This document shows, piece after piece, positions 1-64,000 of a stretch of 64,000 nucleotides of DNA. Location of the stretch: the NCBI GenBank assembly GCA_002255585.1, contig NCBJ01000001.1:49987-113986 (forward strand). The letters are read 5' to 3'. Under the pieces are notes generated by a model. The model ran no database searches. It was not told where the DNA came from and saw only the letters and a list, made by a program, of their open reading frames with translations. Every line of letters starts with the position of its first letter. Position 1 is the stretch's first letter. The position numbers and the translations under genes are program-made. Source of the DNA: Parcubacteria group bacterium 21-54-25 (GTDB lineage: Bacteria; Patescibacteriota; Minisyncoccia; Phycocordibacterales; Phycocordibacteraceae).

Positions 1-362
1 TCTGGATCAAGCGCATGCTCGGCGTCAACAAAGGCACACACACCACCTTTCTTTTGCGCCTCGGCAAGCGCGTGAAGTGCGAGCGTGGTCTTGCCGCTTG
101 ACTCAGGACCAAAAATCTCAATGATACGTCCGCGCGGCAGACCGCCGATACCAAGCGCATAGTCCAGACCAATGGATCCGGTCGGGATTGAGGGAATCGC
201 CTCGGGTTTCCGGGTACCGAACGTCATGATAGCTTCATCGCCAAACTTCGTGCGAATCTCTTTGAGCGCCAAGTCGATAGATTTTTGTTTATCGTCACGG
301 GTGGTTGCCGCGGCGCCCGTCGTCTTCAGTTCTTTATTTTTTACTGATTTTTTAATAGGCAT
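1..362 (-). CDS. recA: Recombinase RecA, N-terminal part (gene continues beyond the window start)
   Basis: Reverse-strand translation starts [13 protein letters not shown]...[14 protein letters not shown]...[62 protein letters not shown]. This carries the canonical RecA N-terminus and Walker A motif GPESSGKT. The ATG is at 360-362. Confidence 0.9.
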
Positions 363-380
363 ATAGGTAGGGTACGTAAA

Positions 381-710
381 TTAGCGAGCAAAAATTGTCC
401 GAGACTTGGTCACGGTATGGCCGAACCGGTCCGCCGCCCGTAACGTTAGTATAGACCCTCCACGGGGGAGGACGAGTGTTTCTGAAAATGAACCGTTTTT
501 GTCTGGCAGGATAGTTTTACCATCAATCGAAAAGGCGACTACCCGCGCGACGTGACCAGTCACGGCGACAAAACCATCTGCGGTCGTAGTGCCGTTTTGC
601 GGGGAGTCTATAACGAGCTCGGGACCAACAAGAACCGCGTGGGTCTCAAACAATGTATAGCTGCCCGCGAGCGTGAGCAGGGCAATGAGTGCAGCGCGGA
701 AAAACGGCAT
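381..710 (-). CDS. Small secreted hypothetical protein (109 aa, N-terminal signal peptide)
   Basis: The ORF lies between recA and ftsK on the same strand. It has a hydrophobic N-terminus MPFFRAALIALLTLAGSYTLF and no recognisable domain. Confidence 0.45.
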   Translation of the reverse strand: MPFFRAALIALLTLAGSYTLFETHAVLVGPELVIDSPQNGTTTADGFVAVTGHVARVVAFSIDGKTILPDKNGSFSETLVLPRGGSILTLRAADRFGHTVTKSRTIFAR

Positions 711-715
711 ACTAC

Positions 716-2962
716 CTATGCGCTCTCCTCCTCCTCGTCCGGTTCGTCCACGCCAGCCGCCCCATCCTCGTCCTCGTCGGTCGCGGATGAAAGCACCTCA
801 CGTGGTCGCGAACCGTCAGCCGGACCGATGACGCCCCTTTCCTCAAGAAGGTCCATCAGCCGCGCTGCGCGCGAGTAGCCGATGCGAAGCTTCCGCTGTA
901 GGTACGATGTTGACGCGCGCCCGGCCTCCTCTACCGCCTGGCGCGCTTCGCTATAGAGATCATCGTCCACGTCGTCATCTTCACCGGAGAGAAGTATCGC
1001 ATCGTTTGGTTCTGTGTTTTGAGCACCATTCCCCGCGCCAAGGTTGAGTGAAGAAAGATCGCCAGCGTTGTGTCGTTTAATGTGCTGTACGACCTTTTTC
1101 ACCTCGCTCTCGCTGATATAGGCTGTCTGGATACGCACTGGTTTTTGCATATCGCTCGAAAGGTAGAGCATATCGCCAGCACCAAGAAGCGTCTCCGCGC
1201 CAGCGCCGTCGAGGATGGTGCGCGAGTCAATTTGCGAAGCGACTTGCAGTGCGAGCCGGGTGGGCACGTTCGCTTTAATAAGTCCGGTGATGACGTTTAC
1301 GGAAGGTCGCTGCGTCGAGAGAATGAGGTGAATACCAACCGCGCGACTCATCTGGGCAAGCCGCACGATAGCCGCCTCCAATTCGCGCGGATAGCTTTGC
1401 ATAATATCTGCGAGCTCGTCGATGACAACGACTATATAGGGCATAGCTTCCGGCGCATCCTCTTCATTTGTCTTGCGCGCCGGTTCTGTCACCGTGTGGT
1501 GATACGAGTCAATGTCGCGCACCTGTTCGGCTTCGAGAATGTTGTATCGCCGATCCATTTCCTTGGCGGCCCACTTAAGCGCAAGAATAGTTTTCTTCGG
1601 GTCGGTAATGACCGGTGTTAGCAGGTGCGGAATCCCATTGTAGAGAGTGAGCTCGACGCGCTTGGGATCAATCATGATGAAGCGGAGCTGGTTTGGCCCG
1701 TTCCTATAGAGGAGGGAAGTGACGAGTGAGTGTATCGCGACCGATTTTCCTGAGCCGGTCGCTCCGGCCACGAGCGCGTGCGGTGTTTTGGCAATGTTCA
1801 CGTAGTGTGGCGTACCGGTAATGTCGCGGCCGAGCGCCGCCAGCAGCGGTTTTTTGTTCGCGCTCCACTCAGCCGCGGTTAGGAGCCCGCCCAGGCCCAC
1901 GGTTGCCTTCGCTGCGTTTGGCACCTCGATACCCACGAGTGATTTCCCGGGGATAGGTGCCTCGATGCGCACGGGATGGGCGGCAAGGGCGAGTTCCAGG
2001 TTGTTCTGGAGCGATATAATTTTAGAAAGCCGCACCCCCTCCGCCGGTTTGAAGGCGTAGCGAGTGACGGTCGGGCCGACCGACACCTCGTCCATTTCGA
2101 CTGAAATGCCAAAGTTCTGAAATGTGCGCTTGATGATGTTCGCGTTCGCCTTAATGTCGCCAACACCCGGCTTGCCCTTGTCTTCGCCGAGTAGCGAAAC
2201 GGGGGGCGCCGCATATTCTTCGTCAAAGTTTGTGATGAGTCCTGTCGGTGCCACTACCTCGCTGCCATGCATCTTGTTGAAGATTGTGACCGTCGGTTCG
2301 CGTTCGGGGTGGACTCTCTCCGCTTCCTCGTCCTCTTCCGCATCATCTTCTTCCTCTTCGTCTTCCACCTCATCCTCCTCCAATTCCTCCTCCTCGGGCT
2401 CGTCCGAACGGTCTTCTTCTGCGTGGCGCCAGATTGAAGGTCGTATGTTTCGGAGGGACCCTATGGTACGGACGAAAAAATTACCCATCGCATCAAGGAC
2501 AATTTCAATATCAGTCAGTACGACGAGAGCGATGAGTGCAAGAGCGAGCAGTAGCACGAGTGCTCCCCAAAAACCAAAAAATCCTTCCAGCACGTGCCCT
2601 ACGTACGCTCCGGTGGTACCGCCCCAGGTGGCGGCAGGGAACAGGCCGGCAAAAGAAAGCACCGCCGCAAGAAGCAGGGTGACTCCGCCCGCAGAAATTG
2701 GCGCAATCGTCGGTCTTCGGATACCAACATAGAGGCCAAGCGTAATGATGCCAATCGGCAATAAGAACGCCCCGACCCCTACTGCTGCGTATGAGAGCGT
2801 GAACGCTGCCCTGCCAAACGGACCGGCGGCACCAAACGCACCAAGCACAAGCAGGGCACCGGCAGCGATGAGCACAATCGCAGACGCCCACCGAATCACG
2901 TCCTCGTACGCTTTTACCGCACGCATCTTCGACAATCTTTTCTTTCGAGCCATTATGTCCAT
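716..2962 (-). CDS. ftsK: DNA translocase FtsK/SpoIIIE
   Basis: N-terminal TM helices are followed by an acidic linker (EEEELEEDEVEDEEEEDDAEEDEE) and a motor domain with Walker A GATGSGKSV. The C-terminal gamma winged-helix reads YLQRKLRIGYSRAARLMDLLEERGVIGP. The likely start is MDIMARKK at 2962; the listed ORF extends to 3067. Confidence 0.85.
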   Translation of the reverse strand: MDIMARKKRLSKMRAVKAYEDVIRWASAIVLIAAGALLVLGAFGAAGPFGRAAFTLSYAAVGVGAFLLPIGIITLGLYVGIRRPTIAPISAGGVTLLLAAVLSFAGLFPAATWGGTTGAYVGHVLEGFFGFWGALVLLLALALIALVVLTDIEIVLDAMGNFFVRTIGSLRNIRPSIWRHAEEDRSDEPEEEELEEDEVEDEEEEDDAEEDEEAERVHPEREPTVTIFNKMHGSEVVAPTGLITNFDEEYAAPPVSLLGEDKGKPGVGDIKANANIIKRTFQNFGISVEMDEVSVGPTVTRYAFKPAEGVRLSKIISLQNNLELALAAHPVRIEAPIPGKSLVGIEVPNAAKATVGLGGLLTAAEWSANKKPLLAALGRDITGTPHYVNIAKTPHALVAGATGSGKSVAIHSLVTSLLYRNGPNQLRFIMIDPKRVELTLYNGIPHLLTPVITDPKKTILALKWAAKEMDRRYNILEAEQVRDIDSYHHTVTEPARKTNEEDAPEAMPYIVVVIDELADIMQSYPRELEAAIVRLAQMSRAVGIHLILSTQRPSVNVITGLIKANVPTRLALQVASQIDSRTILDGAGAETLLGAGDMLYLSSDMQKPVRIQTAYISESEVKKVVQHIKRHNAGDLSSLNLGAGNGAQNTEPNDAILLSGEDDDVDDDLYSEARQAVEEAGRASTSYLQRKLRIGYSRAARLMDLLEERGVIGPADGSRPREVLSSATDEDEDGAAGVDEPDEEEESA

Positions 2963-3039
2963 ATTGTAGCACCGCTTTTGATACCTGTACGCATTTCTAC
3001 GCCCGCCTATCCGCGCGCCATCGCATCCAGAGGAATGCC

Positions 3040-3882
3040 TTGCACAAGACAGCTCAAGGACATACAATAGACAGTATCGAAGTCTCTAAGACACGTATGC
3101 TATCTAAAGGACAATCACACGACCATGCTGGAACGTCCTTGAAAATCACTATTAGCGATAATGGCGATTTCGTCTTAGAAAAAAGCATATTCTCGAATAT
3201 ATTTGATAGAGACATAAAACGTGTATTCATATATAAAAAAGCTGAACGCCTCGCAAAAGCAATTCACCTCATCACACCAGCCTTCCATAACGCCCCCTCG
3301 CTACGTGACCGCATAGACACAATTGCTATAGGGCTTGTAGATGCCGCCATACTTTCGCCTGCCGCCGCGCGCGATGCGCTCTCGCGTGAACTCCTCGCGC
3401 TTTCGAGCGTGCTCTCGATTGCACGCACGAGCAGCATGCTTTCCGCGATGAACTCAGAGCTCATTTCTCGGGAAGCGCATCTGCTTCTGCAGGAAGTTGC
3501 CGCATACGAAGAGCCGCGTCTTTTTCTTGATGATGTGCCGTCACTCTCCGAACTTTCAAAAGCGGCGCCAAGCGCCCAGATGCTGCGCACGTCATCAAAG
3601 ACATCTGGTGCGTCCGAGCAGCGTGTTTCGAAAGCTCCCGCTGCTGTTCATAAAGGACACACACATATAAAGGACAATGACGCAAAGAACTCTCGACGTG
3701 ACGCGATCGTTTCTATCATCCGCACCAAAGGCAGCGCATACATAAAAGATATATCCACTGTTATAAGGAACGTAAGCGAAAAAACCATTCAACGCGAGCT
3801 CGCGGCGCTTGTTTTAGAAGGCGTGCTCACCAAACAAGGAGAGCGTCGGTGGACCTCCTATACCATCACCTCCTCCATCTAA
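3040..3882 (+). CDS. Hypothetical protein with C-terminal winged-HTH-like domain
   Basis: 280-aa ORF divergent from ftsK. The C-terminal segment RRDAIVSIIRTKGSAYIKDISTVIRNVSEKTIQRELAALVLEGVLTKQGERRWTSY resembles a wHTH DNA-binding domain. The true start is uncertain. Confidence 0.4.
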   Translation: MHKTAQGHTIDSIEVSKTRMLSKGQSHDHAGTSLKITISDNGDFVLEKSIFSNIFDRDIKRVFIYKKAERLAKAIHLITPAFHNAPSLRDRIDTIAIGLVDAAILSPAAARDALSRELLALSSVLSIARTSSMLSAMNSELISREAHLLLQEVAAYEEPRLFLDDVPSLSELSKAAPSAQMLRTSSKTSGASEQRVSKAPAAVHKGHTHIKDNDAKNSRRDAIVSIIRTKGSAYIKDISTVIRNVSEKTIQRELAALVLEGVLTKQGERRWTSYTITSSI

Positions 3883-4520
3883 CCTTAACCCAACACAAAC
3901 AAATAGTACCTATATATAATATCAATCTATAACACAACACAAAAATCCATTTTGTCTTATTTGACCGCATGTTCCACCTTCTGTAATATAGCCACCGTGG
4001 TGACGTCTATAGGTATAGAGGAACACCGGGGCCGCTCGCGGCCATTTTGGCGTTCCCCTGCATAACCCGTTATCCACACAGTACGCCGCTTGTGCAACTT
4101 CGAAATAAACCAGTACTCCGCTATACTAAAGCACAGTCCTAAGCGGGGTATGGGGCGTTTCTTTCCGCAGGGGGCAAGGTCTTTGATAATTGAATAGAGC
4201 AACTTGACCAGTTGCAGGCGCGCAGGCGCGATGTACACCGTCGCGGGTTTCCCTGTTGCCACGCGCGCTTTCACTAACAGGATTCGGTACGGATGCACAC
4301 TCGACTATGACGGATGCACGAAACGCACGACACCTTTCTCTTGCCAGCTAGCCCATGGGAGGCAGGTCGATACCGCCCTCTGTGGGATAGTGATTGGAAA
4401 CAACACATGAAACCGATCGCTCACACGATCAAATTACCAGGTGAACCAACTGCACACTCGTCCGCCACCATTACTTATTCGGTGGACGAATGCGCAGTCT
4501 AGAAAACTTAACAATCAAAC

Positions 4521-7500
4521 ATGCAACATTCAGTAACCAACAATGCGTTTGCGAAAATCGCCGCAGTGGTTGCCGGTCTTGCCATGGCAGCTTCGATGGT
4601 GTTTGTCGCTGTGCCTACCGCACACGCGCAGACAACCTCGCAGCTCCAGGCTCAGATCGCATCACTCTTGGCGCAGATCCAATCGCTCCAAACACAGCTC
4701 AATACTGTGCAAGGCGGTTCAACAACAACCACCACCAGTTCTGCAGGCGGCGCTTGCACCTTCACGATGAGTCTCACGCTGAAGAGCAAGGGCGCAGATG
4801 TTACCTGCCTCCAGAACTACCTGACGAAGGGCGGTTACTTCACCTATTCAGGTGGCGCAACTGGCTACTTCGGCCCGATCACCCAAAAGGCGGTCGCCGC
4901 ATGGCAGGCAGCCAACGGTGTCGCTCCGGCAGTCGGCTACTTCGGTCCGATCTCTCGCGCTAAGTACGCAGAGCTGACGGCAGGACAGACGACCACCACG
5001 ACCACCACAGGCGGCACGACCACGACCACCACAGGCGGCACGACAGGCGGCACCACGCCGACCGGCAACGGCCTCCAGGTCTCGCTCGCGCCGACCTCGC
5101 CAAACGGCACCGTGCTTGTCGCAGGTCAGGGCATCGGTGATCTCGGAGAGTTCCTCTTCACGAACCCGACCTCGGCCCCGATCACGGTAACGAATCTTTC
5201 GTTCCAGCGCATCGGCGTCTCAAACGACTCGACACTAGTGAATGTGTACCTCTACAACGGAGCAACACGCATCACTGACTCGGCGGGCGTGAGCAACTCG
5301 ACGTTCTCGTATGCTAACGCAGGCGGTATCTTCACGGTTCCGGCAGGCGGCACCTACACGGTGGCTGTCCGCTCGGACATCGAGAAGAGTATCTCCGGTC
5401 AGCAAATTGGCGTCGCGCTCACTTCGGTTGGTTCGACAGGCACGCTTGACTCAAGCGTCTCGTTCCCAATCAACGGCGGCCTCCAGGCCATCTCGACTGC
5501 GAACATCGCGTCGGTTGACTTCAACACGAACACTATCCCGAGCGCCGCAACGAGCATTAGTCCGCAGAGCGACTACCCGGTCTGGCAGAACACGGTTTCC
5601 GTGTCCACCAACCCGGTGAAGCTCTCGTCAATGACCTTCACGAACCTCGGTTCGGCTGATGCGTCAGCGATCACGAACTTGCGTCTCTACGTTGACGGCA
5701 CGCAGGTCGGCTCAACGGTTCCGCAAATGAGCACGAACCGCACGGTGACCTTCGACCTCTCGGCCAGTCCGTACTTGCTCTCTGAGCAAAGCCATGTGAT
5801 TAAGGTCTTGGCCGACATCGGCGGCGCAGCTTCGAGCCGCACCGTTCAGTTCTCAGTGCAGCGCTCATCTGACGCAACGTTCATCGACAGCGAGCTTAAT
5901 CAGCCGGTTACCCCGACGATTAACACCCAGAACTTCTCGTCAGTTAGCACGGGCGTAATCAGCATTCAGTCAACCGGCTCTACGGGTGTCTCGGTAACGA
6001 AAGACCCGACCTCGGCAAGCAACAACATTCCGGTAGGCGCGACCAGCGTAAGCCTCGCGACCTTCGGTATGCTCGCCTCGGGTGAGCCGACGTATGTGCG
6101 CGATCTCTACGTCTGTTCGAACACCACGGCTTCGAGCACCGCGACTTATGGCGGTTTGAAGAACGGCAAGATCATGGTTAATGGTGTGCAGGTAGGATCG
6201 ACAAAAGACATTGTCGATTGTAGCAATGGGAGCACCGACTTCACGATCGGCTCCTCGCTCACCCTTCCGGCTAACCAGACCACGCTTGTCTCGGTCTACG
6301 CTGATGCAAAGAACACAAGCTCAGTGAACCTTCCTAACGCCTCTACCGTATCGGTTACCTTGGTAGCAGGCACCAGCAACGGACAGGGTCAGTACTCCCT
6401 CACGTCGGCAAACATTCCGTCAAGTAACATTACGGGCAACACGTTGACGGTGACCACGTCGTCGCTTACAGCGAACATGGCCACGGGATACGCTAACCAG
6501 GCCGTTACTCCGGGCACAAACAACTTCAAGATTGGTCAGTTTGTGCTTCAGGCCGGCTCGACAGAGGGTCTCAACGTTAACTCGATTGGCATCACTCTGA
6601 CAGGTAATGACGGCACACCGCTTCAGAACCTGAAGTTGGTGAACGACGCGACCGGTCAGCAGCTTGGCACGGTTGTTACTTCGCCAGGCGCTCCGAGCAA
6701 CTCGCCGTCGAACACGTTCTCGACGAATCTCACGATCCCGGTCTCTTCATCGGTGACGATTGACGTCTACGCAGATGTACCGTCGAACACGGCAAACGGC
6801 AAGACCATCACCCCACAGGTTGGCTACGCGGCGACAAACGCGACAGGCCTCACCACGGGCACGACCGCAACCATCGGATCGTCTAACGTACCACTGCAGA
6901 CCATCACGACGGGCAGCGGTTTGCTCACGGTCTCGCTTGGTGCGTCAAACCCGATTGCTACGAACATTGTCGCTGGCACGTCGGGTAACGAGATTGCTGA
7001 CTACACCTTCTCGGCGAACACCTCGTCGTACACGGTGAGCCAGCTTGAGTTCTCAATGCCAGCGGCATCGTCCACGGCAGTGAGCGGCATTGCAGTCTCG
7101 TACCCTGGCTCAAATGGCGTGACCTCGTACGTTCCGCTCGTGACCAACGGCGCGACCTCGACAGCCCGCCTCACCGGACTCAACTTCACGATTCCGGCGA
7201 ACAGCTCGGCTGACATTCAGGTCTTTGCCGCGACGCCGATCATTACCACGGGTTCCGCGACGATCTCCGGAACGAAGATCGCGCTCACGCTCGTTGGTAC
7301 GGACGGCACGAATGTGCAGGTCACGGACGGCGCAGGCAACCTGGTGTACTCGGTTAACGGCGGCGTAAACTTGAAGTCAAACACTTCAAGCTACGGCTTT
7401 GGTGTGCTGCGCGCATCTGCACCGACCTTTGCCGGCCAGAGCTACAGTTCGCAGAATCCACCGAACGGGGGCACCGTGCTCTACCAGTTCAGTGTCGCGG

Positions 7501-7943
7501 CTGACCCCAAGGGTGCAATTGACTTGAACAAGATCTCGTTCAACGTCAGCACGTCCTCGCTCACCGTAAAGAACTTCCAGCTCTACGACCAGTCGAACGC
7601 TTCTATTCCGTTGAACGCCGCTGGCGCAAATGCGAATGCAAGCGGGCTCGTCTCGATCGTGCCTGACCAGATTATCCAGGTTGGCGCAGGGAGCACGAAG
7701 ACCTTCATCTTGAAGGCGGCGTCCCCAACGAATATCGGGGTCACGACTGGCTCAAGAAGTCTCTCGGTAAACCTCGCTCCGGCAGACACGACGCTTGTAG
7801 CGAACACCGCAGCAGCGTCAGTCTCAGGCAACTATGTCTGGTCAGATCGCACAGCAAACAACGATTCGCCCACTGCAGCTCAGTGGACGAACGGCTTCTT
7901 GCTTCGCGACCTGGTGAGCGGCACCTACAGCTTCAACTGGTAA
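4521..7943 (+). CDS. Giant secreted/surface protein (1140 aa) with signal peptide, coiled-coil, peptidoglycan-binding-like domain and a Thr/Ser/Gly-rich region
   Basis: Signal peptide MQHSV...AMAASMVFVAVPTAHAQ. Coiled-coil QLQAQIASLLAQIQSLQTQLNTVQ. Peptidoglycan-binding-like segment LQNYLTKGGYFTYSGGATGYFGPITQKAVAAWQAANGV. Tandem Thr/Gly tracts, then a long Ser/Thr/Asn-rich beta-rich region. Confidence 0.7.
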   Translation: MQHSVTNNAFAKIAAVVAGLAMAASMVFVAVPTAHAQTTSQLQAQIASLLAQIQSLQTQLNTVQGGSTTTTTSSAGGACTFTMSLTLKSKGADVTCLQNYLTKGGYFTYSGGATGYFGPITQKAVAAWQAANGVAPAVGYFGPISRAKYAELTAGQTTTTTTTGGTTTTTTGGTTGGTTPTGNGLQVSLAPTSPNGTVLVAGQGIGDLGEFLFTNPTSAPITVTNLSFQRIGVSNDSTLVNVYLYNGATRITDSAGVSNSTFSYANAGGIFTVPAGGTYTVAVRSDIEKSISGQQIGVALTSVGSTGTLDSSVSFPINGGLQAISTANIASVDFNTNTIPSAATSISPQSDYPVWQNTVSVSTNPVKLSSMTFTNLGSADASAITNLRLYVDGTQVGSTVPQMSTNRTVTFDLSASPYLLSEQSHVIKVLADIGGAASSRTVQFSVQRSSDATFIDSELNQPVTPTINTQNFSSVSTGVISIQSTGSTGVSVTKDPTSASNNIPVGATSVSLATFGMLASGEPTYVRDLYVCSNTTASSTATYGGLKNGKIMVNGVQVGSTKDIVDCSNGSTDFTIGSSLTLPANQTTLVSVYADAKNTSSVNLPNASTVSVTLVAGTSNGQGQYSLTSANIPSSNITGNTLTVTTSSLTANMATGYANQAVTPGTNNFKIGQFVLQAGSTEGLNVNSIGITLTGNDGTPLQNLKLVNDATGQQLGTVVTSPGAPSNSPSNTFSTNLTIPVSSSVTIDVYADVPSNTANGKTITPQVGYAATNATGLTTGTTATIGSSNVPLQTITTGSGLLTVSLGASNPIATNIVAGTSGNEIADYTFSANTSSYTVSQLEFSMPAASSTAVSGIAVSYPGSNGVTSYVPLVTNGATSTARLTGLNFTIPANSSADIQVFAATPIITTGSATISGTKIALTLVGTDGTNVQVTDGAGNLVYSVNGGVNLKSNTSSYGFGVLRASAPTFAGQSYSSQNPPNGGTVLYQFSVAADPKGAIDLNKISFNVSTSSLTVKNFQLYDQSNASIPLNAAGANANASGLVSIVPDQIIQVGAGSTKTFILKAASPTNIGVTTGSRSLSVNLAPADTTLVANTAAASVSGNYVWSDRTANNDSPTAAQWTNGFLLRDLVSGTYSFNW

Positions 7944-7965
7944 TCTCTAACGAAGCTCTCCCTTT

Positions 7966-7986
7966 GAGTAAGGTTTAACCTTACTC
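7966..7986 (+). repeat. REP palindrome copy 1 (GAGTAAGGTTTAACCTTACTC, centre TTTAA)
   Basis: Perfect 21-nt inverted repeat. One of six near-identical copies in the window. Confidence 0.8.
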
Positions 7987-8020
7987 AAGGTGTCCAGCTA
8001 GGAAATTGGCCTAGCAAAAC

Positions 8021-8056
8021 AAAAAACCACCCTCTTTTGGGTGGTTTTTTGTTTTC
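8021..8056 (+). terminator. Rho-independent terminator downstream of the giant surface protein gene
   Basis: Stem AACCACCC / GGGTGGTT with loop TCTTTT, followed by a T-run and preceded by an A-tract. It is possibly bidirectional. Confidence 0.6.
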
Positions 8057-8063
8057 CAGCGTT

Positions 8064-8084
8064 GAGTAAGGTTAAACCTTACTC
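8064..8084 (-). repeat. REP palindrome copy 2 (centre TTAAA, inverse orientation)
   Basis: GAGTAAGGTTAAACCTTACTC. It is the reverse complement of copy 1 at the asymmetric centre. Confidence 0.8.
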
Positions 8085-8129
8085 AACGCTCAGTTTATGC
8101 ACCTCTTATCTTTGCCCTACGGACCAAGT

Positions 8130-8150
8130 GAGTAAGGTTTAACCTTACTC
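8130..8150 (+). repeat. REP palindrome copy 3 (centre TTTAA)
   Basis: GAGTAAGGTTTAACCTTACTC, 14 nt upstream of the RAYT start codon. Confidence 0.8.
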
Positions 8151-8163
8151 ACGGCATGCTAGA

Positions 8164-8883
8164 ATGTACGCAATGCGAGTAGAACCATACGGTGTTGGAT
8201 CCATTGTGCACATAACAAACAGGGGTGTGCGGGGGACAGATATCGTGCGCGATACGGCGGACAAAAGAAATTTTATGCGGTCACTTTTTTATTTGAATGA
8301 TACGTACACAAGCCGTAACTGGCGGCGTGAGATTGCTGATATCGGCATGTTTGAACGCCCGTCAGTATGGCCAGAGCGCGATCCTCTCGCCCGGATACTT
8401 GCCTGGACGCTTTTGGACAACCATTTCCATTTGCTCGCTCAAGAGATTCGAGAAGGGGGCGTAGCGAAGTTCATGCAACGTCTTTGCGGGAGCCTCGCGA
8501 TGAGTTTCAATCTGAAATATAGGGAAAAGGGGAGCATCTTCCAAAGTTCGTATCATGCGCGATCGGTTACCGAGGATAAACACCACCAGTATCTTGTGTT
8601 TTATGTTCTCGTTAAGAATGTTCTTGACCTGTACCCAGGCGGACTTACTGCAGCTGCGCTGAATTTTGATGACGCATGGGAATGGGCAAAACAGTACCCG
8701 TATTCAAGTTTTCGTGACAGTATCGCAGGCAAGGAATCGCCGGTTCTTGCCGACCCAGACATGCTTATTGCGAGTATTCTCGGTACCGGGGATGTTTACA
8801 AACAAGAAGCAAAGGATATGCTCGATTTCCACCTTGCCTCAAGAGGGGAAGCGTTCAAAGACATAATGCTTGAACCGTGGTGA
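8164..8883 (+). CDS. REP-associated tyrosine transposase (RAYT; IS200/IS605-family Y1 HUH transposase-like)
   Basis: HuH motif LLDNHFHLLAQ. The C-terminal block FQSSYHARSVTEDKHHQYLVFYVLVKNVL aligns to the RAYT/TnpA block [29 protein letters not shown] and carries a candidate catalytic Tyr. The N-terminus GSIVHITNRGVRGTDIVRDTADKRNFMRSLF matches the Y1 transposase N-terminal pattern. The ORF is flanked on both sides by the REP palindromes. Confidence 0.7.
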   Translation: MYAMRVEPYGVGSIVHITNRGVRGTDIVRDTADKRNFMRSLFYLNDTYTSRNWRREIADIGMFERPSVWPERDPLARILAWTLLDNHFHLLAQEIREGGVAKFMQRLCGSLAMSFNLKYREKGSIFQSSYHARSVTEDKHHQYLVFYVLVKNVLDLYPGGLTAAALNFDDAWEWAKQYPYSSFRDSIAGKESPVLADPDMLIASILGTGDVYKQEAKDMLDFHLASRGEAFKDIMLEPW

Positions 8884-8891
8884 TAAGCCGT

Positions 8892-8912
8892 GAGTAAGGT
8901 TAAACCTTACTC
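8892..8912 (-). repeat. REP palindrome copy 4 (centre TTAAA)
   Basis: GAGTAAGGTTAAACCTTACTC, 9 nt after the RAYT stop codon. Confidence 0.8.
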
Positions 8913-8955
8913 ACCGTCTTCATGGCTTCGCTCAGCACTTGGTCTGGAGTTTGTT

Positions 8956-8976
8956 GAGTGAGGTTTAACCTTACTC
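8956..8976 (+). repeat. REP palindrome copy 5 (one mismatch: GAGTGAGGTTTAACCTTACTC)
   Basis: Near-perfect copy with centre TTTAA. Confidence 0.7.
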
Positions 8977-9105
8977 ACGGCAGGGGCGTTGGCTATCCAC
9001 CGCGGTAAGAAAGAAGTGCCCCGCGCGTCTGGTATGCTTTGAGGGCAGGGCACCACGCCCGCACCCGCTATTGATTATTATTTACCCCAAAATTACACTT
9101 ACGTC

Positions 9106-10053
9106 ATGAACAGCAAGACATTTCTTAGCGTTGCCATTGGCTTTACTATGGCCGTGGCACCGTTTGCAGCGCCGCTCGCTTTTGCAGATGCTACCACCAC
9201 GGCGACGTCCACCGCCACCTCGACCGCCACCACCACTTCGTCTACCAGTGGTACCACTGCAACGAGCACCACTGCGACTTCGACTCAAACCACTACTGGC
9301 AGCACCGCAACTTCGACCAGCGTGACGACAACGTCAACCTCGCCAACCATCGCCTCACTTCAGGCAGAGCTCCAGAGCCTCCTCGTCGAGGTGCAGGCGC
9401 TCACTGCTAAGTTGGTCCAGGTGCGCCAGCAGGTAGCAAGCACGACGATTGCGATTCAACAACAGCTCCACGTGGGCTCCACCGGTCCAAACGTAACGCT
9501 GCTTCAGCAACTTCTTGCCGGTAATCCTTCCGTGTATCCGCAAGGTCTCGTTACCGGCTACTATGGTCCCTTGACCGAAGCGGCGGTAAAGCGCTTCCAA
9601 AAGGATCACGGCATAGAAAGCGTGGGAGACGTTGGTCCTCAGACACGCGCTGTATTAAACGCTTACTTGGCAAATGCAACGAGCACGTCTCCCCGAGCGC
9701 TGCTGCACGAGTTTGAAGCAGAGGGGTCAGCCAGCACCACAGCGAGTGGTAGCGGAGAGCCCATGGTAACGATGTGTCACCATGCAGGCCTTTCTGGAAA
9801 CAGCCAAACCATCGTTGTTGCCCAACCAGCAACGTTCGCCCACATAGAACACGGTGATAGCATTGGCGCCTGCAGTAGTGAAGGAGAGAACAGCCAAGGT
9901 AGCCAAAACAGCGATCATGGCAATGGGCAGGGTGGCGGCGAGTCAAACCACACGATGATTCCGTACACAGGCACCACGACCCAAAGCACGGCACCCTCAA
10001 CCGATAACAGCACACAACAAAGCTCAGACCACCAGTCAGGAAGCGATAACTAA
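9106..10053 (+). CDS. Secreted protein (315 aa) with signal peptide, Thr/Ser-rich linker, coiled-coil and PG_binding_1-like domain
   Basis: Signal peptide MNSKTFLSVAIGFTMAVAPFAAPLAFA. TSTAT repeats. Coiled-coil IASLQAELQSLLVEVQALTAKLVQVRQQV. Peptidoglycan-binding-like TGPNVTLLQQLLAGNPSVYPQGLVTGYYGPLTEAAVKRFQKDHG. It has the same module order as the N-terminus of the 4521-7943 protein. Confidence 0.65.
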   Translation: MNSKTFLSVAIGFTMAVAPFAAPLAFADATTTATSTATSTATTTSSTSGTTATSTTATSTQTTTGSTATSTSVTTTSTSPTIASLQAELQSLLVEVQALTAKLVQVRQQVASTTIAIQQQLHVGSTGPNVTLLQQLLAGNPSVYPQGLVTGYYGPLTEAAVKRFQKDHGIESVGDVGPQTRAVLNAYLANATSTSPRALLHEFEAEGSASTTASGSGEPMVTMCHHAGLSGNSQTIVVAQPATFAHIEHGDSIGACSSEGENSQGSQNSDHGNGQGGGESNHTMIPYTGTTTQSTAPSTDNSTQQSSDHQSGSDN

Positions 10054-10128
10054 CCCTCTCCGTTACGTCTGGGCATACTGCACACAGCGGCTTTTCGCCG
10101 CTGTGTGTGTTGTGGTATGCTCGTACCT

Positions 10129-10977
10129 ATGAGACCAAATAGAGACATTGTCATTGGTGCGGGTGCCATAGTGGTGTTTATTATCCTGCTCGTGTGGCTG
10201 CTCTCCGCGCGTGTTGCGTCGTATTCCCCGCCAAGTACCACCAGCGCGCTCGCCACCTCGACACTACCAATCGCCTCCACGACACCAGCAACAGCGACCA
10301 GCACCAGTGCTACTCGCGGCCTGGGCACGGTGACGGTTTTGCCCGTGGCAGGCACCGCGCATCTGGCAGCAAATCCAATACCGATAGATGCGCGTGACGC
10401 CATCACGTCGTGGGCGCTCCCTGGTACCGAAAGTACGACGACCAAAGCGAAACTCCAAGCGCGAATCAACACGCTGTTGGCAGACGTGGGCACGGGCCGC
10501 TATACGAACTTCAACATCTACGCGCAAATAGCGCAGAACTATGGGTTCATGGGAAACGGCTTGCAGGCGTATCGTTTTTACGTGCGCGCGGCACAAAGTG
10601 ACCCAACCGCAGGCCTGCCTTTCAGTAGCATTGGCGATCTCATGGTGCAGCTTGGTGCGTACCACACCGCCTATGCCGCGTATGGGAAATCAATCACCCT
10701 GCAACCGCGTGTCGAGCAATTTTGGCTCGCGTATCTGCGCTTCCTCGCGGCGCACGAGGCCACGGCGCCAGCAACCGCAAGCATTTTTGCCTCGGCAAAG
10801 ACCGCAACGAATAACGCGCCGAACGTGCTTATTGCCGAGGCAAACTGGCGCGCCAGCACGGGCAACATAACCGGTGCAATCACAGATTGGAAACTGGTGC
10901 GTTCGCAGGCGGGCACCGGGCAGCAGCAAGCAATCGATGTGGAAATAGCCAAGCTTGAGAAGCAGCAATCTTCCTAG
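10129..10977 (+). CDS. Membrane-anchored hypothetical protein (N-terminal TM helix, Thr/Ser-rich linker, helical repeat domain)
   Basis: ORF 10105-10977. The likely start is MRPNRDIVIGAGAIVVFIILLVWLL. No recognisable catalytic motif. Confidence 0.5.
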   Translation: MRPNRDIVIGAGAIVVFIILLVWLLSARVASYSPPSTTSALATSTLPIASTTPATATSTSATRGLGTVTVLPVAGTAHLAANPIPIDARDAITSWALPGTESTTTKAKLQARINTLLADVGTGRYTNFNIYAQIAQNYGFMGNGLQAYRFYVRAAQSDPTAGLPFSSIGDLMVQLGAYHTAYAAYGKSITLQPRVEQFWLAYLRFLAAHEATAPATASIFASAKTATNNAPNVLIAEANWRASTGNITGAITDWKLVRSQAGTGQQQAIDVEIAKLEKQQSS

Positions 10978-10980
10978 CGT

Positions 10981-11172
10981 ATGCAAGACAAACCAGAACC
11001 ATCGGCAGCGAAGATGCCGTACGTGCTTGAGTTTGCGAAATTTCTCGGCATATTTATTGTCATGATTGGTGCTGCGCTTTCTTTGCTGCATGTCATATGG
11101 GTGGCGACTCAGGGGAACCAAACCAATGCGTCCGCCGCAGTTGCACCCGCAGTGTCGAGAGGAGGGCACTAG
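10981..11172 (+). CDS. Small membrane protein (63 aa), hypothetical
   Basis: Single hydrophobic helix FLGIFIVMIGAALSLLHVIWVA. Followed by hairpin GGGCGACGCTCTGCGTCGCCC at 11199-11220. Confidence 0.35.
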   Translation: MQDKPEPSAAKMPYVLEFAKFLGIFIVMIGAALSLLHVIWVATQGNQTNASAAVAPAVSRGGH

Positions 11173-11239
11173 CACGCTACAGGTATCGCTGGGGATAACG
11201 GGCGACGCTCTGCGTCGCCCGCGGTACCATGTACCTATC

Positions 11240-12058
11240 GTGATTGATCAACAGCTCGTTGACTACGTCCGGCAGCAGCTCGCAAAGAACACGTCTCGCG
11301 AGGAGACCATAAGCGAGCTCATTGCCGCTGGCTGGGATAAAGAAGACGTAGAAGCGGCTTTTGCCGCGGTTGGTGCGACACCACCCGCACCCGCGCCCTC
11401 TCCCTACTCTGCCGCGCCGCCCTCGCAACCGCCGCAGGAGCCGCGGGCAAGTTCGCCGCACGCTCAACCCTCGCCCTCGACATTGCAAAAAGAGATTCCT
11501 TCAAAAAACGCGGAGGCCAGCACAAAGGATACCCACGTTTCAGATAAGAAAATCGTAGGAATCCTTGCTATAGCTTTTGTTGCAGCGATTTTGCTTGTTA
11601 TTGCGACATTTAAATCTTTCTCTTCTACCACTACCCCGGAAGGGGGGTTCGTTGCTGCCATGGTGATGCTGGGGCTCTTTTTGTCTATTGTGACAGGTGT
11701 TGTGGTTGTGACCATGGTCGTTGCGGTCGGAAATACGTACACATCGGTGAAAGCTCTCTCCAGCAAACGTGCCAGTAAATCGCGTGCGATAGGAAATATC
11801 CTGCTTGCGGGCGGAAGCATTGTTATTGGCGCGTGGGTTTCGTTGTTTGAACAAACGAACTCTATTGCAAAAACCCTGGACCTTCTCACCGTTGCTTTTT
11901 TGTATACCTTTGTGAAATCGGCCTGGTTTTTGATTGATTCGTCTCGTGCGAAACGCCCCGTGTCAGAAAGAATTCTTCCGTGGATTATGGTCGGAATTGG
12001 AGTCTCCGTCGTCGTTGTCTTTGTGTATAATTATTTGACCCCACCCATCCCTCTGTAA
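11240..12058 (+). CDS. Integral membrane protein with N-terminal cytoplasmic Pro-rich domain, hypothetical
   Basis: ORF 11066-12058. The upstream part overlaps the previous ORF, so a GTG start near 11240 is likely. At least four TM helices are present (ILAIAFVAAILLVIATF, VAAMVMLGLFLSIVTGVVVVTMVVAV ...). Confidence 0.45.
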   Translation: MIDQQLVDYVRQQLAKNTSREETISELIAAGWDKEDVEAAFAAVGATPPAPAPSPYSAAPPSQPPQEPRASSPHAQPSPSTLQKEIPSKNAEASTKDTHVSDKKIVGILAIAFVAAILLVIATFKSFSSTTTPEGGFVAAMVMLGLFLSIVTGVVVVTMVVAVGNTYTSVKALSSKRASKSRAIGNILLAGGSIVIGAWVSLFEQTNSIAKTLDLLTVAFLYTFVKSAWFLIDSSRAKRPVSERILPWIMVGIGVSVVVVFVYNYLTPPIPL

Positions 12059-12331
12059 TGTAGCCAACCATTCTAACGTTCCAATCTAAAATACGAACGA
12101 TAGGGAACTGCGCCTCATCTCGTAGCAGACTGCGCGCAGAAAACATACGTTCTTGATTTTAAAGAAGTCTTCCTGTATCGTATCAAACGTGCGGACCGAA
12201 GACAGCAGGCATCCATAAGCCCTGCCGAGGGACGAAATATCTGCGCACTGCGCGGATAGGTCGAAGTCTCCATGTGAAAACGGTCCCGAAAGGGGCTATT
12301 TTCATTTCAGTCTCGTACTCAAAACAACACA

Positions 12332-12829
12332 ATGGCTATCAGCAAAACAAAGAAGCAGGGCGTCGTCGCGACTATTGCGCGCGCAGTGGAAGATGCGGCG
12401 TCCGTCGTATTCGTGAGTTTCTCTGGGATTTCTGTTGCAGACACGACCACAATGCGTAAGGAGCTTCGCGACGAGGGCGTTGGTTACTACGTGGCCAAGA
12501 AGTCACTCATTCGTCACGTGCTCGATGCGCGCGGTTACACGGGCGAACTTCCCGAGCTCCCGGGTGAAATCGCTATCGTGTGGAGCGCAAGCGATGCGAC
12601 GCTTCCGGCCCGCTCAATGTACGAGCAGGGGAAGAAATACAAAGACACACTCACCATCGTTGGTGGCGTGTTCGAGAATGCTTACGTCGACGCGGCAAAG
12701 ATGCAATCGATTGCAACGATTCCACCGCTACCGGTCTTGCGTGGCATGTTCGTGAACGTAATCAATTCGCCAATCCAGGGTCTCGTGATCGCGCTTGACC
12801 ACATCCGCCAGTCAAAAGCTGCGGCGTAA
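12332..12829 (+). CDS. rplJ: 50S ribosomal protein L10
   Basis: MAISKTKKQGVVATIARAVEDAASVVFVSFSGISVADTTTMRKELRDEGVGYYVAKKSL is typical L10. It lies immediately upstream of L7/L12. Confidence 0.9.
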   Translation: MAISKTKKQGVVATIARAVEDAASVVFVSFSGISVADTTTMRKELRDEGVGYYVAKKSLIRHVLDARGYTGELPELPGEIAIVWSASDATLPARSMYEQGKKYKDTLTIVGGVFENAYVDAAKMQSIATIPPLPVLRGMFVNVINSPIQGLVIALDHIRQSKAAA

Positions 12830-12852
12830 ATTAACTCATTAAAAAAAGTACT

Positions 12853-13317
12853 ATGTCTGACGAAGTAAAAAAGGAGGAGGAGAAGGCAACTGAGGCCGCA
12901 GCCGCTCCGGAAGTATCTGCTGCTGCCGAGGAGGCAGAAGTTGAGGTGCCGGAGCAGTTCAAAAAGCTCGTAGAAACAATCGAGACCATGACGGTTCTCG
13001 AACTCTCGGAGCTTGTGAAGGTATTTGAGAAGAAGTTTGGTGTGTCGGCGTCTGCGGTTGCGGTCGCCGCACCGGGCGCCACGGCTGCTGCAGGCGAAGA
13101 GGAAAAGAGTATGGTTACGGTAGAACTTTCCGAAGTCGGCGCCAACAAAATTGCGGTCATCAAGGCCGTGAAAGAGGTGCTTGTCTTGGGGCTTAAAGAA
13201 GCAAAAGACCTCGTGGACGGCGTACCGTCCGTGCTCAAGGAGAACGTTAAGAAAGAAGACGCCGAGGTGCTCAAGAGTAAAATTGAAGCAGCAGGCGGCA
13301 AGGTTACGTTTAAATAA
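12853..13317 (+). CDS. rplL: 50S ribosomal protein L7/L12
   Basis: C-terminal domain [56 protein letters not shown] is canonical L7/L12. The N-terminus has an acidic/Ala-rich extension. Confidence 0.9.
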
Positions 13318-13342
13318 CCTCTTGCAAGCACGATGCAAACTG

Positions 13343-13368
13343 AAAAAGCCGGCCGAGCCGGCTTTTTC
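13343..13368 (+). terminator. Rho-independent terminator after rplL
   Basis: AAAAAGCCGGCCGAGCCGGCTTTTT: GC stem, 4-nt loop and T-run. Confidence 0.75.
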
Positions 13369-13383
13369 AGTTTGTCGAGCGAT

Positions 13384-13404
13384 GAGTAAGGTTAAACCTT
13401 ACTC
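13384..13404 (-). repeat. REP palindrome copy 6 (centre TTAAA), downstream of the rplL terminator
   Basis: GAGTAAGGTTAAACCTTACTC. It sits within a 27-nt extended palindrome GATGAGTAAGGTTAAACCTTACTCATC. Confidence 0.8.
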
Positions 13405-13443
13405 ATCGTCTTATCGTGGGAACGGGCAGTATTTTGTCAAGTC

Positions 13444-14052
13444 TTGCGGGGTATTCCTGTGCAGGGGTACAATGCCGCTGTCATGGATGCTTTGGCTCGA
13501 CTTTTCTGCTCCCCCGCACGTTTAAAACTGCTCCGGCTTTTTATATTCAACGACACCGCCAATTACTCAGGGAGTGATGTCGCATTCCGCGCGAAAATAA
13601 GTTCAGCTGTCGCACGCAAAGAACTTGCTGCGCTCATGGCAGCGGGTGTCATTCGTCGCCGCGGGGAAGGTCGGGGGGTAAAATATAGTACCAACAACCG
13701 TTTCCCACATCTTGAACCACTTGCCGCATTTTTGCGTGAGACAACGGTCGTGGGTCCGCAAGAAGTGCTTGCCGCCCTGCGCAAAGCCGGCACGTTGCGT
13801 CTCGTTGTGCTCACGGGCCTCTTTTCTGGAGCCGTTGAGCCAAAGATAGACCTGCTGGTTGTGGGCGACCGGCTTGATGAGCGGATACTCGCAGGTGCCG
13901 TACACGCCATAGAAGCCGATATCGGACGGGAAATACGCTACACGATCTTTTCCACAGAAGACTTCCGCTATCGTTTTGGGGTGTACGACCGCCTTTTACG
14001 AGATATTTTTGACTACAAGCACCGCGTAATACTTGACAAGATAGGATTATAA
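13444..14052 (+). CDS. Hypothetical protein: N-terminal winged-HTH (ArsR/MarR-like) plus C-terminal nucleotidyltransferase-like fold
   Basis: ARLKLLRLFIFN...VARKELAALMAAGVIRRRGEG is HTH-like. LRLVVLTGLFSGAVEPKIDLLVVGD resembles a minimal nucleotidyltransferase G[ST]...D.D core. The assignment is weak. Confidence 0.4.
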   Translation: MRGIPVQGYNAAVMDALARLFCSPARLKLLRLFIFNDTANYSGSDVAFRAKISSAVARKELAALMAAGVIRRRGEGRGVKYSTNNRFPHLEPLAAFLRETTVVGPQEVLAALRKAGTLRLVVLTGLFSGAVEPKIDLLVVGDRLDERILAGAVHAIEADIGREIRYTIFSTEDFRYRFGVYDRLLRDIFDYKHRVILDKIGL

Positions 14053-14180
14053 CTGTCTTGTCATTATTACCGGCTATCCACAGGGGGGGTAATAAAATGC
14101 TTGTTTTCTGCTACACTTAAATAAAGCTTGGCTCGCGCCAGCTGCTTTACCCGAAATAATTAGTCTTAACACAGAAAACT

Positions 14181-14864
14181 ATGCTTCTATCGACCTGGGC
14201 AGATGTGTTGACACAGTCTTTCCAAAACATGTATTTGGGGACGGCACAATATCTACCGAATCTCGTTATCGCCATTATCATTTTCATCATCGGCTGGCTG
14301 ATTGCCGTCGTTGTTGATCGCATTGTTGTGCAAATATTCAATGCGCTTCGCATTGACCAGGCACTGCGTGCTGCTGGAACCGAACGGATTGTTGAGCGTG
14401 CTGGATTTACCCTGTCCTCAGGGAAGTTCGTCGGCGCCCTCGTGAAATGGTTCATCATCGTCATTTTCTTGGTCGCGTCACTGAATGTGCTGCACCTTGA
14501 CCAGGTGAACAACTTCCTGGATACCGTGGTACTAGGCTACCTGCCACGCGTTATCGCTGCGGTGCTCATTCTGCTCGCTGCGGGTATCCTTGCGGAAACA
14601 ATGCATCGCGTGGTTACTGGTTCTGCAAAGGCGGCTCGTCTTACTTCAGCGAACTTCCTGGGCACGGTTGCTAAGTGGTCCATCTGGGTGTTCGCAGTGC
14701 TCGCGGCGCTCTATCAATTGGAGATAGCATCGCAAATTGTTCAGACGCTCTTCCTCGGCATCGTTATCGCTATTTCGCTTGCGCTTGGCCTGGCGTTTGG
14801 ACTTGGTGGTCAGCAAGCAGCTGCTCGCTATATCGAGCATGTGCGCGAGCAGATCAAAAACTAG
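14181..14864 (+). CDS. Membrane protein with repeated conserved-TM-helix motifs (PF05552-like, mechanosensitive-channel N-domain-like)
   Basis: Four hydrophobic helices each followed by amphipathic segments. The repeated pattern is LxxxVxxxxxxIIxxIIxxIIGWLIA / VxKWxIxVxxxLAAL. Confidence 0.5.
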   Translation: MLLSTWADVLTQSFQNMYLGTAQYLPNLVIAIIIFIIGWLIAVVVDRIVVQIFNALRIDQALRAAGTERIVERAGFTLSSGKFVGALVKWFIIVIFLVASLNVLHLDQVNNFLDTVVLGYLPRVIAAVLILLAAGILAETMHRVVTGSAKAARLTSANFLGTVAKWSIWVFAVLAALYQLEIASQIVQTLFLGIVIAISLALGLAFGLGGQQAAARYIEHVREQIKN

Positions 14865-14903
14865 AGCTTCTTTCTAGTTTTCTCCACTCACTCATTTGAG
14901 CGA

Positions 14904-14937
14904 ACACACCCCGCGTGCACAAGCACGCGGGGTGTGT
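14904..14937. repeat. Perfect 15-bp-stem palindrome ACACACCCCGCGTGC-ACAA-GCACGCGGGGTGTGT
   Basis: Seen directly, 40 nt after the stop of the 14181-14864 gene. It is not followed by a T-run, so it may be a terminator, attenuator or protein-binding site. Confidence 0.5.
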
Positions 14938-15024
14938 TGTGCACATTCCCCATTGACACAACACCAATATTTCGTTACAAATAAAGACGGGAAAGCACAT
15001 AAACCAAGAACGGGAGATAAACAA

Positions 15025-15327
15025 GTGACACTACGAGACGCACAAGCGGAACTGCCATTGACAGAAGAAGAAGAGGCAGAAATTCTGCAAGAAAGTATGT
15101 ATGACTCGGGCACTGCGTCTGAAATCCTCAGAGAGGTTCCGGAGGGTCTATGCCTTTGTTGCGTGCATGCCGATCATCGAGGTCGAAATGACCTCTGTCC
15201 ATACCGGCGGCACCGAAGCGGGCACTACTTTTGTAATCAGTATCGCTTGGATGATCGAGCCCCGAGGACTCGTATCGCAGAGCGGATCTTGCGTGCTGTT
15301 AAGGCAACTAAGGCAACAACAAAATGA
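15025..15327 (+). CDS. Small hypothetical protein (about 100 aa) with possible GTG start
   Basis: SD-like GGGAGA lies 7 nt before GTG at 15025. The ORF ends 11 nt before a strong terminator. It is Cys/His-rich (CLCCVHADH...C...H) with no homology recognised. Low confidence. Confidence 0.25.
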   Translation: MTLRDAQAELPLTEEEEAEILQESMYDSGTASEILREVPEGLCLCCVHADHRGRNDLCPYRRHRSGHYFCNQYRLDDRAPRTRIAERILRAVKATKATTK

Positions 15328-15337
15328 CCACCACTCC

Positions 15338-15366
15338 GGTCGCCCGTGTACGGGCGACCTTTTTTA
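15338..15366 (+). terminator. Rho-independent terminator
   Basis: GGTCGCCCGTGTACGGGCGACCTTTTTT. Confidence 0.7.
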
Positions 15367-15546
15367 TGCGAGTTTTGTACGAAATAGTTGTGCGCGTGTC
15401 TGCTGGCAGCAGATAAGCATCCTGTGTTTAACTCTGTTGACGTCCTACCGCCTCGGGTGTTGACTGGAAATAGAGTATAAGAGTAGGGAACCCCCGGCCC
15501 ATAGCCCATCCAGTGTTTGCCACACAGCAAACAAGGAGGCGCGACC

Positions 15547-15900
15547 ATGCACAAGCTCACGCAGGACGAGGCTTTGATGCAACAAATGATTCGTTGCGCT
15601 ATGGCAGACAGGGGTACTGCGCTGCTCGTAGTCTCTATAAAGGACGGAAGAACCCCTCATGAAGCGTGTCTGTGTCCGTTCTGTGCCAACGGAGAAGGTA
15701 GGGCAGGGATGTGCCCGGTACCCGGATCGTCGGTGCTGGGGAGATGCGAACATTACGTGGCGGATCGGGACGCAGTAATTCGCGAATTCCCCACCAAGAG
15801 GAGTCTGCGAGTTCTAGAAGAAATACTAAAGAAACTGAAAACGTCCGCACGCAAAAAGCCGCAGGCGGAAGAAGAGAAACAGCCGCTCCCCTGTGTTTAG
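15547..15900 (+). CDS. Small Cys-rich protein upstream of rpmF (possibly DUF177/YceD-like)
   Basis: Strong SD AAGGAGG lies 7 nt upstream of ATG 15547. Cys cluster CLCPFC...C(x11)C. A position directly upstream of rpmF is typical of DUF177. The sequence match is weak. Confidence 0.45.
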   Translation: MHKLTQDEALMQQMIRCAMADRGTALLVVSIKDGRTPHEACLCPFCANGEGRAGMCPVPGSSVLGRCEHYVADRDAVIREFPTKRSLRVLEEILKKLKTSARKKPQAEEEKQPLPCV

Positions 15901-16016
15901 TACAAGGAGTCGGCCAATGCATATTCACTCTACATATACAAACACAAAGCAGCACTGAGCGTCGCCTACCAAGTCGGCGCTTTCTTTTTTTATTTGTCCG
16001 TGCTAAGGTACGCAAC

Positions 16017-16340
16017 ATGTCAATACGCATGCGTCACACCCGTTCGCACACTAATAACCGCCGGGCACACCACGCGCTTGCCGGTATCTCGGTCGTGGTA
16101 GACAAGGAGAGCGGCGCACTTCGACGCGCGCACCGTCTCGATGAGACGACCGGTAGCTATCGCGGCAGGGTAATTGCCACCCCAAAGAAAAAGAAAGAGC
16201 GTACGAAAGCCGAAAAACACGATCATCCGGCGCACACACACGTTGAGCCGGTTGCAGATAAGGATTCGTCGCAAAAGCCAAAGGTACTCGGTACGCACGA
16301 ACACGGCGACAGTCTTCCAACGTCACGCCGTGGCGCGTAG
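16017..16340 (+). CDS. rpmF: 50S ribosomal protein L32 (with basic C-terminal extension)
   Basis: MSIRMRHTRSHTNNRRAHHALAGISVVVDKESGALRRAHRLDETTGSYRGRVI matches the L32 consensus (M..Q.K.SRSRR..RR.H.AL......VDK.SGE.HL.HH....G.YRGR.V). Confidence 0.8.
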   Translation: MSIRMRHTRSHTNNRRAHHALAGISVVVDKESGALRRAHRLDETTGSYRGRVIATPKKKKERTKAEKHDHPAHTHVEPVADKDSSQKPKVLGTHEHGDSLPTSRRGA

Positions 16341-16435
16341 ATTTTCATACTGTGCACAAAAACAATCGTAGTGCTCTTGCGCTGCGGTTGTTTTTTGCGT
16401 ACCCTAGAAAGTGCACCGCTCTTTACATTTAAATC

Positions 16436-17338
16436 ATGGCAAACCGTCACCTTGCGCGCTCGATTATATTACAAACGCTTTTTGAATGGGATACGACACA
16501 CGCATCCCTTGATAGTGCGCGCGATATCCTCGCTCGAAACCGAGAAGAATTTGGTGGAGACGACACTGATAACCCGTTTATGGAGAAGCTCCTCACGGGA
16601 GTGCTTGCTAAGCACGGGGATCTCGACCTCATTATTGCCAAAGCGGCACCAGAGTGGCCGCTTGAAAAAATCGCGCCAATTGACCGCAACGTACTACGCC
16701 TCGGTCTTTACGAGCTTCTCTTTGCAGACCGCGCACAGGTGCCAGCAAAAGTTGCTATTAACGAAGCCATCGAACTTGCTAAAGCGTTTGGCGGTGATTC
16801 GTCGGGCCGTTTCGTGAACGGTGTTCTCGGCGCAGTGTATAAAGAAATCGGCGAGCCCGGGAAAGATGAAATCGGGAAAAAACGCACACCGCCTGCTGAA
16901 ATGCCGCTTGAGACGCTGGGCGGTGCTATCGTGTACACACAGCACGAGGGGCAATACTATCTCGCGCTTGTGCATGATGTGTTCGGACACTGGACTCTCT
17001 CCAAAGGACATATCGAACATGACTCCTCACCAGAGTTGGGCGTTGCGCGGGTCATCACTGAAGAACTTGGGCTTTCTGGTTCGGTTGAGGGACTTATTGG
17101 AGAAAACGAATACATTGCATCACACCCAGAGAAAGGGAAGACACGTAAGCACGTGTACTTTTTTCTCGTTAGCGCAAGTTTTGAGCCATTAACGCTGAAA
17201 AAAACCGGCGGTCTCGATGACGCGAAATGGTTTAAGCTCGCCGATATTCTTGACCTCAACTTCTATGATGATATGCTCCCCATCGTTACGGCGGGTGTGC
17301 AGAAGATTCTCGACCACGCACGCGCCGCAACGCGATAA
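16436..17338 (+). CDS. nusB: NusB-like antitermination domain fused to a NUDIX hydrolase domain
   Basis: The N-terminal 140 aa (RSIILQTLFEWD...IDRNVLRLGLYELLF...KVAINEAIELAKAFGGDSSGRFVNGVLGAV) is NusB-like. The C-terminal half has Nudix box GHIEHDSSPELGVARVITEELGL (G-x5-E-x7-REUxEExGU). Confidence 0.7.
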   Translation: MANRHLARSIILQTLFEWDTTHASLDSARDILARNREEFGGDDTDNPFMEKLLTGVLAKHGDLDLIIAKAAPEWPLEKIAPIDRNVLRLGLYELLFADRAQVPAKVAINEAIELAKAFGGDSSGRFVNGVLGAVYKEIGEPGKDEIGKKRTPPAEMPLETLGGAIVYTQHEGQYYLALVHDVFGHWTLSKGHIEHDSSPELGVARVITEELGLSGSVEGLIGENEYIASHPEKGKTRKHVYFFLVSASFEPLTLKKTGGLDDAKWFKLADILDLNFYDDMLPIVTAGVQKILDHARAATR

Positions 17339-18027
17339 TGCCTGACTTCACTTCATACGCAAAACAGCTCGGTCTATCATTTGATCATATCGACCTGTTC
17401 GTTGAGGCGCTTACGCATCGTTCATACCTGAACGAAAACCGGAGCGTCGTACACAGTCACAACGAACGCCTTGAGTTTTTAGGCGATGCGGTGCTTGAAC
17501 TTGTCGTCACACACTTTCTTTTTATGAAATTTCCGGAGAAGCCGGAGGGCGAACTAACCGCCTATCGCGCTGCGCTCGTTAACACACAGTCGCTTGCGTC
17601 GTCTGCCGAAGCACTGGGAGTAAATGACATGCTGCTCTTGTCAAAGGGGGAGGCGAAAGACACCGGTCGCGCGCGGCAAATTATTCTTGCCAATGCTTTT
17701 GAGGCGATCGTGGGAGCCGTCTACCTCGATCGAGGATATGCTGCTGCGGCGCATTTTATCGCTGCTACCATTCACCCAAAAATAGATGCGGTGGTCGCCG
17801 GGCGCCTCTGGCAAGATGCGAAGAGTCGCTTTCAGGAAGTGGCGCAAGAGCAGCACGGCGTGACGCCGCGCTACGAAACACTTGGTGAAGAAGGTCCTGA
17901 TCACGACAAACATTTCACCATCGGGGTGTTTCTTAAAGCAGAGCAGATTGCACTAGGCTTCGGCAAGTCAAAACAGGAAGCAGAACAAGACGCCGCACGC
18001 GTTGCGTTACAGAAAACCGGCTGGTAG
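17338..18027 (+). CDS. rnc: Ribonuclease III
   Basis: Signature ERLEFLGDAVLELVV. C-terminal dsRBD (KSRFQEVAQEQHGVTPRYETL...GKSKQEAEQDAARVAL). Confidence 0.9.
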   Translation: MPDFTSYAKQLGLSFDHIDLFVEALTHRSYLNENRSVVHSHNERLEFLGDAVLELVVTHFLFMKFPEKPEGELTAYRAALVNTQSLASSAEALGVNDMLLLSKGEAKDTGRARQIILANAFEAIVGAVYLDRGYAAAAHFIAATIHPKIDAVVAGRLWQDAKSRFQEVAQEQHGVTPRYETLGEEGPDHDKHFTIGVFLKAEQIALGFGKSKQEAEQDAARVALQKTGW

Positions 18028-18092
18028 CGGCAACGTTGTGTCGCCCGCGCGCCATCTTTAGCCGCTCTTGGGTAATACGGTATACTTTTAGC

Positions 18093-20303
18093 ATGCTTAA
18101 GCGACTTGAGATTGCGGGATTTAAATCATTTGCACGAAAGACCGTGCTTGATTTTTCTTCTTCCGTGACGGCAATCGTGGGACCAAACGGATCGGGAAAA
18201 TCAAACGTGGCTGAAGCGTTTCGTTTTGCGCTCGGTGAGCAATCCATGAAGAGCATGCGTGGCAAGCGGAGCGAGGATCTCATCTTTAGCGGATCGCACT
18301 CTGCAGCACGCACTAATCGCGCCGCAGTGGCTATCGTTTTTGATAATTCACGCCGACTCTTTGCGCTCGATTTTGATGAGGTGTCCATCGAACGCGCGGT
18401 CTTTCGCGACGGTACGAGTGAGTATTTTATAAATGGTTCCAAGACGCGCCTACGTGATGTTCAGGAGCTTTTGGCGCGCGCCAATATCGGTGAGAGCGGG
18501 CACCACATTATTTCACAGGGCGAGGCAGACCGTATTTTGCTCGCCTCGCCGCGCGATCGCCGCTCGACGCTTGAGGACGCACTCGGTTTGAAGGTCTATG
18601 AGTTTAAAAAACAGGACGCGATACGCAAGCTAGAAAAGACCGAAGAAAATATTTCTCACGTTGAGGCATTACGCCGTGAACTCGCACCGCACCTACGTTT
18701 CCTCGGCAAACAGGTGGAGAAGCTTGAGCACGCCGCGCAGTTGAGGAGTGCGCTCGCTCAGGCAGCGTGCGAATATTTTTCCATTGAAGACATTTACATA
18801 GAAAAAGAAAAATTTCGCGTTGCAGCTGCGGAAGCGTCTGCAACCGAACAGCTTGCCGTTGCTTCTGCGGAATTGTCCGCGCTTGAAAAACACGCTGCGG
18901 GCGATGCGCAAGGCATGGCGCACCTGCGCACCGTGCGCGCAGCCGAAGCGGCACTTGAAACAGCAACCAGTACACGCGCAGCACTTTCTCGCGAGATCGG
19001 GCGGATTGAGGGTGCGCTCGCAGAGACGAAGAAGCGCGCACATGCCGTAACGCAAGACCCATATGCAAAAGTGCCGCGCGCCGACATTGCGGCGCTTCAC
19101 GATGAGATTGAGCGCCAAGCCGAAGATGTTTCGGGCGAACCGGAAGCGCTTGCCGCAGCCCTCTCGGCTATTCGTGTGGCAGGGCGCGCGTTTTTCGAGC
19201 GTTTTGCCGTATCCAAGGACGACTATTTGGCTGATGAGGAGCGTGCACTGCATGCGCTTGAGGAAGAGCGAGAAATGCACACCGCAAAAGATGCGGCACT
19301 TGCCGAAGAAGTGGAGCATGCACGCATGGCGCTTGCACGTGCACGCGAGGAATCCATCGCGCACGACGAAGCCGGTCGTGAAGGACAGCGACGCCTCATT
19401 GACCTTGCACAAACACAGGCACATGCTGAAGCGGAAGTAGCGCGCCTCTCTGTACGTCGTGCCGAAATCACGCACCTTGCCGAAGAATGTGAACTCGGCA
19501 AACAGGATGTAGCCGCACTTGCGGGTCCCGCAGTGCTTTCATATGCGCCGCGTATGGATATGCCGGATGAACCACGCACCGTACAAGAAACTCGCCGCCG
19601 CACGCTCGAGCGCCTTAAAATTCGTCTCGAAGAATCCGGCGGAACCGGCGAAGATATCCGTCGAGAGTTTGAAGAAGTGTCCGAGCGTGAACAGTTTCTC
19701 GCGCGCGAGCTCGCTGACCTCGCGCAATCGGCGAGCGGCTTGAAGGCGCTCATTGCCGACTTGGACGCCGAACTCGCAAAACATTTTGCTGAGGGGCTTG
19801 CGAGTGTGAATCAATTTTTTGGAGAGTTCTTTTCACTTATGTTTGGTGGCGGCGATGCACGACTCATTCTTGAAGAACCAGCGGCGGTTAGAAGTGACGA
19901 GGACGCAGAAGATTCAAATGAGGATGCGCACGTGCGTGCCGTGGATCGACCAGGCATTGAGGTGTCGGTACATTTGCCAAAGAAGCGCGTGCAGGCACTC
20001 ATGCAACTTTCCGGCGGTGAGCGGGCGCTTACTTCTATCGCGCTTATTTTTGCCATGAGTCAGGTGAATCCGCCGCCATTTTTGATACTTGACGAGACCG
20101 ACGCAGCGCTTGATGAAGCGAACAGTCGTCGCTATGGCGACATGATTGAGACGCTTGCCAAGCGCTCGCAACTGATCGTCATTACGCATAATCGCGAGAC
20201 GATGAGTCGCGCGAACATTCTTTACGGGGTCACGATGGGTGGCGACGGCGTTTCCAAACTCCTCTCCGTGAAATTCGACGAAGCCGTGGCCGTAGCGAAA
20301 TAG
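18093..20303 (+). CDS. smc: SMC-family chromosome segregation ATPase, short form (about 736 aa)
   Basis: N-terminal head MLKRLEIAGFKSFARKTVLDF...IVGPNGSGKSNVAEAFRFALGEQS. C-terminal head LSGGERALTSIALIFAM...FLILDETDAALDEANSRRYGDMIETLAKRSQLIVITHN. Conserved rnc-smc linkage. The coiled-coil region is only about 450 aa. Confidence 0.8.
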   Translation: MLKRLEIAGFKSFARKTVLDFSSSVTAIVGPNGSGKSNVAEAFRFALGEQSMKSMRGKRSEDLIFSGSHSAARTNRAAVAIVFDNSRRLFALDFDEVSIERAVFRDGTSEYFINGSKTRLRDVQELLARANIGESGHHIISQGEADRILLASPRDRRSTLEDALGLKVYEFKKQDAIRKLEKTEENISHVEALRRELAPHLRFLGKQVEKLEHAAQLRSALAQAACEYFSIEDIYIEKEKFRVAAAEASATEQLAVASAELSALEKHAAGDAQGMAHLRTVRAAEAALETATSTRAALSREIGRIEGALAETKKRAHAVTQDPYAKVPRADIAALHDEIERQAEDVSGEPEALAAALSAIRVAGRAFFERFAVSKDDYLADEERALHALEEEREMHTAKDAALAEEVEHARMALARAREESIAHDEAGREGQRRLIDLAQTQAHAEAEVARLSVRRAEITHLAEECELGKQDVAALAGPAVLSYAPRMDMPDEPRTVQETRRRTLERLKIRLEESGGTGEDIRREFEEVSEREQFLARELADLAQSASGLKALIADLDAELAKHFAEGLASVNQFFGEFFSLMFGGGDARLILEEPAAVRSDEDAEDSNEDAHVRAVDRPGIEVSVHLPKKRVQALMQLSGGERALTSIALIFAMSQVNPPPFLILDETDAALDEANSRRYGDMIETLAKRSQLIVITHNRETMSRANILYGVTMGGDGVSKLLSVKFDEAVAVAK

Positions 20304-20350
20304 ACGTGCATTTTTGATGGAGGCGCGTGCGATGCGGTATGATTAGGGTG

Positions 20351-21022
20351 ATGCGTACTCGCACAGCTATACTCGTCATTACTTTCTTCGCCATCATCGG
20401 CGCAGTGTTTGTCGAGGTGACCATAACGCGTACGAGCGCCATTTCACCTACGCCTTCTTTGCTGACCGCGACTTCGACCGCGACACTCTCGACGCCGCAG
20501 ATTACTTTTCCATTTCCTACAAACTACGGCCTGGCTACTACCCAAGAGCAGATTCTCGCAAAAGCGTACATTCCGCCCTGCAACGAGCCGTTCAACTACT
20601 GCCTCTACTACAATGGCAGCGCATATAAGGGCACAAATTTTGAGAGCGCGGGCTTGCGTATTGAACGCCGCAGCGACCTTACCACCAGCGAGTCGTGTCT
20701 CACGACGCCGCCCGCGAACCGCTCGCGCCTCTCTGCCACTACGACGCCGCACACTGGCTACGCCACGAGCGTGTTTTCGCCGCTTGGTGACGCAGCCGCG
20801 GGACACTATGCAAATGGCGCACTCTACCGACTCTTTTTCAATGGCACCTGCTATGAGTTTGAGACGCGCGTCGGTGAGACGCAGTTCGCAAACTATCCTC
20901 CCGGAGCGATACAGAAGTTCACTGACGCCAATCGGCAAGCCGTGTTTGCCGGCCTGCAATCGATACTCGACCGCGTGACTATTACCAGCACCGGAGCAAG
21001 GGTGCAATTCCCCGCGTCCTAG
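20351..21022 (+). CDS. Membrane-anchored/secreted hypothetical protein
   Basis: N-terminal TM/signal segment MRTRTAILVITFFAIIGAVFV, then a Thr/Ser-rich segment. No known domain recognised. Confidence 0.45.
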   Translation: MRTRTAILVITFFAIIGAVFVEVTITRTSAISPTPSLLTATSTATLSTPQITFPFPTNYGLATTQEQILAKAYIPPCNEPFNYCLYYNGSAYKGTNFESAGLRIERRSDLTTSESCLTTPPANRSRLSATTTPHTGYATSVFSPLGDAAAGHYANGALYRLFFNGTCYEFETRVGETQFANYPPGAIQKFTDANRQAVFAGLQSILDRVTITSTGARVQFPAS

Positions 21023-21055
21023 CGGCGTGCGCTTGGCGTGGTACTGTACGTGTGC

Positions 21056-21772
21056 ATGGCAGCGATTATTTTTGATATTGAAACTATTGGTGAAGACTTC
21101 ACCGCACTCGATGAGACTACGCAGGAAGGGCTCACGCGCTGGATTCGCAAAGAGCACGCCAAAGACGACGCGGCGTATGCCGTGGCACTCGAGGATATAA
21201 AAAACGGCCTCGGCTTTTCACCGCTCACGGGAGAGATTGTTGCCATTGGTATGCTCGAGGGCGAGCGTGATCGCGGTGCGGTGTATTACCAAGCGCCCGG
21301 AGAAAACAAGAAAGATTTCGAACAAGATGGAATCACATTTAAACAAATGACCGAGAAGGACATGCTCGCGCAGTTTTGGGAGGTGGCGAGCCATTGCGAT
21401 GAGTTCGTAACGTTTAACGGCCGCAGTTTTGACGTGCCGTTTCTCATGATCCGGTCAGCCGTGCACGGTATTCGACCTACCAAAAATCTCCTTAAGGGAC
21501 GCTACTTGTACCAACAAAATACGAACGCACGACATATTGACCTGTTAGATCAACTTACATTCGAAGGAGCGGTTTGGCGGAACAAGGGTACGTTGCACCT
21601 ATACTGTCGGGCGTTTGGCATAGAGAGTCCTAAGGCGGGCGGTGTGACCGGCGATGACGTCGCGACCCTTTTCCAGGAGAAGCGTTTCGTGGACATTGCG
21701 ACATATAATGTCGGCGACATTCGCGCCACTAAAGCGCTCTACGAGAAATGGCGCGACTATCTAAAACCATGA
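21056..21772 (+). CDS. Predicted 3'-5' exonuclease, RNase H-like (PolB-exonuclease-like, PF10108-type)
   Basis: AAIIFDIETIG is the exo I DxE motif. Further acidic motifs are FNGRSFDVPFL and YNVGDIRAT. Confidence 0.55.
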   Translation: MAAIIFDIETIGEDFTALDETTQEGLTRWIRKEHAKDDAAYAVALEDIKNGLGFSPLTGEIVAIGMLEGERDRGAVYYQAPGENKKDFEQDGITFKQMTEKDMLAQFWEVASHCDEFVTFNGRSFDVPFLMIRSAVHGIRPTKNLLKGRYLYQQNTNARHIDLLDQLTFEGAVWRNKGTLHLYCRAFGIESPKAGGVTGDDVATLFQEKRFVDIATYNVGDIRATKALYEKWRDYLKP

Positions 21773-21899
21773 ATCATGCTACCGACAGGTACATACCGCG
21801 CTCTGCGCGCGGGAACTGCAAAAAGTTCGCGCTCCTGGCCGCCCGGCAAAAACATATTTATTTTTTCCCGACGCTTGCGTCGGCCGCTTGCACGATGCT

Positions 21900-23612
21900 A
21901 TGACCCAACAAAATGCTCTCGACATTTTGAAGACGGGCGCGAATGTGTTTCTCACCGGCGAGCCGGGGAGTGGGAAGACGCACACCGTCAACTTGTTCGT
22001 GGCGTGGCTCAGAGAGCACGGCGTGGAGCCAGCAATCACCGCATCAACCGGCATCGCCGCCACACACATACACGGCCTAACCGTCCATTCTTGGAGCGGT
22101 ATTGGCGTACAGCGTGATCTTTCCGCAGAAGATCTTGACCGCATCGCACAAAAAGAGCACGTAGTGCGTCGTGTGCGAAAGACGCACGTGCTCATCATCG
22201 ACGAAATTTCTATGCTCTCAGCCGATACTCTCGCGATGGTCGATGCGGTGTGTCGGGAAGTACGCCGCGACAGCCGATCGTTTGGCGGCATGCAGGTCGT
22301 GCTGGTGGGCGACTTCTTTCAGCTGCCACCAATTACACGGTCCGCTAGCAGCAATACGCGTGTACAGGGCGATTTGCTCATGCGCGGTGACCCTGAGAGC
22401 GTATTCGCGTTTTCCGGTGAGGTCTGGCATCGATTAAACCCGCTCGTGTGTTATCTCACCGAGCAGTACCGTCAGGAAGACGCCGCGTTTCTTGACGTGC
22501 TGTCGGCAATACGGAGCGGTACCGTGACGGCCGAGCACGAAGCGCTGCTTACCGATCGTCGTGTCGAACCCGCAGACGAGGTGCCGGCACTCTTCCCGCA
22601 CAATGCGAACGTCGATCGCGTGAACGACGCCGCACTCGCAAAACTGCCCGGCACTGCACGACACTTTGCTATGGAGCGTTCTGGACCTGACGTACTTACC
22701 GATGCACTCGTACGCGGATGTCTTTCGCCCGAGACGCTTGCGCTCAAGGAACGCGCACGCGTCATGTTTACGAAAAATAATCCAGCCGAAGGGTTTGCCA
22801 ACGGCACGCTCGGTATGGTAGTTGGGTTCGACCACGGTCAGCCAGCGGTTGAAATGCGTAACGGCCGCACGATTACCGTAGCGCCGATGGAATGGGTCGT
22901 CGAAGAGGGCGGTAAAATACGCGCCAAAATTACCCAAGTGCCGCTACGGCTTGCGTGGGCTATTACGGTCCATAAGAGTCAGGGCATGTCGCTTGACGCG
23001 GCACACGTCGACCTTGCGCATGCATTTGAATATGGTCAGGGTTACGTAGCACTATCGCGCGTGCGATCGCTTGCAGGCCTCACCTTAGCCGGGCTTAATC
23101 GCCGCGCGCTTGAGGTGCACCCCGGTATCCTTGAAAAGGATTCGGTATTTCGCGAGCAGTCTGCGGCTGCCCAAGCGACATTTATCGACCTTTCAGAAAA
23201 AGAACTCGCGACAATGCATGCGCGCTTTCTGAAGGCGATGGGTGGCAGCATCGAGGTGCTGAGCAAGGAAGAACAACACGCGGCCACCGGTCCGCGCGAA
23301 GACCCAATTCAAGCCACCCTCGCGCTTTTACGCACAGGCCACAGCATCGAAGAAATTGCCGCGCTGCGCGCACGAAAACAAAGCACCATTATTACGCACA
23401 TCGAGCACCTTCATGACGCAGGCGCACTCTCGTATGCCGATGTCGCACACTTGCTGCGTGGACGCGAGGAAGACATTGAGACGGCACACACTGCGTTTAC
23501 GCTCTTAGGAACGGAACGGCTCGCGCCCGTTTTCTCAAAATTACACAAGAGTATCTCGTACGACACGCTACATCTTGCGCGCGTACTGTTTCTGTTGAAG
23601 GACAAACCATAG
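21900..23612 (+). CDS. Pif1/RecD-family ATP-dependent DNA helicase with C-terminal HTH domain
   Basis: Walker A GEPGSGKTH, Walker B LIIDEISM, and VLVGDFFQLPP, the Pif1 signature region. C-terminal HTH-like ATLALLRTGHSIEEIAALRARKQSTIITHIEHL. Confidence 0.75.
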   Translation: MTQQNALDILKTGANVFLTGEPGSGKTHTVNLFVAWLREHGVEPAITASTGIAATHIHGLTVHSWSGIGVQRDLSAEDLDRIAQKEHVVRRVRKTHVLIIDEISMLSADTLAMVDAVCREVRRDSRSFGGMQVVLVGDFFQLPPITRSASSNTRVQGDLLMRGDPESVFAFSGEVWHRLNPLVCYLTEQYRQEDAAFLDVLSAIRSGTVTAEHEALLTDRRVEPADEVPALFPHNANVDRVNDAALAKLPGTARHFAMERSGPDVLTDALVRGCLSPETLALKERARVMFTKNNPAEGFANGTLGMVVGFDHGQPAVEMRNGRTITVAPMEWVVEEGGKIRAKITQVPLRLAWAITVHKSQGMSLDAAHVDLAHAFEYGQGYVALSRVRSLAGLTLAGLNRRALEVHPGILEKDSVFREQSAAAQATFIDLSEKELATMHARFLKAMGGSIEVLSKEEQHAATGPREDPIQATLALLRTGHSIEEIAALRARKQSTIITHIEHLHDAGALSYADVAHLLRGREEDIETAHTAFTLLGTERLAPVFSKLHKSISYDTLHLARVLFLLKDKP

Positions 23613-23710
23613 CGGGCCACTCTCGACCCCACTCATTGAGCGAGACGGTGTATATCGTGCTGCCGCAGAAAATTAGACCGCGCACTGGCCGTGTGTACGT
23701 GTCGCGCGTG

Positions 23711-23739
23711 TTGACAGAGCGCGGCGGTGCGCGTATCCT
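23711..23739 (+). promoter_or_regulatory. Candidate sigma70-type promoter upstream of 23S rRNA (TTGACA-17 nt-TATCCT)
   Basis: Sequence match only. Confidence 0.3.
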
Positions 23740-24517
23740 GTGGGGACGTGTTTACGGCAATAGAAAGACCCACATAAAGAGAGCGGATAGGCCGCAGGCC
23801 TCAGCATGCAAATGCAACCGCTCCTTGGCGGTTTTTTCTTTTTTGCACGGGGAACACGAGACCTTTGACAACTGAATACGTATAGGTAATCAAAGTGCAA
23901 ACTGCCAAGCAGTATGCAAATAATGCTTGGCATTCAACGAGAAAATCGTTTTGTGGTGTATAGGTCTCCACGCAGGAGACAGTAAGGGTGCACGGTGGAT
24001 GCCTTGGCTTGCGTAGGCGATGAAGGACGTGATTAGCCGGCGATACGCTTCGGGGAGGTGGCTTTTAACCTTCGATCCGGAGATGTCCGAATGGGGAAAC
24101 CCTCCCGCCATGCGCGGGAACCATACGAGTAACGTCGTATGGAGCGCACCTGGGGAAGTGAAACATCTCAGTACCCAGAGGAAAAGAAAGCAATAGTGAA
24201 CCGTTTTTTATCGGCCCGACTAGTCTGGCTGATAAAAAACGGTTCCCGCGATTCCCTAAGTAGCGGCGAGCGAAACGGGATAAGCCCAAACCCACATGTT
24301 CGCATGTGGGGGTTGTAAGGCAGGAACGCAGTACTTGTACTGGAAGAGTTATCAATCATACTTATAGAAGAAACTGCTGGAAAGCAGTGCCCAAGACGGT
24401 AATAGCCCCGTATTTGAAATGGGTATGACTCTTTCGTTCCTGTTCTTGAGTAGTTCGAGACACGAATAGCTCGAATGAATCTACCAGAACTAACTGGTAA
24501 GGCTACATACTACGCAA

Positions 24518-24563
<46 letters not shown>

Positions 24564-25260
24564 GATGAGGGGAGTGAAATAGAACTGAAACCGTGTACCT
24601 ACAAAGGGTCGGAGCCCATGATTCTTTTGAGTCAGGGTGACGGCGTGCCTATTGAAGAATGAGCCTGCGAGTGTGTGTCTGTTGCATAGCTAAGCCCGTA
24701 ATGGGGTGGAGCTTCAGGGAAACCGAGTGTGAATAGCGCGTCGGTAGCAGACATACGACCCGAAGCCAGATGAGCTTGCCATGAGCAGGGTGAAGTGTGT
24801 CGAAAGACACATGGAGGCCCGAACCCGTTGGTCGTACAACGCCTTGGGATGACTTGTGGTAAGGAGTGAAAAGCTAATCGAATCTGGTAATAGCTGGTTC
24901 TCTCCGAAACAGCTTTTGGGTTGGCGTCGCGTGATCCTTCTGGGGGTAGAGCACTGGAAGGGATGAACAGGGAGAAATCTCGTCATTCCTATCAACCTCC
25001 GAATACCAGAAGTTACAGCGCGGCAGTTAGAAGGCGGGGGCGAAGCTCCGTCGTTCGAAAGGGGAAGAGCCCAGATCGCCAGTTAAGGCCCCAAAATCGA
25101 CGCTCAGTACAAGGTGAGGAAGTAAGAATCCTGAGACAATGAGGATGTTGGCTTAGAAGCAGCCACCATTTAAAGAAAGCGTAACAGCTCACTCATCGAG
25201 GGTTCTTGCGCCGTAAATAATCGGGGTTAAGCGTCGTGCCGAAACTGCGGGTTTGCACAC

Positions 25261-25437
25261 TTCACAGGGGAGGAAACTTCCTAAATGTTCTTCGGGGTGG
25301 CGTTCTTCTACGCGCGGACAAAATCCGCTGCGAGGAGGCCAGAGGTATAGCCCTCACCACCCCGACCACTTTCTTTACGAAAGTGGTCAAGAATTATTGA
25401 GACGAATCTAATCATAATGATTCGCCTCTCCTGTGAA
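25261..25437 (+). other. Intervening-sequence-like expansion in 23S helix 45
   Basis: A 177-nt insertion closed by the long-range stem TTCACAGGGGAGG...CCTCTCCTGTGAA. E. coli has a short helix at this point (around position 1170, a classic IVS site). Confidence 0.5.
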
Positions 25438-26178
25438 GTGTGCAAGCGGTAGGAGAGCGTTCTGTTCCGCTATGAAGGGAAAGGGGTGACCCGTCCTGGA
25501 GCGTACAGAAGTGAGAATGCAGGCACAAGTAACCACAATGCAGGTGAGAACCCTGCACATCGAAAGACTAAGGTTTCCCGGGCCATGACAATCATCCCGG
25601 GGTTAGTCGGACCTAAGGGGATGGCGAAAGCCGCACCCGATGGACACACGGTCAATATTCCGTGACCGCCGCACATGCGAGTGGGGTGACGGACTGCAGT
25701 ACTGACGGCCAGTTATTGGATTCTGGTTGGTTTCGTAAGGGGGCGCTCTAGGTAAATCCGGAGCGCGCATACCCCAAGCGATGCCGCGACTTTCTTCTTC
25801 GGAGGGAGGAAGCGTCAGGAGCGCGGTTCCAAGAAAAACCTCTAAGCTTCAGTGTGCGTGCGACCGTACCGAAAACCGACACAGGTGGTCTGGTCGAGAA
25901 GACTAAGATGAACGAGTGAGAGGTCCTCAAGGAACTCGGCAAACAAGCGGCCGTAACTTCGGGATAAGGCCTGCCCATCGCAAGATGGGCCGCAGCGAAA
26001 GATTTCCTAGCGACTGTTTACCAAAAACACAGCTCCCTGCGAACTCGTAAGAGGAAGTATAGGGGGTGACGCCTGACCAATGCCGGAAGGTCAAGTACGG
26101 GTGGTTACATACTTCGGTGTGTAGCTGGACTGTATAAGCCCCGGTGAATGTCGGCGATAACTATAATCGTCCTAAGGT

Positions 26179-26547
26179 CAGACACACTTTTCAGAAATGA
26201 TAAGCGTGTCTGAGGATTGGGACGATTGTAGGGTAGACAGTAACGTCAGCTGCCTTACTGCACAGCAATGTGCAGATTAATCCACCCATGGCCATATGCT
26301 GGGAAGGGAGTGTCTAGGGCATAATTATTCCTTAGACATGAACGATCAGCAGGAAAGATCGAGAATTGAAGGATAGATTGTGGAATTTACGGATAGAGAA
26401 GGGCTTCAGAAGGAAGATTGCGTACATTAATAGAGCGCATGAATCGCAAGAACCCATCACAATTCTTGAAATCCTCAGAGACTACACGCCATGCCCCCGT
26501 ACACGATGCGGGGTGAAGATATAGTCCAAAGGTTTAAAGGAACCTAG
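26179..26547 (+). mobile_element. Group I intron 1 in 23S rRNA (about 369 nt, no ORF), inserted at CCUAAGGU|AGCGAAAUUCC (around E. coli position 1917)
   Basis: The exon junction restores the universally conserved sequence. The P7 core is CAGAGACTACACG ... AAGATATAGTCC (compare Tetrahymena CAGACUAAAUG ... AAGAUAUAGUC). The 5' exon ends in U and the intron ends in G. Confidence 0.7.
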
Positions 26548-26998
26548 AGCGAAATTCCTTGTCGGGTAAATTCCGACGTGCACGAATGGCGTAACGACTG
26601 GGAAACTGTCTCGAGGACTCGCTCGGTGAAAATGCAATACCGGTGAAGATGCCGGTTACCTGTAGTTAGACGAAAAGACCCCAGGAGCTTTACTGCAGCT
26701 TCGTATTGGGGCTACGTGATACGTGCGTAGCATAGGTGGGAGACTTTGAAGCGTGCCTTTTGGGGTACGTGGAGTCGCCAGTGAAATACCACTCTCGTAT
26801 TGTGTAGTTCCTAACCGTCGGGTGGAACCCCGTCGGGACCGTGCGTGGCAGGCAGTTTTAGTGGGGCGCTATCCTCGAAAGCAGCGCCCATCCGACTAAA
26901 TCCAAAAACAGGAAAATATAAAAAAGGGGGACTATGTGAAGTAATTCACATAAGCAATCTGGCTAAATGCTGGAACATCCGAGAATCTTCAAGTACTC

Positions 26999-27023
26999 AT
27001 TTAGGACACGCCGTGTCCTAAAT
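26999..27023. repeat. Palindrome family 2, copy A (ATTTAGGACACGCCGTGTCCTAAAT), inside intron 2
   Basis: 25-nt perfect inverted repeat. The centre CGCCG is inverted relative to copies B and C. Confidence 0.8.
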
Positions 27024-27178
27024 AGTGAAAATCTTTGAAGTGCGGACAATCAGCAGGGAAGACTCGCAAGAGAACCCTCAGAGACTACACGCCAGACTCC
27101 GCGCATAGCGGATGAAGATATAGTCCGATCTGCATGGCGACATGCAGGCGCAATTTCCTCCCGTGATTGCGCACGCCC

Positions 27179-27203
27179 ATTTAGGACACGGCGTGTCCTA
27201 AAT
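27179..27203. repeat. Palindrome family 2, copy B (ATTTAGGACACGGCGTGTCCTAAAT), inside intron 2
   Basis: Part of the 31-nt hairpin CCCATTTAGGACACGGCGTGTCCTAAATGGG. Confidence 0.8.
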
Positions 27204-27549
27204 GGGGAACACAAGCCTAAAAAGTAACGGAGGAGCCTATTAAGGTCGGCTAGGCGCGAATGGAAACCGTGCCGATAGTGTAATGGCACAAGCCGGCTTA
27301 ACTGCGAGGGGTACATCCCAAGCAGATGCGAAAGCAGAGCATAGTGAACCGATGGTTCGCCTTAGAAGCGGCCAGAGATTAACGGATAAAAGTTACCCTG
27401 GGGATAACAGGCTAGTACCGCCCAAGCGTCCATAGCGACGGCGGTGTTCGGCACCTCGATGTCGGCTCACCTTAGCGCGGGGCTGAAGCAGGTCCCAAGC
27501 GTTTGGCTGTTCGCCAATTAAAAAGGTACGCGAGCTGGGTTCAAACCGT

Positions 27550-27926
27550 CGAGCACCTGAATCACGCGATTCGGTTGTTCGACCCGTTTGAACCCCGAGG
27601 AAACTGTTATATAGAATCTGCACAAGATCTCATTGCGTATGCGATGAGTAACTTGAGCAGGTTTGCATGTGTGTGGAGACGCACAAAAAAAGACATACTC
27701 ACGGCGGCGCATTGCAGGAATGCAGTGCGAGCAAATCGACTGATATCGGTGAAATCCTGAACGTTGTGTACGTGAAGGACAATACCGAGGGAAGTGCGGT
27801 AACGCATGCCCCTAGAGACTGAATGTCGATCACCCTACCCATCGAAAGATGCCGGGTGGTGTTACAGTCCGATCCCTTCAGTAATGGAGGTAACGTTCTG
27901 CGCGAAAGCGAAGGACAAACTAGATG
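27550..27926 (+). mobile_element. Group I intron 3 in 23S rRNA (about 377 nt), inserted in AACCGU|CGUGAGACAGG (around E. coli 2593-2596)
   Basis: The exon junction restores the conserved GAACGUCGUGAGACAGUU. Divergent P7 pairing is AGAGACTGAATG ... GTTACAGTCC. Only an 85-aa ORF without homing-endonuclease motifs lies inside. Confidence 0.55.
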
Positions 27927-28069
27927 CGTGAGACAGGTTGGTCTCCTATCTACTACAGGCGTTGATTCTTGAGGGGGCTCGTCCCTAGTACGAGAGGACC
28001 GGGATGAACTGACCTCTGGTCTACCTGCTGTCGCGCCAGCGGCATCGCAGGGTAGCTATGTCGGGTTTT

Positions 28070-28100
<31 letters not shown>

Positions 28101-28328
28101 TTGCCCCAAGATAAGGAATCGTTATGAGACTCCTGGAAGATGACCAGGTTGATAGGCTTTAGGTGTACGCACAGCAATGTGTTCAGCCGAGAAGTACTAA
28201 TACGTCCAGTCTCTTGCGTGGAAATCTGTATGACACAATACGATTTCTCGTTGTGTGCTTTTAGTACCTATACGTATACAGTGGGTGGTCAGAAACCGCC
28301 GCGCGCTTGTGCGCGCTGACGGAGAAAT

Positions 28329-28457
28329 GCGCCCACAGTGTTGGTGATTAATCGGAGGGGATATACCCGTTCCCATTCCGAATACGGCAGTCAAGCCCTC
28401 TTGAACCGATGGTACTCCGCAAGGGGGAGAGTAGGTAGTCGCCAACACTGTGGGCGC
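28329..28457 (+). rRNA. rrf: 5S rRNA
   Basis: CCCGTTCCCATTCCGAATACGGCAGTCAAGCCCTCTTGAACCGATGGTACTC...GGGAGAGTAGGTAGTCGCCAACAC matches the 5S consensus. Helix I pairs GCCCACAGTGTTGGTG with CGCCAACACTGTGGGC. Confidence 0.8.
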
Positions 28458-28650
28458 ATTTCTGTTTACGCTCACGCCCCAGCATTGCGCAAGGGGGAGA
28501 GTAGGTAAGAAAAACACGCCCAAACCATGGGCGCGTTTTTCTTTCTCCCATCGCTCGCTTCACACACGCAAACTTCACCCAGTTTGCGTGTTCTCGCTCG
28601 CTCGGTAGTAGTCGCCAACACTGTGGGCGCATTTCTTATCTACTCCTACC

Positions 28651-28682
28651 AAAACACCGCTCAAAATGAGCGGTGTTTTGGT
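28651..28682 (+). terminator. Rho-independent terminator at the end of the 23S-5S unit
   Basis: AACACCGCTCAAAATGAGCGGTGTTTTGG. Confidence 0.6.
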
Positions 28683-28693
28683 ATACTAGGCGC

Positions 28694-29485
28694 ATGGCAA
28701 TGAGGGGATTATCGTGGGCAGACCGCCGCCGCGCAATAGTGTTGCTCATACTCGCAGCTATTGGTCTTTCGCTGTTATTTTTCACGTACCATACCGCTTT
28801 CTATCGTGCGCCATCGTGCACCGATGGCATTCAGAATCAAGGGGAGGCGGGTATTGACTGCGGCGGGCCGTGCCAGTATTTATGCAGCACGCACGTGCAA
28901 CCGCCAACCGCGCAATTTGTACGACCGCTGGCAAACGGAGGGAACCGTACTGATATCATCGCGTATATTGATAATCCAAATCCCGCCGCTGCGGCAGCGG
29001 GTGCGACATACTCCGTACAACTGTATGGCACCGACGGGGCGTTGCTTGCACAGAAAAGTGGCACGGTTGATTTGCCGCCCCACAGCACGGTGCCGGTGTT
29101 CATGCCTAATTTCTACAATGGCGCAGGGCAGGCCGCAAACGCTTTCATCACGTTCGATCAGGCGTCACTCAAATGGTTTTTAAGTACGACGTCTCCTCAA
29201 ACGCTTCCCGTGTCAAACATTCAAGTGGCGGCGAGTACGAGTACGCCAAATGTGACGGCTACGATTACGAACCCTACTGCACTGCCGTTCTATAACGTGC
29301 GCGTGGTGGTAGTGGTGCTTGGTGCGTCCAGCTCATCAAACAACGTTATCGCGGCATCACAGACCGTGGTGCCGAGCATTCCTGCGCAGGGGACCGCCCC
29401 GCTCACGTTCACCTGGAGTGTACCGTTTGCAGGTACGCCTGTACGCGAGGAAATATTTCCGATTGTGCCGCTCGCGCATCCGTAA
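28694..29485 (+). CDS. Membrane-anchored hypothetical protein (N-terminal TM, extracytoplasmic beta-rich domain)
   Basis: TM helix AIVLLILAAIGLSLLFF. Cys cluster CTDGIQNQGEAGIDCGGPCQYLC. The stop is 1 nt before the SEDS gene start. Confidence 0.5.
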   Translation: MAMRGLSWADRRRAIVLLILAAIGLSLLFFTYHTAFYRAPSCTDGIQNQGEAGIDCGGPCQYLCSTHVQPPTAQFVRPLANGGNRTDIIAYIDNPNPAAAAAGATYSVQLYGTDGALLAQKSGTVDLPPHSTVPVFMPNFYNGAGQAANAFITFDQASLKWFLSTTSPQTLPVSNIQVAASTSTPNVTATITNPTALPFYNVRVVVVVLGASSSSNNVIAASQTVVPSIPAQGTAPLTFTWSVPFAGTPVREEIFPIVPLAHP

Positions 29486-29486
29486 C

Positions 29487-30632
29487 ATGGCGGTCGCGTC
29501 TTCGTTTACTCCGCGCGCAATTCTTCGCGCTATTGACTGGGCACTCGTTGCGCCAGCGTTGACGATTACGATGCTCGGTCTTCTTACCATGCACACTTTC
29601 GGTGCGGGCGCTTCGTTTGCACCAAAACAAGTGGTGTGGGCTATTATCGCTTTCGCGGGATATTGTTTTTTCGCTGTCGCCGACGTGCGTTTTATCCGAA
29701 GAACGCCGGTTGTGATGACGCTCTATGGGTTCGTCACCGTACTACTACTTTTGCTACTTGTCGCCGCACACCCCATCATGGGCGCAAAGAGTTGGTTTGT
29801 TGTCGGCGGCATATCATTTCAACCAGCAGATCTTGCCAAACTCACCCTCATCGCCTTGTTAGCGAAATATCTCTCTCGTCGGCACATAGAAATTGCCGAC
29901 TGGCGACACGTACTTGCTTCAGGTGCTTACGCGGGCCTGTTTGTGTTGCTCGTGCTCGTGGAACCGGACCTTGGTATGGCGGTTATTTTAGGGTCTATTT
30001 GGCTTGGACTCATGCTTGTTTCAGGTATCTCTAAAAAACATCTCGCCATAATTGGCGCGTTACTGGTTGCTACGGCAATCTTCCTCTGGTTTTTTGGTCT
30101 TAAACCGTACCAGCGCGATCGTATCGTTGCATTCATCAATCCCGCCGCAAACGTGCAGGGCGCTGGTTACAATGCCTACCAAGCGATGATTGCGGTTGGG
30201 TCGGGTGAACTGTTTGGTAAAGGCATTGGGTATGGTACGCAGAGCACCTTGCGGTTTCTTCCTGAGTATCAAACCGACTTCATCTTCGCTGCGTACGCAG
30301 AAGAGTGGGGCTTCGTTGGTATCATACTCTTACTCGCCCTCTACGCACTCCTGCTTTCGCGTCTGTTTATTATTGCCCGCAACGCAGGAACAAACTTCGA
30401 TGCGTTTTTCACACTGGGTGTTGCCATATTGTTCATGGCGCACATTGCGCTACACGCAGGAATTAACGTCGGACTGCTTCCTATTACCGGCACCACGATC
30501 CCGTTTATGAGTTATGGCGGCTCGAATCTCGTGATGGAATTCTCGGCACTCGGTATCGTCACTGCGCTCGCACGGCACGGGCGTTCGGTGCCCCGTGCGG
30601 CGGCGCATCAGGAATACGACGGTGGATCGTAG
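29487..30632 (+). CDS. SEDS-family peptidoglycan glycosyltransferase (FtsW/RodA)
   Basis: Ten predicted TM helices. Conserved motifs QPADLAKLTLIALLAKYL and GLLPITGTTIPFMSYGGSNLV. ORF 29319-30632 with start at MAVASSF. Confidence 0.8.
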   Translation: MAVASSFTPRAILRAIDWALVAPALTITMLGLLTMHTFGAGASFAPKQVVWAIIAFAGYCFFAVADVRFIRRTPVVMTLYGFVTVLLLLLLVAAHPIMGAKSWFVVGGISFQPADLAKLTLIALLAKYLSRRHIEIADWRHVLASGAYAGLFVLLVLVEPDLGMAVILGSIWLGLMLVSGISKKHLAIIGALLVATAIFLWFFGLKPYQRDRIVAFINPAANVQGAGYNAYQAMIAVGSGELFGKGIGYGTQSTLRFLPEYQTDFIFAAYAEEWGFVGIILLLALYALLLSRLFIIARNAGTNFDAFFTLGVAILFMAHIALHAGINVGLLPITGTTIPFMSYGGSNLVMEFSALGIVTALARHGRSVPRAAAHQEYDGGS

Positions 30633-31774
30633 CACGCGAATGTTTCGCGTAGCATTTTCTTACGAGAAAAAGTCCGGGACACACTCCGTTGCAGCTCCTT
30701 GCCGAGCGTCGCGCGGAGGGATGCATCGTGCATGAGGCGGTCAAGTGCGTCAGCAAGAGCGACACTTTGCTGCGGTTCGACTAAAAGACCGCTCCTCTCT
30801 TCTTTGATGATGTCGACAATACCGGGGATACGGCTGCCTACCACAGCCAACCCAGCGCCACCTGCCTCAAGAAGAACAGTCGGGAGGCCTTCTTTTACTG
30901 ACACGAGCGTAAAAATATCAAATGCTTTGAGATACTGTGCCGCGTCTGGCATAAAACCAGTAAGCCGTACCGTGTATTCAAGGTGTCGCGCGCGTATGAG
31001 CACCTCGAGCGCGCGACGTTCGTCACCATCGCCGATTATGTAAAGTGTGAACACACGGCGGCGCTCCACAAGAAGCGCCGCCGCTTCGATAAGTGAGGGA
31101 AGGGCTTTGTTTGGAACGAGTTCAGCAATAGTGCCCACGCACAACCCTTCTTGCGGTAGTGTAAGCGCGCGCCGCGCTTCTTCGCGCGAGCAATATGCTA
31201 CCGGCTCGATGCCGTTGTAGATGAGCGTTACTTTCTTTCCACAAAACGGGAGGCGCTTGCCACGCCGCTCATTGTCCTTGGAAAGGACAATGACGCGATG
31301 CGCAAGACAAAAAGTAATCCACGTTGCACATGCGATAAGCGCACGCGCGAGCGGCGCGCGCGCCTCGTCATACGCCAGCCCGTGCGAGGTGAAAATAATA
31401 CGTGGTATGCGCGCCAGTCGTGCTGCCAGTGTGCCGATACCACCGGCTTTTGAGCTGTTGACGTGCACTACCTGCGGTCGCTCACGGCGGATGATGCCAA
31501 GCAGTTCGATAAATGCTCGCCACTCATGCAGCAGCGATAGGTCACGCATAAACGCAGTAACAACGATAGTGCGGATACCCGCGTTCTTGAGCCGGGTGGC
31601 TAACGCGCCCGGCGCGGCGCCCGCCGCGCCGGTGCCGCCGAGCGCCACGACCACTTCCGCGCCTTCCCGTGCAAGTTCGGTTGCAAGCGTGTGGACATAC
31701 GCTTGTGCGCCACCCCAGTTTGATTTCGTGATTACTAACAGCACCTTAGTATCTTTTCGGATGAGCGGCGTCAT
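30608..31774 (-). CDS. Glycosyltransferase family 1 (GT4-type)
   Basis: N-terminal motif VITKSNWGGAQAYV. C-terminal EX7E region LVSVKEGLPTVLLEAGGAGLAVVGSRIPGIVDIIKEERSGLLV. Confidence 0.75.
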   Translation of the reverse strand: MTPLIRKDTKVLLVITKSNWGGAQAYVHTLATELAREGAEVVVALGGTGAAGAAPGALATRLKNAGIRTIVVTAFMRDLSLLHEWRAFIELLGIIRRERPQVVHVNSSKAGGIGTLAARLARIPRIIFTSHGLAYDEARAPLARALIACATWITFCLAHRVIVLSKDNERRGKRLPFCGKKVTLIYNGIEPVAYCSREEARRALTLPQEGLCVGTIAELVPNKALPSLIEAAALLVERRRVFTLYIIGDGDERRALEVLIRARHLEYTVRLTGFMPDAAQYLKAFDIFTLVSVKEGLPTVLLEAGGAGLAVVGSRIPGIVDIIKEERSGLLVEPQQSVALADALDRLMHDASLRATLGKELQRSVSRTFSRKKMLRETFACYDPPSYS

Positions 31775-31825
31775 AATATGAGTAACTGTACAGCAGATTG
31801 GAAAGGTATACTATCGATATACAAC

Positions 31826-33160
31826 ATGGCATTTTCCCGCCGCGAAACAGCATTATTACTCATCGGAGATTTTTTACTCCTCGCGGTTTCTTTGTGGGTA
31901 GCTCTTGGGTTACGTAACTTCGCATTCCCGGCACCCAGTTACTTTTTGGAGAACCTCACTCCATTTATTCCCGTTTTCCTCTTTTCTCTCGTAGTGTTTT
32001 ATATTGCCGGTTTGTATGAGAAGCCGACGCGGCCAGCACGACGTGCGATGGGGGAGCGCATCATTGGTGCACAAGTTGCCAACACACTACTCGCCGCCGT
32101 ATTCTTCTTCGTCCTACCGCTTTCTATCGCACCAAAGACAATCCTTGTCATCTATCTAATTATCTCGGTGGCAGCCATCACACTGTGGCGCTTCTACTCT
32201 ATGTCGCATGTGGCGCCACGCGAACGGCTTGCGGCGGTGCTTGTCGGACACGGCGCGGCCGTTGATGAGGTCGCGGAAGAACTCACTCATAACGATCGCT
32301 CTGTGGTGCGTCTTGTCGCGCGCATTGACATTGCGGCGGAGACGTCCGAGCCGCTCTCGGCGCGAGTTAAGTTAGCGGTAAGCAAGGGAGCGCAGGTAGT
32401 CATTCTTGATGCGCGCAACGCATTTGTTGCGCGCGACCTACCCGCGCTGTACGGGCTCATGCTTCACGGGATTATCTTCGTAGACTTTTCCGCGTTCTAC
32501 GAGGAGGCGTTTGAACGCGTGCCGCTTGGGCAGATAGATTACGCGTGGCTGCTCGACTGCTTGCCGCGTGAGCACTTCATTTACGATATCGTCAAACGCG
32601 CGCTTGACTTGGGTTTTGCGACAATTGGCATCCTCATGGGAATGGTTGTCGTGGTCCCGTCCGTACTGGTCTTGCTCGCTACGGGCGGGCGGCCGTTCAT
32701 TTTTCATGAACGTATTGGTCGTGGCGGTGCGCTTTTCCGTATCATAAAATTGCGTACGATGCTTTTTAACGATCACGGGGACCCCGAGCTTCAAAAACAA
32801 AATCGGGTTACTCGGTTTGGGAGGTTGCTGCGAAAAACGCGCATCGATGAGCTGCCGCAGCTGGTGAATGTGCTTGCGGGAACGCTCTCTTTTATTGGTC
32901 CACGCCCGGAACTACCGCAGATTGCGCGCGTGTATGAGCAGCAGGTACCGTACTATCACGTACGCCACCTCATCACCCCCGGCCTTTCTGGATGGGCGCA
33001 GATTCGCGACTACGATGCGCCGCGCGGCGGTGCCGATATTGAACGCACGCGCCGCAAGATTTCGTACGATCTGTACTATCTCAAGCACCGCTCGCTCACG
33101 CTTGATTTGGCGATTACATTGCAAACACTGCGCGCGCTTGCGACGTTCACGGGCACGTAA
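31826..33160 (+). CDS. Polyprenyl-phosphate sugar phosphotransferase (WbaP/CpsE-like bacterial sugar transferase)
   Basis: Four N-terminal TM helices and a central domain. C-terminal catalytic domain ERIGRGGALFRIIKLRTM...RIDELPQLVNVLAGTLSFIGPRPELP. Confidence 0.8.
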   Translation: MAFSRRETALLLIGDFLLLAVSLWVALGLRNFAFPAPSYFLENLTPFIPVFLFSLVVFYIAGLYEKPTRPARRAMGERIIGAQVANTLLAAVFFFVLPLSIAPKTILVIYLIISVAAITLWRFYSMSHVAPRERLAAVLVGHGAAVDEVAEELTHNDRSVVRLVARIDIAAETSEPLSARVKLAVSKGAQVVILDARNAFVARDLPALYGLMLHGIIFVDFSAFYEEAFERVPLGQIDYAWLLDCLPREHFIYDIVKRALDLGFATIGILMGMVVVVPSVLVLLATGGRPFIFHERIGRGGALFRIIKLRTMLFNDHGDPELQKQNRVTRFGRLLRKTRIDELPQLVNVLAGTLSFIGPRPELPQIARVYEQQVPYYHVRHLITPGLSGWAQIRDYDAPRGGADIERTRRKISYDLYYLKHRSLTLDLAITLQTLRALATFTGT

Positions 33161-33166
33161 GCGATA

Positions 33167-34006
33167 ATGGCGAGTATGATGTCTACGCAACGCATATCAG
33201 GAACACACATCGCCGCACACCGTATCGCTGCGTTGCGAGAGGATATTCAGACGCTTCCGCGCGCACCGCATTTGCGTGTGGTTTGCGTGGGGGTGCAGCC
33301 GGCCATTGCGTCGTACATACGTATAAAAGAACGGCGCGCGAAAGAGGCGGGCATTGCATTTTCTCTCACGCAGCTTCCCGAAGAAAGCACGGCGCACGCA
33401 CTTGTTGCAGCGCTCTCTGCCGACGCCTCAGACGCGCTCGTGGTGCAGCTACCGTTGCCACCACACATTGATACCGACGCGGTGTTAGAGATGCTACCAA
33501 CGGGCAAGGATGCAGACATACTCTCGCCGCAGGCCTATGCGCAGTTTGCTGCTGGCGCGCCAGGCGCACTCTTGCCGCCGGTGGTATATGCCGTGCAGTG
33601 CGTGCTCGCTGAGGCGCGCGTATCCGTTGCTGGACGTGCTGCATTGGTAGTCGGGAACGGTCGTCTTGTCGGCAAGCCGGTTGCAAAGTGGCTTGCACAA
33701 CAAGGGGCACGAGTAACCGTTGTCACGCGCGATTCCGGAACGCTTGCCGAGGCGCTTGCCGAGGCGGACCTGGTTGTGTCTGGTGCTGGCGTACCGCGCC
33801 TCATTACCCCCGAGCAGGTGCGCCCGGGAGCGGTGCTTATTGATGCTGGTACTTCTGAGCTGGGCGGGGTACTCGTTGGGGATATCGACCCAGCCTGCGA
33901 AGACAAGGCGTCTGTTTTTACGCCCATGCCCGGCGGCATAGGCCCCCTCACCGTCGCAGGGCTTCTTTCGAACGTGGTAGCCATTACCAGTCGGCGATTT
34001 GCATAG
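33167..34006 (+). CDS. folD: Bifunctional methylenetetrahydrofolate dehydrogenase/cyclohydrolase
   Basis: LVVGNGRLVGKPVAKWLAQQGARVTV...VGDIDP...FTPMPGGIGPLTVAGLL matches FolD signature regions. Confidence 0.8.
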   Translation: MASMMSTQRISGTHIAAHRIAALREDIQTLPRAPHLRVVCVGVQPAIASYIRIKERRAKEAGIAFSLTQLPEESTAHALVAALSADASDALVVQLPLPPHIDTDAVLEMLPTGKDADILSPQAYAQFAAGAPGALLPPVVYAVQCVLAEARVSVAGRAALVVGNGRLVGKPVAKWLAQQGARVTVVTRDSGTLAEALAEADLVVSGAGVPRLITPEQVRPGAVLIDAGTSELGGVLVGDIDPACEDKASVFTPMPGGIGPLTVAGLLSNVVAITSRRFA

Positions 34007-34034
34007 CGGTGCACCTTTGCCTATACTAGCGAGC

Positions 34035-35366
34035 ATGAAACGCTATCGGATGGCGGCGGTGATGATTGTACTGGCAGCACTTGCGCTAGGTTGGTTTGTG
34101 TGGTCTACCAGCAACCCAGATTCCACCTACGCATTTAAGCTAGGGCTTGATCTTGCTGGCGGCACGGAACTCGTCTACAAAGCAGACATGAGCGAGACGC
34201 CGCCAGCAGAGCGCGCGGGCGCGCTTGCAGCACTCCAGGGCGTTATTGAACGACGAGTGAATCTTTTTGGTGTGGCAGAGCCCCTAGTGCAGACTGAACA
34301 TTCGAGTCCGCTCGCTCCGACACAAGAGTATCGCCTCATCGTAGATTTGCCCGGTGTTACAAATATCCAGGCCGCCGTGGCTGCGCTTGGAAAGACGCCG
34401 ACACTCGATTTTCGTCTCGCGACGACGACGACCGTTGGTACCACGACTCAAACAGCATTTCTGCCCACTGGGATTACCGGCCGTTACCTGTCCGGCGCGT
34501 CGCTGCAGTTCGGTGCCACACAAGCAAATGCACTCGGTGAGCCGCAGGTGCTAATTCACTTTGACAGCGCCGGCGCGAAGCTTTTCGAACAAGTCACCAG
34601 TCAGCACATCGGCCAGATGCTCGCCATTTTTCTTGATGGGCAACCCATTTCAACACCTATTATTCAGCAGGCGATTCCGGGCGGTACCGCAGTCATTTCT
34701 GGTCACTTTACCGCTGCTCAAGCGCGCGATTTGGCACAAAACCTCAATTTCGGCGCGCTGCCGGTGCCGATCTCTCTTGAGAGCAGCAGCTCGGTGGGGC
34801 CAACGTTGGGCGCTGCGGCTATTCACGACGGTTTGAACGCCGGTTTGGTCGGCTTCGCGTTTGTCGTGCTATTCATGCTTTTGTGGTATCGCTTGCCAGG
34901 GCTCATTGCCGACGTCGCGTTATCAGGCTACCTCGCGCTGGTGCTTTCCATCATGAAAATTATCCCTATTACGCTCACCGTGTCTGGCATTGCAGGACTC
35001 ATCCTTTCGGTCGGTATGGCGGTTGATGCGAACGTACTCATTTTCGAACGTATCAAGGAAGAGTTGCGCGCGGGAAAAGGTGCTCGTGAAGCAACGCACA
35101 TCGGCTTCGCGCGTGCATGGCCGGCAATTCGCGACGGGCACGTGACCATGCTCATCTCATCGGTCGTGCTCTTCTGGCTCGGTACCTCGATTGTGCAGGG
35201 CTTTGCGTTTACGTTTGCGCTTGGCGTACTTGCGTCACTGATTTCTGCGGTGTTTGTGTCGCGCGTGCTTTTGCTCGCAATACTTCCCGAAGGGAATGCG
35301 GGCGCATGGCGTTTCCTTACCAGTTGCGGTTTCCGTTCGCGGGTTCCGTTGTCAGAAAAAAATTGA
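34035..35366 (+). CDS. secD: Protein translocase subunit SecD
   Basis: KLGLDLAGGTELVYKA signature, periplasmic domain and a six-TM C-terminal domain. Immediately upstream of secF. Confidence 0.85.
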   Translation: MKRYRMAAVMIVLAALALGWFVWSTSNPDSTYAFKLGLDLAGGTELVYKADMSETPPAERAGALAALQGVIERRVNLFGVAEPLVQTEHSSPLAPTQEYRLIVDLPGVTNIQAAVAALGKTPTLDFRLATTTTVGTTTQTAFLPTGITGRYLSGASLQFGATQANALGEPQVLIHFDSAGAKLFEQVTSQHIGQMLAIFLDGQPISTPIIQQAIPGGTAVISGHFTAAQARDLAQNLNFGALPVPISLESSSSVGPTLGAAAIHDGLNAGLVGFAFVVLFMLLWYRLPGLIADVALSGYLALVLSIMKIIPITLTVSGIAGLILSVGMAVDANVLIFERIKEELRAGKGAREATHIGFARAWPAIRDGHVTMLISSVVLFWLGTSIVQGFAFTFALGVLASLISAVFVSRVLLLAILPEGNAGAWRFLTSCGFRSRVPLSEKN

Positions 35367-35369
35367 ACT

Positions 35370-36281
35370 ATGTTTATCGTCAACCATCGTGCTCTCTTTT
35401 TTTCCATAACCGGCCTAATTGTCGCCGTAGCGATTAGCGCGATCGCGTGGTTCGGCCTGCCGCTTGGCATCGATTTTACCGGCGGTTCGCTCGTTGAAGT
35501 CTCTTACGCTGGGCCGCGACCTGATATAAACACACTCCAAAAGCGCGTATCGGCAATTCCGCTCGGTGAGATTTCATTACAGGACTCTGGTGCGCACGAC
35601 GTAATCGTACGCACCCGCACGCTCACTCCCCAAGAGCATACGGCGGTGCTTGCTGCGCTTTCTTCAGCAAACGCAACATCGACAGAGCTCTCATTCACTT
35701 CTGTCGGACCGACGCTTGGTTCGGAACTCGCGCGCAAGGCGCTGGTCGCGCTTGCCGTCGTTGTACTTACTATTGTGTTCTATATTGCGTGGGCGTTTCG
35801 GCGCGTATCGCGCCCCGTCTCGTCATGGGTGTACGGCACGATTGTCGTCGTCATTTTGTTCCATGACATCCTCATCCCCGCTGGTTTTTATGCCATCCTT
35901 GCACACTTCACCGGTGCGCGCGTCGACTCTTTGTTTGCGGTCGCACTGCTCACGATACTCGGCTACTCGGTCAACGACACCATTGTGATTTTTGATCGCG
36001 TACGTGAGCACTTGGCGCGCGATGAGCGCACCGCTACACACGAGGAATTTGCAGCACTCGTAGGACAATCTATCAACGAAACCATGGGACGATCTATTAA
36101 CACATCCCTCACCGTGATGCTGGTGCTCCTTGCGCTTGTGGTGCTTGGAAGTCCGGTTACGTTTAACTTTGCGCTCGTGCTTTTGGTTGGGGTCATCGCC
36201 GGTACCTACTCGTCCATACTCTTGGCCGCGCCGCTTCTGGTGCCGGTGGCGCGTTATTTTACAGAGAGGCGAAAGAAATAA
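35370..36281 (+). CDS. secF: Protein translocase subunit SecF
   Basis: GIDFTGGSLVEVSYAG signature and a six-TM domain with the VNDTIVIFDRVRE motif. Confidence 0.85.
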   Translation: MFIVNHRALFFSITGLIVAVAISAIAWFGLPLGIDFTGGSLVEVSYAGPRPDINTLQKRVSAIPLGEISLQDSGAHDVIVRTRTLTPQEHTAVLAALSSANATSTELSFTSVGPTLGSELARKALVALAVVVLTIVFYIAWAFRRVSRPVSSWVYGTIVVVILFHDILIPAGFYAILAHFTGARVDSLFAVALLTILGYSVNDTIVIFDRVREHLARDERTATHEEFAALVGQSINETMGRSINTSLTVMLVLLALVVLGSPVTFNFALVLLVGVIAGTYSSILLAAPLLVPVARYFTERRKK

Positions 36282-36290
36282 CGACGTATC

Positions 36291-36848
36291 ATGGTGTTGG
36301 GTATTACCGGAACAATCGGGGCGGGGAAGGGGGCCGTGGTCGCATATCTCACTGCCACAAACGGATTTACCCACTTTTCCGCGCGCTCATTTTTAGAGCG
36401 GCGACTACAGGAGCGCGCGCTGTCTCCAACGCGTGACAACATGAAGCGCGTTGCCGATGAGTTGCGTGCCAACCACTCGCCCGCGTATCTCATCGAACAG
36501 TTGTTTGCTGAAGCGGCCGCGCTTGGAAGCAACGCAGTGATTGAATCCGTACGCACGCTTGGTGAAGCGTCTTTCCTACAGCAGCGGGGCGTACCACTTC
36601 TTGCGATTGATGCAGATCGCCGCGTGCGCTATCGACGCATTGTGGGTCGCGGATTGTCCACTGACCACGTTTCATTTGCGGAGTTTTGTCGGCAAGAAGA
36701 CGCAGAGCTTTCAAATACTGACCCGAACCAACAAAACCTTACGGGCGTCATGGCACGCGCGGACTGCCATATCGAAAATGACGGATCACGGGACGATTTG
36801 CGTACGCAGGTCGACGCGTGCCTGGCACCCTATCTACATCGGGAGTAG
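36291..36848 (+). CDS. P-loop nucleotide/nucleoside kinase-like protein (dephospho-CoA kinase / dNMP kinase-like)
   Basis: Walker A LGITGTIGAGKGAV at the N-terminus. Small size (185 aa). The specific family is not resolved. Confidence 0.5.
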   Translation: MVLGITGTIGAGKGAVVAYLTATNGFTHFSARSFLERRLQERALSPTRDNMKRVADELRANHSPAYLIEQLFAEAAALGSNAVIESVRTLGEASFLQQRGVPLLAIDADRRVRYRRIVGRGLSTDHVSFAEFCRQEDAELSNTDPNQQNLTGVMARADCHIENDGSRDDLRTQVDACLAPYLHRE

Positions 36849-36884
36849 TGGGCAGTAGTGGGCAGTAGTGTTTAATTTTCCACA

Positions 36885-37574
36885 TTAGGAAATTGTCGTT
36901 CCAATAAAAGGTGTGCCAGCCAGATAGTGCTCAAACCGATCAAGATGCGCGCCATTGATCACCGCAACCTCTAGCCCGAGCATCTCAGCTTCTTTTGCGG
37001 CGATGGGATCAAAGGGCGCAGAAAGGCCCGGGTCCCATGTTGTGGGGATGAGGGAGCGAAACCGATTCCATGTCATCCGCTCAATTGGCTGCGCATCTGG
37101 GTTAATTTTCGGGTCGTGTTCGTACACGTAGTCAATGTTTGAAAGGTTCACGAGCCGTTTCGCGCCGAGCGTTTTCGCTGCCGTTACCGCACAATAATCC
37201 GTAGACCAGCCGGGCTCAGTGCCCGCACCTATGATAATCGGTTCGGTTGCTTCAATGCGCACCGTGGGATCTTTCATGATGCGCGAGTACGATTGCTCGC
37301 GAAAAATCGTACGCAGGAGGTGCGCATTCAGGCGTGTCGCGTGGATACCAAGCCAGTCGAGGTCATTTCGCGGCAAATCTCCGTGCACTTCGCGCGCGGC
37401 TTCCTGATAGCGGCGTGCGGTTTTACCCCCGCCGGCAATAATGAAAAAAGAGAGACCCTGCTCAATACCGCGCAGGACACACGCGCGCAATGCAACAAGA
37501 AAACCAACCGCAATCCCATCGGGTACGATAAGTGATCCACCAACGGACACAACGACACGTTTTGAAGTGCTCAT
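36885..37574 (-). CDS. Amino-acid-kinase-family protein, UMP kinase (PyrH)-like, archaeal type
   Basis: RVVVSVGGSLIVPDG and FFIIAGGGKTARRY motifs are characteristic of carbamate/UMP kinase-fold enzymes. Confidence 0.55.
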   Translation of the reverse strand: MSTSKRVVVSVGGSLIVPDGIAVGFLVALRACVLRGIEQGLSFFIIAGGGKTARRYQEAAREVHGDLPRNDLDWLGIHATRLNAHLLRTIFREQSYSRIMKDPTVRIEATEPIIIGAGTEPGWSTDYCAVTAAKTLGAKRLVNLSNIDYVYEHDPKINPDAQPIERMTWNRFRSLIPTTWDPGLSAPFDPIAAKEAEMLGLEVAVINGAHLDRFEHYLAGTPFIGTTIS

Positions 37575-37746
37575 AGCTGCATAGAGTAAGCAAGGTGACG
37601 GCTGTTCCCACTATACGTGGCTCCTCACGCAAGCACAACGATGACACTAAAGCGGTTGTGTGTTATTCGCACCACCGTTTATACACAAGTACTATTTTTT
37701 GCTGTCGTTGGCGTGGTACGCTGTATCTATAAATGCACCATACGCT

Positions 37747-38616
37747 ATGAGCTCGTTTCGCGAATTGTATACGCAGCATAAAAAAGAAGTGCTTGTGTGG
37801 GGGGCGCTTATCGTCGTTGCCATAATTGTTGCTATTGCCCTTGGCGTGACGCAATTAACTACGCGCGGCCCGTCCGACGGTTTTGCCGCGTGGCGCGCAG
37901 CACTCATTAAAGACACGACGACCGTGAGCGGCACGGTTACGCGCATTAGCACGACCACGCCAGATTCCGGCACCATTACCCTCGCCACCACCCTCATTGA
38001 CCTACAAGACCCTTCGCTCCGAAGTGCATACGACCGCTTGCTGGTGGCACGTCGCCTCGGCGGCGCTGGTGGCCCCTCGCCGCTGGGCCCCTTCTCTCTG
38101 CCACGGAAAAAAGTAACGCTCGCCATCGCTTTTAGCACGGCCACAAAATTCAATGCGAAAGCACTAAGCGGCATTCACTCGGGAGACATTGTCGGTATCG
38201 ATCTCACCGGTAGCGCGTACGCAACGAGCACACCGCTCACCGCGCGCACGGTAACCTACATAAATCCCATACAGCAGGCAATTACCGCGGAAACGCAATC
38301 AGCGCTCGGCAACACGCACGAGCTCTTTGGCACCGTGACGGCCGTCAATCACACCAGCGCGGGCACCGTACTTTCCGTGCGGGCAAAAGTGGTTGATCAA
38401 GCAAAACTTGCCACAACCCTCAAAACAAATGTCGCCACCTCTTCGTATGCCTACACCGTACCGTACGTAGAAAAACCATACACCGTCACCGTACCCGCCT
38501 CAGCAACAGTCACCGGCACCTTCGCCGTGGGCACTCTTGTGTGTGTTTCCGCGACCGAAAGTATTTACAGCACCAGCCGCCTTACCGCAAGCGCACTGAC
38601 CGTTTTGTCTCCATAA
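37747..38616 (+). CDS. Membrane-anchored hypothetical protein
   Basis: ORF 37660-38616. The probable start is MSSFRELY, followed by TM helix VLVWGALIVVAIIVAIALG. The rest is Thr/Ala-rich with no domain recognised. Confidence 0.45.
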   Translation: MSSFRELYTQHKKEVLVWGALIVVAIIVAIALGVTQLTTRGPSDGFAAWRAALIKDTTTVSGTVTRISTTTPDSGTITLATTLIDLQDPSLRSAYDRLLVARRLGGAGGPSPLGPFSLPRKKVTLAIAFSTATKFNAKALSGIHSGDIVGIDLTGSAYATSTPLTARTVTYINPIQQAITAETQSALGNTHELFGTVTAVNHTSAGTVLSVRAKVVDQAKLATTLKTNVATSSYAYTVPYVEKPYTVTVPASATVTGTFAVGTLVCVSATESIYSTSRLTASALTVLSP

Positions 38617-38619
38617 ATT

Positions 38620-41178
38620 ATGAAACACTCTCTCGCACAACATCTGTTTTCGTACACAGCGCGCGCGGCGGTACTATCGCTCGCCGCCCTTTTTGTTGGG
38701 TACGCCCTCATTTCTCCCGCAGTCTCCCACGCTGCGGTGCCCGGCTCGCTCGGGGCACCAACTTGGACAGCAACAAACCCAGCTGTTCATGGTGGTGGCC
38801 ATACAGTAGCTAATGGGAATTATTTATACTCTGGCGCGACAAATTTCATAAGCGGTCCTTTTGGCGGCACCTGGTATATTGAAAAGCGAAATAAAACAGG
38901 AGTACTTGACTGGAGTATCAATGAATCCCTCCCCTCTGCTCTTCCTTGTTGGGGAGGAGGAACGAGTAATAATGAATGCAATATCCTCACTGACATCGCC
39001 GTCGGAAATAATTTTGTATATGTTGTTGGAATGCGTTATGTGTATCCTCGCACAGACGGTGCCGGATATGAAATGCTGCGAGTGGAAAAACGCAGTAAAT
39101 CCACAGGACAACTACTGGCCGCCGTAGATTATGGTCCACCGTACGGGAGTCACTTCTACAACGCAGCGGCTTATAGCGTTGCTGTTGGAACAAATAATTT
39201 ATACGTAGGAGGAGGACAGAATGCTATAGGGTCGTTCGGTCCAGCAAGCGTGGTAGTTCTTAAAATAAATAAGGTAAATTTCCTCTACACGGCGCATGTT
39301 CTACCTACATCAGGCGGTACAACAGGGGCGATACCAGTGTATATATCTCTTGATGGGAATAATATTTATCTCGCCAGCGAGAATGGCAGCTTCACAACCA
39401 CCCTTGTCCAGGGATGGAAGAAGGATTTTTCTAGCCAGATACTTACCCAATCAATATCAGCACCACCTGGGTCGTCTTACTCTGAACCAACAGCAATATT
39501 GGCCTTTGGTAATCTCCTATACATCGGCTGGTTGTACGCCCCACCAGGGGGATCGGGCACAGGTCCATTTTGGGTTCTTTCTATCTTAGACAAGAACACA
39601 GGCACAACTATAGCAACTAGAAATTCGGGTGGTGCATACGGCTCTATTTCCGGGATAAGCACGAACGGAAGCAATATATACGTTTCGTATAACTTCTTCG
39701 TAACGACAGGTTTATTTACTTCCTCAAGTAACGGGTACCGCATCGAGGCGTACCCCGTAAATGGAACGGCCCCTTCTTGGTCACAAAATTATCTTACCCC
39801 ATCAATTTCAATTGGTCCTCCGGCAGTAGACGCCACCAACGCATTCGTTCCAGGAAGTGAGGAACCTCTTGGGAGTCCAATACAATTTTATCTCCAAGAC
39901 CTACCCATCATCCCCTCTGCCTCTCCCCCAACCCCCAGTATAAATTTTGCCCCTTCGCCGCCGCCAAGTGGGAAAATAAACTGGTCATGTAATGGCAACG
40001 GTTCAAATATCACGTCTGTGACGATAGTTGACCCAAGCGGCGCGACAGCATACTCAAGCTCTCCCAATCTGCCTTTTGTAAGCGGGAGTTACACACCGAC
40101 AACGTCCGGCACCTACACACTCACCTGCACGAGCCCCGGCGGTCCCGCCACAGCTCCCGTTACTGTTCCGGCTCTTTCACTTCCTGATCTAACCGCTGGT
40201 GGCATTACACCCACAAACGCAACAGTTGGCACACCCATTACGCTTCAGGCAACTATCACCAACCAAGGCGCCGCATCAACCGGCGCGCCGTTCACTGACC
40301 TCTTCCAATCAGCAACGCAAATAACCCCATCATTAGTAGGGGTCACAGGCATAGGAACAGCTCCATCGCCCACTCTTGCTGCCGGACAGTCACAACCCGC
40401 AACACTCTCCCATACCTTCTCCTCGGCAGGAGCTATATATGTGCGCGCCTGTGCTGACAGCACCGATCTCATCCCCGAATCAAACGAAAACAACAACTGC
40501 GGTGCATGGACACCAGTCACGGTGTCCGCGGCTGTGCCCGTTGTCGCTGGCGTCTGTGCCACGACGCATTACCAATGCACCACTCCTAGCTCCAGCACAA
40601 ATCACGGTAGTGGCGTTAGTGCGTGGACATGGTCCTGTCCGGGAACGGGTGGTGGAAGCACCGCATCATGTTTTCAACCAAAGCCGACCGCGGGCATTTG
40701 TGGCGTAACACACTACAGTTGTATTGCGGGTACGAGCATAAATGATACTGCCAGTGGCAGCGGTTGGACATGGTCCTGCCAAGGAGTGGGCGGTGGAAGT
40801 ACCTCGTCATGTTCTGAAGCCCCCACCATCACCAGCGGCACCCTCACCGCCATACCCATCATGGTGCCGCGGGGCATCGCCATCAACGCCACCTTCAACT
40901 GGTCGCTTTCGGGTGCCGGTGTCACAAGTATCGGCAGCAATGTCTGCCAGATTTGGCAGCAAGAGGGCTCGACGAATACGGTCGTTGACCCCGCTGGCTT
41001 CAGCGGTGGTTCCGGCGGCTTCACCCTCCCCACACTAACCGGCTCCATCACGACACCCATAACACTCAATCACCAAGCACTCTACAACATCGAATGCAGC
41101 GTCAGTGGCGGTAGCAGCACCTCAGTCTCCGGTGCCAACACCCTCATCAACCTGATACCGCAGTACTCGGGGTTTTAG
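38620..41178 (+). CDS. Large secreted protein (852 aa) with repeated Cys-containing C-terminal modules
   Basis: Signal peptide ...AALFVGYALISPAVSHA. C-terminal tandem modules (about 45 aa) GVCATTHYQCTTPSSSTNHGSGVSAWTWSCPGTGGGSTASCFQ / GICGVTHYSCIAGTSINDTASGSGWTWSCQGVGGGSTSSCSE. Confidence 0.6.
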   Translation: MKHSLAQHLFSYTARAAVLSLAALFVGYALISPAVSHAAVPGSLGAPTWTATNPAVHGGGHTVANGNYLYSGATNFISGPFGGTWYIEKRNKTGVLDWSINESLPSALPCWGGGTSNNECNILTDIAVGNNFVYVVGMRYVYPRTDGAGYEMLRVEKRSKSTGQLLAAVDYGPPYGSHFYNAAAYSVAVGTNNLYVGGGQNAIGSFGPASVVVLKINKVNFLYTAHVLPTSGGTTGAIPVYISLDGNNIYLASENGSFTTTLVQGWKKDFSSQILTQSISAPPGSSYSEPTAILAFGNLLYIGWLYAPPGGSGTGPFWVLSILDKNTGTTIATRNSGGAYGSISGISTNGSNIYVSYNFFVTTGLFTSSSNGYRIEAYPVNGTAPSWSQNYLTPSISIGPPAVDATNAFVPGSEEPLGSPIQFYLQDLPIIPSASPPTPSINFAPSPPPSGKINWSCNGNGSNITSVTIVDPSGATAYSSSPNLPFVSGSYTPTTSGTYTLTCTSPGGPATAPVTVPALSLPDLTAGGITPTNATVGTPITLQATITNQGAASTGAPFTDLFQSATQITPSLVGVTGIGTAPSPTLAAGQSQPATLSHTFSSAGAIYVRACADSTDLIPESNENNNCGAWTPVTVSAAVPVVAGVCATTHYQCTTPSSSTNHGSGVSAWTWSCPGTGGGSTASCFQPKPTAGICGVTHYSCIAGTSINDTASGSGWTWSCQGVGGGSTSSCSEAPTITSGTLTAIPIMVPRGIAINATFNWSLSGAGVTSIGSNVCQIWQQEGSTNTVVDPAGFSGGSGGFTLPTLTGSITTPITLNHQALYNIECSVSGGSSTSVSGANTLINLIPQYSGF

Positions 41179-41224
41179 GGGCGGGGTGGTGAGCGGAACG
41201 ACTCAAAACGCGGCGCGCGGCGTA

Positions 41225-41253
41225 TTGACGGGAACACGGTGAAAAGGTACCAT
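41225..41253 (+). promoter_or_regulatory. Candidate promoter upstream of 16S rRNA (TTGACG-17 nt-TACCAT)
   Basis: Sequence match only. Confidence 0.25.
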
Positions 41254-41399
41254 AGCGGAACCGCTCTTGGGGCGGTTTTAGTTTCTTTGAAAGACTGGGT
41301 TTCGATAAAAAAGATGCACTCGAGTCGCATCTCGGAACCCTCCATAGCAGTAGATAGAACGTAAAAGTTCTAATGTGTTCTATTGCGTTCCGCCTATTC

Positions 41400-42857
<1,458 letters not shown>

Positions 42858-43166
42858 TGGAATTGATGTCTCCGAAAGAGCATCTTGTCGATCATTAGAC
42901 CTAGTCTAATGGGGAGATAGCACTTGTCCCTACACAGTGCTCGGACGCCGGAACCCCGTTACCGGTATCCCGTTGAGCGCCTCAATTGAGCGCTCAAGGG
43001 ATGAATAGGCGGAACGCAAGAGAACACATGACAAGAAACCCGCGCAGCTCTGCTGCGCGGGTTTCTTGCTGCGTCTGTGTGAGCGCGGATTTCTGGCTGG
43101 TATCTGTATGGTCACAAATGCGCTGGCAGCGTAAAGGAATATCTGTTAGTATCGCAAAACGTACGC

Positions 43167-43240
43167 GCGAGTGTAGCTCAGGTGGTTAGAGCACTCCCCT
43201 GATAAGGGAGAGGCCCCAGGTTCGAGTCCTGGCACTCGCA
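43167..43240 (+). tRNA. tRNA-Ile (anticodon GAT)
   Basis: Acceptor GCGAGTG/CACTCGC. D-arm GCTCAGGTGGTTAGAGC. Anticodon loop CTGATAA. T-arm CCAGGTTCGAGTCCTGG. CCA is not encoded. Confidence 0.9.
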
Positions 43241-43308
43241 CACTTTCTGTGTTATAGTTTTCTCGGATCAGAAACGCCGCGCACGCGGCATAAAAAGGGA
43301 GACTGCAC

Positions 43309-43902
43309 ATGAAGCGGGAACAGCAACAGCAAGGGTCGTTCACCGGCCCCGTTCTATTGGCACGCGCGCTGTACGAGTGTCGAGACACACGAGAGTGCGC
43401 ACAGGAGCTTGTCAATCTGCGCGGCGCACTCGACGCGCACGCGCGGTTCTTGTTGAGCCACGCCACCTTCGATTCAGCGGCCGAGGTTGCCGTAGTCGCA
43501 GAAGTACTGTTCTGGATCGCCGTTCAGGATGTCGCCGCACTCACCGAGGGCGAGGGGAAACAGCTCCTTCACCGCGCGCGCGGGCTCTGCACAAAAGGGA
43601 TTGCTCTTTCGGATCGTGCGGAAGAGACGAACCACCTTGTGACCGCACGGTGTTACATCACACGTGCGGCCGTGTACCTCGTGGAAGGCAACGGAGTCGC
43701 GGCACGGCGTAACCTCGACGGCGCCATTTTTCATGCACCGCGCATTCAGGACCCAGAGTCTCGGGCGCTGGCGTACGAGAAGATTGCGTACGTCATCGAG
43801 TATGATGGCAGTCTACTCGGTGTCCCTTTTGGGAACCTACGGGCTTTGTTGCTTCGGCTTAGGGCGGGGTTCACGCACTGGGCTCCGCGTCGTCCAGCGT
43901 AG
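43309..43902 (+). CDS. Hypothetical protein (197 aa)
   Basis: Good SD AAAGGGAGA upstream of the ATG. Followed by terminator AGGCCCGCACTTGCGGGCCTTTTT (43917-43941). No domain recognised. Confidence 0.5.
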   Translation: MKREQQQQGSFTGPVLLARALYECRDTRECAQELVNLRGALDAHARFLLSHATFDSAAEVAVVAEVLFWIAVQDVAALTEGEGKQLLHRARGLCTKGIALSDRAEETNHLVTARCYITRAAVYLVEGNGVAARRNLDGAIFHAPRIQDPESRALAYEKIAYVIEYDGSLLGVPFGNLRALLLRLRAGFTHWAPRRPA

Positions 43903-43916
43903 CAGTCTTTCTTTCA

Positions 43917-43941
43917 GGCCCGCACTTGCGGGCCTTTTTGT
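43917..43941 (+). terminator. Rho-independent terminator
   Basis: GGCCCGCACTTGCGGGCC followed by TTTTT. Confidence 0.7.
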
Positions 43942-43992
43942 TATCCACGCACGCCTATCTGAGAGCACGCAAACACTTGCTATACTTCTTAT

Positions 43993-44475
43993 ATGAATAA
44001 AGATATCGCGATACTTGGGGGCCTTGCACTGCTTGCGTTTGTCGTAGGCGGCAGTATATTTTTCTTCGGATTAAAGACAACGAATACGTCATTGCCGGTT
44101 TCAGTAATTGCGCAAGGAACGAACGCGTCTGTTCTAACGCGCAGTAATTACGTTATCAAGAACGAGAGTGACTGGCAGCAATTCAAGACGCTCTTTGATG
44201 GCACCAGCGGCTCCCCGCTCCCTACGATTGATTTTTCGAAAGAACAAGCGCTCGCTGTTTTTGCTGGAGCGGAGCCGACCGGGGGGTATCGCATAGAAGT
44301 CTCGAAGATAACCGATTCCACACAGAAACGAACGATTGACGTTACCATCTCTACGCCAGGCCCCCACTGCACGGTCACACAGGCGCAGACAAGCCCATAC
44401 GAGATTGTGGTCGTTCCAGCCACTTCGCTGCCGCTTATGCACGTTGATACAACCAAGGTGTCCTCGTGCCAATAG
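43993..44475 (+). CDS. Membrane-anchored hypothetical protein (160 aa)
   Basis: N-terminal TM helix ILGGLALLAFVVGGSIFFF, then an extracytoplasmic domain with two Cys. Confidence 0.5.
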   Translation: MNKDIAILGGLALLAFVVGGSIFFFGLKTTNTSLPVSVIAQGTNASVLTRSNYVIKNESDWQQFKTLFDGTSGSPLPTIDFSKEQALAVFAGAEPTGGYRIEVSKITDSTQKRTIDVTISTPGPHCTVTQAQTSPYEIVVVPATSLPLMHVDTTKVSSCQ

Positions 44476-44586
44476 TCTTTCGCGCGGCTGACGTAATGCG
44501 AGCGATACCCGGGCGCGCATAGCAGCCCTTTCTCCGCCTCTTTTTCTTTTATCGCAGCACCCGCTTTTCTGGTATCCTCTACGCAC

Positions 44587-45903
44587 ATGGACGCCTCTTC
44601 ATTTTTCCGTGGTAAGAACATAACCCTCATGCGTGTCGGGCTCCTTGGGCGAGGAGTGAAAGATGCGGCGTACCTGGCCCAATGTGGTGCTACGGTGCTT
44701 GTGGTGGACGATGCCCCGCAGGCGGTGATGCAGCCCTCTGTAGATGCTCTCCAGAAGTATCCAAATATTTCTTTCAAGTTCGGCTCATACGATCTGCACG
44801 ATTTTCGAACGTGCGACATGGTCTTGAAAGGTGCTGGCGTAGCACTCAACTCTCCGGAAATTGCTGAAGCGAAGAAAAACGGTATTCCTGTGCGCATGAG
44901 CGCGGATCTTTTCATGGAGCTCGCTGGCATACCGGTTATCGGCGTGACCGGCACGCGCGGCAAGTCGACGGTTACGCACATGCTCGAAGCGATACTCAAG
45001 GCGGCAGGAAAGAAAGTGCTCTTAGGCGGCAACGTGCGCGGTATTTCCACGCTCGCACTTCTGCCAGAGACCACCCCAGAGCACGTTGCCGTGCTCGAGC
45101 TCGATTCCTGGCAGTGCCAGGGGCTGGGTGAAGCAGCGCTCTCGCCGCACATTGCGGTCTTTACGACGTTCTATCCCGATCACCTCAATTATTATAAAGA
45201 TGACCCCGGCCAATACCTTGCCGACAAATCCAACATCTTTTTGTACCAAGACCCGGACGACACCCTGGTGACCGGGAGTCAGTGCGCGCCCACGCTCATC
45301 GAAGCGTATGGTGAACACATCATCTCGCACATGATGATTGCCGACGACAAAAAACTACCGACAGACTGGACACTCACGGTTCCAGGCGCACACAATCGCT
45401 ACAATGCCGGTATTGCGCTTGTTGCGGCTCGCGCGATGGGTATTGGTGACGAAACAAGTCGTCGCCCGCTCGCTGCGTTTGCGGGAGTGCCAGGCCGGCT
45501 GGAACTTGTCGCGGAGAAAGGTGACATTCGCTACTACAACGACACCACCGCCACCACGCCCGAAGCCACGCTCGCGGCACTCGCGGCGCTTGGTGCCGAT
45601 CATACCGTGCTTATCATGGGTGGGGCCGATAAAGGACTTGACATGAGCAAGCTCCTCGCCAAGCTTCCGGAAGTGAAAAAAGTCGTGTTGCTTGCGGGCA
45701 CAGGTACCGACCGTGTGCACAGCGAACTGCCCGACGCGCCGATGCACGACTCACTTGAAAACGCGCTTGCCGACGCGCGCGCCCACGCCGCACCCGGCGA
45801 CGCTATTCTCCTTTCGCCCGCATTCGCTTCGTTTGGCATGTTCAAAAATGAATTCGACCGCGGTGACCAATTCACGGCGCTCGCGAAAGGATATGGTGAA
45901 TAA
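44587..45903 (+). CDS. murD: UDP-N-acetylmuramoyl-L-alanine--D-glutamate ligase
   Basis: Mur ligase motifs GVTGTRGKSTVTHM and the central DSWQCQG region. Lies upstream of murI and murC. The MurC-specific GIGMS motif is absent here and present in the 47072 gene. Confidence 0.75.
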   Translation: MDASSFFRGKNITLMRVGLLGRGVKDAAYLAQCGATVLVVDDAPQAVMQPSVDALQKYPNISFKFGSYDLHDFRTCDMVLKGAGVALNSPEIAEAKKNGIPVRMSADLFMELAGIPVIGVTGTRGKSTVTHMLEAILKAAGKKVLLGGNVRGISTLALLPETTPEHVAVLELDSWQCQGLGEAALSPHIAVFTTFYPDHLNYYKDDPGQYLADKSNIFLYQDPDDTLVTGSQCAPTLIEAYGEHIISHMMIADDKKLPTDWTLTVPGAHNRYNAGIALVAARAMGIGDETSRRPLAAFAGVPGRLELVAEKGDIRYYNDTTATTPEATLAALAALGADHTVLIMGGADKGLDMSKLLAKLPEVKKVVLLAGTGTDRVHSELPDAPMHDSLENALADARAHAAPGDAILLSPAFASFGMFKNEFDRGDQFTALAKGYGE

Positions 45904-46309
45904 CGTACGGTCACAGTATGCAGGGGGCTTTTTCTATGATGCGGATGCAAAGACGGTTTTGCTTCACCTTCGAGACACACACACAACTTTCGCGCCTGGG
46001 AAGTGGGCGTTCTTTGGGGGGTTGTGTGAAGACAAGGAGACGCCTGAGGATTGTTTTTTGCGTGAACTTCGTGAGGAGCTCGGTGTCGAAGTGGATACTG
46101 AGAAAGTCGTGCACCTTCGTTCGTATTTGAATGAGGAACCCAAAACCGATAGACACGTATTTTATACAACGAAGAGCGTGTCCGTCTCGGCGCTCGTTCT
46201 AAACGAGGGTGCTGGATTTGGCTGGATTTCTTTAGGCAATGTTTTTTCGTATGATCTTTCTGACTATACGCGAAGTGACCTCGAGTTTTTCGTCACACAA
46301 ATACAATGA
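45893..46309 (+). CDS. NUDIX hydrolase (138 aa)
   Basis: Nudix box GGLCEDKETPEDCFLRELREELGV. The start ATGGTGAATAA overlaps the murD stop. Confidence 0.65.
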   Translation: MVNNVRSQYAGGFFYDADAKTVLLHLRDTHTTFAPGKWAFFGGLCEDKETPEDCFLRELREELGVEVDTEKVVHLRSYLNEEPKTDRHVFYTTKSVSVSALVLNEGAGFGWISLGNVFSYDLSDYTRSDLEFFVTQIQ

Positions 46310-47067
46310 TAGGCATTTTTGACTCTGGCTCGGGAGGGCTTTCGGTGCTGCGTGCAATTCGTACGCGTATGCCATCAGCCAACGTGCTGTACTTTGGCGA
46401 CATCAAAAACGCGCCGTATGGCGAGAAAACGCAAGAGGAGCTCTCGGCGCTCACGGTACACGCCATGCAATTTCTCCAATCGAACGGAGCAGAGAGCATT
46501 GTTTCGGCGTGTAACAGCGTCTCGGCATCACTCGCAGTTTCGCTCTTCGACGCACTCAATTTGGCCAGCGACCGGCTCATAGAAATGGTGGGGCCGACGG
46601 TGAGTCATTTTCGAGCGAGCGATAAACGCGTGCTCTTATGCGCGACGCCCGCGACCGTGCGCTCCGGCATTTACCAGAATGGTTTTCGTATGGTGGGAAG
46701 GGAGCTGACGGCGGTGGCCATCCCCGCGCTTGCTGGTGCGATAGAGTTTGGTGCGGGAGATGTGGAGTACGAGCGTATCATTCGTGAAGCGTTTTCGGAC
46801 GTGCCGTTCGATGCTTTCGACACGCTTGTGCTCGGATGCACGCACTATCCGCTCGTATTGCCGGTTTTTGAGCGCGTACTTGGTGAGTCGGTGCAGATTT
46901 TTGATCCGGCAGACGCGGTGGCTGCGCGCGTTGAGAAGCAACTCTGGCCGCGCGAGGTAGGGGACGGGAGGTTACAATTTGTAATCTCAAAAGACTCTGC
47001 GCCATTTCGCGCGCGTATCAAAGAGTTGTTCCCAGAAAGCATCGCGGCGATCGAAGTGGTACAGTAG
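46306..47067 (+). CDS. murI: Glutamate racemase
   Basis: IGIFDSGSGGLSVL N-terminal signature. Second catalytic region LVLGCTHYPL. Confidence 0.85.
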   Translation: MIGIFDSGSGGLSVLRAIRTRMPSANVLYFGDIKNAPYGEKTQEELSALTVHAMQFLQSNGAESIVSACNSVSASLAVSLFDALNLASDRLIEMVGPTVSHFRASDKRVLLCATPATVRSGIYQNGFRMVGRELTAVAIPALAGAIEFGAGDVEYERIIREAFSDVPFDAFDTLVLGCTHYPLVLPVFERVLGESVQIFDPADAVAARVEKQLWPREVGDGRLQFVISKDSAPFRARIKELFPESIAAIEVVQ

Positions 47068-47071
47068 CTCC

Positions 47072-48388
47072 ATGACGTTGCAGGGTATAAAAAAAGCTCA
47101 TTTCGTTGGGGTCGGTGGCATTGGCATGAGCGCATTGGCGCAGCTTTTTGCGCACGAAGGCATTGTCGTGTCTGGCTCAGACCAGACCGCTTCACCAACT
47201 ACTGATTTACTTGCCAAAAAAGGGGTTGCAGTATCGTTTATACAGTCCGCGGAGAACGTACCAGAGGATATTGACGTGCTTGTGTACAGCGACGCGGTGG
47301 CTGATGGTTCCGAAGGGTTCCCACAGCGCATACGAGCGAGAGAGCGTGGCGTGCCGGAGTTTTCGTTATTCCAAATGCTTGGCATGGTTTCTGCGGGGAA
47401 GCGCACGATCGCAATTGCTGGCACGCACGGCAAGACGACTACGACGGGCATGCTTGCGAAGATTCTTGTCGATGCAGGGGTAGACCCTACTGTGGTAGTG
47501 GGGAGTATCGTGAAAGATTTCGAGAGCAACTATGTTGCAGGAAGTTCGGACTGGTTCGTGGTCGAGGCGTGTGAGTATCACGACCACCTGCTTGAGCTCT
47601 CGCCCGAGGTGCTTGTCATCAATAACTTGGAATGGGATCACACGGATTACTTTCCGTCTCTCGAAGCACTGCAGGAGACCTTTCGCAGGGCGATTGCAAA
47701 AGTGCCGGCGCACGGTGCCATCGTAACTGACCCGCATAACCCAACCATTGCAGCGCTTCTCTCGTCAGCGGTGGCACACGTCATCGACTATATGGAAGCG
47801 GGAAGGTCTAACCTTCCCACGGGTGCATATGAGCTTACGCTGCCTGGGGAGTTTAACCAAAACAATGCACGCGCCGCAGCCGCGGCCGCCCGCCGCGTTT
47901 CGGCAGATAGCACCGCAGAATCCATCGCTACCGCACTGGCGGATTTCCACGGCACCTGGCGTCGGTTTGAATACAAAGGCACAACCGAGAATGGCGCGGA
48001 TGTGTACGACGACTATGCGCATCATCCGACTGCCGTGCGCGAAACCATTCACGCGCTTCGCGCAAAAACAGCAGGGAAGATGTTCATTGCATTCCATCCG
48101 CATCTTTACAGTCGCACGCGCGATCTACTCGAAGATTTCGCTACGGCGTTTGCCGGTGCTAATGACGTCATCATCGCACCTATTTACGCGGCGCGAGAAC
48201 ATGATGACGGCACCATTTCCAATCGCATACTTGCCGAGCGCATCGCTGCGACTGGCGTGCACGCACACACACTCGAAACATTTGACGACATCACCGCATA
48301 CCTGAACGTGCATGCAAAGAAAGGCGACACCGTGATGACTATGGGCGCGGGCGATATTTACAAAGTGGCAAATCAGCTCGTAGCCTGA
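47072..48388 (+). CDS. murC: UDP-N-acetylmuramate--L-alanine ligase
   Basis: HFVGVGGIGMSALAQLF is the MurC N-terminal signature. IAIAGTHGKTTTTGM is the Mur ligase P-loop. Confidence 0.85.
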   Translation: MTLQGIKKAHFVGVGGIGMSALAQLFAHEGIVVSGSDQTASPTTDLLAKKGVAVSFIQSAENVPEDIDVLVYSDAVADGSEGFPQRIRARERGVPEFSLFQMLGMVSAGKRTIAIAGTHGKTTTTGMLAKILVDAGVDPTVVVGSIVKDFESNYVAGSSDWFVVEACEYHDHLLELSPEVLVINNLEWDHTDYFPSLEALQETFRRAIAKVPAHGAIVTDPHNPTIAALLSSAVAHVIDYMEAGRSNLPTGAYELTLPGEFNQNNARAAAAAARRVSADSTAESIATALADFHGTWRRFEYKGTTENGADVYDDYAHHPTAVRETIHALRAKTAGKMFIAFHPHLYSRTRDLLEDFATAFAGANDVIIAPIYAAREHDDGTISNRILAERIAATGVHAHTLETFDDITAYLNVHAKKGDTVMTMGAGDIYKVANQLVA

Positions 48389-48447
48389 GGTACAAAAAGA
48401 CATTGCGGCTCCTTTTCACGGTGCATACTTGGTAGTACAGTAGCGAT

Positions 48448-49128
48448 ATGGGGACGCTTTCAGTCGTGGCAACGCCAATAGGGAACTTGGGCGACCTCAC
48501 GCTCCGGGCACTTGAGACACTCAAAAGCGTGGACGTTATTGCCTGCGAAGATACGCGCGTCACCGCAAAGCTCCTCGCGCGGTATGAGATAAAAAAGCCG
48601 CTCGTGATTTTCCACGCAAGAAAGGCGCGCGCCGGTGGCGCGCGCGTCCTTGCCCTTTTGAAAACAGGGAAGCACATTGCACTCGTGACGGACGCCGGTA
48701 CGCCTGGCATTTCGGATCCTGGTGCGGAGCTTGTGGCACTCGTGCGCCGCGAGTTGTCTGACGTGCGCATTGAGGTCATTCCGGGCGCTTCGGCACTTGT
48801 TGCTGCGCTCTCCATCGCCGGGGTGCCGGTCGCGGAGTTCACCTTTCTTGGTTTCCTACCGCACAAGAAAGGCCGCCAAACGCTCTTTGCGGAGATTGCG
48901 GCGGCCGCGCGTACCTACGTTTTTTATGAGTCACCGCATCGCATAGAGAAGGCACTCGCTTCGCTTGCGAGCGCGCTGCCAGACGAGCGGCGCGTGGTTG
49001 TTGCGCGCGAGCTCACAAAAATGCACGAATCGGTTACTACCGGTACCGCCACTGAGGTCGCGGCCTATTTCACCAACCACCCAGACGAGGTCCGCGGCGA
49101 GTTTGTCGTCATTGTGGCATCGCACTAG
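48448..49128 (+). CDS. rsmI: 16S rRNA (cytidine1402-2'-O)-methyltransferase RsmI (tetrapyrrole-methylase fold)
   Basis: LSVVATPIGNLGDLTLRALETLKSVDVIACEDTRVTAKLL is the canonical RsmI N-terminus. Confidence 0.8.
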   Translation: MGTLSVVATPIGNLGDLTLRALETLKSVDVIACEDTRVTAKLLARYEIKKPLVIFHARKARAGGARVLALLKTGKHIALVTDAGTPGISDPGAELVALVRRELSDVRIEVIPGASALVAALSIAGVPVAEFTFLGFLPHKKGRQTLFAEIAAAARTYVFYESPHRIEKALASLASALPDERRVVVARELTKMHESVTTGTATEVAAYFTNHPDEVRGEFVVIVASH

Positions 49129-49348
49129 CGGGCTCAACACGTAATCGCACCAGCGGACAATTTATCGAGTTTTCCACTTCACGGGACGACGGATGTGTCG
49201 GCCCGCCAATCGACACGTAGTCGGGAGTCGTCACGCAACTCGTTTCGTTTCGGCCGCCGTTCATTAGTCGGCCTCGCACGAGGCTGGCTTTTGTTATTTG
49301 TAGCTCCCTGGTACACTGGAGCCATCACATTATATAACCAGTATCATC

Positions 49349-49591
49349 ATGTCTTCTGAAAGCACGCTTATTCTTTTCGGTTTCCTCATCATCATCACGC
49401 CATTTTTGGGCTTGCCGTTTTCGTGGTACAGCTATATTCTCCCTATTCTCGGTCTTTTTGTATTTGGTATAGGCCTCTCGTTTCGTATGCGCCGGTATCG
49501 AGCGCGCAAGCCACATGACCACGCTGCACCTATGCACGACGATGGTGCTGACCAGGAGCCCACGCCCCACGACCCATCACCTATCGCGTAA
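49349..49591 (+). CDS. Small membrane protein (80 aa), hypothetical
   Basis: Two hydrophobic helices and a charged His/Asp-rich tail. Confidence 0.4.
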   Translation: MSSESTLILFGFLIIITPFLGLPFSWYSYILPILGLFVFGIGLSFRMRRYRARKPHDHAAPMHDDGADQEPTPHDPSPIA

Positions 49592-49671
49592 CCTATACAT
49601 TTTCTTGGCGCAATGGAGCGTTCCTAAACAGAGTCAATACTCCGCCTCTTAGTGCGGTATAATCGACCGTA

Positions 49672-51408
49672 ATGGAGAACCCTGAACGTGTCACGTACTT
49701 TGCCGCAACTGATGCGCGCGGACAACGCACGCCGTTTGGTATCAAACAGAAGGATCGTTCCAAACACATGTACGTTATCGGCAAAACAGGCATGGGCAAA
49801 TCAACCCTGCTCGAGAACATGGCGATACAGGATATTCGAAATGGCGAGGGACTCGCTTTTATCGACCCGCACGGCGGCACTGCCGATAAGTTGCTTGACT
49901 ACATTCCAGAGGAACGAATACCCGACGTAGTGTACTTTGCGCCGTTTGATATGAATCAGCCGATTGCGTTCAACATCATGGAAGACGTGGGATACGACAA
50001 ACGCCACCTCGTGGTAAGCGGTCTCATGGCGACGTTCAAGAAAATCTGGCAGGATGCGTGGAGCGCGCGCATGGAGTACATTCTCTCAAACACACTTCTG
50101 GCGCTTCTCGAGTACCCGGACGCGACGTTGCTTGGCGTCAACCGCATGTATACCGACAAGGCATATCGCAAACTCGTCGTGGACAACGTGAAAGATCCAC
50201 TCGTCAAAGACTTCTGGACAAAAGAGTTTGCTGGCTACACTGACCGCTATACGCAGGAGGCGACACCGGCTATTCAAAACAAAATCGGCCAATTCACGAG
50301 CAATCCGCTCATTCGAAACATTATCGGGCAACCGAAGTCCTCGTTCGATATTCGCGAGATGATGGACCAAAGAAAGATTCTTATCATCAATCTCTCCAAA
50401 GGACTCGTGGGTGACACCAACATGCAGCTCTTGGGCTCCATGCTTACGACGCGTATCTTTTTGGCGGCTATGAGCCGCGCTGACGCAGCAGCACCAGAGA
50501 TGGCCAAGCTGCCACACTTCTATTTCTACGTCGACGAATTCCAGAACTTCGCAAACGAAACATTTGCCGAGATACTTTCCGAGGCGCGCAAATACAAACT
50601 AAACCTCGTCATTGCACACCAGTACGTAGAGCAGATGGAGGAAGAGGTGCGCGCAGCGGTCTTTGGCAACGTCGGGACAACGGTAGCGTTTCGCGTCGGA
50701 CCGTTTGACGCGGAGATACTCGAGACGGTGTTCATGCCAGAATTTACCAAAGAAGATCTGGTGAACCTTGGGTTTGCGCAGATCTATCTTACCCTCATGA
50801 TTGACGGCGTCGGTTCGCGGCCGTTCTCTGCCGTCACTATTGCACCCATTGAACCGCCTCCACACACGTTTAAGACTGAGGTCATCGAGGCGTCGCGTGC
50901 GCAATTTGGGCACCCTCGCGACCAGATAGAAGCAGCCGTTACAGCAGAGCTTGCTACCACTACCAGCACGGAAACGAGGGGCGCTAGTGCCGCCCCACCC
51001 GCGCGCAACGGGAAAAAGGCTCCCCGGATATCTCCGCGAGATACGGAACAGTCTCCGCCGATCGAAGGAACTACCCACCGCCCACCACGCCCTGTTGCGG
51101 TCCCCCCAACACCACAAAAGACGGCTGACGAGCTCAAGGCCGTACTACGTTCGATTACCACCACTACTTCCGCCACCAAACTGCGCAAAGAAACAACACA
51201 GAAGCACGCGCTCAAGAGCGCGCTTTCTGACGTGCTACAGCGTGCCGGGGGAACGACATCCTCATACAAACCGCCCCACAATGCGCCGGTGCCAGGCCCT
51301 GCGCGCCCACGTGAATCACCCCCACAACAAAAAGAAAACAGAGAAGCAGCTCTTCCATTTGAAGTGCCTGAAGAAACGTTGAAGAACGTACTTAATGGCC
51401 ATGCGTAA
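49672..51408 (+). CDS. P-loop ATPase, TraD/VirD4/DUF87-like (type IV coupling-protein-like) with Pro/Thr-rich C-terminal tail
   Basis: Walker A YVIGKTGMGKSTLL, then AFIDPHGG. Walker B FYFYVDEFQNFA. The C-terminal 180 aa are low-complexity (PPPHTFK...PRPVAVPPTPQK...). Confidence 0.5.
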   Translation: MENPERVTYFAATDARGQRTPFGIKQKDRSKHMYVIGKTGMGKSTLLENMAIQDIRNGEGLAFIDPHGGTADKLLDYIPEERIPDVVYFAPFDMNQPIAFNIMEDVGYDKRHLVVSGLMATFKKIWQDAWSARMEYILSNTLLALLEYPDATLLGVNRMYTDKAYRKLVVDNVKDPLVKDFWTKEFAGYTDRYTQEATPAIQNKIGQFTSNPLIRNIIGQPKSSFDIREMMDQRKILIINLSKGLVGDTNMQLLGSMLTTRIFLAAMSRADAAAPEMAKLPHFYFYVDEFQNFANETFAEILSEARKYKLNLVIAHQYVEQMEEEVRAAVFGNVGTTVAFRVGPFDAEILETVFMPEFTKEDLVNLGFAQIYLTLMIDGVGSRPFSAVTIAPIEPPPHTFKTEVIEASRAQFGHPRDQIEAAVTAELATTTSTETRGASAAPPARNGKKAPRISPRDTEQSPPIEGTTHRPPRPVAVPPTPQKTADELKAVLRSITTTTSATKLRKETTQKHALKSALSDVLQRAGGTTSSYKPPHNAPVPGPARPRESPPQQKENREAALPFEVPEETLKNVLNGHA

Positions 51409-52933
51409 ATATCTTTTCATCGGGTTTTTAGCAGCAGCAGTGCCCATGGCGGCGCAGGCGTCGGTACGCATCAACGAAATTGCGTGGATGGGTACTGACG
51501 AAAGCGCAAGCGCCGAGTGGATGGAGCTTTCAAACGATGATAATCAACCAGTCGATCTGTCCGGATGGATACTCAACGCTGCGGACGGCTCACCGTCTAT
51601 CACGTTTCCAGACGGTGCGCACATCGATGCACAGGGCTATTTCTTGTTGGAGCGCACGCGCGATACGACAGTGCCAAGTGTTCCTGCTGACCTCATATAT
51701 ACCGGGAGCTTGAGTAATAGTGGTGAGACACTCACGCTCACCGACGCCGCTTCGACGACGGTCGACGTGGTCGTGGGGGGTGATGGTTGGTGCGCCGTGG
51801 GTGGCGATAATGCGACCAAACAAACCGCGCAGCGTACCGGATCTGGTTGGATTACTGCGACAGCAACACCGCGTGCGGCAAACGCTGCAACGGGTACGAC
51901 TGCCTCTTGCGACAAGGCGACCGACCAAGCAACGGGATCAAAAGGTGCATCCACGAGCACCAGCACTACTACTGCCACCGACTCAACCGCCGCTGCCGTT
52001 GCAACCACGACCGCCCCCGCCACTTCCGCAGGATCAGGAGGGGGCGGTGGCCCGCCAACCTATGAACCGGTACCGCCGGTTTTTCTCAGTATCGGACCGG
52101 ATCGGACCGTTGTCGCGGGAGCAGATACCAAATTCCAGGCGCTCGTTTCAGACGGGCAGGGACACCGCTACGCGGCGGCGACGGTGCACTGGGCGTTTGG
52201 CGACGGGTCTTCCGCGGACAGTACGAATGTATTTAAGAGCTACCGCGCACCGGGTACCTACCTGGTGACAGCGGCAGCCATACAGGGTCTTGGCAGCGGA
52301 GCAGACGACCTCACCGTGACGGTGAAAGACGCTGCCGTGCGGGTGATCACGGTGTCGCCCCAAGGCATCACCATTGCAAATGACTCGGCAAGCCGGCTCG
52401 ACCTCTCTTTCTGGAGACTGCGCGCGGGCACGACGACGTACGCACTCCCCGAAGGAACGAAAGTACTTCCGCACGTCACCGTTTTGTTTCCAAAAGATAT
52501 TACCAACCTTCCGTTCACACACGACAGCGCGCTTTTGTATCCAAACGGAAAGATAGCAGCAGGGTACCGCGTAGTAAAAGATGTGGCCGCAGCGCTTCCC
52601 ACGACACCACGTGTGCAACCTGCGGTGCCCACAGAGGGTTTTAACCCTATACAGGTCGGGGCACCTGTAGTTCATAACAGCGCTAACCATATTTCGGCGT
52701 ATGATGAAAATACAGCAGTAGCAGCCCCCGCCGCCTCGGCTAAAACCGAGGTGGCGGGGGCGCTTTACGCAGAGCACGCGTCGGCGACTGCATCTAGGTT
52801 GATTGCCGCTACTTCTACGGCTACCTCACCCGGCACGGTGCTATTTCCTTTTCAGTCGTTCTTTTCCTCCCCGCTTACGATTACGCTCGTCGGCGTTTTG
52901 CTCGCTTCTGGCACGGTTCTGGTCCTCCTTTGA
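51395..52933 (+). CDS. Lamin-tail-domain (LTD) containing surface protein with C-terminal TM anchor
   Basis: Signal peptide MAMRKYLFIGFLAAAVPMAAQA. LTD motifs VRINEIAWMGT, SAEWMELSN, DLSGWIL, LSNSGETLTL. C-terminal hydrophobic anchor ITLVGVLLASGTVLVLL. Confidence 0.65.
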   Translation: MAMRKYLFIGFLAAAVPMAAQASVRINEIAWMGTDESASAEWMELSNDDNQPVDLSGWILNAADGSPSITFPDGAHIDAQGYFLLERTRDTTVPSVPADLIYTGSLSNSGETLTLTDAASTTVDVVVGGDGWCAVGGDNATKQTAQRTGSGWITATATPRAANAATGTTASCDKATDQATGSKGASTSTSTTTATDSTAAAVATTTAPATSAGSGGGGGPPTYEPVPPVFLSIGPDRTVVAGADTKFQALVSDGQGHRYAAATVHWAFGDGSSADSTNVFKSYRAPGTYLVTAAAIQGLGSGADDLTVTVKDAAVRVITVSPQGITIANDSASRLDLSFWRLRAGTTTYALPEGTKVLPHVTVLFPKDITNLPFTHDSALLYPNGKIAAGYRVVKDVAAALPTTPRVQPAVPTEGFNPIQVGAPVVHNSANHISAYDENTAVAAPAASAKTEVAGALYAEHASATASRLIAATSTATSPGTVLFPFQSFFSSPLTITLVGVLLASGTVLVLL

Positions 52934-52968
52934 GAACGGGAATTTTGTGTATATACAGGTAATTATTT

Positions 52969-53844
52969 ATGTCAAAACCAAAAAAAATAATAGTAGTTAC
53001 GGGTGGGGCGGGATTTATCGGCTCACACCTGTGTGAACGGTTGGTCAAAGACGGCCACACGGTTGTCTCTCTCGATAATTACTTCACCGGGAGCACAGAC
53101 AACCACGTGAAGGGCGTTGAATACCGCAAAGGTCATACCAAAGACATAGAGAAACACGTGCCCGAGACGCCCGACATCGTCTATCACCTGGGCGAGTACT
53201 CGCGCACGGCGGTGGCGATTGAGGAGCCCAACGTTGTCTTCGATCTAAACACTCTCGGCACGTTTGGTGTTCTTGAGCATTGGCGTAAGCGCAAATACAA
53301 ACTCGTCTATGCCGGTTCATCAACAAAGTTTGCAGATGTTCGCGCAGACCATATCGAAGGTCGACATCTTTCCCCATATACGTACGCGAAAGCAGTTAAT
53401 ACAGATTTGGTTCGAGACTACGGACGGTGGTACCAGTTGCCGTGGGCGATAGCGTATTTTTATAACGTATACGGTCCCCGCGAGCTTTCTGGCAAGTACG
53501 GAACGGTAGTAGAGATATTTAAACAACAGTACTTAGCGGGGCAGCCGCTGACCATGCGACTTCCGGGAACCCAAAAACGCACATACACGCACGTGTTAGA
53601 TACAGTCAACGGGCTCATTCATATCGGAGAGCAGGGTAATAATGACGAGTTTGGCATTGCTGCACACGAGACGTACACCACGCGCGCTGTCGCGGAAATG
53701 TTCGATACAGAAATTGAGGAGCTACCAGCAAGGAAAACCAGCCGGCCATCGACTCCCGTGGACACTAGCAAGCTCGAAACGCTCGGCTGGCAACAGCAGC
53801 ATTACCTGACAGACTATATTAAAAGTATAACGCGGTCACGATAA
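52969..53844 (+). CDS. NAD-dependent epimerase/dehydratase family protein
   Basis: VTGGAGFIGSHL Rossmann motif. YxxxK context SPYTYAKAVN. Confidence 0.75.
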   Translation: MSKPKKIIVVTGGAGFIGSHLCERLVKDGHTVVSLDNYFTGSTDNHVKGVEYRKGHTKDIEKHVPETPDIVYHLGEYSRTAVAIEEPNVVFDLNTLGTFGVLEHWRKRKYKLVYAGSSTKFADVRADHIEGRHLSPYTYAKAVNTDLVRDYGRWYQLPWAIAYFYNVYGPRELSGKYGTVVEIFKQQYLAGQPLTMRLPGTQKRTYTHVLDTVNGLIHIGEQGNNDEFGIAAHETYTTRAVAEMFDTEIEELPARKTSRPSTPVDTSKLETLGWQQQHYLTDYIKSITRSR

Positions 53845-53913
53845 TAGGAGTTTACATAAATAAATATAGATGGCGGCACGTATCGTGCCGCCATCGGTTG
53901 TATTTCTCCTAAG

Positions 53914-54279
53914 CTAAGCTCGAGTCGAAATGAGTGAGAGCCAAGGATTGGGCGCGGAGCCATCAAGGAGCAACTCCTCGTTGTCGATCTCAATCGTTGG
54001 TTCATCGAGGTAGCCTGTAGGAATCCACACCTCCTCGTCCACTAGGGGTCCGAAGTGGTTGGGGGGAAGGAGCAAGTAGAGCCAACTAGACGTGTTTGCC
54101 GCTATGCACGCTCGGATAAAGTCCTCACGGAAGAATCCAAGCAGAGCGTACGCCGCTTGCCAAGAGGTTGGTTTCTTGGTGACCGAGATCGTGAACACAA
54201 GCGGGTCAGTTTCGCCGGACCCGTCGCTACACTGTGTCTGTCTGCGCCCAAATACGTATACGTAGTGTACATCTGCCAT
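53914..54279 (-). CDS. Hypothetical protein (about 121 aa)
   Basis: ORF 53914-54339 with the likely start at MADVHYVYVF. No domain recognised. It is the only minus-strand gene in this stretch. Confidence 0.35.
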   Translation of the reverse strand: MADVHYVYVFGRRQTQCSDGSGETDPLVFTISVTKKPTSWQAAYALLGFFREDFIRACIAANTSSWLYLLLPPNHFGPLVDEEVWIPTGYLDEPTIEIDNEELLLDGSAPNPWLSLISTRA

Positions 54280-54327
54280 GGCTTTAACCTCCTTTGATTG
54301 AAAGCCAGTAATGATGATATTAGTTGA

Positions 54328-55554
54328 TTGATAAGTCAAATTTTGGCATTATGTGCTGAGAATGTTACACTTTATGCCGTGAACAAGCCCAAAAAGATTC
54401 TCATTTTTTCGCTCGCATACTACCCGAGCCACGTGAGCGGTGCAGAGGTAGCCATAAAGGAAATTACCGACCGTATTGCGCCCAAAGACATAGAATTTCA
54501 TCTCGTCACACTTTTGTTTGACAAGACGACGGCACGAGAAGAGGTCATTGATCATGTGCATGTGCATCGCGTTGGCTCCGGAGGTGCGTATCTTTCCAAG
54601 GTGCTGTTTCCGCTTGCGGCTGCGCTCAAAGCGAGCTCGTTACATAAACAACATCACTTTGACGCGCTGTGGGTCATGATGACCTATATGCTCCTGCCGG
54701 CAATGCTCGCCAAGTGTGTTGGAGTAAACGCACCACACATTCTCACGCTTCAGGACGGCGACCCGTATGAAAAAGTGTTCGGGCGAGCTCGCATTTGGCC
54801 GTTCCTACCGCTCATCGATCGTGGTTTTCGCACGGCAAAAATTGTGCAGGCGATATCGGCGTATCTTGCAACGTGGCCTGCCAGACGTGGGTATCGCGGG
54901 GAAGTGATTACGATACCAAACGGTGCGTCCATCCCATCGGCACAGCCCTATCCGCAAGAAGAACTTGATGCACTCAAGAAAGAGATCGGCAAACAGAAAG
55001 GCGAGGTGTTCCTCGTCAGCGTCTCCCGGCTCGTGCATCAGAAGGCCATCGATATCATCATCCGTGCTCTCCCGCTCCTGCCAGAGAACATCCGGTACCT
55101 CTGTGTGGGAGATGGCGAGGAGCGCGAATCGCTCGAATCGCTCGCTCAAGAACTTGGCGTTGCCGACAGAGTCATCTTTACCGGTCAAGTCGACCGGACG
55201 ATGACCGCGAAATATCGGAAGATATCCGATATATTTGTCCTCCCGAGTCGGTCAGAAGGACAAGGCATCTCTTTCCTTTCGACCATGGTATCCGGTCTCC
55301 CTATGATCGCGACGCAGGAGGGTGGTATCGCAGACTTCCTTTTCGATGCGAAACGGAACCCTGACAAGCCAACAACCGGCTGGGCAGTCGATGTGGATCG
55401 GCCAGAGCAGATTGCCGAAGCGGTCAAAGATATTCTCGCGCACTCTGATATCGCCCAGAAAGTGACAAAGAACGCCTCAAAGTTTGCACACGAGCATTAT
55501 GATTGGGACGTGATAGCCAAAGATATGGAAGGGCAGGTATTCCGTAACGTATAA
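54328..55554 (+). CDS. Glycosyltransferase family 1 (GT4)
   Basis: LPSRSEGQGISFLSTMVSGLPMIATQEGGIADFL matches the EX7E region. Confidence 0.75.
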   Translation: MISQILALCAENVTLYAVNKPKKILIFSLAYYPSHVSGAEVAIKEITDRIAPKDIEFHLVTLLFDKTTAREEVIDHVHVHRVGSGGAYLSKVLFPLAAALKASSLHKQHHFDALWVMMTYMLLPAMLAKCVGVNAPHILTLQDGDPYEKVFGRARIWPFLPLIDRGFRTAKIVQAISAYLATWPARRGYRGEVITIPNGASIPSAQPYPQEELDALKKEIGKQKGEVFLVSVSRLVHQKAIDIIIRALPLLPENIRYLCVGDGEERESLESLAQELGVADRVIFTGQVDRTMTAKYRKISDIFVLPSRSEGQGISFLSTMVSGLPMIATQEGGIADFLFDAKRNPDKPTTGWAVDVDRPEQIAEAVKDILAHSDIAQKVTKNASKFAHEHYDWDVIAKDMEGQVFRNV

Positions 55555-55644
55555 TGCGCTTGACATATGTAGATTATCAACGTAATCTACATATCAGACA
55601 ATCCTGTCAACTAGACGTCCGTAGGCGGATAAGGAAGGTGTGCG

Positions 55645-56166
55645 TTGGACGCAAAACTTTTAGCGGATTTGACGGTCCGTAGCATCATGGGACACGCTCT
55701 TCATCCAAAAGAGCCGAAAAATGCAGTGCGCAAGTGGGACGGGAAGACCCCATACGGTGTTCACCCAGTGTGGTGTGCAATGACCGTGCTCACGGAGGAG
55801 CTTCTCCCAGAAAGTTGCCGGATCCGCCTATCACAGGCACTCCTATTTCATGACTTCCGTGAAGACACAGACGACGAGGTTCCGGACTCTGTTGAAGACG
55901 GAGTCAGTGCGCTCGTTGATGAGATGACCTTTAGGAGCTCGGATGATGAAATGGAAAACCTATGGTCGCGGAGCGACGAGACGAAGCTTGGGAAGTTGTA
56001 TGATAAAACTTTCAACTTTCTTGATAACAGCTGGATGTCAGACGAGCGTAAGGCGAAACACGCCGCTCATCTACGTCGGTTGTGTGATGTGGTGCAGCGC
56101 TTGTACGGCACTCTCAACATCGTACTCATTGCTCGGGGAGTGCTACATAAGCTCGATGTCGCGTAA
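55645..56166 (+). CDS. HD-domain phosphohydrolase (YfbR-like)
   Basis: H...HPVWCAMT...LLFHDFRED follows the HD pattern H..H...HD. Followed by terminator 56166-56203. Confidence 0.55.
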   Translation: MDAKLLADLTVRSIMGHALHPKEPKNAVRKWDGKTPYGVHPVWCAMTVLTEELLPESCRIRLSQALLFHDFREDTDDEVPDSVEDGVSALVDEMTFRSSDDEMENLWSRSDETKLGKLYDKTFNFLDNSWMSDERKAKHAAHLRRLCDVVQRLYGTLNIVLIARGVLHKLDVA

Positions 56167-56203
56167 AAAAGCAGAAGGCCCAGTCTCGGGGCCTTCTTTT
56201 TTA
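56166..56203 (+). terminator. Rho-independent terminator
   Basis: AGAAGGCCCAGTCTCGGGGCCTTCTTTTTT. Confidence 0.7.
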
Positions 56204-56229
56204 TTAAAAGCTGGTGATATACTCCGGAC

Positions 56230-57006
56230 ATGGATACTCATGACCTCATCACCACTGCTGTACGCAAGGCAGGAGAGTTGGTTGTGCGTCTGCGCAAAGA
56301 GCACTTTGAGACTTTGAGCAAGGGCGACAATCCGCGCGATATCGTGACTTCGGTCGATCTTGTGGTGAACGATTTTTTGGTAGAGAAGATTCGTTCGGTA
56401 TTCCCTGACGACAAGATTTACTCTGAAGAAGGAGCCGACGCAGTTACGAGTGCTCCGCGGCTCTGGACCATTGACCCTATCGACGGGTCATCGAATTTCT
56501 CGCGCGGAATTCCACATTATTCAATTTGTCTTGCGCTTCTTGTGAGTGGGGTGCCAGAAGCGGGTGCCGTTTACAACCCAGTTACGCAAGAGCTGTTTAG
56601 CTTCAAGCGGGGCAGTGGTGCGTTCTTGAACGGAACACAGATTCACGTTTCCACGGAGGCAGAACTCAAGAACGCATTTGTTCTTTTACATGCCGGACGC
56701 AAGCCCGAATTACGCGAATGGGGCGGGAACGCCTATCGACAGCTTCTTGAGCACGCAAAGAAAACGAGCAATCTTGCAGGGAGCGCACTCGACATGTGCT
56801 TTGTAGCGGCAGGTCGTGTCGAGATAGACATTTATGGTACGGGTACCCTGCTCGACATTGCAGCTGCGGTAGGCATTTTGCGCGAAGCTGGGGGTATTAT
56901 CATAAACAAGGAAGGAGAGCCGGCAGAACTACTGGGAGTACCGCAGCGCATTATCGCAGCAAACTCGGCCGCCATGGCTGACCAGGTTCGATCAGTTGTC
57001 GGTTAA
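56230..57006 (+). CDS. Inositol monophosphatase family protein (SuhB/IMPase-like)
   Basis: WTIDPIDGSSNFSRGIPHYSICLAL signature (DPIDGT) and the C-terminal GTLLDIAAAVGILREAGGII motif. Confidence 0.75.
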   Translation: MDTHDLITTAVRKAGELVVRLRKEHFETLSKGDNPRDIVTSVDLVVNDFLVEKIRSVFPDDKIYSEEGADAVTSAPRLWTIDPIDGSSNFSRGIPHYSICLALLVSGVPEAGAVYNPVTQELFSFKRGSGAFLNGTQIHVSTEAELKNAFVLLHAGRKPELREWGGNAYRQLLEHAKKTSNLAGSALDMCFVAAGRVEIDIYGTGTLLDIAAAVGILREAGGIIINKEGEPAELLGVPQRIIAANSAAMADQVRSVVG

Positions 57007-58097
57007 ACCTGAGCGAATTCGCGTTGCCGCGCCTTCTCTTCTTCGGAACGGAGAGCATCGCGCCGGGTTTTGTAATTCTCAATCGTTTCTGGCGAGACTG
57101 GTTCGTCTACGAGAATAGCATCTAACACTTCTGCCCAAAAATCGAGCCGTGCTTGGGTGAGCGTGTGCAGATCGCCGGTGGTGCGAGTGAGTGAGCGGGC
57201 ATAATACGCGAGCAGCTGGCCGAGCTTGAATGCGCGCATTAGGCGCAATGATAGATACTCCTCGGGTGTTCGATTCTCGCGCACGTATTCGACGAGTGTC
57301 TGCTCAAGTGGTTGATTATAGAGCAACATATAGTTTAGGAACCGTGCCCAGCTTTCATATTTGTTACCGAAACGGAACGAAGTGTGGTCGAGTAGATAGA
57401 CTTGCTCTTGCGTAACGCGTAGGTTGTGTGGGACAAAGTCTGTATGGGTTAGAAAACCGCAGTACTGTTCGATGGTTTTGACGTGATTAATAAGAAACGT
57501 TGCCGCGTTTTTGATCGTCTCCTGAAGAGAGGCATTTTTAGGTGTGTTCGTGTCGATGTCGTGCGCGAACGAGGAGAAATCGGCGAGGTAGCTCTTTGCA
57601 TCTGCTTTCTCGAAAATATGGCGGATAATACGATCGTGCCCATACGCAACTGTATGAGTTGCCTCCTGGGCCTTAAGCTCTTTGAGCGCGAGCACGAACT
57701 GTTTGCGAAGAGGATATTCCAAGAAACGTTTTTCTTCGGGAATAAACCCAGTGATGGCGACAGTCAAGCCGTCGTGCTTCTCGAATAACAATTCTTCTGG
57801 TGCAGGAAATGATTGGTAGGCAAACGGGAGATGGGGAAGCGTTACTCGTAGCTGGTGTTCGCTTTCTATTTCTTTCGCCCCGTTTGCATCACTACTCGCC
57901 TTTATGATGACGCGTTTGGTGTCGCTGAGGCGGGTGCCGACTAACACCAGCTTTTTGCCGCTCATAAGAAAACGTTCTCCTGATACATGCACTTGATTTG
58001 GTGACAGACTATAACCGAGTTTGGTGAGGCGTGTGCGGACGCGCGTAAGCTCGTTAGTGCGGTATGCATCCCACTCCTTTTTTGCGTCAGTTGCCAT
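57003..58097 (-). CDS. Aminoglycoside/choline-kinase-fold phosphotransferase (APH-like)
   Basis: Catalytic loop HTDFVPHNLRV (HxDxxxxN) and the DFG-like LLDHTSFRFG. Function inferred from the fold only. Confidence 0.5.
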   Translation of the reverse strand: MATDAKKEWDAYRTNELTRVRTRLTKLGYSLSPNQVHVSGERFLMSGKKLVLVGTRLSDTKRVIIKASSDANGAKEIESEHQLRVTLPHLPFAYQSFPAPEELLFEKHDGLTVAITGFIPEEKRFLEYPLRKQFVLALKELKAQEATHTVAYGHDRIIRHIFEKADAKSYLADFSSFAHDIDTNTPKNASLQETIKNAATFLINHVKTIEQYCGFLTHTDFVPHNLRVTQEQVYLLDHTSFRFGNKYESWARFLNYMLLYNQPLEQTLVEYVRENRTPEEYLSLRLMRAFKLGQLLAYYARSLTRTTGDLHTLTQARLDFWAEVLDAILVDEPVSPETIENYKTRRDALRSEEEKARQREFAQV

Positions 58098-58605
58098 GGT
58101 TTAGTATCTGCTCAAGTGTGTGTATGTGTTTCTGCCATGCGCCGTCCCACGCCGCAAGTGCATGAGTCGGTTCCGGTTCAAAAGGAAGAATTTCCGGTTT
58201 CGAACCCGGGATATCTTTTATGACTGCGCGCGCGCGAATAGATGTGATATTTTCGAGCAGTCGGCTGCGCTTGTGGGCTGTTTTATCCGCGATACAAAGA
58301 ATGAATGGGACGGGATTCCTAAGCAGAAGAGGTAGCTCAACAGATGCGCCGTTTACCGCGATGATCACGTCTGTATCTCGAGCAGTCTTTCTCAACACAT
58401 CGCGAAACGTACGTAGGCGCGCAAAGCGCGGCTGGTGCTTGTCTACGGCAATAACCTTCACACCTGCAAGTTCTTCAGGCAAGTGCGTGTACGCTACCAC
58501 CGTGACCTCGTGGTGCATTGAAAGGCGCCGCGCGAGTTCTTTGGTGTAGGCGGCCGCACCGGCGATTTCAGGTGGGTAGAGCGGGGTGGCAAGCACTATG
58601 CGCAT
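58087..58605 (-). CDS. Glycosyltransferase N-terminal-domain-only protein (172 aa), truncated paralog of the adjacent GT
   Basis: MRIVLATPLYPPEIAGAAAYTKELARRL is paralogous to MRLVIATPLYPPEPGGPATYAKVLAEGL of CDS 58679-59710. It lacks the C-terminal catalytic EX7E domain. Confidence 0.5.
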   Translation of the reverse strand: MRIVLATPLYPPEIAGAAAYTKELARRLSMHHEVTVVAYTHLPEELAGVKVIAVDKHQPRFARLRTFRDVLRKTARDTDVIIAVNGASVELPLLLRNPVPFILCIADKTAHKRSRLLENITSIRARAVIKDIPGSKPEILPFEPEPTHALAAWDGAWQKHIHTLEQILNHGN

Positions 58606-58678
58606 AGCGGAAGTCTAGCATAATGCACATAACCACCCCTGGTGGCGCAGAAGGTACAAAAAAGATACCATTTTAAGT

Positions 58679-59710
58679 ATGAGGCTCGTCATAGCGACAC
58701 CACTGTATCCGCCCGAGCCGGGCGGACCGGCTACCTATGCAAAAGTTTTGGCGGAGGGGTTACCGGAGCGGGGCATCGAGGCGGCACTTGTGAAGTTTAG
58801 CGACGTGCGGCACCTGCCAAAGCTTGTGCGCCACGTTGCGTACTTCGGGCGAGTACGCCGCGCGCTCAGGGGTGCTGACGCCGTGCTTGTGCTTGATCCT
58901 GTCTCTACAGGGCTTCCCGCGTGTCTTGCCGCGTGGTCGCTCAAAAAGCCGCTTGTGGTGAAGGTGGTAGGTGACTACGCGTGGGAGCAGGGGCGGCAGC
59001 GTTTCGGGGTCACTGCGGGTTTAGATACGTTCGTGAAGACAAAAAAAGTACCGATAGCAGTGCGTTTTTTACGCAAGGTGCAGACTGGCGTCGCACACCG
59101 CGCGCGCGCGGTCATTGTGCCGAGTGCATACCTTAAAGGCATTGTGAAGAATTGGGGAATTCCAGAAGAGAAGATTCACGTTGTGTACAACGGCGTCGAG
59201 TTGACGGAATCACTGCCTACCCCCAAGCGCCCGAAGGGGCTTCTTGTTGTTTCAAGCGGACGCCGGGTGCCCTGGAAAGGGTTTGAGGCGCTTGGGCGTG
59301 TGGTGGCTCGTGAGCCGTCATGGCACCTACACATTGCCTCGGACGTTTCTCCTGGAGAAGCACGTGGGTGGGTGCGCGCGGCGGATGTTTTTGTTCTGAA
59401 CTCCACGTATGAGGGCCTTTCGCACGCACTCATTGAGGCCATGATGTTGGGCACGCCGATTATTGCCACTGCGGTTGGGGGTAATCCGGAACTTATTAAA
59501 GACGGTGTCACAGGGCTTCTTGTCCCACCCGGAGACGACGACGCGCTCCACGCCGCTCTGCAACAGGTCGACCACGACCCAGCCGCCGCGCGCACCCGCG
59601 CGGCGGCTGCCCAGAAAGCCGCCGCGCGCCTTACGCCAGCTGCTATGATTGAAAATACGGCAGCGCTCATACGATCCAATTTACCCAATTTAGGACACGG
59701 CGTGTCCTAA
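58679..59710 (+). CDS. Glycosyltransferase family 1 (GT4)
   Basis: The N-terminal domain as above. C-terminal LNSTYEGLSHALIEAMMLGTPIIATAVGGNPELIKDGVTGLLV. Confidence 0.75.
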   Translation: MRLVIATPLYPPEPGGPATYAKVLAEGLPERGIEAALVKFSDVRHLPKLVRHVAYFGRVRRALRGADAVLVLDPVSTGLPACLAAWSLKKPLVVKVVGDYAWEQGRQRFGVTAGLDTFVKTKKVPIAVRFLRKVQTGVAHRARAVIVPSAYLKGIVKNWGIPEEKIHVVYNGVELTESLPTPKRPKGLLVVSSGRRVPWKGFEALGRVVAREPSWHLHIASDVSPGEARGWVRAADVFVLNSTYEGLSHALIEAMMLGTPIIATAVGGNPELIKDGVTGLLVPPGDDDALHAALQQVDHDPAAARTRAAAAQKAAARLTPAAMIENTAALIRSNLPNLGHGVS

Positions 59711-59711
59711 A
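59687..59711. repeat. Palindrome family 2, copy C (ATTTAGGACACGGCGTGTCCTAAAT), at the 3' end of a glycosyltransferase gene
   Basis: Identical to copy B over 25 nt. It encodes the last residues LGHGVS plus the stop codon of CDS 58679-59710. Confidence 0.8.
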
Positions 59712-59721
59712 TATCTAAAAT

Positions 59722-60846
59722 ATGAAAGTCCTCTTTATTTCAAACGACCCGACGATTTTTGATCCGGAAAGTCCGCTGCGTACTCGTGAGCGCATGCGTG
59801 CGTACGCGGACGCTATCGGCGAACTACATATTATTTCGCGCGGTAGCGAAACTAAAGACGAGACGGACGGGCCACTTTTTCTCCACAGCATCAAACCACT
59901 ACCAACAGTCCTTGGACGAACGCTCTTCTTGTACACGTTTGGAAAGCGCGCGCGCAAACTTGTGAAGGAACTAGGTATCGAGGTTGTCTCGGCACAAGAC
60001 CCGTTTGAGCACGGTGCGGCTGCTCGCCGTGCGGTTTCTGGCACGAATGCAAAGTTGCACATACAGGTGCATACTGATTTCCTCTCGCCCTACTTCGCAA
60101 AGGAGTCGCGCAAAAACAAGGCGCGTGTGCGTATCGCTGATTCAGTACTGCCACAGGCCACTGGCGTTCGCGTTGTTTCTGAACGTATCAAAAAGTCACT
60201 GGTAGAGAGATACGGGGACCGTATACCGGAACCCGTCGTGATACCGATAGCCGCAGCGGTGCCAGCGCCCGAAAACGCGCCGCCGCCAAAATTTTCATTC
60301 AAGTTTTCGCTCCTGGCGGTGAGTCGGCTTGAGAAGGAAAAGTGTATCGGGGACCTCATTCGCGCCGTTGCCACCCTGGCAAAAACGCACTATCCAGTCG
60401 GGCTGTATGTCGTTGGTGCGGGGCGTGATCGTGCAGCCCTCTCGACGCTCGCGAGCACACTCGGTATCAGCGAACGTGTCATATTTCTGGGCGAGCAGCC
60501 AAACGTTGCGGCTTTATTTGCCCGCGCACAGGTGTTTGTGCAAGCAAGTTCGTATGAAGGATATGGCCGTACGTACATTGAAGCAGCACTTGTCGGCGTG
60601 CCGATGGTGGTCACGGATACCGGCATCATTGGCGAAGTCTTTAAGAATGGCGAGTCTGCACTCGTGTGCCCTGTGGGCGACGTAGCATGCCTCACCCACG
60701 CCATCGCAACCTTGATAGAAGAAAATGCCGAGCGCGTGCGTATTGGAGGAAACGCCAGGCGCGCGGCCGAGATGCACTTGTCGACCATGGGTAACGTCCC
60801 AGAGCGTATCGCCGCCGACCTTGCACAGCTTATCGCACGCGTATGA
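59722..60846 (+). CDS. Glycosyltransferase family 1 (GT4)
   Basis: VQASSYEGYGRTYIEAALVGVPMVVTDTGIIGEVF EX7E region. Confidence 0.7.
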   Translation: MKVLFISNDPTIFDPESPLRTRERMRAYADAIGELHIISRGSETKDETDGPLFLHSIKPLPTVLGRTLFLYTFGKRARKLVKELGIEVVSAQDPFEHGAAARRAVSGTNAKLHIQVHTDFLSPYFAKESRKNKARVRIADSVLPQATGVRVVSERIKKSLVERYGDRIPEPVVIPIAAAVPAPENAPPPKFSFKFSLLAVSRLEKEKCIGDLIRAVATLAKTHYPVGLYVVGAGRDRAALSTLASTLGISERVIFLGEQPNVAALFARAQVFVQASSYEGYGRTYIEAALVGVPMVVTDTGIIGEVFKNGESALVCPVGDVACLTHAIATLIEENAERVRIGGNARRAAEMHLSTMGNVPERIAADLAQLIARV

Positions 60847-61889
60847 AATTGCTTATCGTCACACAGGCTGTTGACCAGCACGATCCCGTGCTTGGATTTT
60901 TTGTGCAGTGGATAGAGGAGTTTGCAAGGCACGCAGAGCGGGTTGAGGTCATTTGTTTAAGAAAGGGGGAGTACCACTTGCTCTCAAATGTGCGCGTGCA
61001 CTCGCTCGGGAAAGAACGGAGCACGCCGCGCTTCGCGCGGCGCCTTGTCTACGCTTCTCGTTTCCTTCGGCTCGCATGGCGGCTGCGCCACGGCTACGAC
61101 ACCGTCTTCGTGCATATGAACCCGGAATATCTCGTCATCGCTGGTTGGCTCTGGCGGCTTCTCGGCAAGCGCACCGCACTCTGGTACACGCACAAAAGCG
61201 TCAACCTGAAACTGCGTATCGCGGTCTTTTGGGCGCGCGTTGTTTTTACCGCGTCAAAAGAGAGCTTTCGCCTTCCCACAAAAAAACTACAGATTGTCGG
61301 GCATGGCATTGATGTCGCCGCGTTTGTTGCCGCGCCGCGCAGGGCGCGGCGCGGCGCTCCCCTGCACATTCTCACCATCGGGCGCCTCGCTCCCAGCAAA
61401 CGCCTTGCAGAAATGCTCGCAGCGCTTGACGTGCTCCACCGAGAGGGCACCGCGTTCTCATTTACCATCGCGGGCGTGCCGGCAACGCGTGCGGACGAGG
61501 GGTACGAGCGCGCCGTTCGTGCGGACCTCATTCACAAGCCCTACGCGCGCACGGTCACCTTTTTGGGTGCTGTTTCGCACGCCTCCATTCCCGCGCTCCT
61601 TGCCAAGGCCGACGTGTTTGTAAACTTGAGTACGACCGGCAGCATGGATAAGGCGGTCTTGGAAGCGCTTGCGGCGGGCGTGCCGGCTGTGACCACAAAC
61701 GAAGCGTTTCGTGAGCTCCTTGAACCAGCCGGCCTTTTTGTCAAAGATGACATACCCGAAGCCATTGCCGCGGCGCTTCGTACCGCAGCCACCACAGATA
61801 TTGCTCCTGTCTCCGCGCGTATCCGCGCCGAGTACGCGCTCCCGGCGACCATCTCTCGCATCACCGCCGCACTTTCTCCGGGCGTATGA
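60843..61889 (+). CDS. Glycosyltransferase family 1
   Basis: VNLSTTGSMDKAVLEALAAGVPAVTTNEAFRELL EX7E-like region. 4-nt overlap with the upstream GT. Confidence 0.65.
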   Translation: MKLLIVTQAVDQHDPVLGFFVQWIEEFARHAERVEVICLRKGEYHLLSNVRVHSLGKERSTPRFARRLVYASRFLRLAWRLRHGYDTVFVHMNPEYLVIAGWLWRLLGKRTALWYTHKSVNLKLRIAVFWARVVFTASKESFRLPTKKLQIVGHGIDVAAFVAAPRRARRGAPLHILTIGRLAPSKRLAEMLAALDVLHREGTAFSFTIAGVPATRADEGYERAVRADLIHKPYARTVTFLGAVSHASIPALLAKADVFVNLSTTGSMDKAVLEALAAGVPAVTTNEAFRELLEPAGLFVKDDIPEAIAAALRTAATTDIAPVSARIRAEYALPATISRITAALSPGV

Positions 61890-62953
61890 AGCGCGTGCTC
61901 TTTTTCGGCATCTTTGATCCGGACTACGCGCGCTCGCGCGTTTTGTGCGAGGGGTTTGAAGCAAACGGATACACCGTAGAAATGTGCCGCGTCGATCCGC
62001 GCGCGCACCGCGGCGTGCGTAAATATTTGATGCTCTTCCGGCAGGGGAGGGTACGGAAAAAAGAACATTTTGAGTATATCTTTGTCCTTTTCCCCGGCCA
62101 CACGGTTGTGTGGCTCGCGCGGCTTCTTTTCGGGAAACGCATTATTTTTGACGCGTTCGTCTCACTATATAATTCAAATGTGCACGATCGCACGCGCTAC
62201 GTGGCGCGTTCTCTCCCTGCACTTCGCGACCGACTCTTTGACTGGTCGTCCTGTGCGCTTGCGGGGACGGTGCTTGTAGACACACAAGCGCATCGACAGT
62301 ATTTTATCGCGCGCCACCTCGCATCGCCCAAGAAAACGCTCGTTGTGCCAGTAGGAGCTTCGCAGGCATGGTTTGAGGCGGAAACGGCGCACGCACCACA
62401 AGCAAAACACAAAACAATCACCGTTGGTTTCTATGGCACGTATATTCCTCTGCAAGGAATTGACTCCATCGTGCGGGCTGCTGCAACCCTCTCTCGAGCG
62501 CCTCTACGGTTTGAGATCATTGGCAGTGGACAGGACACCGCCCGAATAGCTGCATTGATAAAAGAACTTGGCGGATTGCCCAATGTTACTTTTATCCCTC
62601 GGATTTCGCGTGATGAGCTTATTGAGCGCGTGAGATGTTTTGATATCAATCTTGGCATTTTTGGTACTACGGAAAAGGCGCAGCGTGTAGTACCCAATAA
62701 AGTATACGAAGCCGCAGCTCTTGGGAAAGCAGTCATAACCGCCGATACGCCGGCGGCACGCGAAATTTTTTCAGAAAAAGAAGTCATACTTGTGCCTTCG
62801 GGAGATCCGAGCGCGCTTGCCAAGGCGATCCGTAGCTTGGCTGCGGATCTCGCGCAGCGGCGACTCATCGCCACCGCTGCGCGAGAGCTCATGGTTGAGC
62901 GCTACACACCCGATAAAATAGTCGCGAACCTCCTCAAAGAACTGCCTCATTAA
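61886..62953 (+). CDS. Glycosyltransferase family 1
   Basis: GT-B fold pattern. C-terminal region GTTEKAQRVVPNKVYEAAALGKAVITADTPAAREIF. 4-nt overlap with the upstream GT. Confidence 0.6.
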   Translation: MKRVLFFGIFDPDYARSRVLCEGFEANGYTVEMCRVDPRAHRGVRKYLMLFRQGRVRKKEHFEYIFVLFPGHTVVWLARLLFGKRIIFDAFVSLYNSNVHDRTRYVARSLPALRDRLFDWSSCALAGTVLVDTQAHRQYFIARHLASPKKTLVVPVGASQAWFEAETAHAPQAKHKTITVGFYGTYIPLQGIDSIVRAAATLSRAPLRFEIIGSGQDTARIAALIKELGGLPNVTFIPRISRDELIERVRCFDINLGIFGTTEKAQRVVPNKVYEAAALGKAVITADTPAAREIFSEKEVILVPSGDPSALAKAIRSLAADLAQRRLIATAARELMVERYTPDKIVANLLKELPH

Positions 62954-63113
62954 ATCTGCTAGAATGCGTCCATGATCCCTTTTCTTGGTTCTCGCAAACC
63001 CGATTTTCGGGCAGGGCGCCACGCACTCATGCAGGAGCGCTATACGTCCAGGCGTGTGGTCGTTGGGATCCTCGAGGCGCTTCGGCAGTGAACAACTGCG
63101 ACTCGATTTTTGG

Positions 63114-63983
63114 TTACGGTGTCACCGTGCGTCCGATCTTGAGCCACACGACCCATCCCATGAGAGCCCACCACACGGACGGGTAGTAGGTGTAGGCGCC
63201 AAATCGGTACCGCAGTGGCAGTGGGGCGTCTTTAGCGAGCACCCTGATGTCGGTTCTCGGCACTTCTACGGAGGCATCATTTTCCTCGGTCAAAAATAAG
63301 TCTGACCAATACAGACAAGATATGCCAAGACCTCTATGCAGTATGTTGCGACTTAGCCCGATCTCTCCCTGGTTAATAATGTCCAATCGATCGGCGCACC
63401 CTGCTCCAGGGTACGCGGTACACATGTCTTCCAGGTGCTGCCATTGAGTGAGATACACATAGGTCTGCACGTGTGCTGTTTGCCCTGGAACTGGACGTTT
63501 TGGATGCCCGACGAGATTGATGGTGCTACCCACCAAGCCGGTTTTTGGAAACTTCATATACTGATCCACGTACGACTGATACCATGAACGAGAGAAGGGG
63601 CCATACGCACTCCTATTTCTAACCATAATGAAATCCTCAGCCGCGGCCTCTTTTTGCATGTGTTGCAAGCACGCTTCAACGGAACTGAAATCTCGACCAA
63701 TATTGCTTTTCCAAATAATCTCTTGAACTTCGAGCCAGGGGCAGTCCGCGGCCATTTTCCGCAGGCCATTGATAGCCCGCAAATCAGTTGCGTTGACGCC
63801 CCGCACACAGCTTATGGCTATATACACAAGTACCCGATCGACGCCGGGGTTCAGGCGCGCCATGTTTCTAAAATTGAGAAAATCAGCGAGATAGTTGGGG
63901 GCATCGTTCGCGGTTGCGTACGCTAGAAAGAATTTCCGGGCTTTCCGGGGTGGTGTTTTGAGGTACGGATTAGCCACATTCAT
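63114..63983 (-). CDS. Hypothetical protein (289 aa), possibly polysaccharide-biosynthesis related
   Basis: Convergent with the GT operon. No motif recognised with confidence. Confidence 0.4.
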   Translation of the reverse strand: MNVANPYLKTPPRKARKFFLAYATANDAPNYLADFLNFRNMARLNPGVDRVLVYIAISCVRGVNATDLRAINGLRKMAADCPWLEVQEIIWKSNIGRDFSSVEACLQHMQKEAAAEDFIMVRNRSAYGPFSRSWYQSYVDQYMKFPKTGLVGSTINLVGHPKRPVPGQTAHVQTYVYLTQWQHLEDMCTAYPGAGCADRLDIINQGEIGLSRNILHRGLGISCLYWSDLFLTEENDASVEVPRTDIRVLAKDAPLPLRYRFGAYTYYPSVWWALMGWVVWLKIGRTVTP

Positions 63984-64000
63984 TACTGGTTACGATACGC

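What the first reader, a model, noticed from the sequence alone, without database searches (positions are those of the whole stretch)
7960..8980. REP-associated tyrosine transposase (RAYT) flanked by alternating-orientation REP palindromes
ORF 8164-8883 carries the HuH motif (NHFHLL). Its C-terminal block QSSYHARSVTEDKHHQYLVFYVLVKNVL aligns to the RAYT/IS200 Y1 transposase catalytic-Tyr region. The ORF is bracketed by five copies of the 21-nt perfect palindrome GAGTAAGGTT(T/A)AACCTTACTC: three upstream at 7966, 8064 and 8130, and two downstream at 8892 and 8956. The asymmetric centre (TTTAA versus TTAAA) alternates, giving a +,-,+ | -,+ pattern. That resembles the REP doublets/BIMEs described in Proteobacteria. 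A sixth copy sits at 13384-13404 after the rplL terminator. REP/RAYT systems are well documented in gamma-proteobacteria. If the CPR-like placement is right, one in such a reduced genome is unusual. The protein is about 60 aa longer than typical RAYTs.
Basis: partly seen in the sequence, partly recalled or inferred. Interest (0 to 1): 0.8.

Follow-up and report, generated by a model that had tools for sequence, protein, structure and literature searches.

The report
RAYT-like nuclease gene with cognate palindromes
A small-genome Patescibacteria (CPR) bacterium carries a housekeeping-like HUH/tyrosine DNA-nuclease gene (one copy in the 82.6 kb examined) bracketed by copies of its own short perfect DNA palindrome; this REP/RAYT-type gene-plus-repeat module recurred in nearly every relative's locus examined (the protein family has hundreds of members), and I found no description of it for this phylum in the literature I searched.

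Summary
Six copies of GAGTAAGGTTWAACCTTACTC (0 expected by chance) lie in the window. Five bracket ORF 8173-8883, including a 28-nt perfect inverted repeat. The ORF is a Y1/HUH enzyme: Pfam Y1_Tnp passes its cutoff, the best fold match is E. coli RAYT (4er8), and H84, H86, Y144 and N149 are invariant across 45 relatives that are 21-51% identical to it. It is not a canonical RAYT. It fails the NCBIfam equivalog cutoff (28 vs 80 bits), and its motifs (NHFH, FQ, SS, about 236 aa) resemble the published TnpA-Y1 subclass 2.1 (Bertels Group 1, "TIRYT"). The gene is syntenic across Paceibacteria and as conserved as FtsK or L12, so it is domesticated and not an active IS. In 16 of the other 17 loci examined, homologs are flanked by related odd-centred palindromes (AAGG-nn-W-nn-CCTT). 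A divergent homolog has a different inner stem. Copy number is low here: one dispersed copy and one degenerate in-frame copy (murC) in 82.6 kb. In relatives most copies are dispersed, many in frame inside housekeeping genes. "Alternating orientation" rests on one loop base and is not a conserved feature. Verdict: a REPtron-like module of a new variant type; the enzymatic link is inferred.

The parts
7964..7988 (.). Palindrome copy 1 (25-nt perfect, centre T), 21 nt after the stop of the upstream 1140-aa PG-binding gene
   Evidence: ssDNA hairpin dG -10, z -5.3
8058..8090 (.). Palindrome copy 2 (33-nt perfect, centre A), with copy-specific outer arms AGCGT/ACGCT. By eye it follows a hairpin plus T-run at about 8027-8055.
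   Evidence: dG -16.5, z -9.8. The terminator scan did not call the preceding hairpin.
8128..8155 (.). Palindrome copy 3 (25-nt perfect, centre T, plus GGC). It is the left arm of the 28-nt perfect inverted repeat that brackets the gene. It ends 7 nt before a -10-like TAGAAT and so covers the expected -35 region.
   Evidence: (I5). A copy lies about 45 nt before the ATG also in L003, L004, L006 and L007.
8160..8165 (+). -10-like hexamer TAGAAT, 7 nt upstream of ATG 8173, with no Shine-Dalgarno sequence (putative leaderless promoter; inferred)
   Evidence: Sequence and analogous hexamers in homolog loci. NOT called by the consensus promoter scan.
8173..8883 (+). Y1/HUH tyrosine nuclease gene, 236 aa (alternative ATG at 8164). 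HUH is H84/H86 (8422-8430), the candidate catalytic Tyr is Y144 (8602-8604), and N149 is at 8617-8619.
8887..8914 (.). Palindrome copy 4 (GCC plus 25-nt perfect, centre A). It is the right arm of the 28-nt inverted repeat; the palindrome proper begins 7 nt after the stop codon.
   Evidence: (I5)
8955..8981 (.). Palindrome copy 5 (imperfect: A->G at 8960; centre T; followed by CGGC like copy 3)
   Evidence: I11; dG -6.2, z -3.2
13380..13408 (.). Dispersed copy 6 (29-nt perfect, centre A, outer arms CGA/TCG), immediately after the rplL hairpin 13336-13374
47800..47818 (+). Degenerate in-frame copy GGGAAGGTCTAACCTTCCC inside the Mur ligase gene (47072-48388). It encodes G-R-S-N-L-P and differs by 1 mismatch from the exact palindrome found at the orthologous codons in L102, L192 and L135.

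Best explanation
This is a REPtron-like module. It consists of a vertically inherited Y1 (HUH plus tyrosine) single-strand DNA nuclease/transposase of the RAYT branch (one copy in the 82.6 kb examined) and its cognate short, perfect, odd-centred palindromes.

Shown:
- The protein has the Y1 fold, with the HUH histidines and one Tyr/Asn pair invariant.
- The gene sits at a conserved chromosomal position and evolves like a core gene.
- Related palindromes (frame AAGG-nn-W-nn-CCTT) flank the gene in nearly every homolog locus examined, whatever the neighbouring genes.
- The inner stem differs in a divergent homolog.
- The palindromes fold as stable ssDNA hairpins.
- In relatives most copies are dispersed, both between genes and in frame within genes.

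Inferred:
- When DNA is single-stranded (replication, repair or uptake), the enzyme recognises the apical AAGG/CCTT stem-loop and nicks and rejoins next to it through a 5'-phosphotyrosyl (Y144) intermediate with HUH-bound metal. This occasionally copies or moves the hairpin to new sites, which keeps a small population of copies.
- The copy that covers the -35 region (or the 5' UTR in one subfamily) lets the protein, or the hairpin itself, throttle the gene's own expression.
- The centre base is a free loop nucleotide.
- The long copy-specific outer arms arise secondarily by hairpin-templated (quasipalindrome template-switch) mutation.
For: Protein:
- Pfam Y1_Tnp scores 26.1 bits against a cutoff of 23. 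All 45 diverse members match it.
- 42 of 45 members match the NCBIfam RAYT model, against 2 that match IS200 TnpA.
- The AF2 model has pLDDT 79. Its best PDB match is 4er8_A, RAYT bound to a REP hairpin (prob 1.0, E 4e-4), followed by IS608, ISDra2 and IS200 TnpA.
- Only G18, H84, H86, Y144 and N149 are invariant among 45 members that are 21-51% identical to the window protein.

Domestication:
- The order FtsK, orf280 (no Pfam hit), large PG-binding protein, Y1..., L10, L12, MS channel is shared by the window, L001, L005, L006 and L008.
- Y1 identity of 61-67% compares with FtsK 66-68%, L12 64-72% and L10 58-59% in the same genome pairs.
- There is no second copy in 82.6 kb.

Coupling of gene and palindrome:
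- Flanking palindromes occur in L001, L003-L008, L016, L089, L103, L124, L130, L162 and L168. L003, L007, L016 and L103 have unrelated neighbours.
- L089's divergent protein has AAAGGCG-W-CGCCTTT doublets on both sides.

Dispersal:
- The window holds 7 copies against 0.18 expected.
- The CAYZNF01 MAG has 9 copies on 3 contigs.
- Of 120 metagenome stretches with GGGAAGGTCWGACCTTCCC, only 7 have a Y1 gene within about 130 nt.
- Copies lie in frame in DUF192, TGT, MetRS, ScpA, Mur ligase, UDG, LepA, MiaA and others.

Other:
- Hairpin stability is shown.
- The low copy number matches published Group 1 RAYTs, at about 12 flanking 16-mers per replicon (PMC5581495).
Against: - No biochemical or population evidence here shows that the protein binds, cuts or moves these palindromes.
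- The window genome has only one dispersed exact copy in 82.6 kb.
- The palindromes are fully symmetric and lack the asymmetric guide or foot (GT[AG]G) that RAYT and IS200 enzymes use to choose strand and cleavage site (PMC6006769).
- In DUF192 the palindrome replaces native codons without any length change, which is not what a simple insertion gives.
- The 32%-identical L016 protein shares the window's core, so protein-repeat covariation is not strict.
- The promoter-overlap idea is not supported by the consensus scan.
- Published subclass 2.1 enzymes were reported as not REP-associated.
Confidence: 0.65

Rival explanations
1. Exapted site-specific DNA-processing or DNA-binding factor. The Y1 protein has a host function, such as processing ssDNA at defined hairpins during replication, repair or DNA uptake, or acting as a regulator. 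The palindromes would then be selected or molecularly driven recognition sites that arise and are kept in place. They would not be mobile repeats copied by transposition.
For: - Housekeeping-level conservation and synteny in reduced genomes.
- The exact 19-mer recurs at orthologous codons of DUF192, ScpA, TGT, MetRS, Mur ligase and LepA in diverged species.
- In DUF192 there is no length change relative to a palindrome-free ortholog.
- The window's murC keeps 18 of 19 bases although its own gene-flanking family differs.
- A preferred reading frame (GRSDLP) resembles the frame bias of uptake sequences.
Against: - The orthologous-site sample was selected by exact match. The one unbiased site is not significant (5/5 identical codons against 16/33 in the flanks for L102; Fisher p = 0.14 against L135).
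- L007's DUF192 has no trace of the palindrome.
- UDG shows a 22-aa indel carrying an extra copy, which is real insertion or duplication.
- Copies are also scattered in unrelated intergenic sites.
- Retention of the catalytic residues does not distinguish this rival from the main explanation.
Confidence: 0.2
2. The palindromes are generic CPR hairpins, such as terminators, RNA-stability elements or operators of an unrelated factor. They happen to be common in intergenic DNA, and the Y1 gene has no enzymatic relation to them.
For: Several copies sit just after stop codons or next to terminator-like hairpins (7964, 8058 and 13380). A second, unrelated palindrome family exists in the same window. 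Some high-GC metagenome hits are ordinary terminators (L087, L150, L177).
Against: - Palindromes cluster at the gene far beyond chance. In L007, for example, 4 of the 6 odd palindromes with stems of at least 9 in 20.7 kb lie within 100 nt of the gene.
- The clustering follows the gene into different neighbourhoods.
- The inner stem changes with a divergent protein (L089).
- There is no T-run after the palindromes, and the terminator scan found none.
- In-frame intragenic copies cannot be terminators.
Confidence: 0.07
3. It is an ordinary IS200-like insertion sequence (tnpA plus subterminal hairpins), active or recently dead.
For: The hairpin-gene-hairpin layout with a 28-nt inverted repeat resembles IS200. 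Databases label it 'transposase'.
Against: - The chromosomal position is conserved across genomes that share only about 60-67% protein identity.
- Conservation equals that of FtsK and L12.
- There are no additional or near-identical copies.
- The protein is 236 aa, not about 150, and has no Y-x-x-x-Q motif.
- There is no tnpB.
- Only 2 of 45 members match the IS200 model, and weakly.
Confidence: 0.03
4. Local tandem duplication or chance palindromes with no wider meaning.
For: Five of the six exact or near-exact copies lie within 1 kb.
Against: None is expected by chance. There is a copy 4.5 kb away, and copies occur in other genomes. The spacers between neighbouring copies show no reported similarity. 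The same architecture is found in 16 other loci.
Confidence: 0.01

Closest known systems
REP/RAYT (TnpA-REP) systems, e.g. E. coli RayT with REP/BIME (REPtron; Nunvar 2010, Ton-Hoang 2012, Messing 2012, Bertels & Rainey 2011)
   Same: - A vertically inherited Y1/HUH gene, flanked on both sides by its own hairpin-forming repeats in inverted relation (one gene copy in the 82.6 kb examined).
- Repeats also found elsewhere in the genome.
- Housekeeping-like conservation.
- Best structural match is 4er8, and the RAYT HMM is the best NCBIfam hit.
   Different: - Fails the RAYT equivalog cutoff (28 vs 80 bits).
- The Y motif is Y-x4-N-V, not Y-x3-N-P.
- 236 aa against 150-165 aa.
- The repeats are perfect, symmetric, odd-centred palindromes without a GT[AG]G foot or bulges.
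- No REPIN or BIME structure with a conserved spacer.
- About 1 dispersed copy per 80 kb here, against roughly 1 per 5-10 kb in E. coli or Pseudomonas (the comparison figure is from my own knowledge).
TnpA-Y1 subclass 2.1 (Quentin et al. 2018) = RAYT Group 1 (Bertels et al. 2017) = TIRYT/TIRtron (Di Nocera et al. 2013)
   Same: - Length (median 238 aa), NH[YF]H HuH motif, FQ in place of WQ, and the SS proximal-tail motif.
- Distant members of this family carry the subclass motif Y-I-H-L-N-P.
- Flanking repeats are of only moderate abundance, about 12 per replicon.
- Some TIRs are described as self-complementary and clustered.
   Different: - Subclass 2.1 is reported as lacking REP-like hairpins. 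Its typical TIRs carry GGGGWSAS, which is absent here.
- The C-terminal HTH (Bac_DnaA_C, HTH_23, HTH_28) is not detected by Pfam.
- The window clade has a 1-residue insertion in the Y motif.
- The published sets contain no Patescibacteria (0 mentions).
- Subclass 2.1 and Group 1 are thought to be partly horizontally spread, whereas this clade is syntenic.
- I did not run a phylogeny against the reference sets.
IS200/IS605 TnpA insertion sequences
   Same: The Y1/HUH fold, a hairpin at each end of the gene, and a hairpin placed where it can affect the gene's own expression.
   Different: Not multi-copy, not mobile on the timescale observed, no Y-x3-Q motif, about 85 aa longer, no tnpB, and the ends are identical symmetric palindromes. 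IS200 ends are distinct left and right ends with guide sequences.
Intragenic REPs and Rickettsia palindromic elements (RPE) inserted in frame in protein genes (Ogata et al. 2000, from memory; Di Nocera 2013)
   Same: In relatives, and in degenerate form in the window's murC, the palindrome lies in frame inside functional housekeeping genes and encodes a short peptide of 6-8 residues, in at least some cases in variable or linker regions.
   Different: These copies are much shorter (19-21 nt, about 7 codons) than RPEs (about 100-150 bp, from memory). They recur at orthologous codons across diverged species. In DUF192 the palindrome replaces native codons without adding length.
DNA uptake sequences (DUS/USS) of Neisseriaceae and Pasteurellaceae (from memory)
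   Same: Short motifs found both between and within genes, at orthologous positions, with reading-frame bias. They can arise in situ by drive and not by transposition.
   Different: DUS and USS are non-palindromic 10-12-mers at about 1 per kb, and they are not coupled to a flanked HUH gene. There is no evidence here for an uptake bias.

Membership tests
Y1 (HUH) transposase/nuclease superfamily (Pfam PF01797) | Score at or above the Pfam gathering threshold | tested here: met
   26.1 bits vs 23. All 45 diverse relatives match, best E 3.7e-12.
Y1 (HUH) transposase/nuclease superfamily (Pfam PF01797) | HUH metal-binding motif conserved | tested here: met
   N83-H84-F85-H86. H84 and H86 are invariant in alignments A1, A2 and A3.
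Y1 (HUH) transposase/nuclease superfamily (Pfam PF01797) | Single catalytic Tyr on the C-terminal helix | tested here: met
   Y144 is the only invariant Tyr among 45 members. hhalign places the Y140-Y144-N149 helix on the RayT Y115-N119 helix (weak statistics). Catalysis itself was not tested.
Y1 (HUH) transposase/nuclease superfamily (Pfam PF01797) | Y1 fold | tested here: met
   AF2 model with pLDDT 79. Foldseek top hits are 4er8, 2a6m, 2xo6 and 2f4f.
REP-associated tyrosine transposase (NCBIfam NF047646 equivalog) | Score at or above the curated cutoff (80 bits) | tested here: not met
   28.1 bits. It is nevertheless the best-matching NCBIfam family for 42 of 45 relatives.
RAYT / TnpA-Y1 class 2 (Quentin 2018) | Y-motif signature Y-x-x-x-N-P | tested here: not met
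   The window protein has Y144-V-L-V-K-N149-V, with one extra residue and no Pro. Distant family members do have Y-I-H-(L/T)-N-P (definition).
RAYT / REPtron | Gene flanked on both sides by copies of a hairpin repeat in inverted relation | tested here: met
   A 28-nt perfect inverted repeat at 8128-8155 and 8887-8914, plus three more copies. Recurs in 16 other homolog loci.
RAYT / REPtron | REP has a 5' GT[AG]G foot at the base of an imperfect hairpin | tested here: not met
   The palindromes are perfect and symmetric. There is no GTAG or GTGG foot, and flanks oriented by the centre base show no asymmetry (definition).
RAYT / REPtron | Flanking repeat is abundant and dispersed in extragenic space of the same genome | tested here: inconclusive
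   Only 82.6 kb of this genome could be examined. It holds 1 dispersed exact copy and 1 degenerate intragenic copy. In relatives, 9 copies lie on 3 contigs of one MAG, and about 15 dispersed stretches occur per gene-adjacent stretch. No whole-genome count was possible.
RAYT / REPtron | Single-copy, vertically inherited gene | tested here: met
   Synteny across 5 genomes and conservation equal to FtsK and L12. There is one copy in 82.6 kb. Whole-genome copy number was not testable.
RAYT / REPtron | Each RAYT lineage has its own REP family (co-variation) | tested here: inconclusive
   L089's divergent protein has AAAGGCGWCGCCTTT, and the outer stems differ among clades. However, the 32%-identical L016 protein shares the window's core, and L001 carries three variants.
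TnpA-Y1 subclass 2.1 / Group 1 / TIRYT | About 238 aa; NH[YF]H; FQ or W[EQ]; SS proximal-tail motif | tested here: met
   236 aa, NHFH, F123-Q124 and S178-S179, all conserved, compared with Table 1 of PMC6006769.
TnpA-Y1 subclass 2.1 / Group 1 / TIRYT | C-terminal HTH-like domain (Bac_DnaA_C, HTH_23 or HTH_28) | tested here: not met
   No Pfam hit other than Y1_Tnp, even at E <= 10. The isolated C-terminal model has low confidence (pLDDT 67).
TnpA-Y1 subclass 2.1 / Group 1 / TIRYT | Phylogenetic placement within the reference subclass | not tested
   The reference sequences of Quentin 2018 and Bertels 2017 were not available in the tools. Assignment rests on motif resemblance only.
IS200/IS605 insertion sequence | Multiple near-identical copies; Y-x3-Q motif; about 150 aa; often tnpB | tested here: not met
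   The neighbours are PG-binding genes.
BIME (alternating-orientation REP arrays) | Regularly spaced REPs in alternating orientation defined by asymmetric REP sequence | tested here: not met
   Orientation is definable only by the centre base. The T,A,T|A,T pattern is specific to this window: other loci show T,T,T|A,A; T,T,T|T,A; A,A,T; A,T|T,A. There is no flank asymmetry.

The most novel reading that the evidence does not exclude
The Y1 nuclease and its AAGG-nn-W-nn-CCTT palindromes form a Patescibacteria-wide, host-beneficial DNA-processing system and are not a selfish repeat family. On this reading the palindromes are created and kept in place, including in frame at fixed codons of essential genes such as DUF192, ScpA, TGT, MetRS, Mur ligase and LepA, by DNA-level selection or enzyme- or hairpin-templated conversion. 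They would serve as recognition points on single-stranded DNA, for example during replication restart, repair, or the DNA uptake on which these auxotrophic cells are thought to depend.
Probability: 0.2. Interest if true: 0.8.

Novelty: new variant of a known kind. Interest (0 to 1): 0.6.

Why it matters
Why bacteria keep single-copy RAYT-type nucleases, and what those nucleases do to their palindromes, is still an open question. This study finds a clade that:
- spans many lineages of the ultra-small-genome Patescibacteria (Paceibacterota, Kaiserbacteria, Giovannonibacteria, Minisyncoccia and others);
- sits at a fixed chromosomal position and is as conserved as FtsK or ribosomal protein L12;
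- is paired with the simplest possible substrate, a perfect symmetric hairpin of about 21 nt;
- has low enough copy numbers that every copy can be tracked.

Retention in genomes of about 0.6-1 Mb argues against pure selfishness. That makes the clade a clean system for testing the 'domesticated transposase' hypothesis.

The published RAYT surveys I read contain no Patescibacteria, and subclass 2.1 (Group 1) is described as not hairpin-associated. This clade shows that a 2.1-like enzyme can have a cognate palindrome family.

The in-frame copies at orthologous codons of housekeeping genes are also relevant to annotating CPR proteins (recurrent GRSDLP, GKVRPS and EGQTFP peptides) and to assembly breaks in MAGs: the L002 contig ends inside the upstream palindrome.

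Tried and rejected
1. PDB sequence searches with the protein and with the family profile found no RAYT or TnpA. Only the fold comparison did.
2. hhalign to E. coli RayT gave a motif-consistent but statistically weak alignment (E 0.018, 2.6% probability). I used it only as a guide.
3. The afdb50 fold library was unavailable. The C-terminal 87 aa modelled alone gave pLDDT 67 and pTM 0.52, too poor to search, so the nature of the extension remains unresolved.
4. The consensus promoter/terminator scan called neither a promoter for the gene nor any terminator in 7900-9150. The promoter-overlap and leaderless idea rests only on -10-like hexamers at conserved spacing.
5. The GTDB scan with the window's 17-mer did not contain the window's own genome. 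Most of its 76 hits are lone matches in unrelated phyla, consistent with chance.
7. Extending the census through a second assembly of the same organism added 18.6 kb and no copies.
8. The centre-base 'flip' rate differs in 20-25% of pairs at 80-97% flank identity and in 0 of 16 pairs at 97% identity or above. This is compatible with an ordinary synonymous site under my ascertainment, so I claim no elevated inversion rate. It never flips in TGT, where T would create TGA.
9. The orientation test (flanks oriented by the centre base) was negative.
10. The REPIN/BIME reading fails: the spacers of the two doublets (8091-8127 and 8915-8954) show no reported similarity.
11. The test for DNA-level constraint at the window's murC site was not significant against L135 (4/5 vs 26/59 identical codons, Fisher p = 0.14) and only suggestive against L102 (5/5 vs 16/33).
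12. The cumulative GC-skew minimum near 8-12 kb is weak and confounded by a C-rich repeat ORF. I make no origin or terminus claim.
13. My crude ORF-based count of 'inside gene' copies over-calls. The L203 upstream copy reads through into the Y1 ORF, and the FBP-aldolase case may lie upstream of the true start. Only Pfam-verified hosts are cited.
14. The window-type copies in other CPR genomes are mostly intergenic. Only L065 lies deep inside a long frame, and that host gene is unverified.


Full report
**1. The observation**

The 21-mer GAGTAAGGTTWAACCTTACTC occurs at 7966, 8064, 8130, 8892, 8956 (one mismatch) and 13384. No shuffle of the window gives a single match, even with three mismatches allowed.

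The true palindromes are longer than 21 nt: 25, 33, 25, 25 and 29 nt for the perfect copies. The two copies nearest the ORF form a 28-nt, 100% inverted repeat (8128-8155 and 8887-8914, I5). Each copy folds as a stable ssDNA hairpin, with dG from -6.2 to -16.5 kcal/mol and z from -3.2 to -9.8.

The ORF 8164-8883 is real. Its many homologs begin at MRVEP, so the gene is most likely 8173-8883, 236 aa.

The window comes from a Candidatus Paceibacterota MAG: GCA_035427565.1, contig DAOMBW010000001.1, 123.8 kb.

**2. The protein**

- Pfam Y1_Tnp passes its gathering threshold (26.1 vs 23 bits).
- The NCBIfam RAYT equivalog is the only NCBIfam hit but is far below its cutoff (28.1 vs 80 bits).
- Neither phmmer nor a family profile finds any solved Y1 enzyme by sequence.
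- An AlphaFold model (pLDDT 79.4, pTM 0.78) has as its best PDB match 4er8, the E. coli RAYT bound to a REP hairpin (prob 1.0, E 4.4e-4). IS608, ISDra2 and IS200 TnpA follow.
- An exhaustive search of 1.84 billion cluster representatives finds 3590 relatives at E <= 1e-3 and 660 at E <= 1e-10. Those with names, down to 27-35% identity, are all Patescibacteria.
- In an alignment of 45 members that are 21-51% identical to the window protein, only G18, H84, H86, Y144 and N149 are invariant.
- All 45 members match Pfam Y1_Tnp. 42 match the RAYT model, and only 2 weakly match the IS200 TnpA model.

Compared with Table 1 of Quentin et al. 2018 (PMC6006769), the family has the signature of subclass 2.1 (Bertels Group 1; the TIRYT of Di Nocera 2013): about 238 aa, NH[YF]H, FQ, and an SS tail motif. 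The distant members carry that subclass's Y-I-H-L-N-P motif. The window's clade has a one-residue insertion in it (Y-V-L-V-K-N-V).

An hhalign to E. coli RayT is statistically weak (E 0.018) but lines up NHFH with EHMH, FQ with WQ, the Tyr helix, and YPYSSF with WPFSTF. It shows that the extra length is spread over internal insertions plus a distal tail of about 45 aa. Pfam sees no HTH in that tail. Modelled alone it has low confidence, whereas in the full model it scores 80-97. That suggests it packs on the core.

**3. It is a domesticated gene and not an insertion sequence**

- In the window, L001, L005, L006 and L008 the gene lies in the same order: FtsK, orf280 (no Pfam hit), a large PG-binding protein, Y1..., L10, L12, then the MS channel. 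RecA lies next to FtsK in the relatives and just outside the window in the second assembly. L004 shares part of the order.
- Between these genomes the Y1 protein is 61-67% identical. That is the same as FtsK (66-68%) and L12 (64-72%), and more than L10 (58-59%).
- No second copy exists in the 82.6 kb available for this organism.
- There is no tnpB. The neighbours are PG-binding genes.

**4. The gene and the palindromes are a unit**

Nearly every homolog locus examined has odd-centred perfect palindromes around the gene. L002 is cut inside its upstream copy, and L106 shows none.

| Locus | Palindrome |
|---|---|
| L001 | GTGGAAGTTWAACTTCCAC |
| L003 | GGGAAGGTCWGACCTTCCC (also TGTGAAGGTC..., TGGACAAGTC...) |
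| L004, L007 | TGTGAAGGTCWGACCTTCACA |
| L005 | GGAAAGTCWGACTTTCC |
| L006 | GTTCAAGTCWGACTTGAAC |
| L008 | TGGAAGGTCWGACCTTCCA |
| L103, L124, L130, L162, L168 | TGGGAAGGTCWGACCTTCCCA |
| L016 (protein 32% identical) | AGTAAGGTTWAACCTTACT, with the downstream copy overlapping the stop codon |
| L089 (divergent) | doublets of AAAGGCGWCGCCTTT on both sides |

All fit AAGG-nn-W-nn-CCTT, apart from one-base shortenings. The apical stem is the conserved part, and the lower stem and the two inner pairs vary.

The association holds where the neighbours are unrelated (L003, L007, L016, L103). That rules out a neighbourhood effect. It is far beyond chance: in L007, 4 of the 6 odd palindromes with stems of at least 9 in 20.7 kb lie within 100 nt of the gene.

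One copy ends 9-18 nt upstream of a -10-like hexamer, which itself lies 6-7 nt before the ATG, with no Shine-Dalgarno sequence (window TAGAAT, L003 TATAAT, L006 TATTAT, L007 TATTCT, L001 TATATT). In the L103 subfamily the copy is 3 nt before the ATG. This suggests control of the gene's own expression. The consensus scan does not call a promoter, so this is inference.

**5. Dispersal**

In this genome dispersal is minimal: one exact copy after rplL, one degenerate in-frame copy in murC, and none in a further 18.6 kb.

In relatives it is clear:
- The window's 17-mer is multi-copy only in Patescibacteria MAGs among 185,579 reference genomes. One MAG (CAYZNF01) has 9 copies on three contigs: 3 at its Y1 gene and 6 in gaps between the long ORFs elsewhere.
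Only 7 of these have a Y1 gene within about 130 nt. That gives roughly 15 dispersed stretches per gene locus.

This is the same order as the roughly 12 flanking 16-mers per replicon reported for Group 1 RAYTs. Groups 2 and 3 have 57-140 (PMC5581495).

**6. An unexpected property in relatives: in-frame copies**

The 128 copies cluster into 79 distinct sites. Many lie inside real genes verified by Pfam:

| Host gene | Peptide or position |
|---|---|
| DUF192 | GLS-GRSDLP-G |
| TGT | two tandem copies, GKVRPS |
| MetRS | LDKSDLSN-LGRSDLP |
| ScpA, Mur ligase | GRSDLP |
| UDG | WEGQTFPK, twice |
| LepA | two species |
| MiaA | inside the IPPT domain |
| a reverse transcriptase | inside RVT_1 |
| a T4SS coupling-protein homolog | C-terminal region |
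| two-module glycosyltransferase ORFs | between the two modules |

The 21-nt conserved unit equals seven codons. The frame in which the variable centre is the synonymous third base of Ser (TCW) is preferred, at about 27 of the 45 deep-inside sites. In TGT, where a T centre would create TGA, the centre is always A on the coding strand.

The same sites recur in species whose host proteins are only 58-64% identical.

The window's own murC has GGGAAGGTCTAACCTTCCC at the orthologous codons. As evidence of DNA-level constraint this is only suggestive.

In DUF192 the palindrome occupies the native GLSGRxxxP motif without any length change relative to L007's palindrome-free ortholog. In UDG a 22-aa indel carries an extra copy. 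So both in-place formation and insertion or duplication seem to occur.

In-frame REPs have precedents: the intragenic GTAG and CGTC REPs and the Rickettsia RPEs (PMC3733652).

**7.

The only asymmetry is the centre base. Its pattern differs from locus to locus. When 69 distinct sites are oriented by it, the left and right flanks are indistinguishable. So the BIME analogy fails.

There is one weak trend. The promoter- or ATG-proximal copy has T on the gene strand in 9 of 10 loci, though these are not independent. This would place CTGAC or TTAAC where a -35 element is expected.

Copy-specific, perfectly complementary outer arms occur in a minority of copies: the window's 33-nt and 29-nt copies, L001's 41-nt copy, and L004's 37-nt copy. 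In ScpA the palindrome is 29 nt in L179 and 19 nt in L119 at the same codons, with no indel. Flank pairs 3-8 are complementary in 29-38% of sites, against about 25% by chance. The simplest account, from established knowledge of quasipalindrome template-switch mutagenesis, is that a stable hairpin templates correction of its own flanks. This is inference.

**8. Most likely mechanism**

Shown: a catalytically intact Y1/HUH enzyme, hairpin-forming palindromes that travel with its gene and vary with it, domestication, and dispersal including in-frame sites.

Inferred, by analogy with IS608 TnpA and E. coli RayT: the enzyme recognises the apical stem-loop on single-stranded DNA, and nicks and rejoins through Y144 with HUH-bound metal. 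It thereby occasionally seeds or moves copies, and it binds the promoter or 5'-UTR copy to limit its own synthesis.

What does not fit neatly: the perfect symmetry leaves no obvious guide or foot to set strand and cleavage site, DUF192 shows in-place formation, and L016 shares the window's core despite 32% protein identity.

**9. Literature and novelty**

Full-text searches combining RAYT, REPIN, REP, IS200 or tyrosine transposase with Patescibacteria, Parcubacteria or candidate phyla radiation found nothing relevant. The two broad surveys I queried do not mention the phylum.

The kind is known: a Y1/RAYT-like domesticated nuclease with flanking repeats, and in-frame palindromic repeats. The variant is new in these respects:
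- a subclass-2.1-like enzyme with a cognate perfect-palindrome family;
- a modified Tyr motif;
- wide distribution across Patescibacteria lineages, with synteny in the window's clade;
- very low copy number;
- recurrent in-frame sites.

**10. Verdict**

The finding is real. I rate the finding of moderate-to-high interest (0.6).

Noticed in passing
window 26999-27023, 27176-27206, 59688-59712; L007 17676-17702: A second, unrelated perfect-palindrome family, ATTTAGGACACG-S-CGTGTCCTAAAT, with centre C or G. One copy lies inside the group I intron hit within the 23S gene. One lies 29 nt 3' of that hit, still within the 23S span. One lies 42 nt from tRNA-Arg. A similar AAGTTAGGACATCCGATGTCCTAACTT overlaps the lepA stop codon in L007. 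No associated gene was identified.
   Followed up: partly
window 23972-28219, 26910-27147, 28340-28447, 41399-42857: The 23S rRNA hit spans 4248 nt for a 2925-nt model, so it carries about 1.3 kb of insertions, including a group I intron. The 23S-5S pair is separated by about 13 kb from, and lies upstream of, 16S-tRNA-Ile. The rRNA genes are therefore unlinked.
   Followed up: no
window 28323-28350, 28435-28463, 28608-28636: An exact 29-nt direct repeat covers the 3' end of the 5S gene and recurs 173 nt downstream. An inverted partner overlaps the 5' end of 5S. This may be a partial 5S duplication or a processing stem.
   Followed up: no
window 47800-47818 (Mur ligase gene 47072-48388): An in-frame GGGAAGGTCTAACCTTCCC encodes G-R-S-N-L-P. 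It is one mismatch from the palindrome found at the orthologous codons of relatives' Mur ligase genes. Its inner stem is a hybrid of the GTC-W-GAC and GTT-W-AAC variants.
   Followed up: yes
L085-L204 (metagenome loci), e.g. L097 3284, L092 2021, L110 1313, L179 4750, L088 9134/9176, L117 3198, L163 2843: The 19-21-nt palindromes are embedded in frame in housekeeping genes of CPR bacteria (DUF192, TGT, MetRS, ScpA, Mur ligase, UDG, LepA, MiaA). They give recurrent GRSDLP, GKVRPS or EG(Q/L)TFP peptides at orthologous positions in diverged species.
   Followed up: partly
L002 1-65 vs L001 9936-10000: The 7.4-kb NCBI contig L002 ends exactly inside the upstream palindrome of the same gene that is intact in the 993-kb contig L001. 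Many homologs sit on contigs of about 1 kb. The palindromes may break short-read assemblies.
   Followed up: no
L207, L208 (GCA_027311325.1 DAICZD010000001.1): The same organism is deposited as a second assembly with a longer contig (167.6 kb), 100% identical to the window over 22.8 kb of overlap.
   Followed up: yes
window 1-14000: The cumulative GC-skew minimum falls at about 8-12 kb, near the Y1 locus. The signal is weak, noisy across the window, and confounded by the C-rich Thr/Ser-repeat ORF 4521-7943.
   Followed up: partly
window 41368-41399 / 43003-43034: A 32-nt inverted repeat (91% complementary) brackets the 16S rRNA and tRNA-Ile genes. It looks like an ordinary rRNA processing stem.
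   Followed up: no

Follow-up and report, generated by a model that had tools for sequence, protein, structure and literature searches.

Background

NusB is near-universal in bacterial ribosome biogenesis, where it acts with ribosomal protein S10 (NusE) to bind boxA RNA and to nucleate the complex for rRNA antitermination and ribosome biogenesis. To our knowledge, the NusB proteins characterised so far are all stand-alone and about 140 amino acids long. The contacts between NusB and boxA involve Phe122, which is stacked on U8, Glu81, helix alpha7 and the N-terminus (PMC3177189). boxA is also known to autoregulate Nus-factor genes, namely suhB and rpsJ in E. coli and ribH-nusB in Pseudomonas (Baniulyte et al. 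2017, PMC5725501). In the Nudix protein NUDT9, the first Glu of the REUXEE motif coordinates the catalytic Mg2+ and the RILGEE mutant is inactive, while the catalytic base varies among Nudix families (PMC6461439). The NUDT9-H domain of TRPM2, whose Nudix box is mutated, was found to bind ADPR without hydrolysing it (PMC4974056).

A literature search for a fusion between NusB and a Nudix domain found no published description. Such a fusion is encoded in the 64-kb window considered here (the window being the whole stretch of DNA that was analysed); it is conserved in many related species and is undescribed so far.

The fusion gene, its neighbours and its distribution

The features discussed below are collected in Table 1. 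A protein of Parcubacteria group bacterium 21-54-25, annotated as NusB, shows 100% identity to the fusion protein. Both Pfam domains are called above their gathering scores within one ORF, in agreement with the original prediction that NusB is covalently joined to a Nudix-fold domain. The gene was also correctly placed between rpmF and rnc: rpmF (L32p) lies upstream, and the product of the downstream gene carries the Ribonucleas_3_3 and dsrm domains, its start overlapping the stop of the fusion gene (ATAATG). RNA folding of 16338-16445, which takes in the spacer hairpin, gave a minimum free energy of -32.6 kcal/mol (z = -3.5 versus shuffles), and equivalent GC-rich hairpins are found 5' of the fusion gene in relatives. 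The gene rpsJ is absent from the 64-kb window. The second NUDIX gene that had been noticed at 45893-46309 is indeed embedded among mur genes, with MurD-like, glutamate racemase and MurC-like neighbours; it is stand-alone and its box, GLCEDKETPEDCFLRELREELGV, is fully canonical.

Table 1. Positions of the fusion gene, its domains and associated elements in the window
Feature	Coordinates	Strand	Remarks
rpmF intrinsic-terminator-like hairpin, then T-run, in the rpmF-nusB spacer	16357..16397	+	
boxA-like GCTCTTTACATT in fusion-gene leader	16418..16429	+	7 nt before ATG; fits boxA consensus positions 1-8
nusB::nudix fusion ORF	16436..17338	+	ATG start, 300 aa; coordinates include stop
NusB domain, aa 1-138	16436..16849	+	PF01029, TIGR01951
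Linker, aa 139-160	16850..16915	+	Junction motif GEPGK conserved, rest variable, predicted disordered
Nudix-fold domain, aa 161-292, ApnA-hydrolase type	16916..17311	+	PF00293, PDB profile, Foldseek
Variant Nudix box GHIEHDSSPELGVARVITEELGL, aa 191-213	17006..17074	+	E7 -> S197, E16 -> V206
rnc (RNase III)	17338..18027	+	Ribonucleas_3_3 1.9e-38, dsrm 1.6e-15
boxA-like GACCTTTGACAA in 23S rRNA leader	23860..23871	+	Candidate NusB target, near-consensus, by eye
boxA-like GTTTCTTTGAAAG in 16S rRNA leader	41281..41293	+	Candidate NusB target, near-consensus, by eye

Relatives were gathered with an alignment of the NUDIX part only, which gave at least 586 confirmed matches in reference genomes (contigs, one genome per species), most of them labelled Parcubacteria or Patescibacteria. 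From these matches 80 related species loci were drawn and examined: all 80 contain a single fused ORF and none contains split genes. In at least 68 of them rpmF precedes the fusion gene, and in at least 54 rnc follows it. The best 120 database matches are all about 300 amino acids long and possess both Pfam domains.

The NusB domain

PF01029 matches the N-terminal half at aa 7-136 (E=1.1e-33; 116.9 bits against a gathering score of 23.1) in an alignment that spans model positions 3-133 of 133, and the NCBIfam nusB equivalog TIGR01951 scores 123.5 bits, above its cutoff of 88.35. These HMMs agree with the NusB assignment made originally. An RsmB-type NusB-like domain was considered and rejected, as RsmB models reach only 20-56 bits, far short of their cutoffs of 269-540, and TIGR01951 does pass its own. 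The AlphaFold model of this half consists of seven helices with high pLDDT, the all-helical NusB fold, and Foldseek aligns it with Aquifex NusB from the NusB-NusE-BoxA complex (3r2c_B; TMt 0.89, rmsd 1.7 A) and with 1tzv (TMt 0.87).

The residues associated with boxA contact are largely kept. F126, which corresponds to E. coli F122, is invariant across 134 fusions, and D83, a conservative change from E. coli E81, is conserved in at least 90% of them; also retained are the FVNGVL helix and the basic character of the N-terminus (R4, H5, R8). F16 of the fusion protein aligns with E. coli Y18, the nusB5 site. The protein is most likely the NusB of this organism, as judged from these sequence features, and we infer that its NusB half binds boxA and NusE.

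The Nudix domain and its variant box

PF00293 matches the C-terminal half at aa 169-280 (E=3e-10; 40.7 bits against a gathering score of 21.1). In a profile search of the PDB the best match was the Ap4A hydrolase of Aquifex (3i7u, E=6.6e-11), followed by Chlamydia CT771 (4ilq, 9.8e-09) and Thermus Ndx1 (1vc8, 2.6e-08), and Foldseek superposes the model on 3i7u with a TMt of 0.87 and an rmsd of 2.2 A. The motif W-T-x-[SP]-K-G-H-x-E is common to this half and the ApnA hydrolases. Further significant matches include Dcp2 (E ~3e-5), BdRppH and the AvrM14 effector, and the Nudix domain of NrtR (3gz8) is among the top Foldseek matches.

The box was described in the original prediction as intact, which is not the case. 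It reads G191-HIEHD-S197-SPELGVA-R205-V206-I-T-E209-E210-L-G212-L against the signature GX5EX7REUXEEXGU, so that G1, R15, E19, E20, G22 and U23 are present in GHIEHDSSPELGVARVITEELGL while Ser occupies position 7 and Val position 16, where the signature needs Glu. Catalysis is in doubt because S197 and V206 replace signature glutamates and the RILGEE mutant of NUDT9 is inactive. The closest relatives likewise possess no Glu at positions 7 and 16, the pattern in the nearest species being GHIE.D[PAST]...R[VI][IV].EE, and in the subclade of this protein E4 and D6 too are fixed. Among the 80 nearest species, E20 is found in all 80, E or D at position 19 in 78 and R15 in 72, and E16 is missing in 56.

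Across 120 divergent fusions the box is fully canonical in 69, and E16 is lost in 41; representatives of clusters at 50% identity, with canonical boxes in only 6/35, overstate the erosion seen in this broader sample. One canonical-box orthologue, P0292, has GHIEAGETLEEGTKREIKEETGL. The state of E16 changes at least 26 times on a rough NJ tree of the NusB halves, and some fusion lineages additionally lose E19 or E20. The full Nudix box is found in 21 of 22 stand-alone relatives. Outside the box, W186, T187, K190 and Y277 are present in 120/120 divergent fusions and Y226 and W265 in 119/120; these are putative ligand-binding residues. F183, Y242, G259, F266 and D279 are conserved in fused copies only. 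A decaying or pseudo Nudix domain was rejected, as the NUDIX half is conserved equally to the NusB half within the close clade (mean pairwise identity 0.83 for each).

Linker and domain arrangement

Y135, K136, E137, G139, E140, P141 and K143 are conserved in at least 90% of the 134 fusions and belong to the junction motif YKE.GEPGK. The linker has a mean pairwise identity of 0.47, the two domains 0.65 and 0.55, and linker residues 141-150 have pLDDT below 50 in both AlphaFold models. A deeper alignment raised pLDDT from 78 to 87.5, yet no interdomain interface was predicted, and pTM was 0.51 and 0.60 across the two models, even with 134 sequences. As modelled, the protein is composed of two confidently predicted domains joined by a flexible, roughly 20-residue linker, without a fixed interface.

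boxA-like elements

In the leader of the fusion gene, GCTCTTTACAT fits positions 1-8 and 10 of boxA, the consensus GYTCTTTAANA being that of gamma-proteobacteria (PMC5725501). In 44 of 77 related species loci a G[ACT]TCTTT core starts between -14 and -9 from the ATG, against an expectation of about 0.011 per 30-nt window; only this 7-8 nt core matches, and conservation does not extend into the 3' half of the consensus. A generic leader or translation signal was considered and rejected for this motif: judged by eye against the ORF list, only the copy at 16418 appears to lie directly ahead of a gene start in the window, and the other G[ACT]TCTTT matches appear intra-ORF. The two candidate targets in the rRNA leaders are each preceded by a small hairpin, and 100 nt separate GACCTTTGACAA from the downstream 23S gene (start 23972), 105 nt GTTTCTTTGAAAG from the downstream 16S gene (start 41399). 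When the window was scanned for the E. coli boxA with up to 3 mismatches allowed, no enrichment emerged (51 found, 47 expected). The rRNA genes themselves are unusual, being unlinked in the source genome and intron-bearing.

A sigma-70 consensus scan called no promoter in the rpmF-nusB spacer of the window, and the promoter is taken only from TGnTATACT-like boxes in relatives. In these relatives the predicted mRNA start lies 1-4 nt before the boxA-like core, leaving a leader of about 11-13 nt in which no Shine-Dalgarno sequence is apparent by eye. The conserved boxA-like element at the start of the fusion gene suggests that the gene may be autoregulated.

Possible functions of the fusion

About an even chance is given to the explanation that a genuine NusB delivers a module derived from an Ap4A hydrolase, probably catalytically impaired, to boxA RNAs. 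A Nudix domain of ApnA-hydrolase origin is permanently attached to the C-terminus of NusB via the flexible linker, and NusB binding would carry it onto nascent boxA RNAs, namely the 16S and 23S leaders and probably its own short leader. With the Mg-coordinating first Glu of REUXEE gone in this lineage (RVITEE), and the Glu of position 7 too, the module would most likely bind a nucleotide, a dinucleoside polyphosphate or an RNA 5' end, or would at best be a strongly weakened hydrolase. A binding module or weak hydrolase is considered most likely because both signature Glu are lost, and the box argues that binding, sensing or much-reduced hydrolysis is more likely in this lineage than a normal hydrolase; we infer both the impaired catalysis and the ligand of the module. 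The original prediction coupled a pyrophosphohydrolase to antitermination: the fusion is real, whereas the hydrolytic part is weaker here, the first REUXEE Glu being absent. Hydrolysis by the fused relatives with canonical boxes is plausible, and because these are many (69/120) the ancestral and widespread role of the module may well be enzymatic. A rewired, still catalytic metal site is possible as well, since R15, E19 and E20 are kept and E4 and D6 are fixed in the subclade.

A less probable alternative, which keeps a real claim to attention, is that the Nudix domain, its non-canonical box notwithstanding, has remained an active pyrophosphohydrolase that NusB brings to nascent boxA RNAs. There it would carry out RppH-like removal of 5' pyrophosphate, decapping of Np4N or NAD-type ends, or local degradation of ApnA or (p)ppGpp, and 5'-end status or alarmones would thereby be coupled to rRNA transcription and to processing by the neighbouring RNase III. 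The retention of R15, E19 and E20, the last without exception in the 80 nearest species, is consistent with activity, as is the fixation of E4 and D6; D6 may offset the lost E7, whereas no residue compensating for E16 is evident. The same can be said of the conservation of the domain, equal to that of NusB, its nearest relatives being ApnA hydrolases with significant matches also to Dcp2, BdRppH and AvrM14, the canonical boxes in more than half of the divergent fusions, and the boxA-like element predicted only 1-4 nt from the 5' end of its own mRNA. The first REUXEE Glu is, however, a Mg2+ ligand whose exchange for an aliphatic residue inactivates NUDT9 (PMC6461439). E16 moreover changes many times across the fusions, and in some lineages E19 or E20 is lost too, which shows that catalysis is not the conserved requirement on the Nudix domain.

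It is quite improbable that the fusion results from compaction of genes in a streamlined genome, with NusB and Nudix made as one polypeptide and acting independently. Gene ends overlap in the compact genomes of CPR bacteria, as do those of nusB and rnc at this locus, and the disordered linker and the lack of any predicted interdomain interface (pTM 0.51 to 0.60) are in keeping with independent domains; but no split genes occur in the 80 species loci, the junction motif is conserved at 90% or more, and five residues of the Nudix half are conserved only when fused. The catalytic residues are relaxed in the fused copies but not among stand-alone relatives, which indicates that fusion altered the selective regime on the Nudix domain. 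The chance of an assembly or sequencing artefact, in which a missed stop or frameshift merged adjacent genes, is negligible, as the reading frame is uninterrupted and the identical architecture in independent NCBI, JGI, ENA and Logan assemblies and in all 80 species loci refutes the frameshift merger that had been raised as a caveat.

A wider scheme, which goes beyond the delivery of an impaired module by NusB and is regarded as rather doubtful, is that the Nudix domain, placed by boxA at nascent RNA 5' ends, couples antitermination and NusB autoregulation to 5'-end chemistry or ApnA. Where the box is canonical, the module would act on the 5' end (ppp, Np4N or NAD-type caps) by conversion or decapping; in lineages with RV boxes, such as that of the source organism, it would sense the 5' end or an alarmone of the ApnA type and leave it uncleaved. 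If true, antitermination responsive to 5' ends or ApnA would be an input so far not known for any Nus-factor complex.

In the reduced genomes of a large bacterial radiation that is still poorly understood, a Nudix domain fixed to NusB implies a further input into the transcription and maturation of rRNA, possibly a nucleotide, alarmone or RNA 5'-end state. The family is also a natural series from canonical to eroded Nudix boxes in one fixed architecture, and is useful for studying the change from an enzyme domain to a binding domain. As the fusions are annotated only as 'NusB', the Nudix half has been overlooked.

Comparison with known systems

The fusion protein resembles the NusB of E. coli and Aquifex aeolicus in its full NusB domain, its fold and its boxA-contact residues, and differs from characterised NusB by about 160 extra C-terminal residues (linker and Nudix), for a total of 300. 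The boxA-autoregulated Nus-factor genes described previously (PMC5725501) are a possible parallel, as the fusion genes too have a boxA-like element within 50 nt upstream of the start and conserved across species; however, they belong to another phylum, and in relatives the element sits directly against the start codon, the leader being about 11-13 nt long.

The hydrolases 3i7u, 1vc8 and 4ilq are nearest to the Nudix half by sequence and fold and have downstream aromatic residues in common with it. They are stand-alone and carry REVWEE or RELVEE with Glu at position 7, whereas the domain studied here is fused and carries RVITEE with Ser. Dcp2 shows an analogous layout, in which an all-helical N-terminal regulatory domain is hinged to an RNA-directed Nudix domain, although its box is canonical rather than variant and two-domain superpositions on the fusion are poor (rmsd 12-15 A). 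We know of no evidence relating the N-terminal domain of Dcp2 to NusB.

TRPM2 NUDT9-H (RILRQE) and the Nudix domain of NrtR (3gz8) are Nudix domains that bind ligands but are catalytically inactive; they are of the ADP-ribose type, a subfamily unlike that of the present domain. Unlike human TRPM2, the fusion protein keeps both E19 and E20. In both of these proteins, as at V206 of the fusion, the first REUXEE Glu is replaced by an aliphatic residue, and a conserved Nudix domain is likewise fused to a non-enzymatic partner.

The fusion gene and its distribution

The NusB-NUDIX fusion is encoded by one ATG-initiated open reading frame of 300 amino acids, as originally noted. Both domains were recovered by Pfam, NusB (PF01029) at residues 7-136 (E=1.1e-33, 116.9 bits) and NUDIX (PF00293) at residues 169-280 (E=3e-10, 40.7 bits against a gathering score of 21.1), and the gene indeed lies between rpmF (L32p) upstream and rnc directly downstream. 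Its stop codon overlaps the rnc start codon, and an SMC-like gene follows rnc. A database protein from Parcubacteria group bacterium 21-54-25 (Patescibacteria group) is 100% identical to it. The best 120 database relatives, 76-100% identical and derived from independent NCBI, JGI, ENA and Logan assemblies, are all about 300 amino acids long, cover 97-100% of the query and contain both Pfam domains. Among the matches listed, at least 586 were confirmed by pattern scan of one-genome-per-species contigs, a figure that is no clean species count because some genes may be counted under both search patterns. NusB and NUDIX occupy one reading frame at each of the 80 distinct loci examined; rpmF precedes it in at least 68 of them and rnc follows it in at least 54. 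Since these single frames recur with the same architecture across independent assemblies, the fusion is real and fixed, and a frameshift or misassembly is refuted.

Divergent fusions (30-40% identity) are found in MAGs labelled Campbellbacteria, Zambryskibacteria, Taylorbacteria, Lloydbacteria, Minisyncoccia and Paceibacterota, and a few records bear deposited labels such as Saccharibacteria, Pacebacteria or Bacillota. The database name is simply NusB, though precomputed Pfam calls show both domains, and full-text literature searching found no published description of a NusB-Nudix architecture. Among the homologues of note (P0247, P0273, P0358, P0359, P0249, P0251), some fused proteins of about 300 amino acids carry no NUDIX in the precomputed calls, which is extreme erosion. 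Two have other architectures: in P0249 (577 amino acids) the NusB-like and Nudix parts are C-terminal, and in P0251 (379 amino acids) the Nudix part spans residues 241-368.

The rpmF product is about 105 amino acids long, the L32p model covering only residues 4-51 and the remainder being a Lys/His/Glu-rich C-terminal extension. Typical bacterial SMC proteins are much longer than the SMC-like protein here (755 amino acids, SMC_N at residues 20-740), which implies a shortened coiled coil. The PolB-exonuclease-like and PIF1-like genes lie just ahead of the promoter region of the 23S rRNA. Further on, a coupling protein homologue is followed by a protein with Lamin-tail and PKD domains.

Positions of the features in the window
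Feature	Position	Remarks
rpmF	16023-16340
boxA-like element of the fusion leader, GCTCTTTACATT	16418-16429	after hairpin, 7 nt before ATG
NusB-NUDIX fusion	16436..17338 (+)
Junction motif	16847-16864	aa 138-143, just beyond the canonical NusB domain end
SMC-like gene	18036-20303
PolB-exonuclease-like / RNase H-fold protein	21038-21772
PIF1-like helicase	21888-23612	C-terminal HTH
boxA-like element of the 23S leader, GACCTTTGACAA	23860	after small hairpin; near-consensus, by eye
23S rRNA	23972-28219	span 4248 nt, model 2925 nt
Group I intron (RF00028)	26910-27147	within 23S span
5S rRNA	28340-28447
boxA-like element of the 16S leader, GTTTCTTTGAAAG	41281	after small hairpin; near-consensus, by eye
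16S rRNA	41399-42857	followed by tRNA-Ile(GAT) at 43167
Stand-alone NUDIX	45893-46309	138 aa
TrwB/TraG-type type IV coupling protein homologue	49672-51408
Lamin-tail and PKD domain protein	51395-52933

The NusB half

The NusB half scores 123.5 bits against the NCBIfam NusB equivalog TIGR01951 (cutoff 88.35). Models of RsmB, which has a NusB-like domain, score far under their cutoffs, and this identity was rejected. Its predicted fold matches Aquifex NusB in the NusB-NusE-BoxA complex (TMt 0.89, rmsd 1.7 Å) and Thermotoga NusB (TMt 0.87). BoxA is an 8-nt element read almost wholly by NusB, with contacts beginning at the NusB N-terminus; F122 in helix alpha7 stacks on U8, an F122D mutant being defective, and E81 hydrogen-bonds U8 (PMC3177189). 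By alignment, E. coli F122 corresponds to F126 of the fusion, invariant in 134 diverse fusions, and E81 to D83, at least 90% conserved in the same set. Conservation among fusions extends to the FVNGVL helix and to the basic N-terminus (R4, H5, R8).

The NUDIX half and the linker

Of 1.84 billion cluster representatives searched exhaustively with residues 140-300, only 661 matched at E<=1e-3, so this half constitutes a small, distinct subfamily. The closest solved structures by sequence and profile are the Aquifex Ap4A hydrolase (E=6.6e-11), Chlamydia CT771 and Thermus Ndx1 (an Ap6A hydrolase), followed by weaker matches to mycobacterial MutT1/Rv2985, the C. elegans and human Ap4A hydrolases and the Dcp2 Nudix domain. 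The fold agrees with that of the Aquifex enzyme (3i7u; TMt 0.87, rmsd 2.2 Å) and also matches the NrtR, BdRppH and AvrM14 effector Nudix domains, while no solved chain in the fold search matched both fusion halves well.

W186, T187, K190 and Y277 are present in 120 of 120 fusions and Y226 and W265 in 119, all six being common to stand-alone relatives. We take the P-K-G lysine and the aromatic residues to be those that bind the phosphates and the adenine ring in Ap4A hydrolases, a putative mapping. Conserved specifically in fusions are F183, Y/F242, G259, F266 and D279. In the close clade the NusB and NUDIX halves both average 0.83 pairwise identity and the linker 0.73; among the 134 diverse fusions the averages are 0.65 (NusB), 0.55 (NUDIX) and 0.47 (linker). 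The NUDIX domain is under selection.

The Nudix box, originally described as intact, is not: compared with GX5EX7REUXEEXGU (numbered from G1), position 7 of GHIEHDSSPELGVARVITEELGL is Ser and position 16 is Val. The query's closest relatives likewise have a small residue instead of Glu at position 7 and Val or Ile at position 16, giving a box of the type GHIE-x-D-[PAST]...R-[VI]-[IV]-x-E-E, while sister clades show the canonical RE[IL]KEE. Across the 80 nearest species genomes, E16 is found in 24, E7 in 32, E/D19 in 78 and E20 in 80. E7, R15, E16, E19 and E20 are all kept in 6 of 35 full-length fused cluster representatives, as against 21 of 22 stand-alone relatives. Cluster representatives give too much weight to divergent singletons. 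Of 120 fused proteins sampled more broadly, 69 retain the four signature glutamates, E16 has been lost from 41 (replaced by A, V, K, I, G or C) and E20 from 7. On a rough NJ tree of the NusB half alone, which is noisy and does not give the direction of change, E16 state changes at least 26 times among 134 sequences (mean 43 for shuffled tips) and E20 only 4 times. As the stand-alone relatives are canonical, repeated loss of E16 among fusions is the simplest reading.

The first glutamate of REUXEE coordinates catalytic Mg2+, and NUDT9 changed to RILGEE is inactive; human TRPM2 NUDT9-H, with a mutated box, binds ADP-ribose and does not hydrolyse it (PMC6461439, PMC4974056). The catalytic base differs among Nudix families (PMC6461439), so these precedents are no proof that the fusion is inactive. 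The main alternative, that the domain is still an active enzyme of RppH or ApnA-hydrolase type whose metal site has been rewired, draws on the retention of R15, E19 and E20 and on E4 and D6, fixed in the query's subclade; we consider it rather unlikely. The second, stand-alone NUDIX was correctly placed in the mur cluster, between a MurD-like ligase, glutamate racemase and a MurC-like ligase. Its box, GLCEDKETPEDCFLRELREELGV, is fully canonical, and the genome thus retains a conventional Nudix enzyme in addition to the fused variant.

Across the 134 diverse fusions, the junction motif Y135-K-E-x-G-E-P-G-K143 shows at least 90% conservation. The residues after it are modelled as disordered, and the motif might act as a hinge or bind a partner. 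AlphaFold models from 18 close sequences (pLDDT 78.1, pTM 0.51) and from the 134 diverse fusions (pLDDT 87.5, pTM 0.60) both give residues 141-150 a pLDDT below 50. Since both domains are confidently folded and no fixed interdomain interface is predicted in these models, the linker is read as a probable flexible tether. A neutral fusion with no functional coupling is improbable, given the relaxation of catalytic residues specifically in fusions, the conserved junction and the lack of split genes among the 80 loci.

Candidate boxA elements

The 23S and 5S genes are not linked to the 16S gene but lie 13 kb upstream of it, and the 23S span contains further unexplained inserted sequence besides its intron. 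In both rRNA leaders (23817-23871 and 41258-41293) a GC-rich small hairpin (aaccgctccttggcggtt and accgctcttggggcggt) precedes a U-rich boxA-like element. As near-consensus matches read by eye, these elements are only suggestive as natural NusB targets in the window.

The spacer between rpmF and the fusion contains a strong terminator-like hairpin (z = -3.5). Downstream of it, 44 of the 77 related species loci have the core G[ACT]TCTTT with its first base between -14 and -9 relative to the ATG, where about 0.011 per locus would be expected. These loci all come from the nearer clade (L001-L060), and both box types are represented among them. A -10-like hexamer, often extended (TGCTATACT), precedes the motif in 33 of the 44, its end 8-16 nt away (most commonly 9 nt), and this consensus-based spacing implies a putative leader of about 11-13 nt starting 1-4 nt before the motif. 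No Shine-Dalgarno sequence was seen by eye in the fusion leaders, and in a simple scan the window's own spacer gave no sigma-70 promoter call. The conserved layout (window 16400-16435; L001-L060) is rpmF hairpin, -10-like box, about 9 nt, and G[CAT]TCTTTCC abutting the ATG. A generic leader signal was rejected, other matches in the window seemingly lying inside reading frames when compared by eye with the list of these. The core may mediate autoregulation of NusB on an almost leaderless mRNA.

Proposed function and comparison with known systems

On the best-supported reading, to which we give an even chance, a genuine NusB carries a tethered module derived from ApnA hydrolases to boxA RNAs. 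In the query's lineage the module would probably be catalytically impaired and would act as a binder of a nucleotide, dinucleoside polyphosphate or RNA 5' end.

The fusion combines known kinds, NusB and Nudix, and is not a new kind of system. The hairpin and boxA-like layout of both rRNA leaders resembles the boxB-boxA arrangement. Baniulyte et al. showed that boxA (GYTCTTTAANA) within 50 nt of the start codon represses suhB via NusB/NusE, and proposed widespread Nus-factor autoregulation (PMC5725501); the candidate leader element of the fusion would fit boxA-mediated autoregulation of that kind.

Follow-up and report, generated by a model that had tools for sequence, protein, structure and literature searches.

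A single bacterial LSU rRNA gene is recognized by Rfam in the window, i.e., the whole 64,000-nt stretch of DNA that was analysed, and at 4248 nt it far exceeds the 2925-position model. The joint best explanation, to which we assign a probability of roughly 85%, is that three group I introns occupy sites L1931, L2262 and L2593 of a Parcubacteria-type CPR 23S rRNA, that their guide sequences would direct splicing, and that a hairpin clamping the 5′ exon presumably takes part in it.

Alignment with MAFFT to the E. coli 23S rRNA (L001:669-3573; exons 69% identical over the aligned exon columns) resolves three large insertions (Table 1). The reference copy has 2905 nt, one above the standard numbering, and the sites were corrected by one to give L1931 (intron 1), L2262 (intron 2) and L2593 (intron 3); as anchors we take the P-loop G2250-2253 run and A2602 to carry their standard numbers. 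Conserved exon sequence is reconstituted at all three sites once the inserts are removed, the last base of each 5′ exon being U and that of each intron G. L1931 and L2593 have long been known as intron sites in bacteria (Haugen et al. 2007, PMC1995217). Among the named records compared, the exons are nearest to those of Ca. Nomurabacteria (81.6%) and Ca. Paceibacterota (77.7%), and by this similarity to named Patescibacteria the host is a member of the CPR/Patescibacteria. The preliminary description had located the three insertions at exactly the coordinates found by the alignment, and its statements that their removal restores the 23S consensus and that 5′ exons end in U and introns in G are borne out; its site labels, “around Ec1917” and “around Ec2595,” were approximations of L1931 and L2593. 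The same gene contains a further insert at helix 45 (25250-25447), which is closed by a 21-nt stem and fits the RNase III intervening-sequence type.

Table 1. Positions in the window of the interrupted 23S rRNA gene, its introns and their structural elements.
Feature	Coordinates	Strand	Remarks
23S rRNA gene, intron host	23972-28219	+	Rfam RF02541, 2272 bits, full-length model match
Intron 1, group I, L1931	26179-26547	+	369 nt, ends G26547; boundaries from MAFFT
Intron 1 P1; P10	26173-26178/26252-26257; 26249-26251/26548-26550		P1 UAAGGU/GCCUUA, U26178·G26252
Intron 1 P2; P3; P4; P5	26258-26275; 26287-26292/26488-26493; 26297-26302/26346-26351; 26310-26339		P2 with GCAA loop
Intron 1 P6; P6a; P7	26352-26354/26472-26474; 26362-26368/26460-26466; 26480-26484/26522-26526		
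Intron 1 P8; P9	26495-26513; 26530-26545		
Intron 1 exon clamp hairpin	26161-26231	+	exon 26161-26175 with intron 26217-26231
Intron 1 clamp, inner part	U26178 and 26179-26185/26206-26213		follows small purine internal loop; U(-1)-A26213
LAGLIDADG_1 remnants, in and around P6 extension of intron 1	26314-26489	+	tblastn with L070 protein
Intron 1 remnant a	26314-26403		frame +1, in-frame stop; L070 residues 11-45, 46% identity, E 1e-4
Intron 1 remnant b	26427-26489		frame +3; L070 residues 163-183, 71% identity, E 2e-7
Intron 2, group I, L2262	26876-27215	+	340 nt, ends G27215; RF00028 above threshold
Intron 2 P1; P10; P2	26872-26876/26927-26931; 26925-26927/27216-27218; 26933-26952		U26875·G26928; P2 with GUAA loop
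Intron 2 P3; P4; P5-P5b; P6	26958-26963/27091-27096; 26968-26973/27050-27055; 26978-27046; 27056-27077		
Intron 2 P7; P8; P9; P9.1; P9.2	27083-27087/27121-27125; 27098-27112; 27130-27147; 27148-27172; 27176-27206		
Intron 2 reduced exon clamp	26864-26889	+	exon GGGCGCU 26864-26870 with intron AGCGCCC 26883-26889
26-nt palindrome, copy 1	26998-27023	+	tip of P5b, intron 2
26-nt palindrome, copy 2	27178-27204	+	forms P9.2, intron 2; reverse complement of copy 1
Intron 3, group I, L2593	27550-27926	+	377 nt, ends G27926
Intron 3 P1; P10	27546-27551/27702-27707; 27701-27703/27927-27929		P1 CCGU/CG (slash at splice site) with CGGCGG, U27549·G27704
Intron 3 P2; P3; P4; P5	27708-27729; 27735-27740/27825-27830; 27746-27750/27784-27788; 27755-27779		P2 with GGAA loop
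Intron 3 P6; P7; P8; P9; P9.1	27789-27811; 27817-27821/27865-27869; 27831-27858; 27875-27890; 27895-27916		
Intron 3 exon clamp hairpin	27537-27595	+	exon 27537-27546 with intron 27586-27595
Intron 3 clamp, inner part	G27548-U27549 and 27550-27555/27576-27583		C27547 unpaired; apical hairpin 27557-27574

As shown by sequence and covariation, the three inserts are genuine group I introns. Helices P3 to P9, including the P3/P7 pseudoknot, form standard pairs in all three introns of the window. Across relatives at the three sites, 82-90% of core-helix cells are paired, against 33-46% when the partners are slid: 82.7% vs. 33-42% for intron 1 (nine L1931 relatives; compensatory change in 37 of 65 pairs), 90.2% vs. 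39-46% for intron 2 (10 L2262 relatives; 39/78) and 88.2% vs. 35-42% for intron 3 (14 L2593 relatives; 43/67). The pseudoknot is supported in each intron, with P3 paired in 97.6-98.3% of cells (compensatory changes in five or six of its six pairs) and P7 in 91-100%. Helix by helix, pairing in the L1931 relatives reaches 98% for P3, 100% for the invariant P4, 91% for P7 and 89.5% for P8, and in the L2593 relatives 97.6% for P3, 100% for P7, 92.9% for P8 and 100% for P9. P1 places a U·G pair at every splice site (Table 1), which recurs in 10/10 L2262 and 7/9 L1931 relatives, and P10 consists of three base pairs per intron, invariant in the 14 L2593 relatives and 92.6% paired in those at L1931. 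The guide covaries with the exon across L2593 lineages, where GCGUU accompanies exon AACGU and GCGG accompanies exon ACCGU.

The group I assignment made in the preliminary description is backed by this covariation and by covariance-model matches, and the core motifs that it quoted are present, as direct repeat families D1, D4 and D5. The general Rfam model that it proposed as a check (RF00028, curated gathering threshold 50 bits) gave a divided answer: intron 2 scores above the threshold (77.4 bits at 26910-27147), whereas introns 3 and 1 are matched below it, the former at 32.3 bits (E 6e-6) with P1 misplaced by the model and the latter at 20.2 bits (E 0.025) with only the core covered. The model thus misses genuine CPR introns whose guide is far from the splice site, and surveys based on Rfam thresholds would undercount such introns for this reason. 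Intron 2 also carries two copies of a 26-nt palindrome (inverted repeat I1, 100% complementary); relatives have unrelated hairpins at the position of copy 1, and the palindrome was found in none of the 271 fetched loci. In viral contigs the 5′ junction pattern of L1931 gave 29 matches, in each of which a 23S-like half-site runs into non-rRNA sequence, so that they are of no use for the introns, and the three 3′ junction patterns gave no match.

No intact homing endonuclease ORF (LAGLIDADG, GIY-YIG or HNH) lies inside the introns. The longest ORFs span 52-88 aa, and a Pfam search with the five longest of the region returned no match at E ≤ 0.01. Intron 1 is homologous to other L1931 introns from many phyla (nhmmer), the best match being locus L070, whose intron encodes a 183-aa protein assigned to LAGLIDADG_1 by Pfam. 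With this protein as tblastn query two gene remnants appear in intron 1 (Table 1), the first including a match of FTDREG to FTDGEG, and about 340 nt of L070 (239-580) are absent from intron 1 (nhmmer). Judged from these matches, intron 1 arose by deletion from a LAGLIDADG-bearing intron. The corresponding tblastn search in introns 2 and 3 gave nothing better than E 0.08. None of the three introns is capable of homing by itself.

The preliminary description had likewise seen no homing endonuclease gene, with which ORF lengths and the empty Pfam search agree, although intron 1 retains remnants; its largest ORF of 85 aa holds in substance, as none exceeds 88 aa and the 88-aa frame is on the minus strand. 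Its view of endonuclease genes as the usual cargo of CPR rRNA introns, however, is not supported by a survey of 433 group I introns in 348 CPR 23S genes, of which 222 lack an annotated ORF and 211 have one (Tsurumaki et al. 2024, PMC11270868). Between 34 and 78% of the introns sampled at L1931, L2262 and L2593 have no forward-strand ORF of at least 120 aa, while the proteins encoded by longer relatives there belong to LAGLIDADG_1 or LAGLIDADG_2 (Pfam). Nor are three introns without such genes in one 23S rRNA a notable variant, as had been claimed, since in two metagenome contigs, L190 and L249, all three of these sites are likewise occupied by introns without an ORF. ORF-less 23S introns are ordinary for CPR, and those described here are further entries in a catalogue of hundreds of CPR rRNA introns.

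A second element of exon recognition is suggested by the region between the splice site and the guide. Each intron has an enlarged L1 with an anti-exon stretch complementary to 7-15 exon bases directly upstream of P1, and the resulting hairpin is referred to here as the exon clamp. In introns 1 and 3 it is very stable and spans the 5′ splice site; a nested hairpin begins exactly at U(-1), whose partner is an A, and the true guide sequence follows further downstream. The minimum free energies are -39.8 kcal/mol for intron 1 (z = -9.0) and -35.5 kcal/mol for intron 3 (z = -7.6), where the splice site lies inside the clamp helix, and in neither case did any of 200 shuffles fold as well. Intron 2 has a reduced form of seven perfect pairs, which places the splice site in a 12-nt loop, lacks the inner hairpin and is not significantly stable alone (-11.6 kcal/mol, z -1.8). 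Relatives nevertheless support it: fifteen other L2262 introns possess the full clamp with inner hairpin (95.6% of cells paired), and in the L2262 intron of L190 exon GGGCGGU pairs with ACCGUCC. The possibility that the clamp hairpin is itself P1 was considered and rejected: U(-1) faces A there, and P2 is directly preceded, as in clamp-less relatives, by a canonical guide that has the U·G, a P10 and covariation with the exon. Since P1 needs U(-1) and adjacent bases that are engaged by the far more stable clamp of introns 1 and 3, this hairpin could hinder rather than help splicing.

Exon and intron covary in the clamp in three unrelated intron lineages. In alignments of sequences chosen because the hairpin had already been seen in them, 92.0% of cells are paired among 20 relatives of the intron 1 clamp (72.4% when shuffled, 0/500; 36-51% when slid) and 91.8% among 16 relatives of the intron 3 clamp (76.3%, 0/500; 25-54%); the slid-partner control is the more meaningful, as related sequences can beat the shuffles without any structure. 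Exon-intron columns change in concert at L1931 (column 7-75 CG:11 UA:9; column 8-74 CG:11 GU:8) and at L2593 (column 9-68 GC:9 AU:7; column 7-70 CG:13 UA:2 AU:1), and compensatory change affects 13 of 23 pairs of the intron 3 clamp. U(-1) is paired to A in 20/20 clamps at L1931, 14/15 at L2262 and 13/16 at L2593. Exon complements of at least seven bases occur in 65% of L2593 introns vs. 5% of shuffles. A tabulation of exact complements is uninformative for L2262 and for the L1931 class with exon AACGGTC because those clamps use G·U pairs. G·U is tolerated in clamp pairs and A·C is not, which indicates pairing of RNA rather than DNA. A census by minimum-free-energy folding is unreliable, as it over-called chance long-range pairings in non-CPR introns and missed intron 3 of the window. 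For the 3′ exon, the longest clamp-like complements were no better than those of shuffles. Full-text literature searches found no description of an exon-pairing clamp hairpin.

During splicing, the guide just upstream of the GNRA-looped P2 would pair with the last four to six exon bases to form P1, with U·G at the splice site, and an external guanosine bound in P7 would cleave there, as in established group I chemistry. The three bases 5′ of the guide would then pair with the 3′ exon (P10), and the terminal intron G would enter the same pocket. Exon ligation would restore helix 69/71 (intron 1), the P-loop (intron 2) and the peptidyl-transferase ring (intron 3). In the preferred reading the clamp would form first, during transcription, and keep the exon strand from its rRNA helix while the P1 bases are partly exposed in the small internal loop, at which the guide sequence would invade; the clamp would persist through both steps and so retain the cleaved 5′ exon. 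We tentatively propose, at a little short of even odds, that CPR-like 23S introns at L1931, L2262 and L2593 share an undescribed module of this kind, a splice-site-enclosing exon clamp providing two-part exon recognition, an exon tether and possibly strand masking. If so, the strands of helix 69, the P-loop and the peptidyl-transferase region may be masked until splicing is complete. A clamp that holds or presents the exon would also explain how the rRNA can accommodate many introns where it is most structured and essential, in organisms for which only some half of the usual ribosome biogenesis factors are reported (PMC12641178). Engineered ribozymes with extended guide sequences could take such a clamp as a natural model.

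The clamp might instead act as a brake, in which U(-1), buried in a U-A pair within a hairpin of -35 to -40 kcal/mol, delays or gates P1, and masking of the helix 69, P-loop and peptidyl-transferase strands stops unspliced precursors from acting as faulty ribosomes. The prevalence of the U(-1)-A pair at all three sites and a stability far above that of a P1 of 4-6 bp point in this direction, as do the exon stretches covered, helix 69, the P-loop and the 2581-2590 region, all of established functional importance. However, an essential single-copy gene would pay a high price for three introns in which P1 has a strong competitor, and P1 requires only one to four clamp pairs to open, its bases lying at an internal loop in a manner closer to presentation than to burial. 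A braking role is rather unlikely, though it and a helping role are not mutually exclusive. It is very improbable that the exon complement in L1 is a by-product at the DNA level, an insertion leftover or inverted endonuclease half-site with no role in the RNA. The complement does copy the left half of the homing site, and homodimeric LAGLIDADG enzymes use pseudo-palindromic targets; but frequent G·U and avoided A·C pairs would not be expected of DNA, each relative has its own sequence in the intron-only inner hairpin and yet always pairs there, and the clamp occurs both with and without an endonuclease gene.

Splicing itself would be impaired if the introns were relics that, having lost endonuclease or maturase genes, depend on a host or trans-acting protein or stay in the rRNA. 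Intron 1 has lost its LAGLIDADG gene, close CPR relatives include L1931 mini-introns without the P4-P6 domain, and Everett and colleagues reportedly found in 1999 that the Simkania L1931 intron stays unspliced in the rRNA. A LAGLIDADG protein of a Thermotoga L1931 intron has maturase-like activity (review PMC3984707). Against this, all three introns keep complete cores, guides, P10 and terminal G, the compensatory changes among their relatives indicate ongoing selection, and a working ribosome is unlikely to tolerate an extra 340-377 nt at helix 69/71, at the P-loop or at the peptidyl-transferase ring. The relic interpretation is improbable. Least probable of all is excision by RNase III with no joining of the ends, which would leave the 23S rRNA in fragments. 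Such intervening sequences exist in bacterial 23S genes and are suspected in CPR (PMC11270868), and the helix 45 insert of this gene is of that type, but an end-to-end stem is absent from all three inserts, which contain covarying group I cores and lie at classical group I sites rather than at the helix 25 and helix 45 sites of intervening sequences.

The closest known systems are the 23S introns surveyed in CPR (Tsurumaki et al. 2024, PMC11270868), which share the host group, the gene and its 3′ half with those of the window; sites 1931 and 2593 are named there, whereas positions of sites 23IS9-11 are absent from the text, which does not state whether L2262 is among them. The survey describes ORF-bearing and ORF-less forms at one site, as here, and degenerate ORFs with large deletions comparable to intron 1. 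It differs in that inserts were classed by Rfam matches and ORFs, without secondary-structure analysis, and the exon-pairing hairpin is not mentioned. Introns of Thermotoga, Simkania and Synechococcus occupy the same L1931 and L2593 sites and in their full-length forms contain single-motif LAGLIDADG genes (Haugen et al. 2007, PMC1995217). The fetched non-CPR L1931 introns have a short L1 with the guide CCUUAG at +10 to +20 and no clamp, whereas in the window introns the guide lies 74-155 nt inside the intron and there is no ORF. At L2593, an organellar intron of Chlamydomonas encodes I-CreI.

Engineered trans-splicing group I ribozymes resemble the clamp in using extra substrate pairing beside P1, across an internal loop, for better binding (PMC3895272, PMC6155759). 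However, their extended guides bind substrate sequence that follows the splice site, on the side of the P1 extension, whereas the window clamp binds 5′ exon bases that precede P1. The natural clamp is located 5′ of the guide in the intron, which generates a pseudoknot-like topology unlike that of the engineered guides. In group II introns, two separate intron segments together bind the last 12-15 or so bases of the 5′ exon, an uninterrupted run (EBS1/IBS1 and EBS2/IBS2), in a two-part exon binding like that proposed here, although in a different ribozyme class, so that the likeness is one of analogy only. Woodson and Cech are said to have described a P(-1) hairpin in the Tetrahymena pre-rRNA that involves the 5′ exon and competes with P1. 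By contrast with that exon-exon pairing, the partner in the window clamp belongs to the intron and covaries with the exon.

Only one feature of the three 23S rRNA introns (introns 1, 2 and 3, in gene order) deserves follow-up, namely a conserved clamp, a hairpin in which the 5' exon upstream of P1 pairs with an anti-exon stretch of the intron. The guide sequences lie far from the splice sites (53, 74 and 155 nt deep across the three introns), and each immediately precedes a GNRA-capped P2 hairpin. Every intron has an enlarged L1, in which one stretch is complementary to the exon bases directly 5' of the P1 strand. Introns 1 and 3 also have a nested hairpin that starts precisely at the last 5' exon base, U(-1), which is paired to an A, and their hairpin as a whole is very stable (-39.8 kcal/mol, z = -9.0, and -35.5 kcal/mol, z = -7.6, respectively); intron 2 has the outer helix only and folds weakly (z -1.8).

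Coordinates of the 23S introns, their clamps and other features of the window
Feature	Position	Remarks
LSU rRNA, bacterial, single	23972-28219	Rfam; 4248 nt vs 2925-position model
Domain I insertions (52-54 nt)	24194-24245; 24297-24350	first is a hairpin, 24198-24245, 24-nt arms, 92% complementary
Helix 45 insert	25250-25447	~176 nt; 21-nt stem, 25253-25273 with 25425-25445
Intron 1 (L1931)	26179-26547	369 nt
Intron 1 clamp	26161-26175 with 26217-26231	exon with intron
Intron 2 (L2262)	26876-27215	340 nt
Intron 2 clamp	26864-26870 with 26883-26889	exon with intron
Intron 3 (L2593)	27550-27926	377 nt
Intron 3 clamp	27537-27546 with 27586-27595	exon with intron
Palindrome copies	26998-27023; 27178-27204; 59687-59712	
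5S rRNA	28340-28447	Rfam; downstream of 23S
Stem enclosing 5S gene	28323-28350 with 28436-28463	28 nt; region 28323-28463
Apparent repeats of 5S 3'-end pieces	~28494-28511; ~28611-28637	by eye; ~100 nt apart
16S rRNA	41399-42857	Rfam; 1459 nt vs 1533-position model; same strand as 23S
tRNA-Ile(gat)	43167-43241	after 16S
ORF	58679-59710	
tRNA-Arg(tct) call	59559-59646	ARAGORN; 88 nt; minus strand

The preliminary description had proposed group I introns at all three places. Each insert matches the Rfam model RF00028, and only intron 2 (77.4 bits, E 1.9e-19) exceeds the gathering score of 50, introns 3 (32.3 bits, E 6e-6) and 1 (20.2 bits, E 0.025) falling below it. To decide the status of the latter two, relatives were gathered through scans for 3' junctions; the L1931 pattern (G + AGCGAAATTCC...) has at least 120 occurrences in species-representative genomes, with many outside CPR (Patescibacteria), and the L2262 pattern (G + CCTAAANAGTAACGGAGG) has at least 120 in metagenomes. 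Introns with both junctions were extracted for L1931 (126), L2262 (95) and L2593 (40). P1 to P10 could be drawn by hand for each window intron, with standard pairs in every helix, and pairs were counted on MAFFT alignments of ORF-less relatives. Paired cells reach 82.7% for intron 1 (9 relatives; 33-42% in controls with the pairing partners slid), 90.2% for intron 2 (10 relatives; 39-46%) and 88.2% for intron 3 (14 relatives; 35-42%), with compensatory change in 37 of 65, 39 of 78 and 43 of 67 pairs. All three introns give good support to the pseudoknot helices P3 and P7 and to P8. P9 is strongest in introns 2 and 3, with 100% pairing, and intron 1 has a weaker one (67-78%). Also retained are the U·G at the splice site, P10 and the terminal G. 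By this sequence record the three inserts are real group I introns, as first proposed. RNase III-type intervening sequences are excluded, since no stem joins the two ends of any insert and all three have group I cores. The inserts might instead stay in the mature rRNA, or their splicing might need a protein; the cores are intact and covarying, which argues against decay.

Mapping with MAFFT against the annotated E. coli 23S (L001:669-3573) reproduced the proposed insert coordinates exactly. The site labels first given, around 1917 and around 2595, were approximate; the E. coli copy used exceeds the standard numbering by one base, and the corrected sites are L1931, L2262 and L2593, a correction based on the standard numbers of the P-loop G run and A2602. 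U is indeed the last base of each 5' exon and G that of each intron; the boundaries of introns 2 and 3 can slide by 1-2 bases, and the position chosen is the sole one that meets both rules.

The introns lack a homing endonuclease gene, as had been stated: the longest ORF in the intron region is at most 88 aa, and a Pfam search of its five longest ORFs gave no match. Longer relatives encode LAGLIDADG_1 (L1931 and L2593) or LAGLIDADG_2 (L2262) proteins. Intron 1 carries two LAGLIDADG gene remnants, one with an in-frame stop and the motif FTDREG (FTDGEG in the protein of the L1931 relative L070), the other comprising the final 21 codons (71% identity, E 2e-7). Because ~340 nt of the L070 intron are missing between these remnants, intron 1 is a deletion derivative, in line with the cycle by which homing endonuclease genes are gained and lost; no endonuclease remnants were found in introns 2 and 3. 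The suggestion that three ORF-less introns form a notable variant does not hold. According to a survey of 348 CPR 23S genes, 222 of 433 group I introns have no annotated ORF and 211 have one, both forms share sites, and some ORFs are degenerate, with large deletions (Tsurumaki et al., 2024; PMC11270868). Among the introns sampled here, a forward ORF of at least 120 aa is absent from 42 of 124 (L1931), 48 of 92 (L2262) and 31 of 40 (L2593), and in two contigs (L190 and L249) all three sites are occupied by ORF-less introns. Introns at L1931 and L2593 have long been known from Thermotoga, Simkania and Synechococcus (PMC1995217). The window introns are thus further members of a well-populated, already known kind.

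A perfect 26-nt palindrome (ATTTAGGACACGSCGTGTCCTAAAT) is present in three copies in the window against 0 expected, and in none of the 271 fetched loci. Two copies lie in intron 2 in opposite orientations, one as the tip of P5b and the other as the entire P9.2, where relatives have unrelated hairpins; since each is the reverse complement of the other, the two apical loops (GCC/GGC) could pair together. The third copy lies between two ORFs and includes the stop codon of the ORF 58679-59710, within which, in opposite orientation, lies the tRNA-Arg(tct) call; Rfam does not report this tRNA at its threshold, and it may be a false call. ARAGORN also places a tRNA-Gln(ttg) (L097:4096-4170) within the P6 loop of an L2593 group I intron (L097:3786-4298; Ca. 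Paceibacterota, DATJJU010000010.1), which would be a tRNA gene nested inside an rRNA intron. In 29 viral contigs (L003-L031, IMG/VR) the 23S helix 69 sequence AACTATAANNGTCCTAAGGT is followed by one of a few recurring non-rRNA sequences, most commonly TCTATTACATTTCGTTAG... or TATTAAACTTCGTTAGTG..., and a 3' exon was not seen within 3.5 kb in those with enough sequence available; these copies could be phage attachment sites or endonuclease targets.

The nearest named records to the 23S exons of the window are Ca. Nomurabacteria and Ca. Paceibacterota. The 16S gene, without a large insertion, is unlinked, ~13 kb downstream of the 23S-5S pair. The helix 45 insert looks, in position and shape, like a classical RNase III-processed intervening sequence.

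The clamp design recurs in many relatives at the three sites, in introns with and without an endonuclease gene. In MAFFT alignments it is paired at 92.0% for L1931 (20 sequences; shuffled 72.4%, slid 36-51%), 95.6% for L2262 (15; 79.9%, 39-48%) and 91.8% for L2593 (16; 76.3%, 25-54%), and U(-1) faces an A in 20/20, 14/15 and 13/16 sequences. Exon-intron pairs covary, both at L1931 (CG:11 with UA:9 or GU:8) and at L2593 (GC:9 with AU:7), where 65% of introns, as opposed to 5% of shuffles, have an exon complement of at least 7 bases. Introns behind the exon TTCAGAC sometimes carry the complement of TTCAAAC, giving a G·U pair, and the reverse case, A·C, occurs in none; RNA rather than DNA pairing is therefore indicated. 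A comparable complement to the 3' exon was looked for and not found. These comparisons show the clamp to be a selected RNA pairing. It is absent from those folded L1931 introns whose records are not named CPR, which have a short L1 and the guide at +10 to +20.

CPR-type L1931 mini-introns of 187-255 nt (L224, L190, L053, L249, L204, L097, L155) retain the exon clamp and the guide together with P2, P3, P7, P8 and P9, and lack the P4-P6 domain; their self-splicing ability is doubtful. In minimum-free-energy folds of three non-CPR L2593 introns (L071, L135, L101), three different sequences, the exon stretch GAGCUGG (-18 to -12) is joined to CCGGCUC at the P3 5' strand; this could be accidental or represent an alternative pairing.

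The canonical guide is taken as the functional P1 strand, because it covaries with the exon (GCGUU-AACGU, GCGG-ACCGU) and is followed by P2, as in clamp-less relatives. The overlap between clamp and P1 is limited to 1-4 pairs, with a small internal loop at or next to the P1 bases. The preferred reading, held tentatively (probability about 0.4), is that the clamp would arise first in transcription, keeping the exon from its rRNA helix, would then give the guide a toehold, and, by staying paired, would retain the cleaved exon for the second splicing step. The main alternative, somewhat less probable, is that it would delay P1 and mask the helix 69, P-loop and peptidyl-transferase strands in unspliced precursors; holding and masking are not exclusive.

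Full-text literature searches, and the consulted parts of the CPR intron papers, yielded no description of exon-clamp pairing, a negative that falls short of proving the clamp new to the literature. Its nearest analogues include the Tetrahymena P(-1) hairpin and the EBS1/EBS2 pairs of group II introns. To these may be added the extended guide sequences engineered into trans-splicing ribozymes (PMC3895272).
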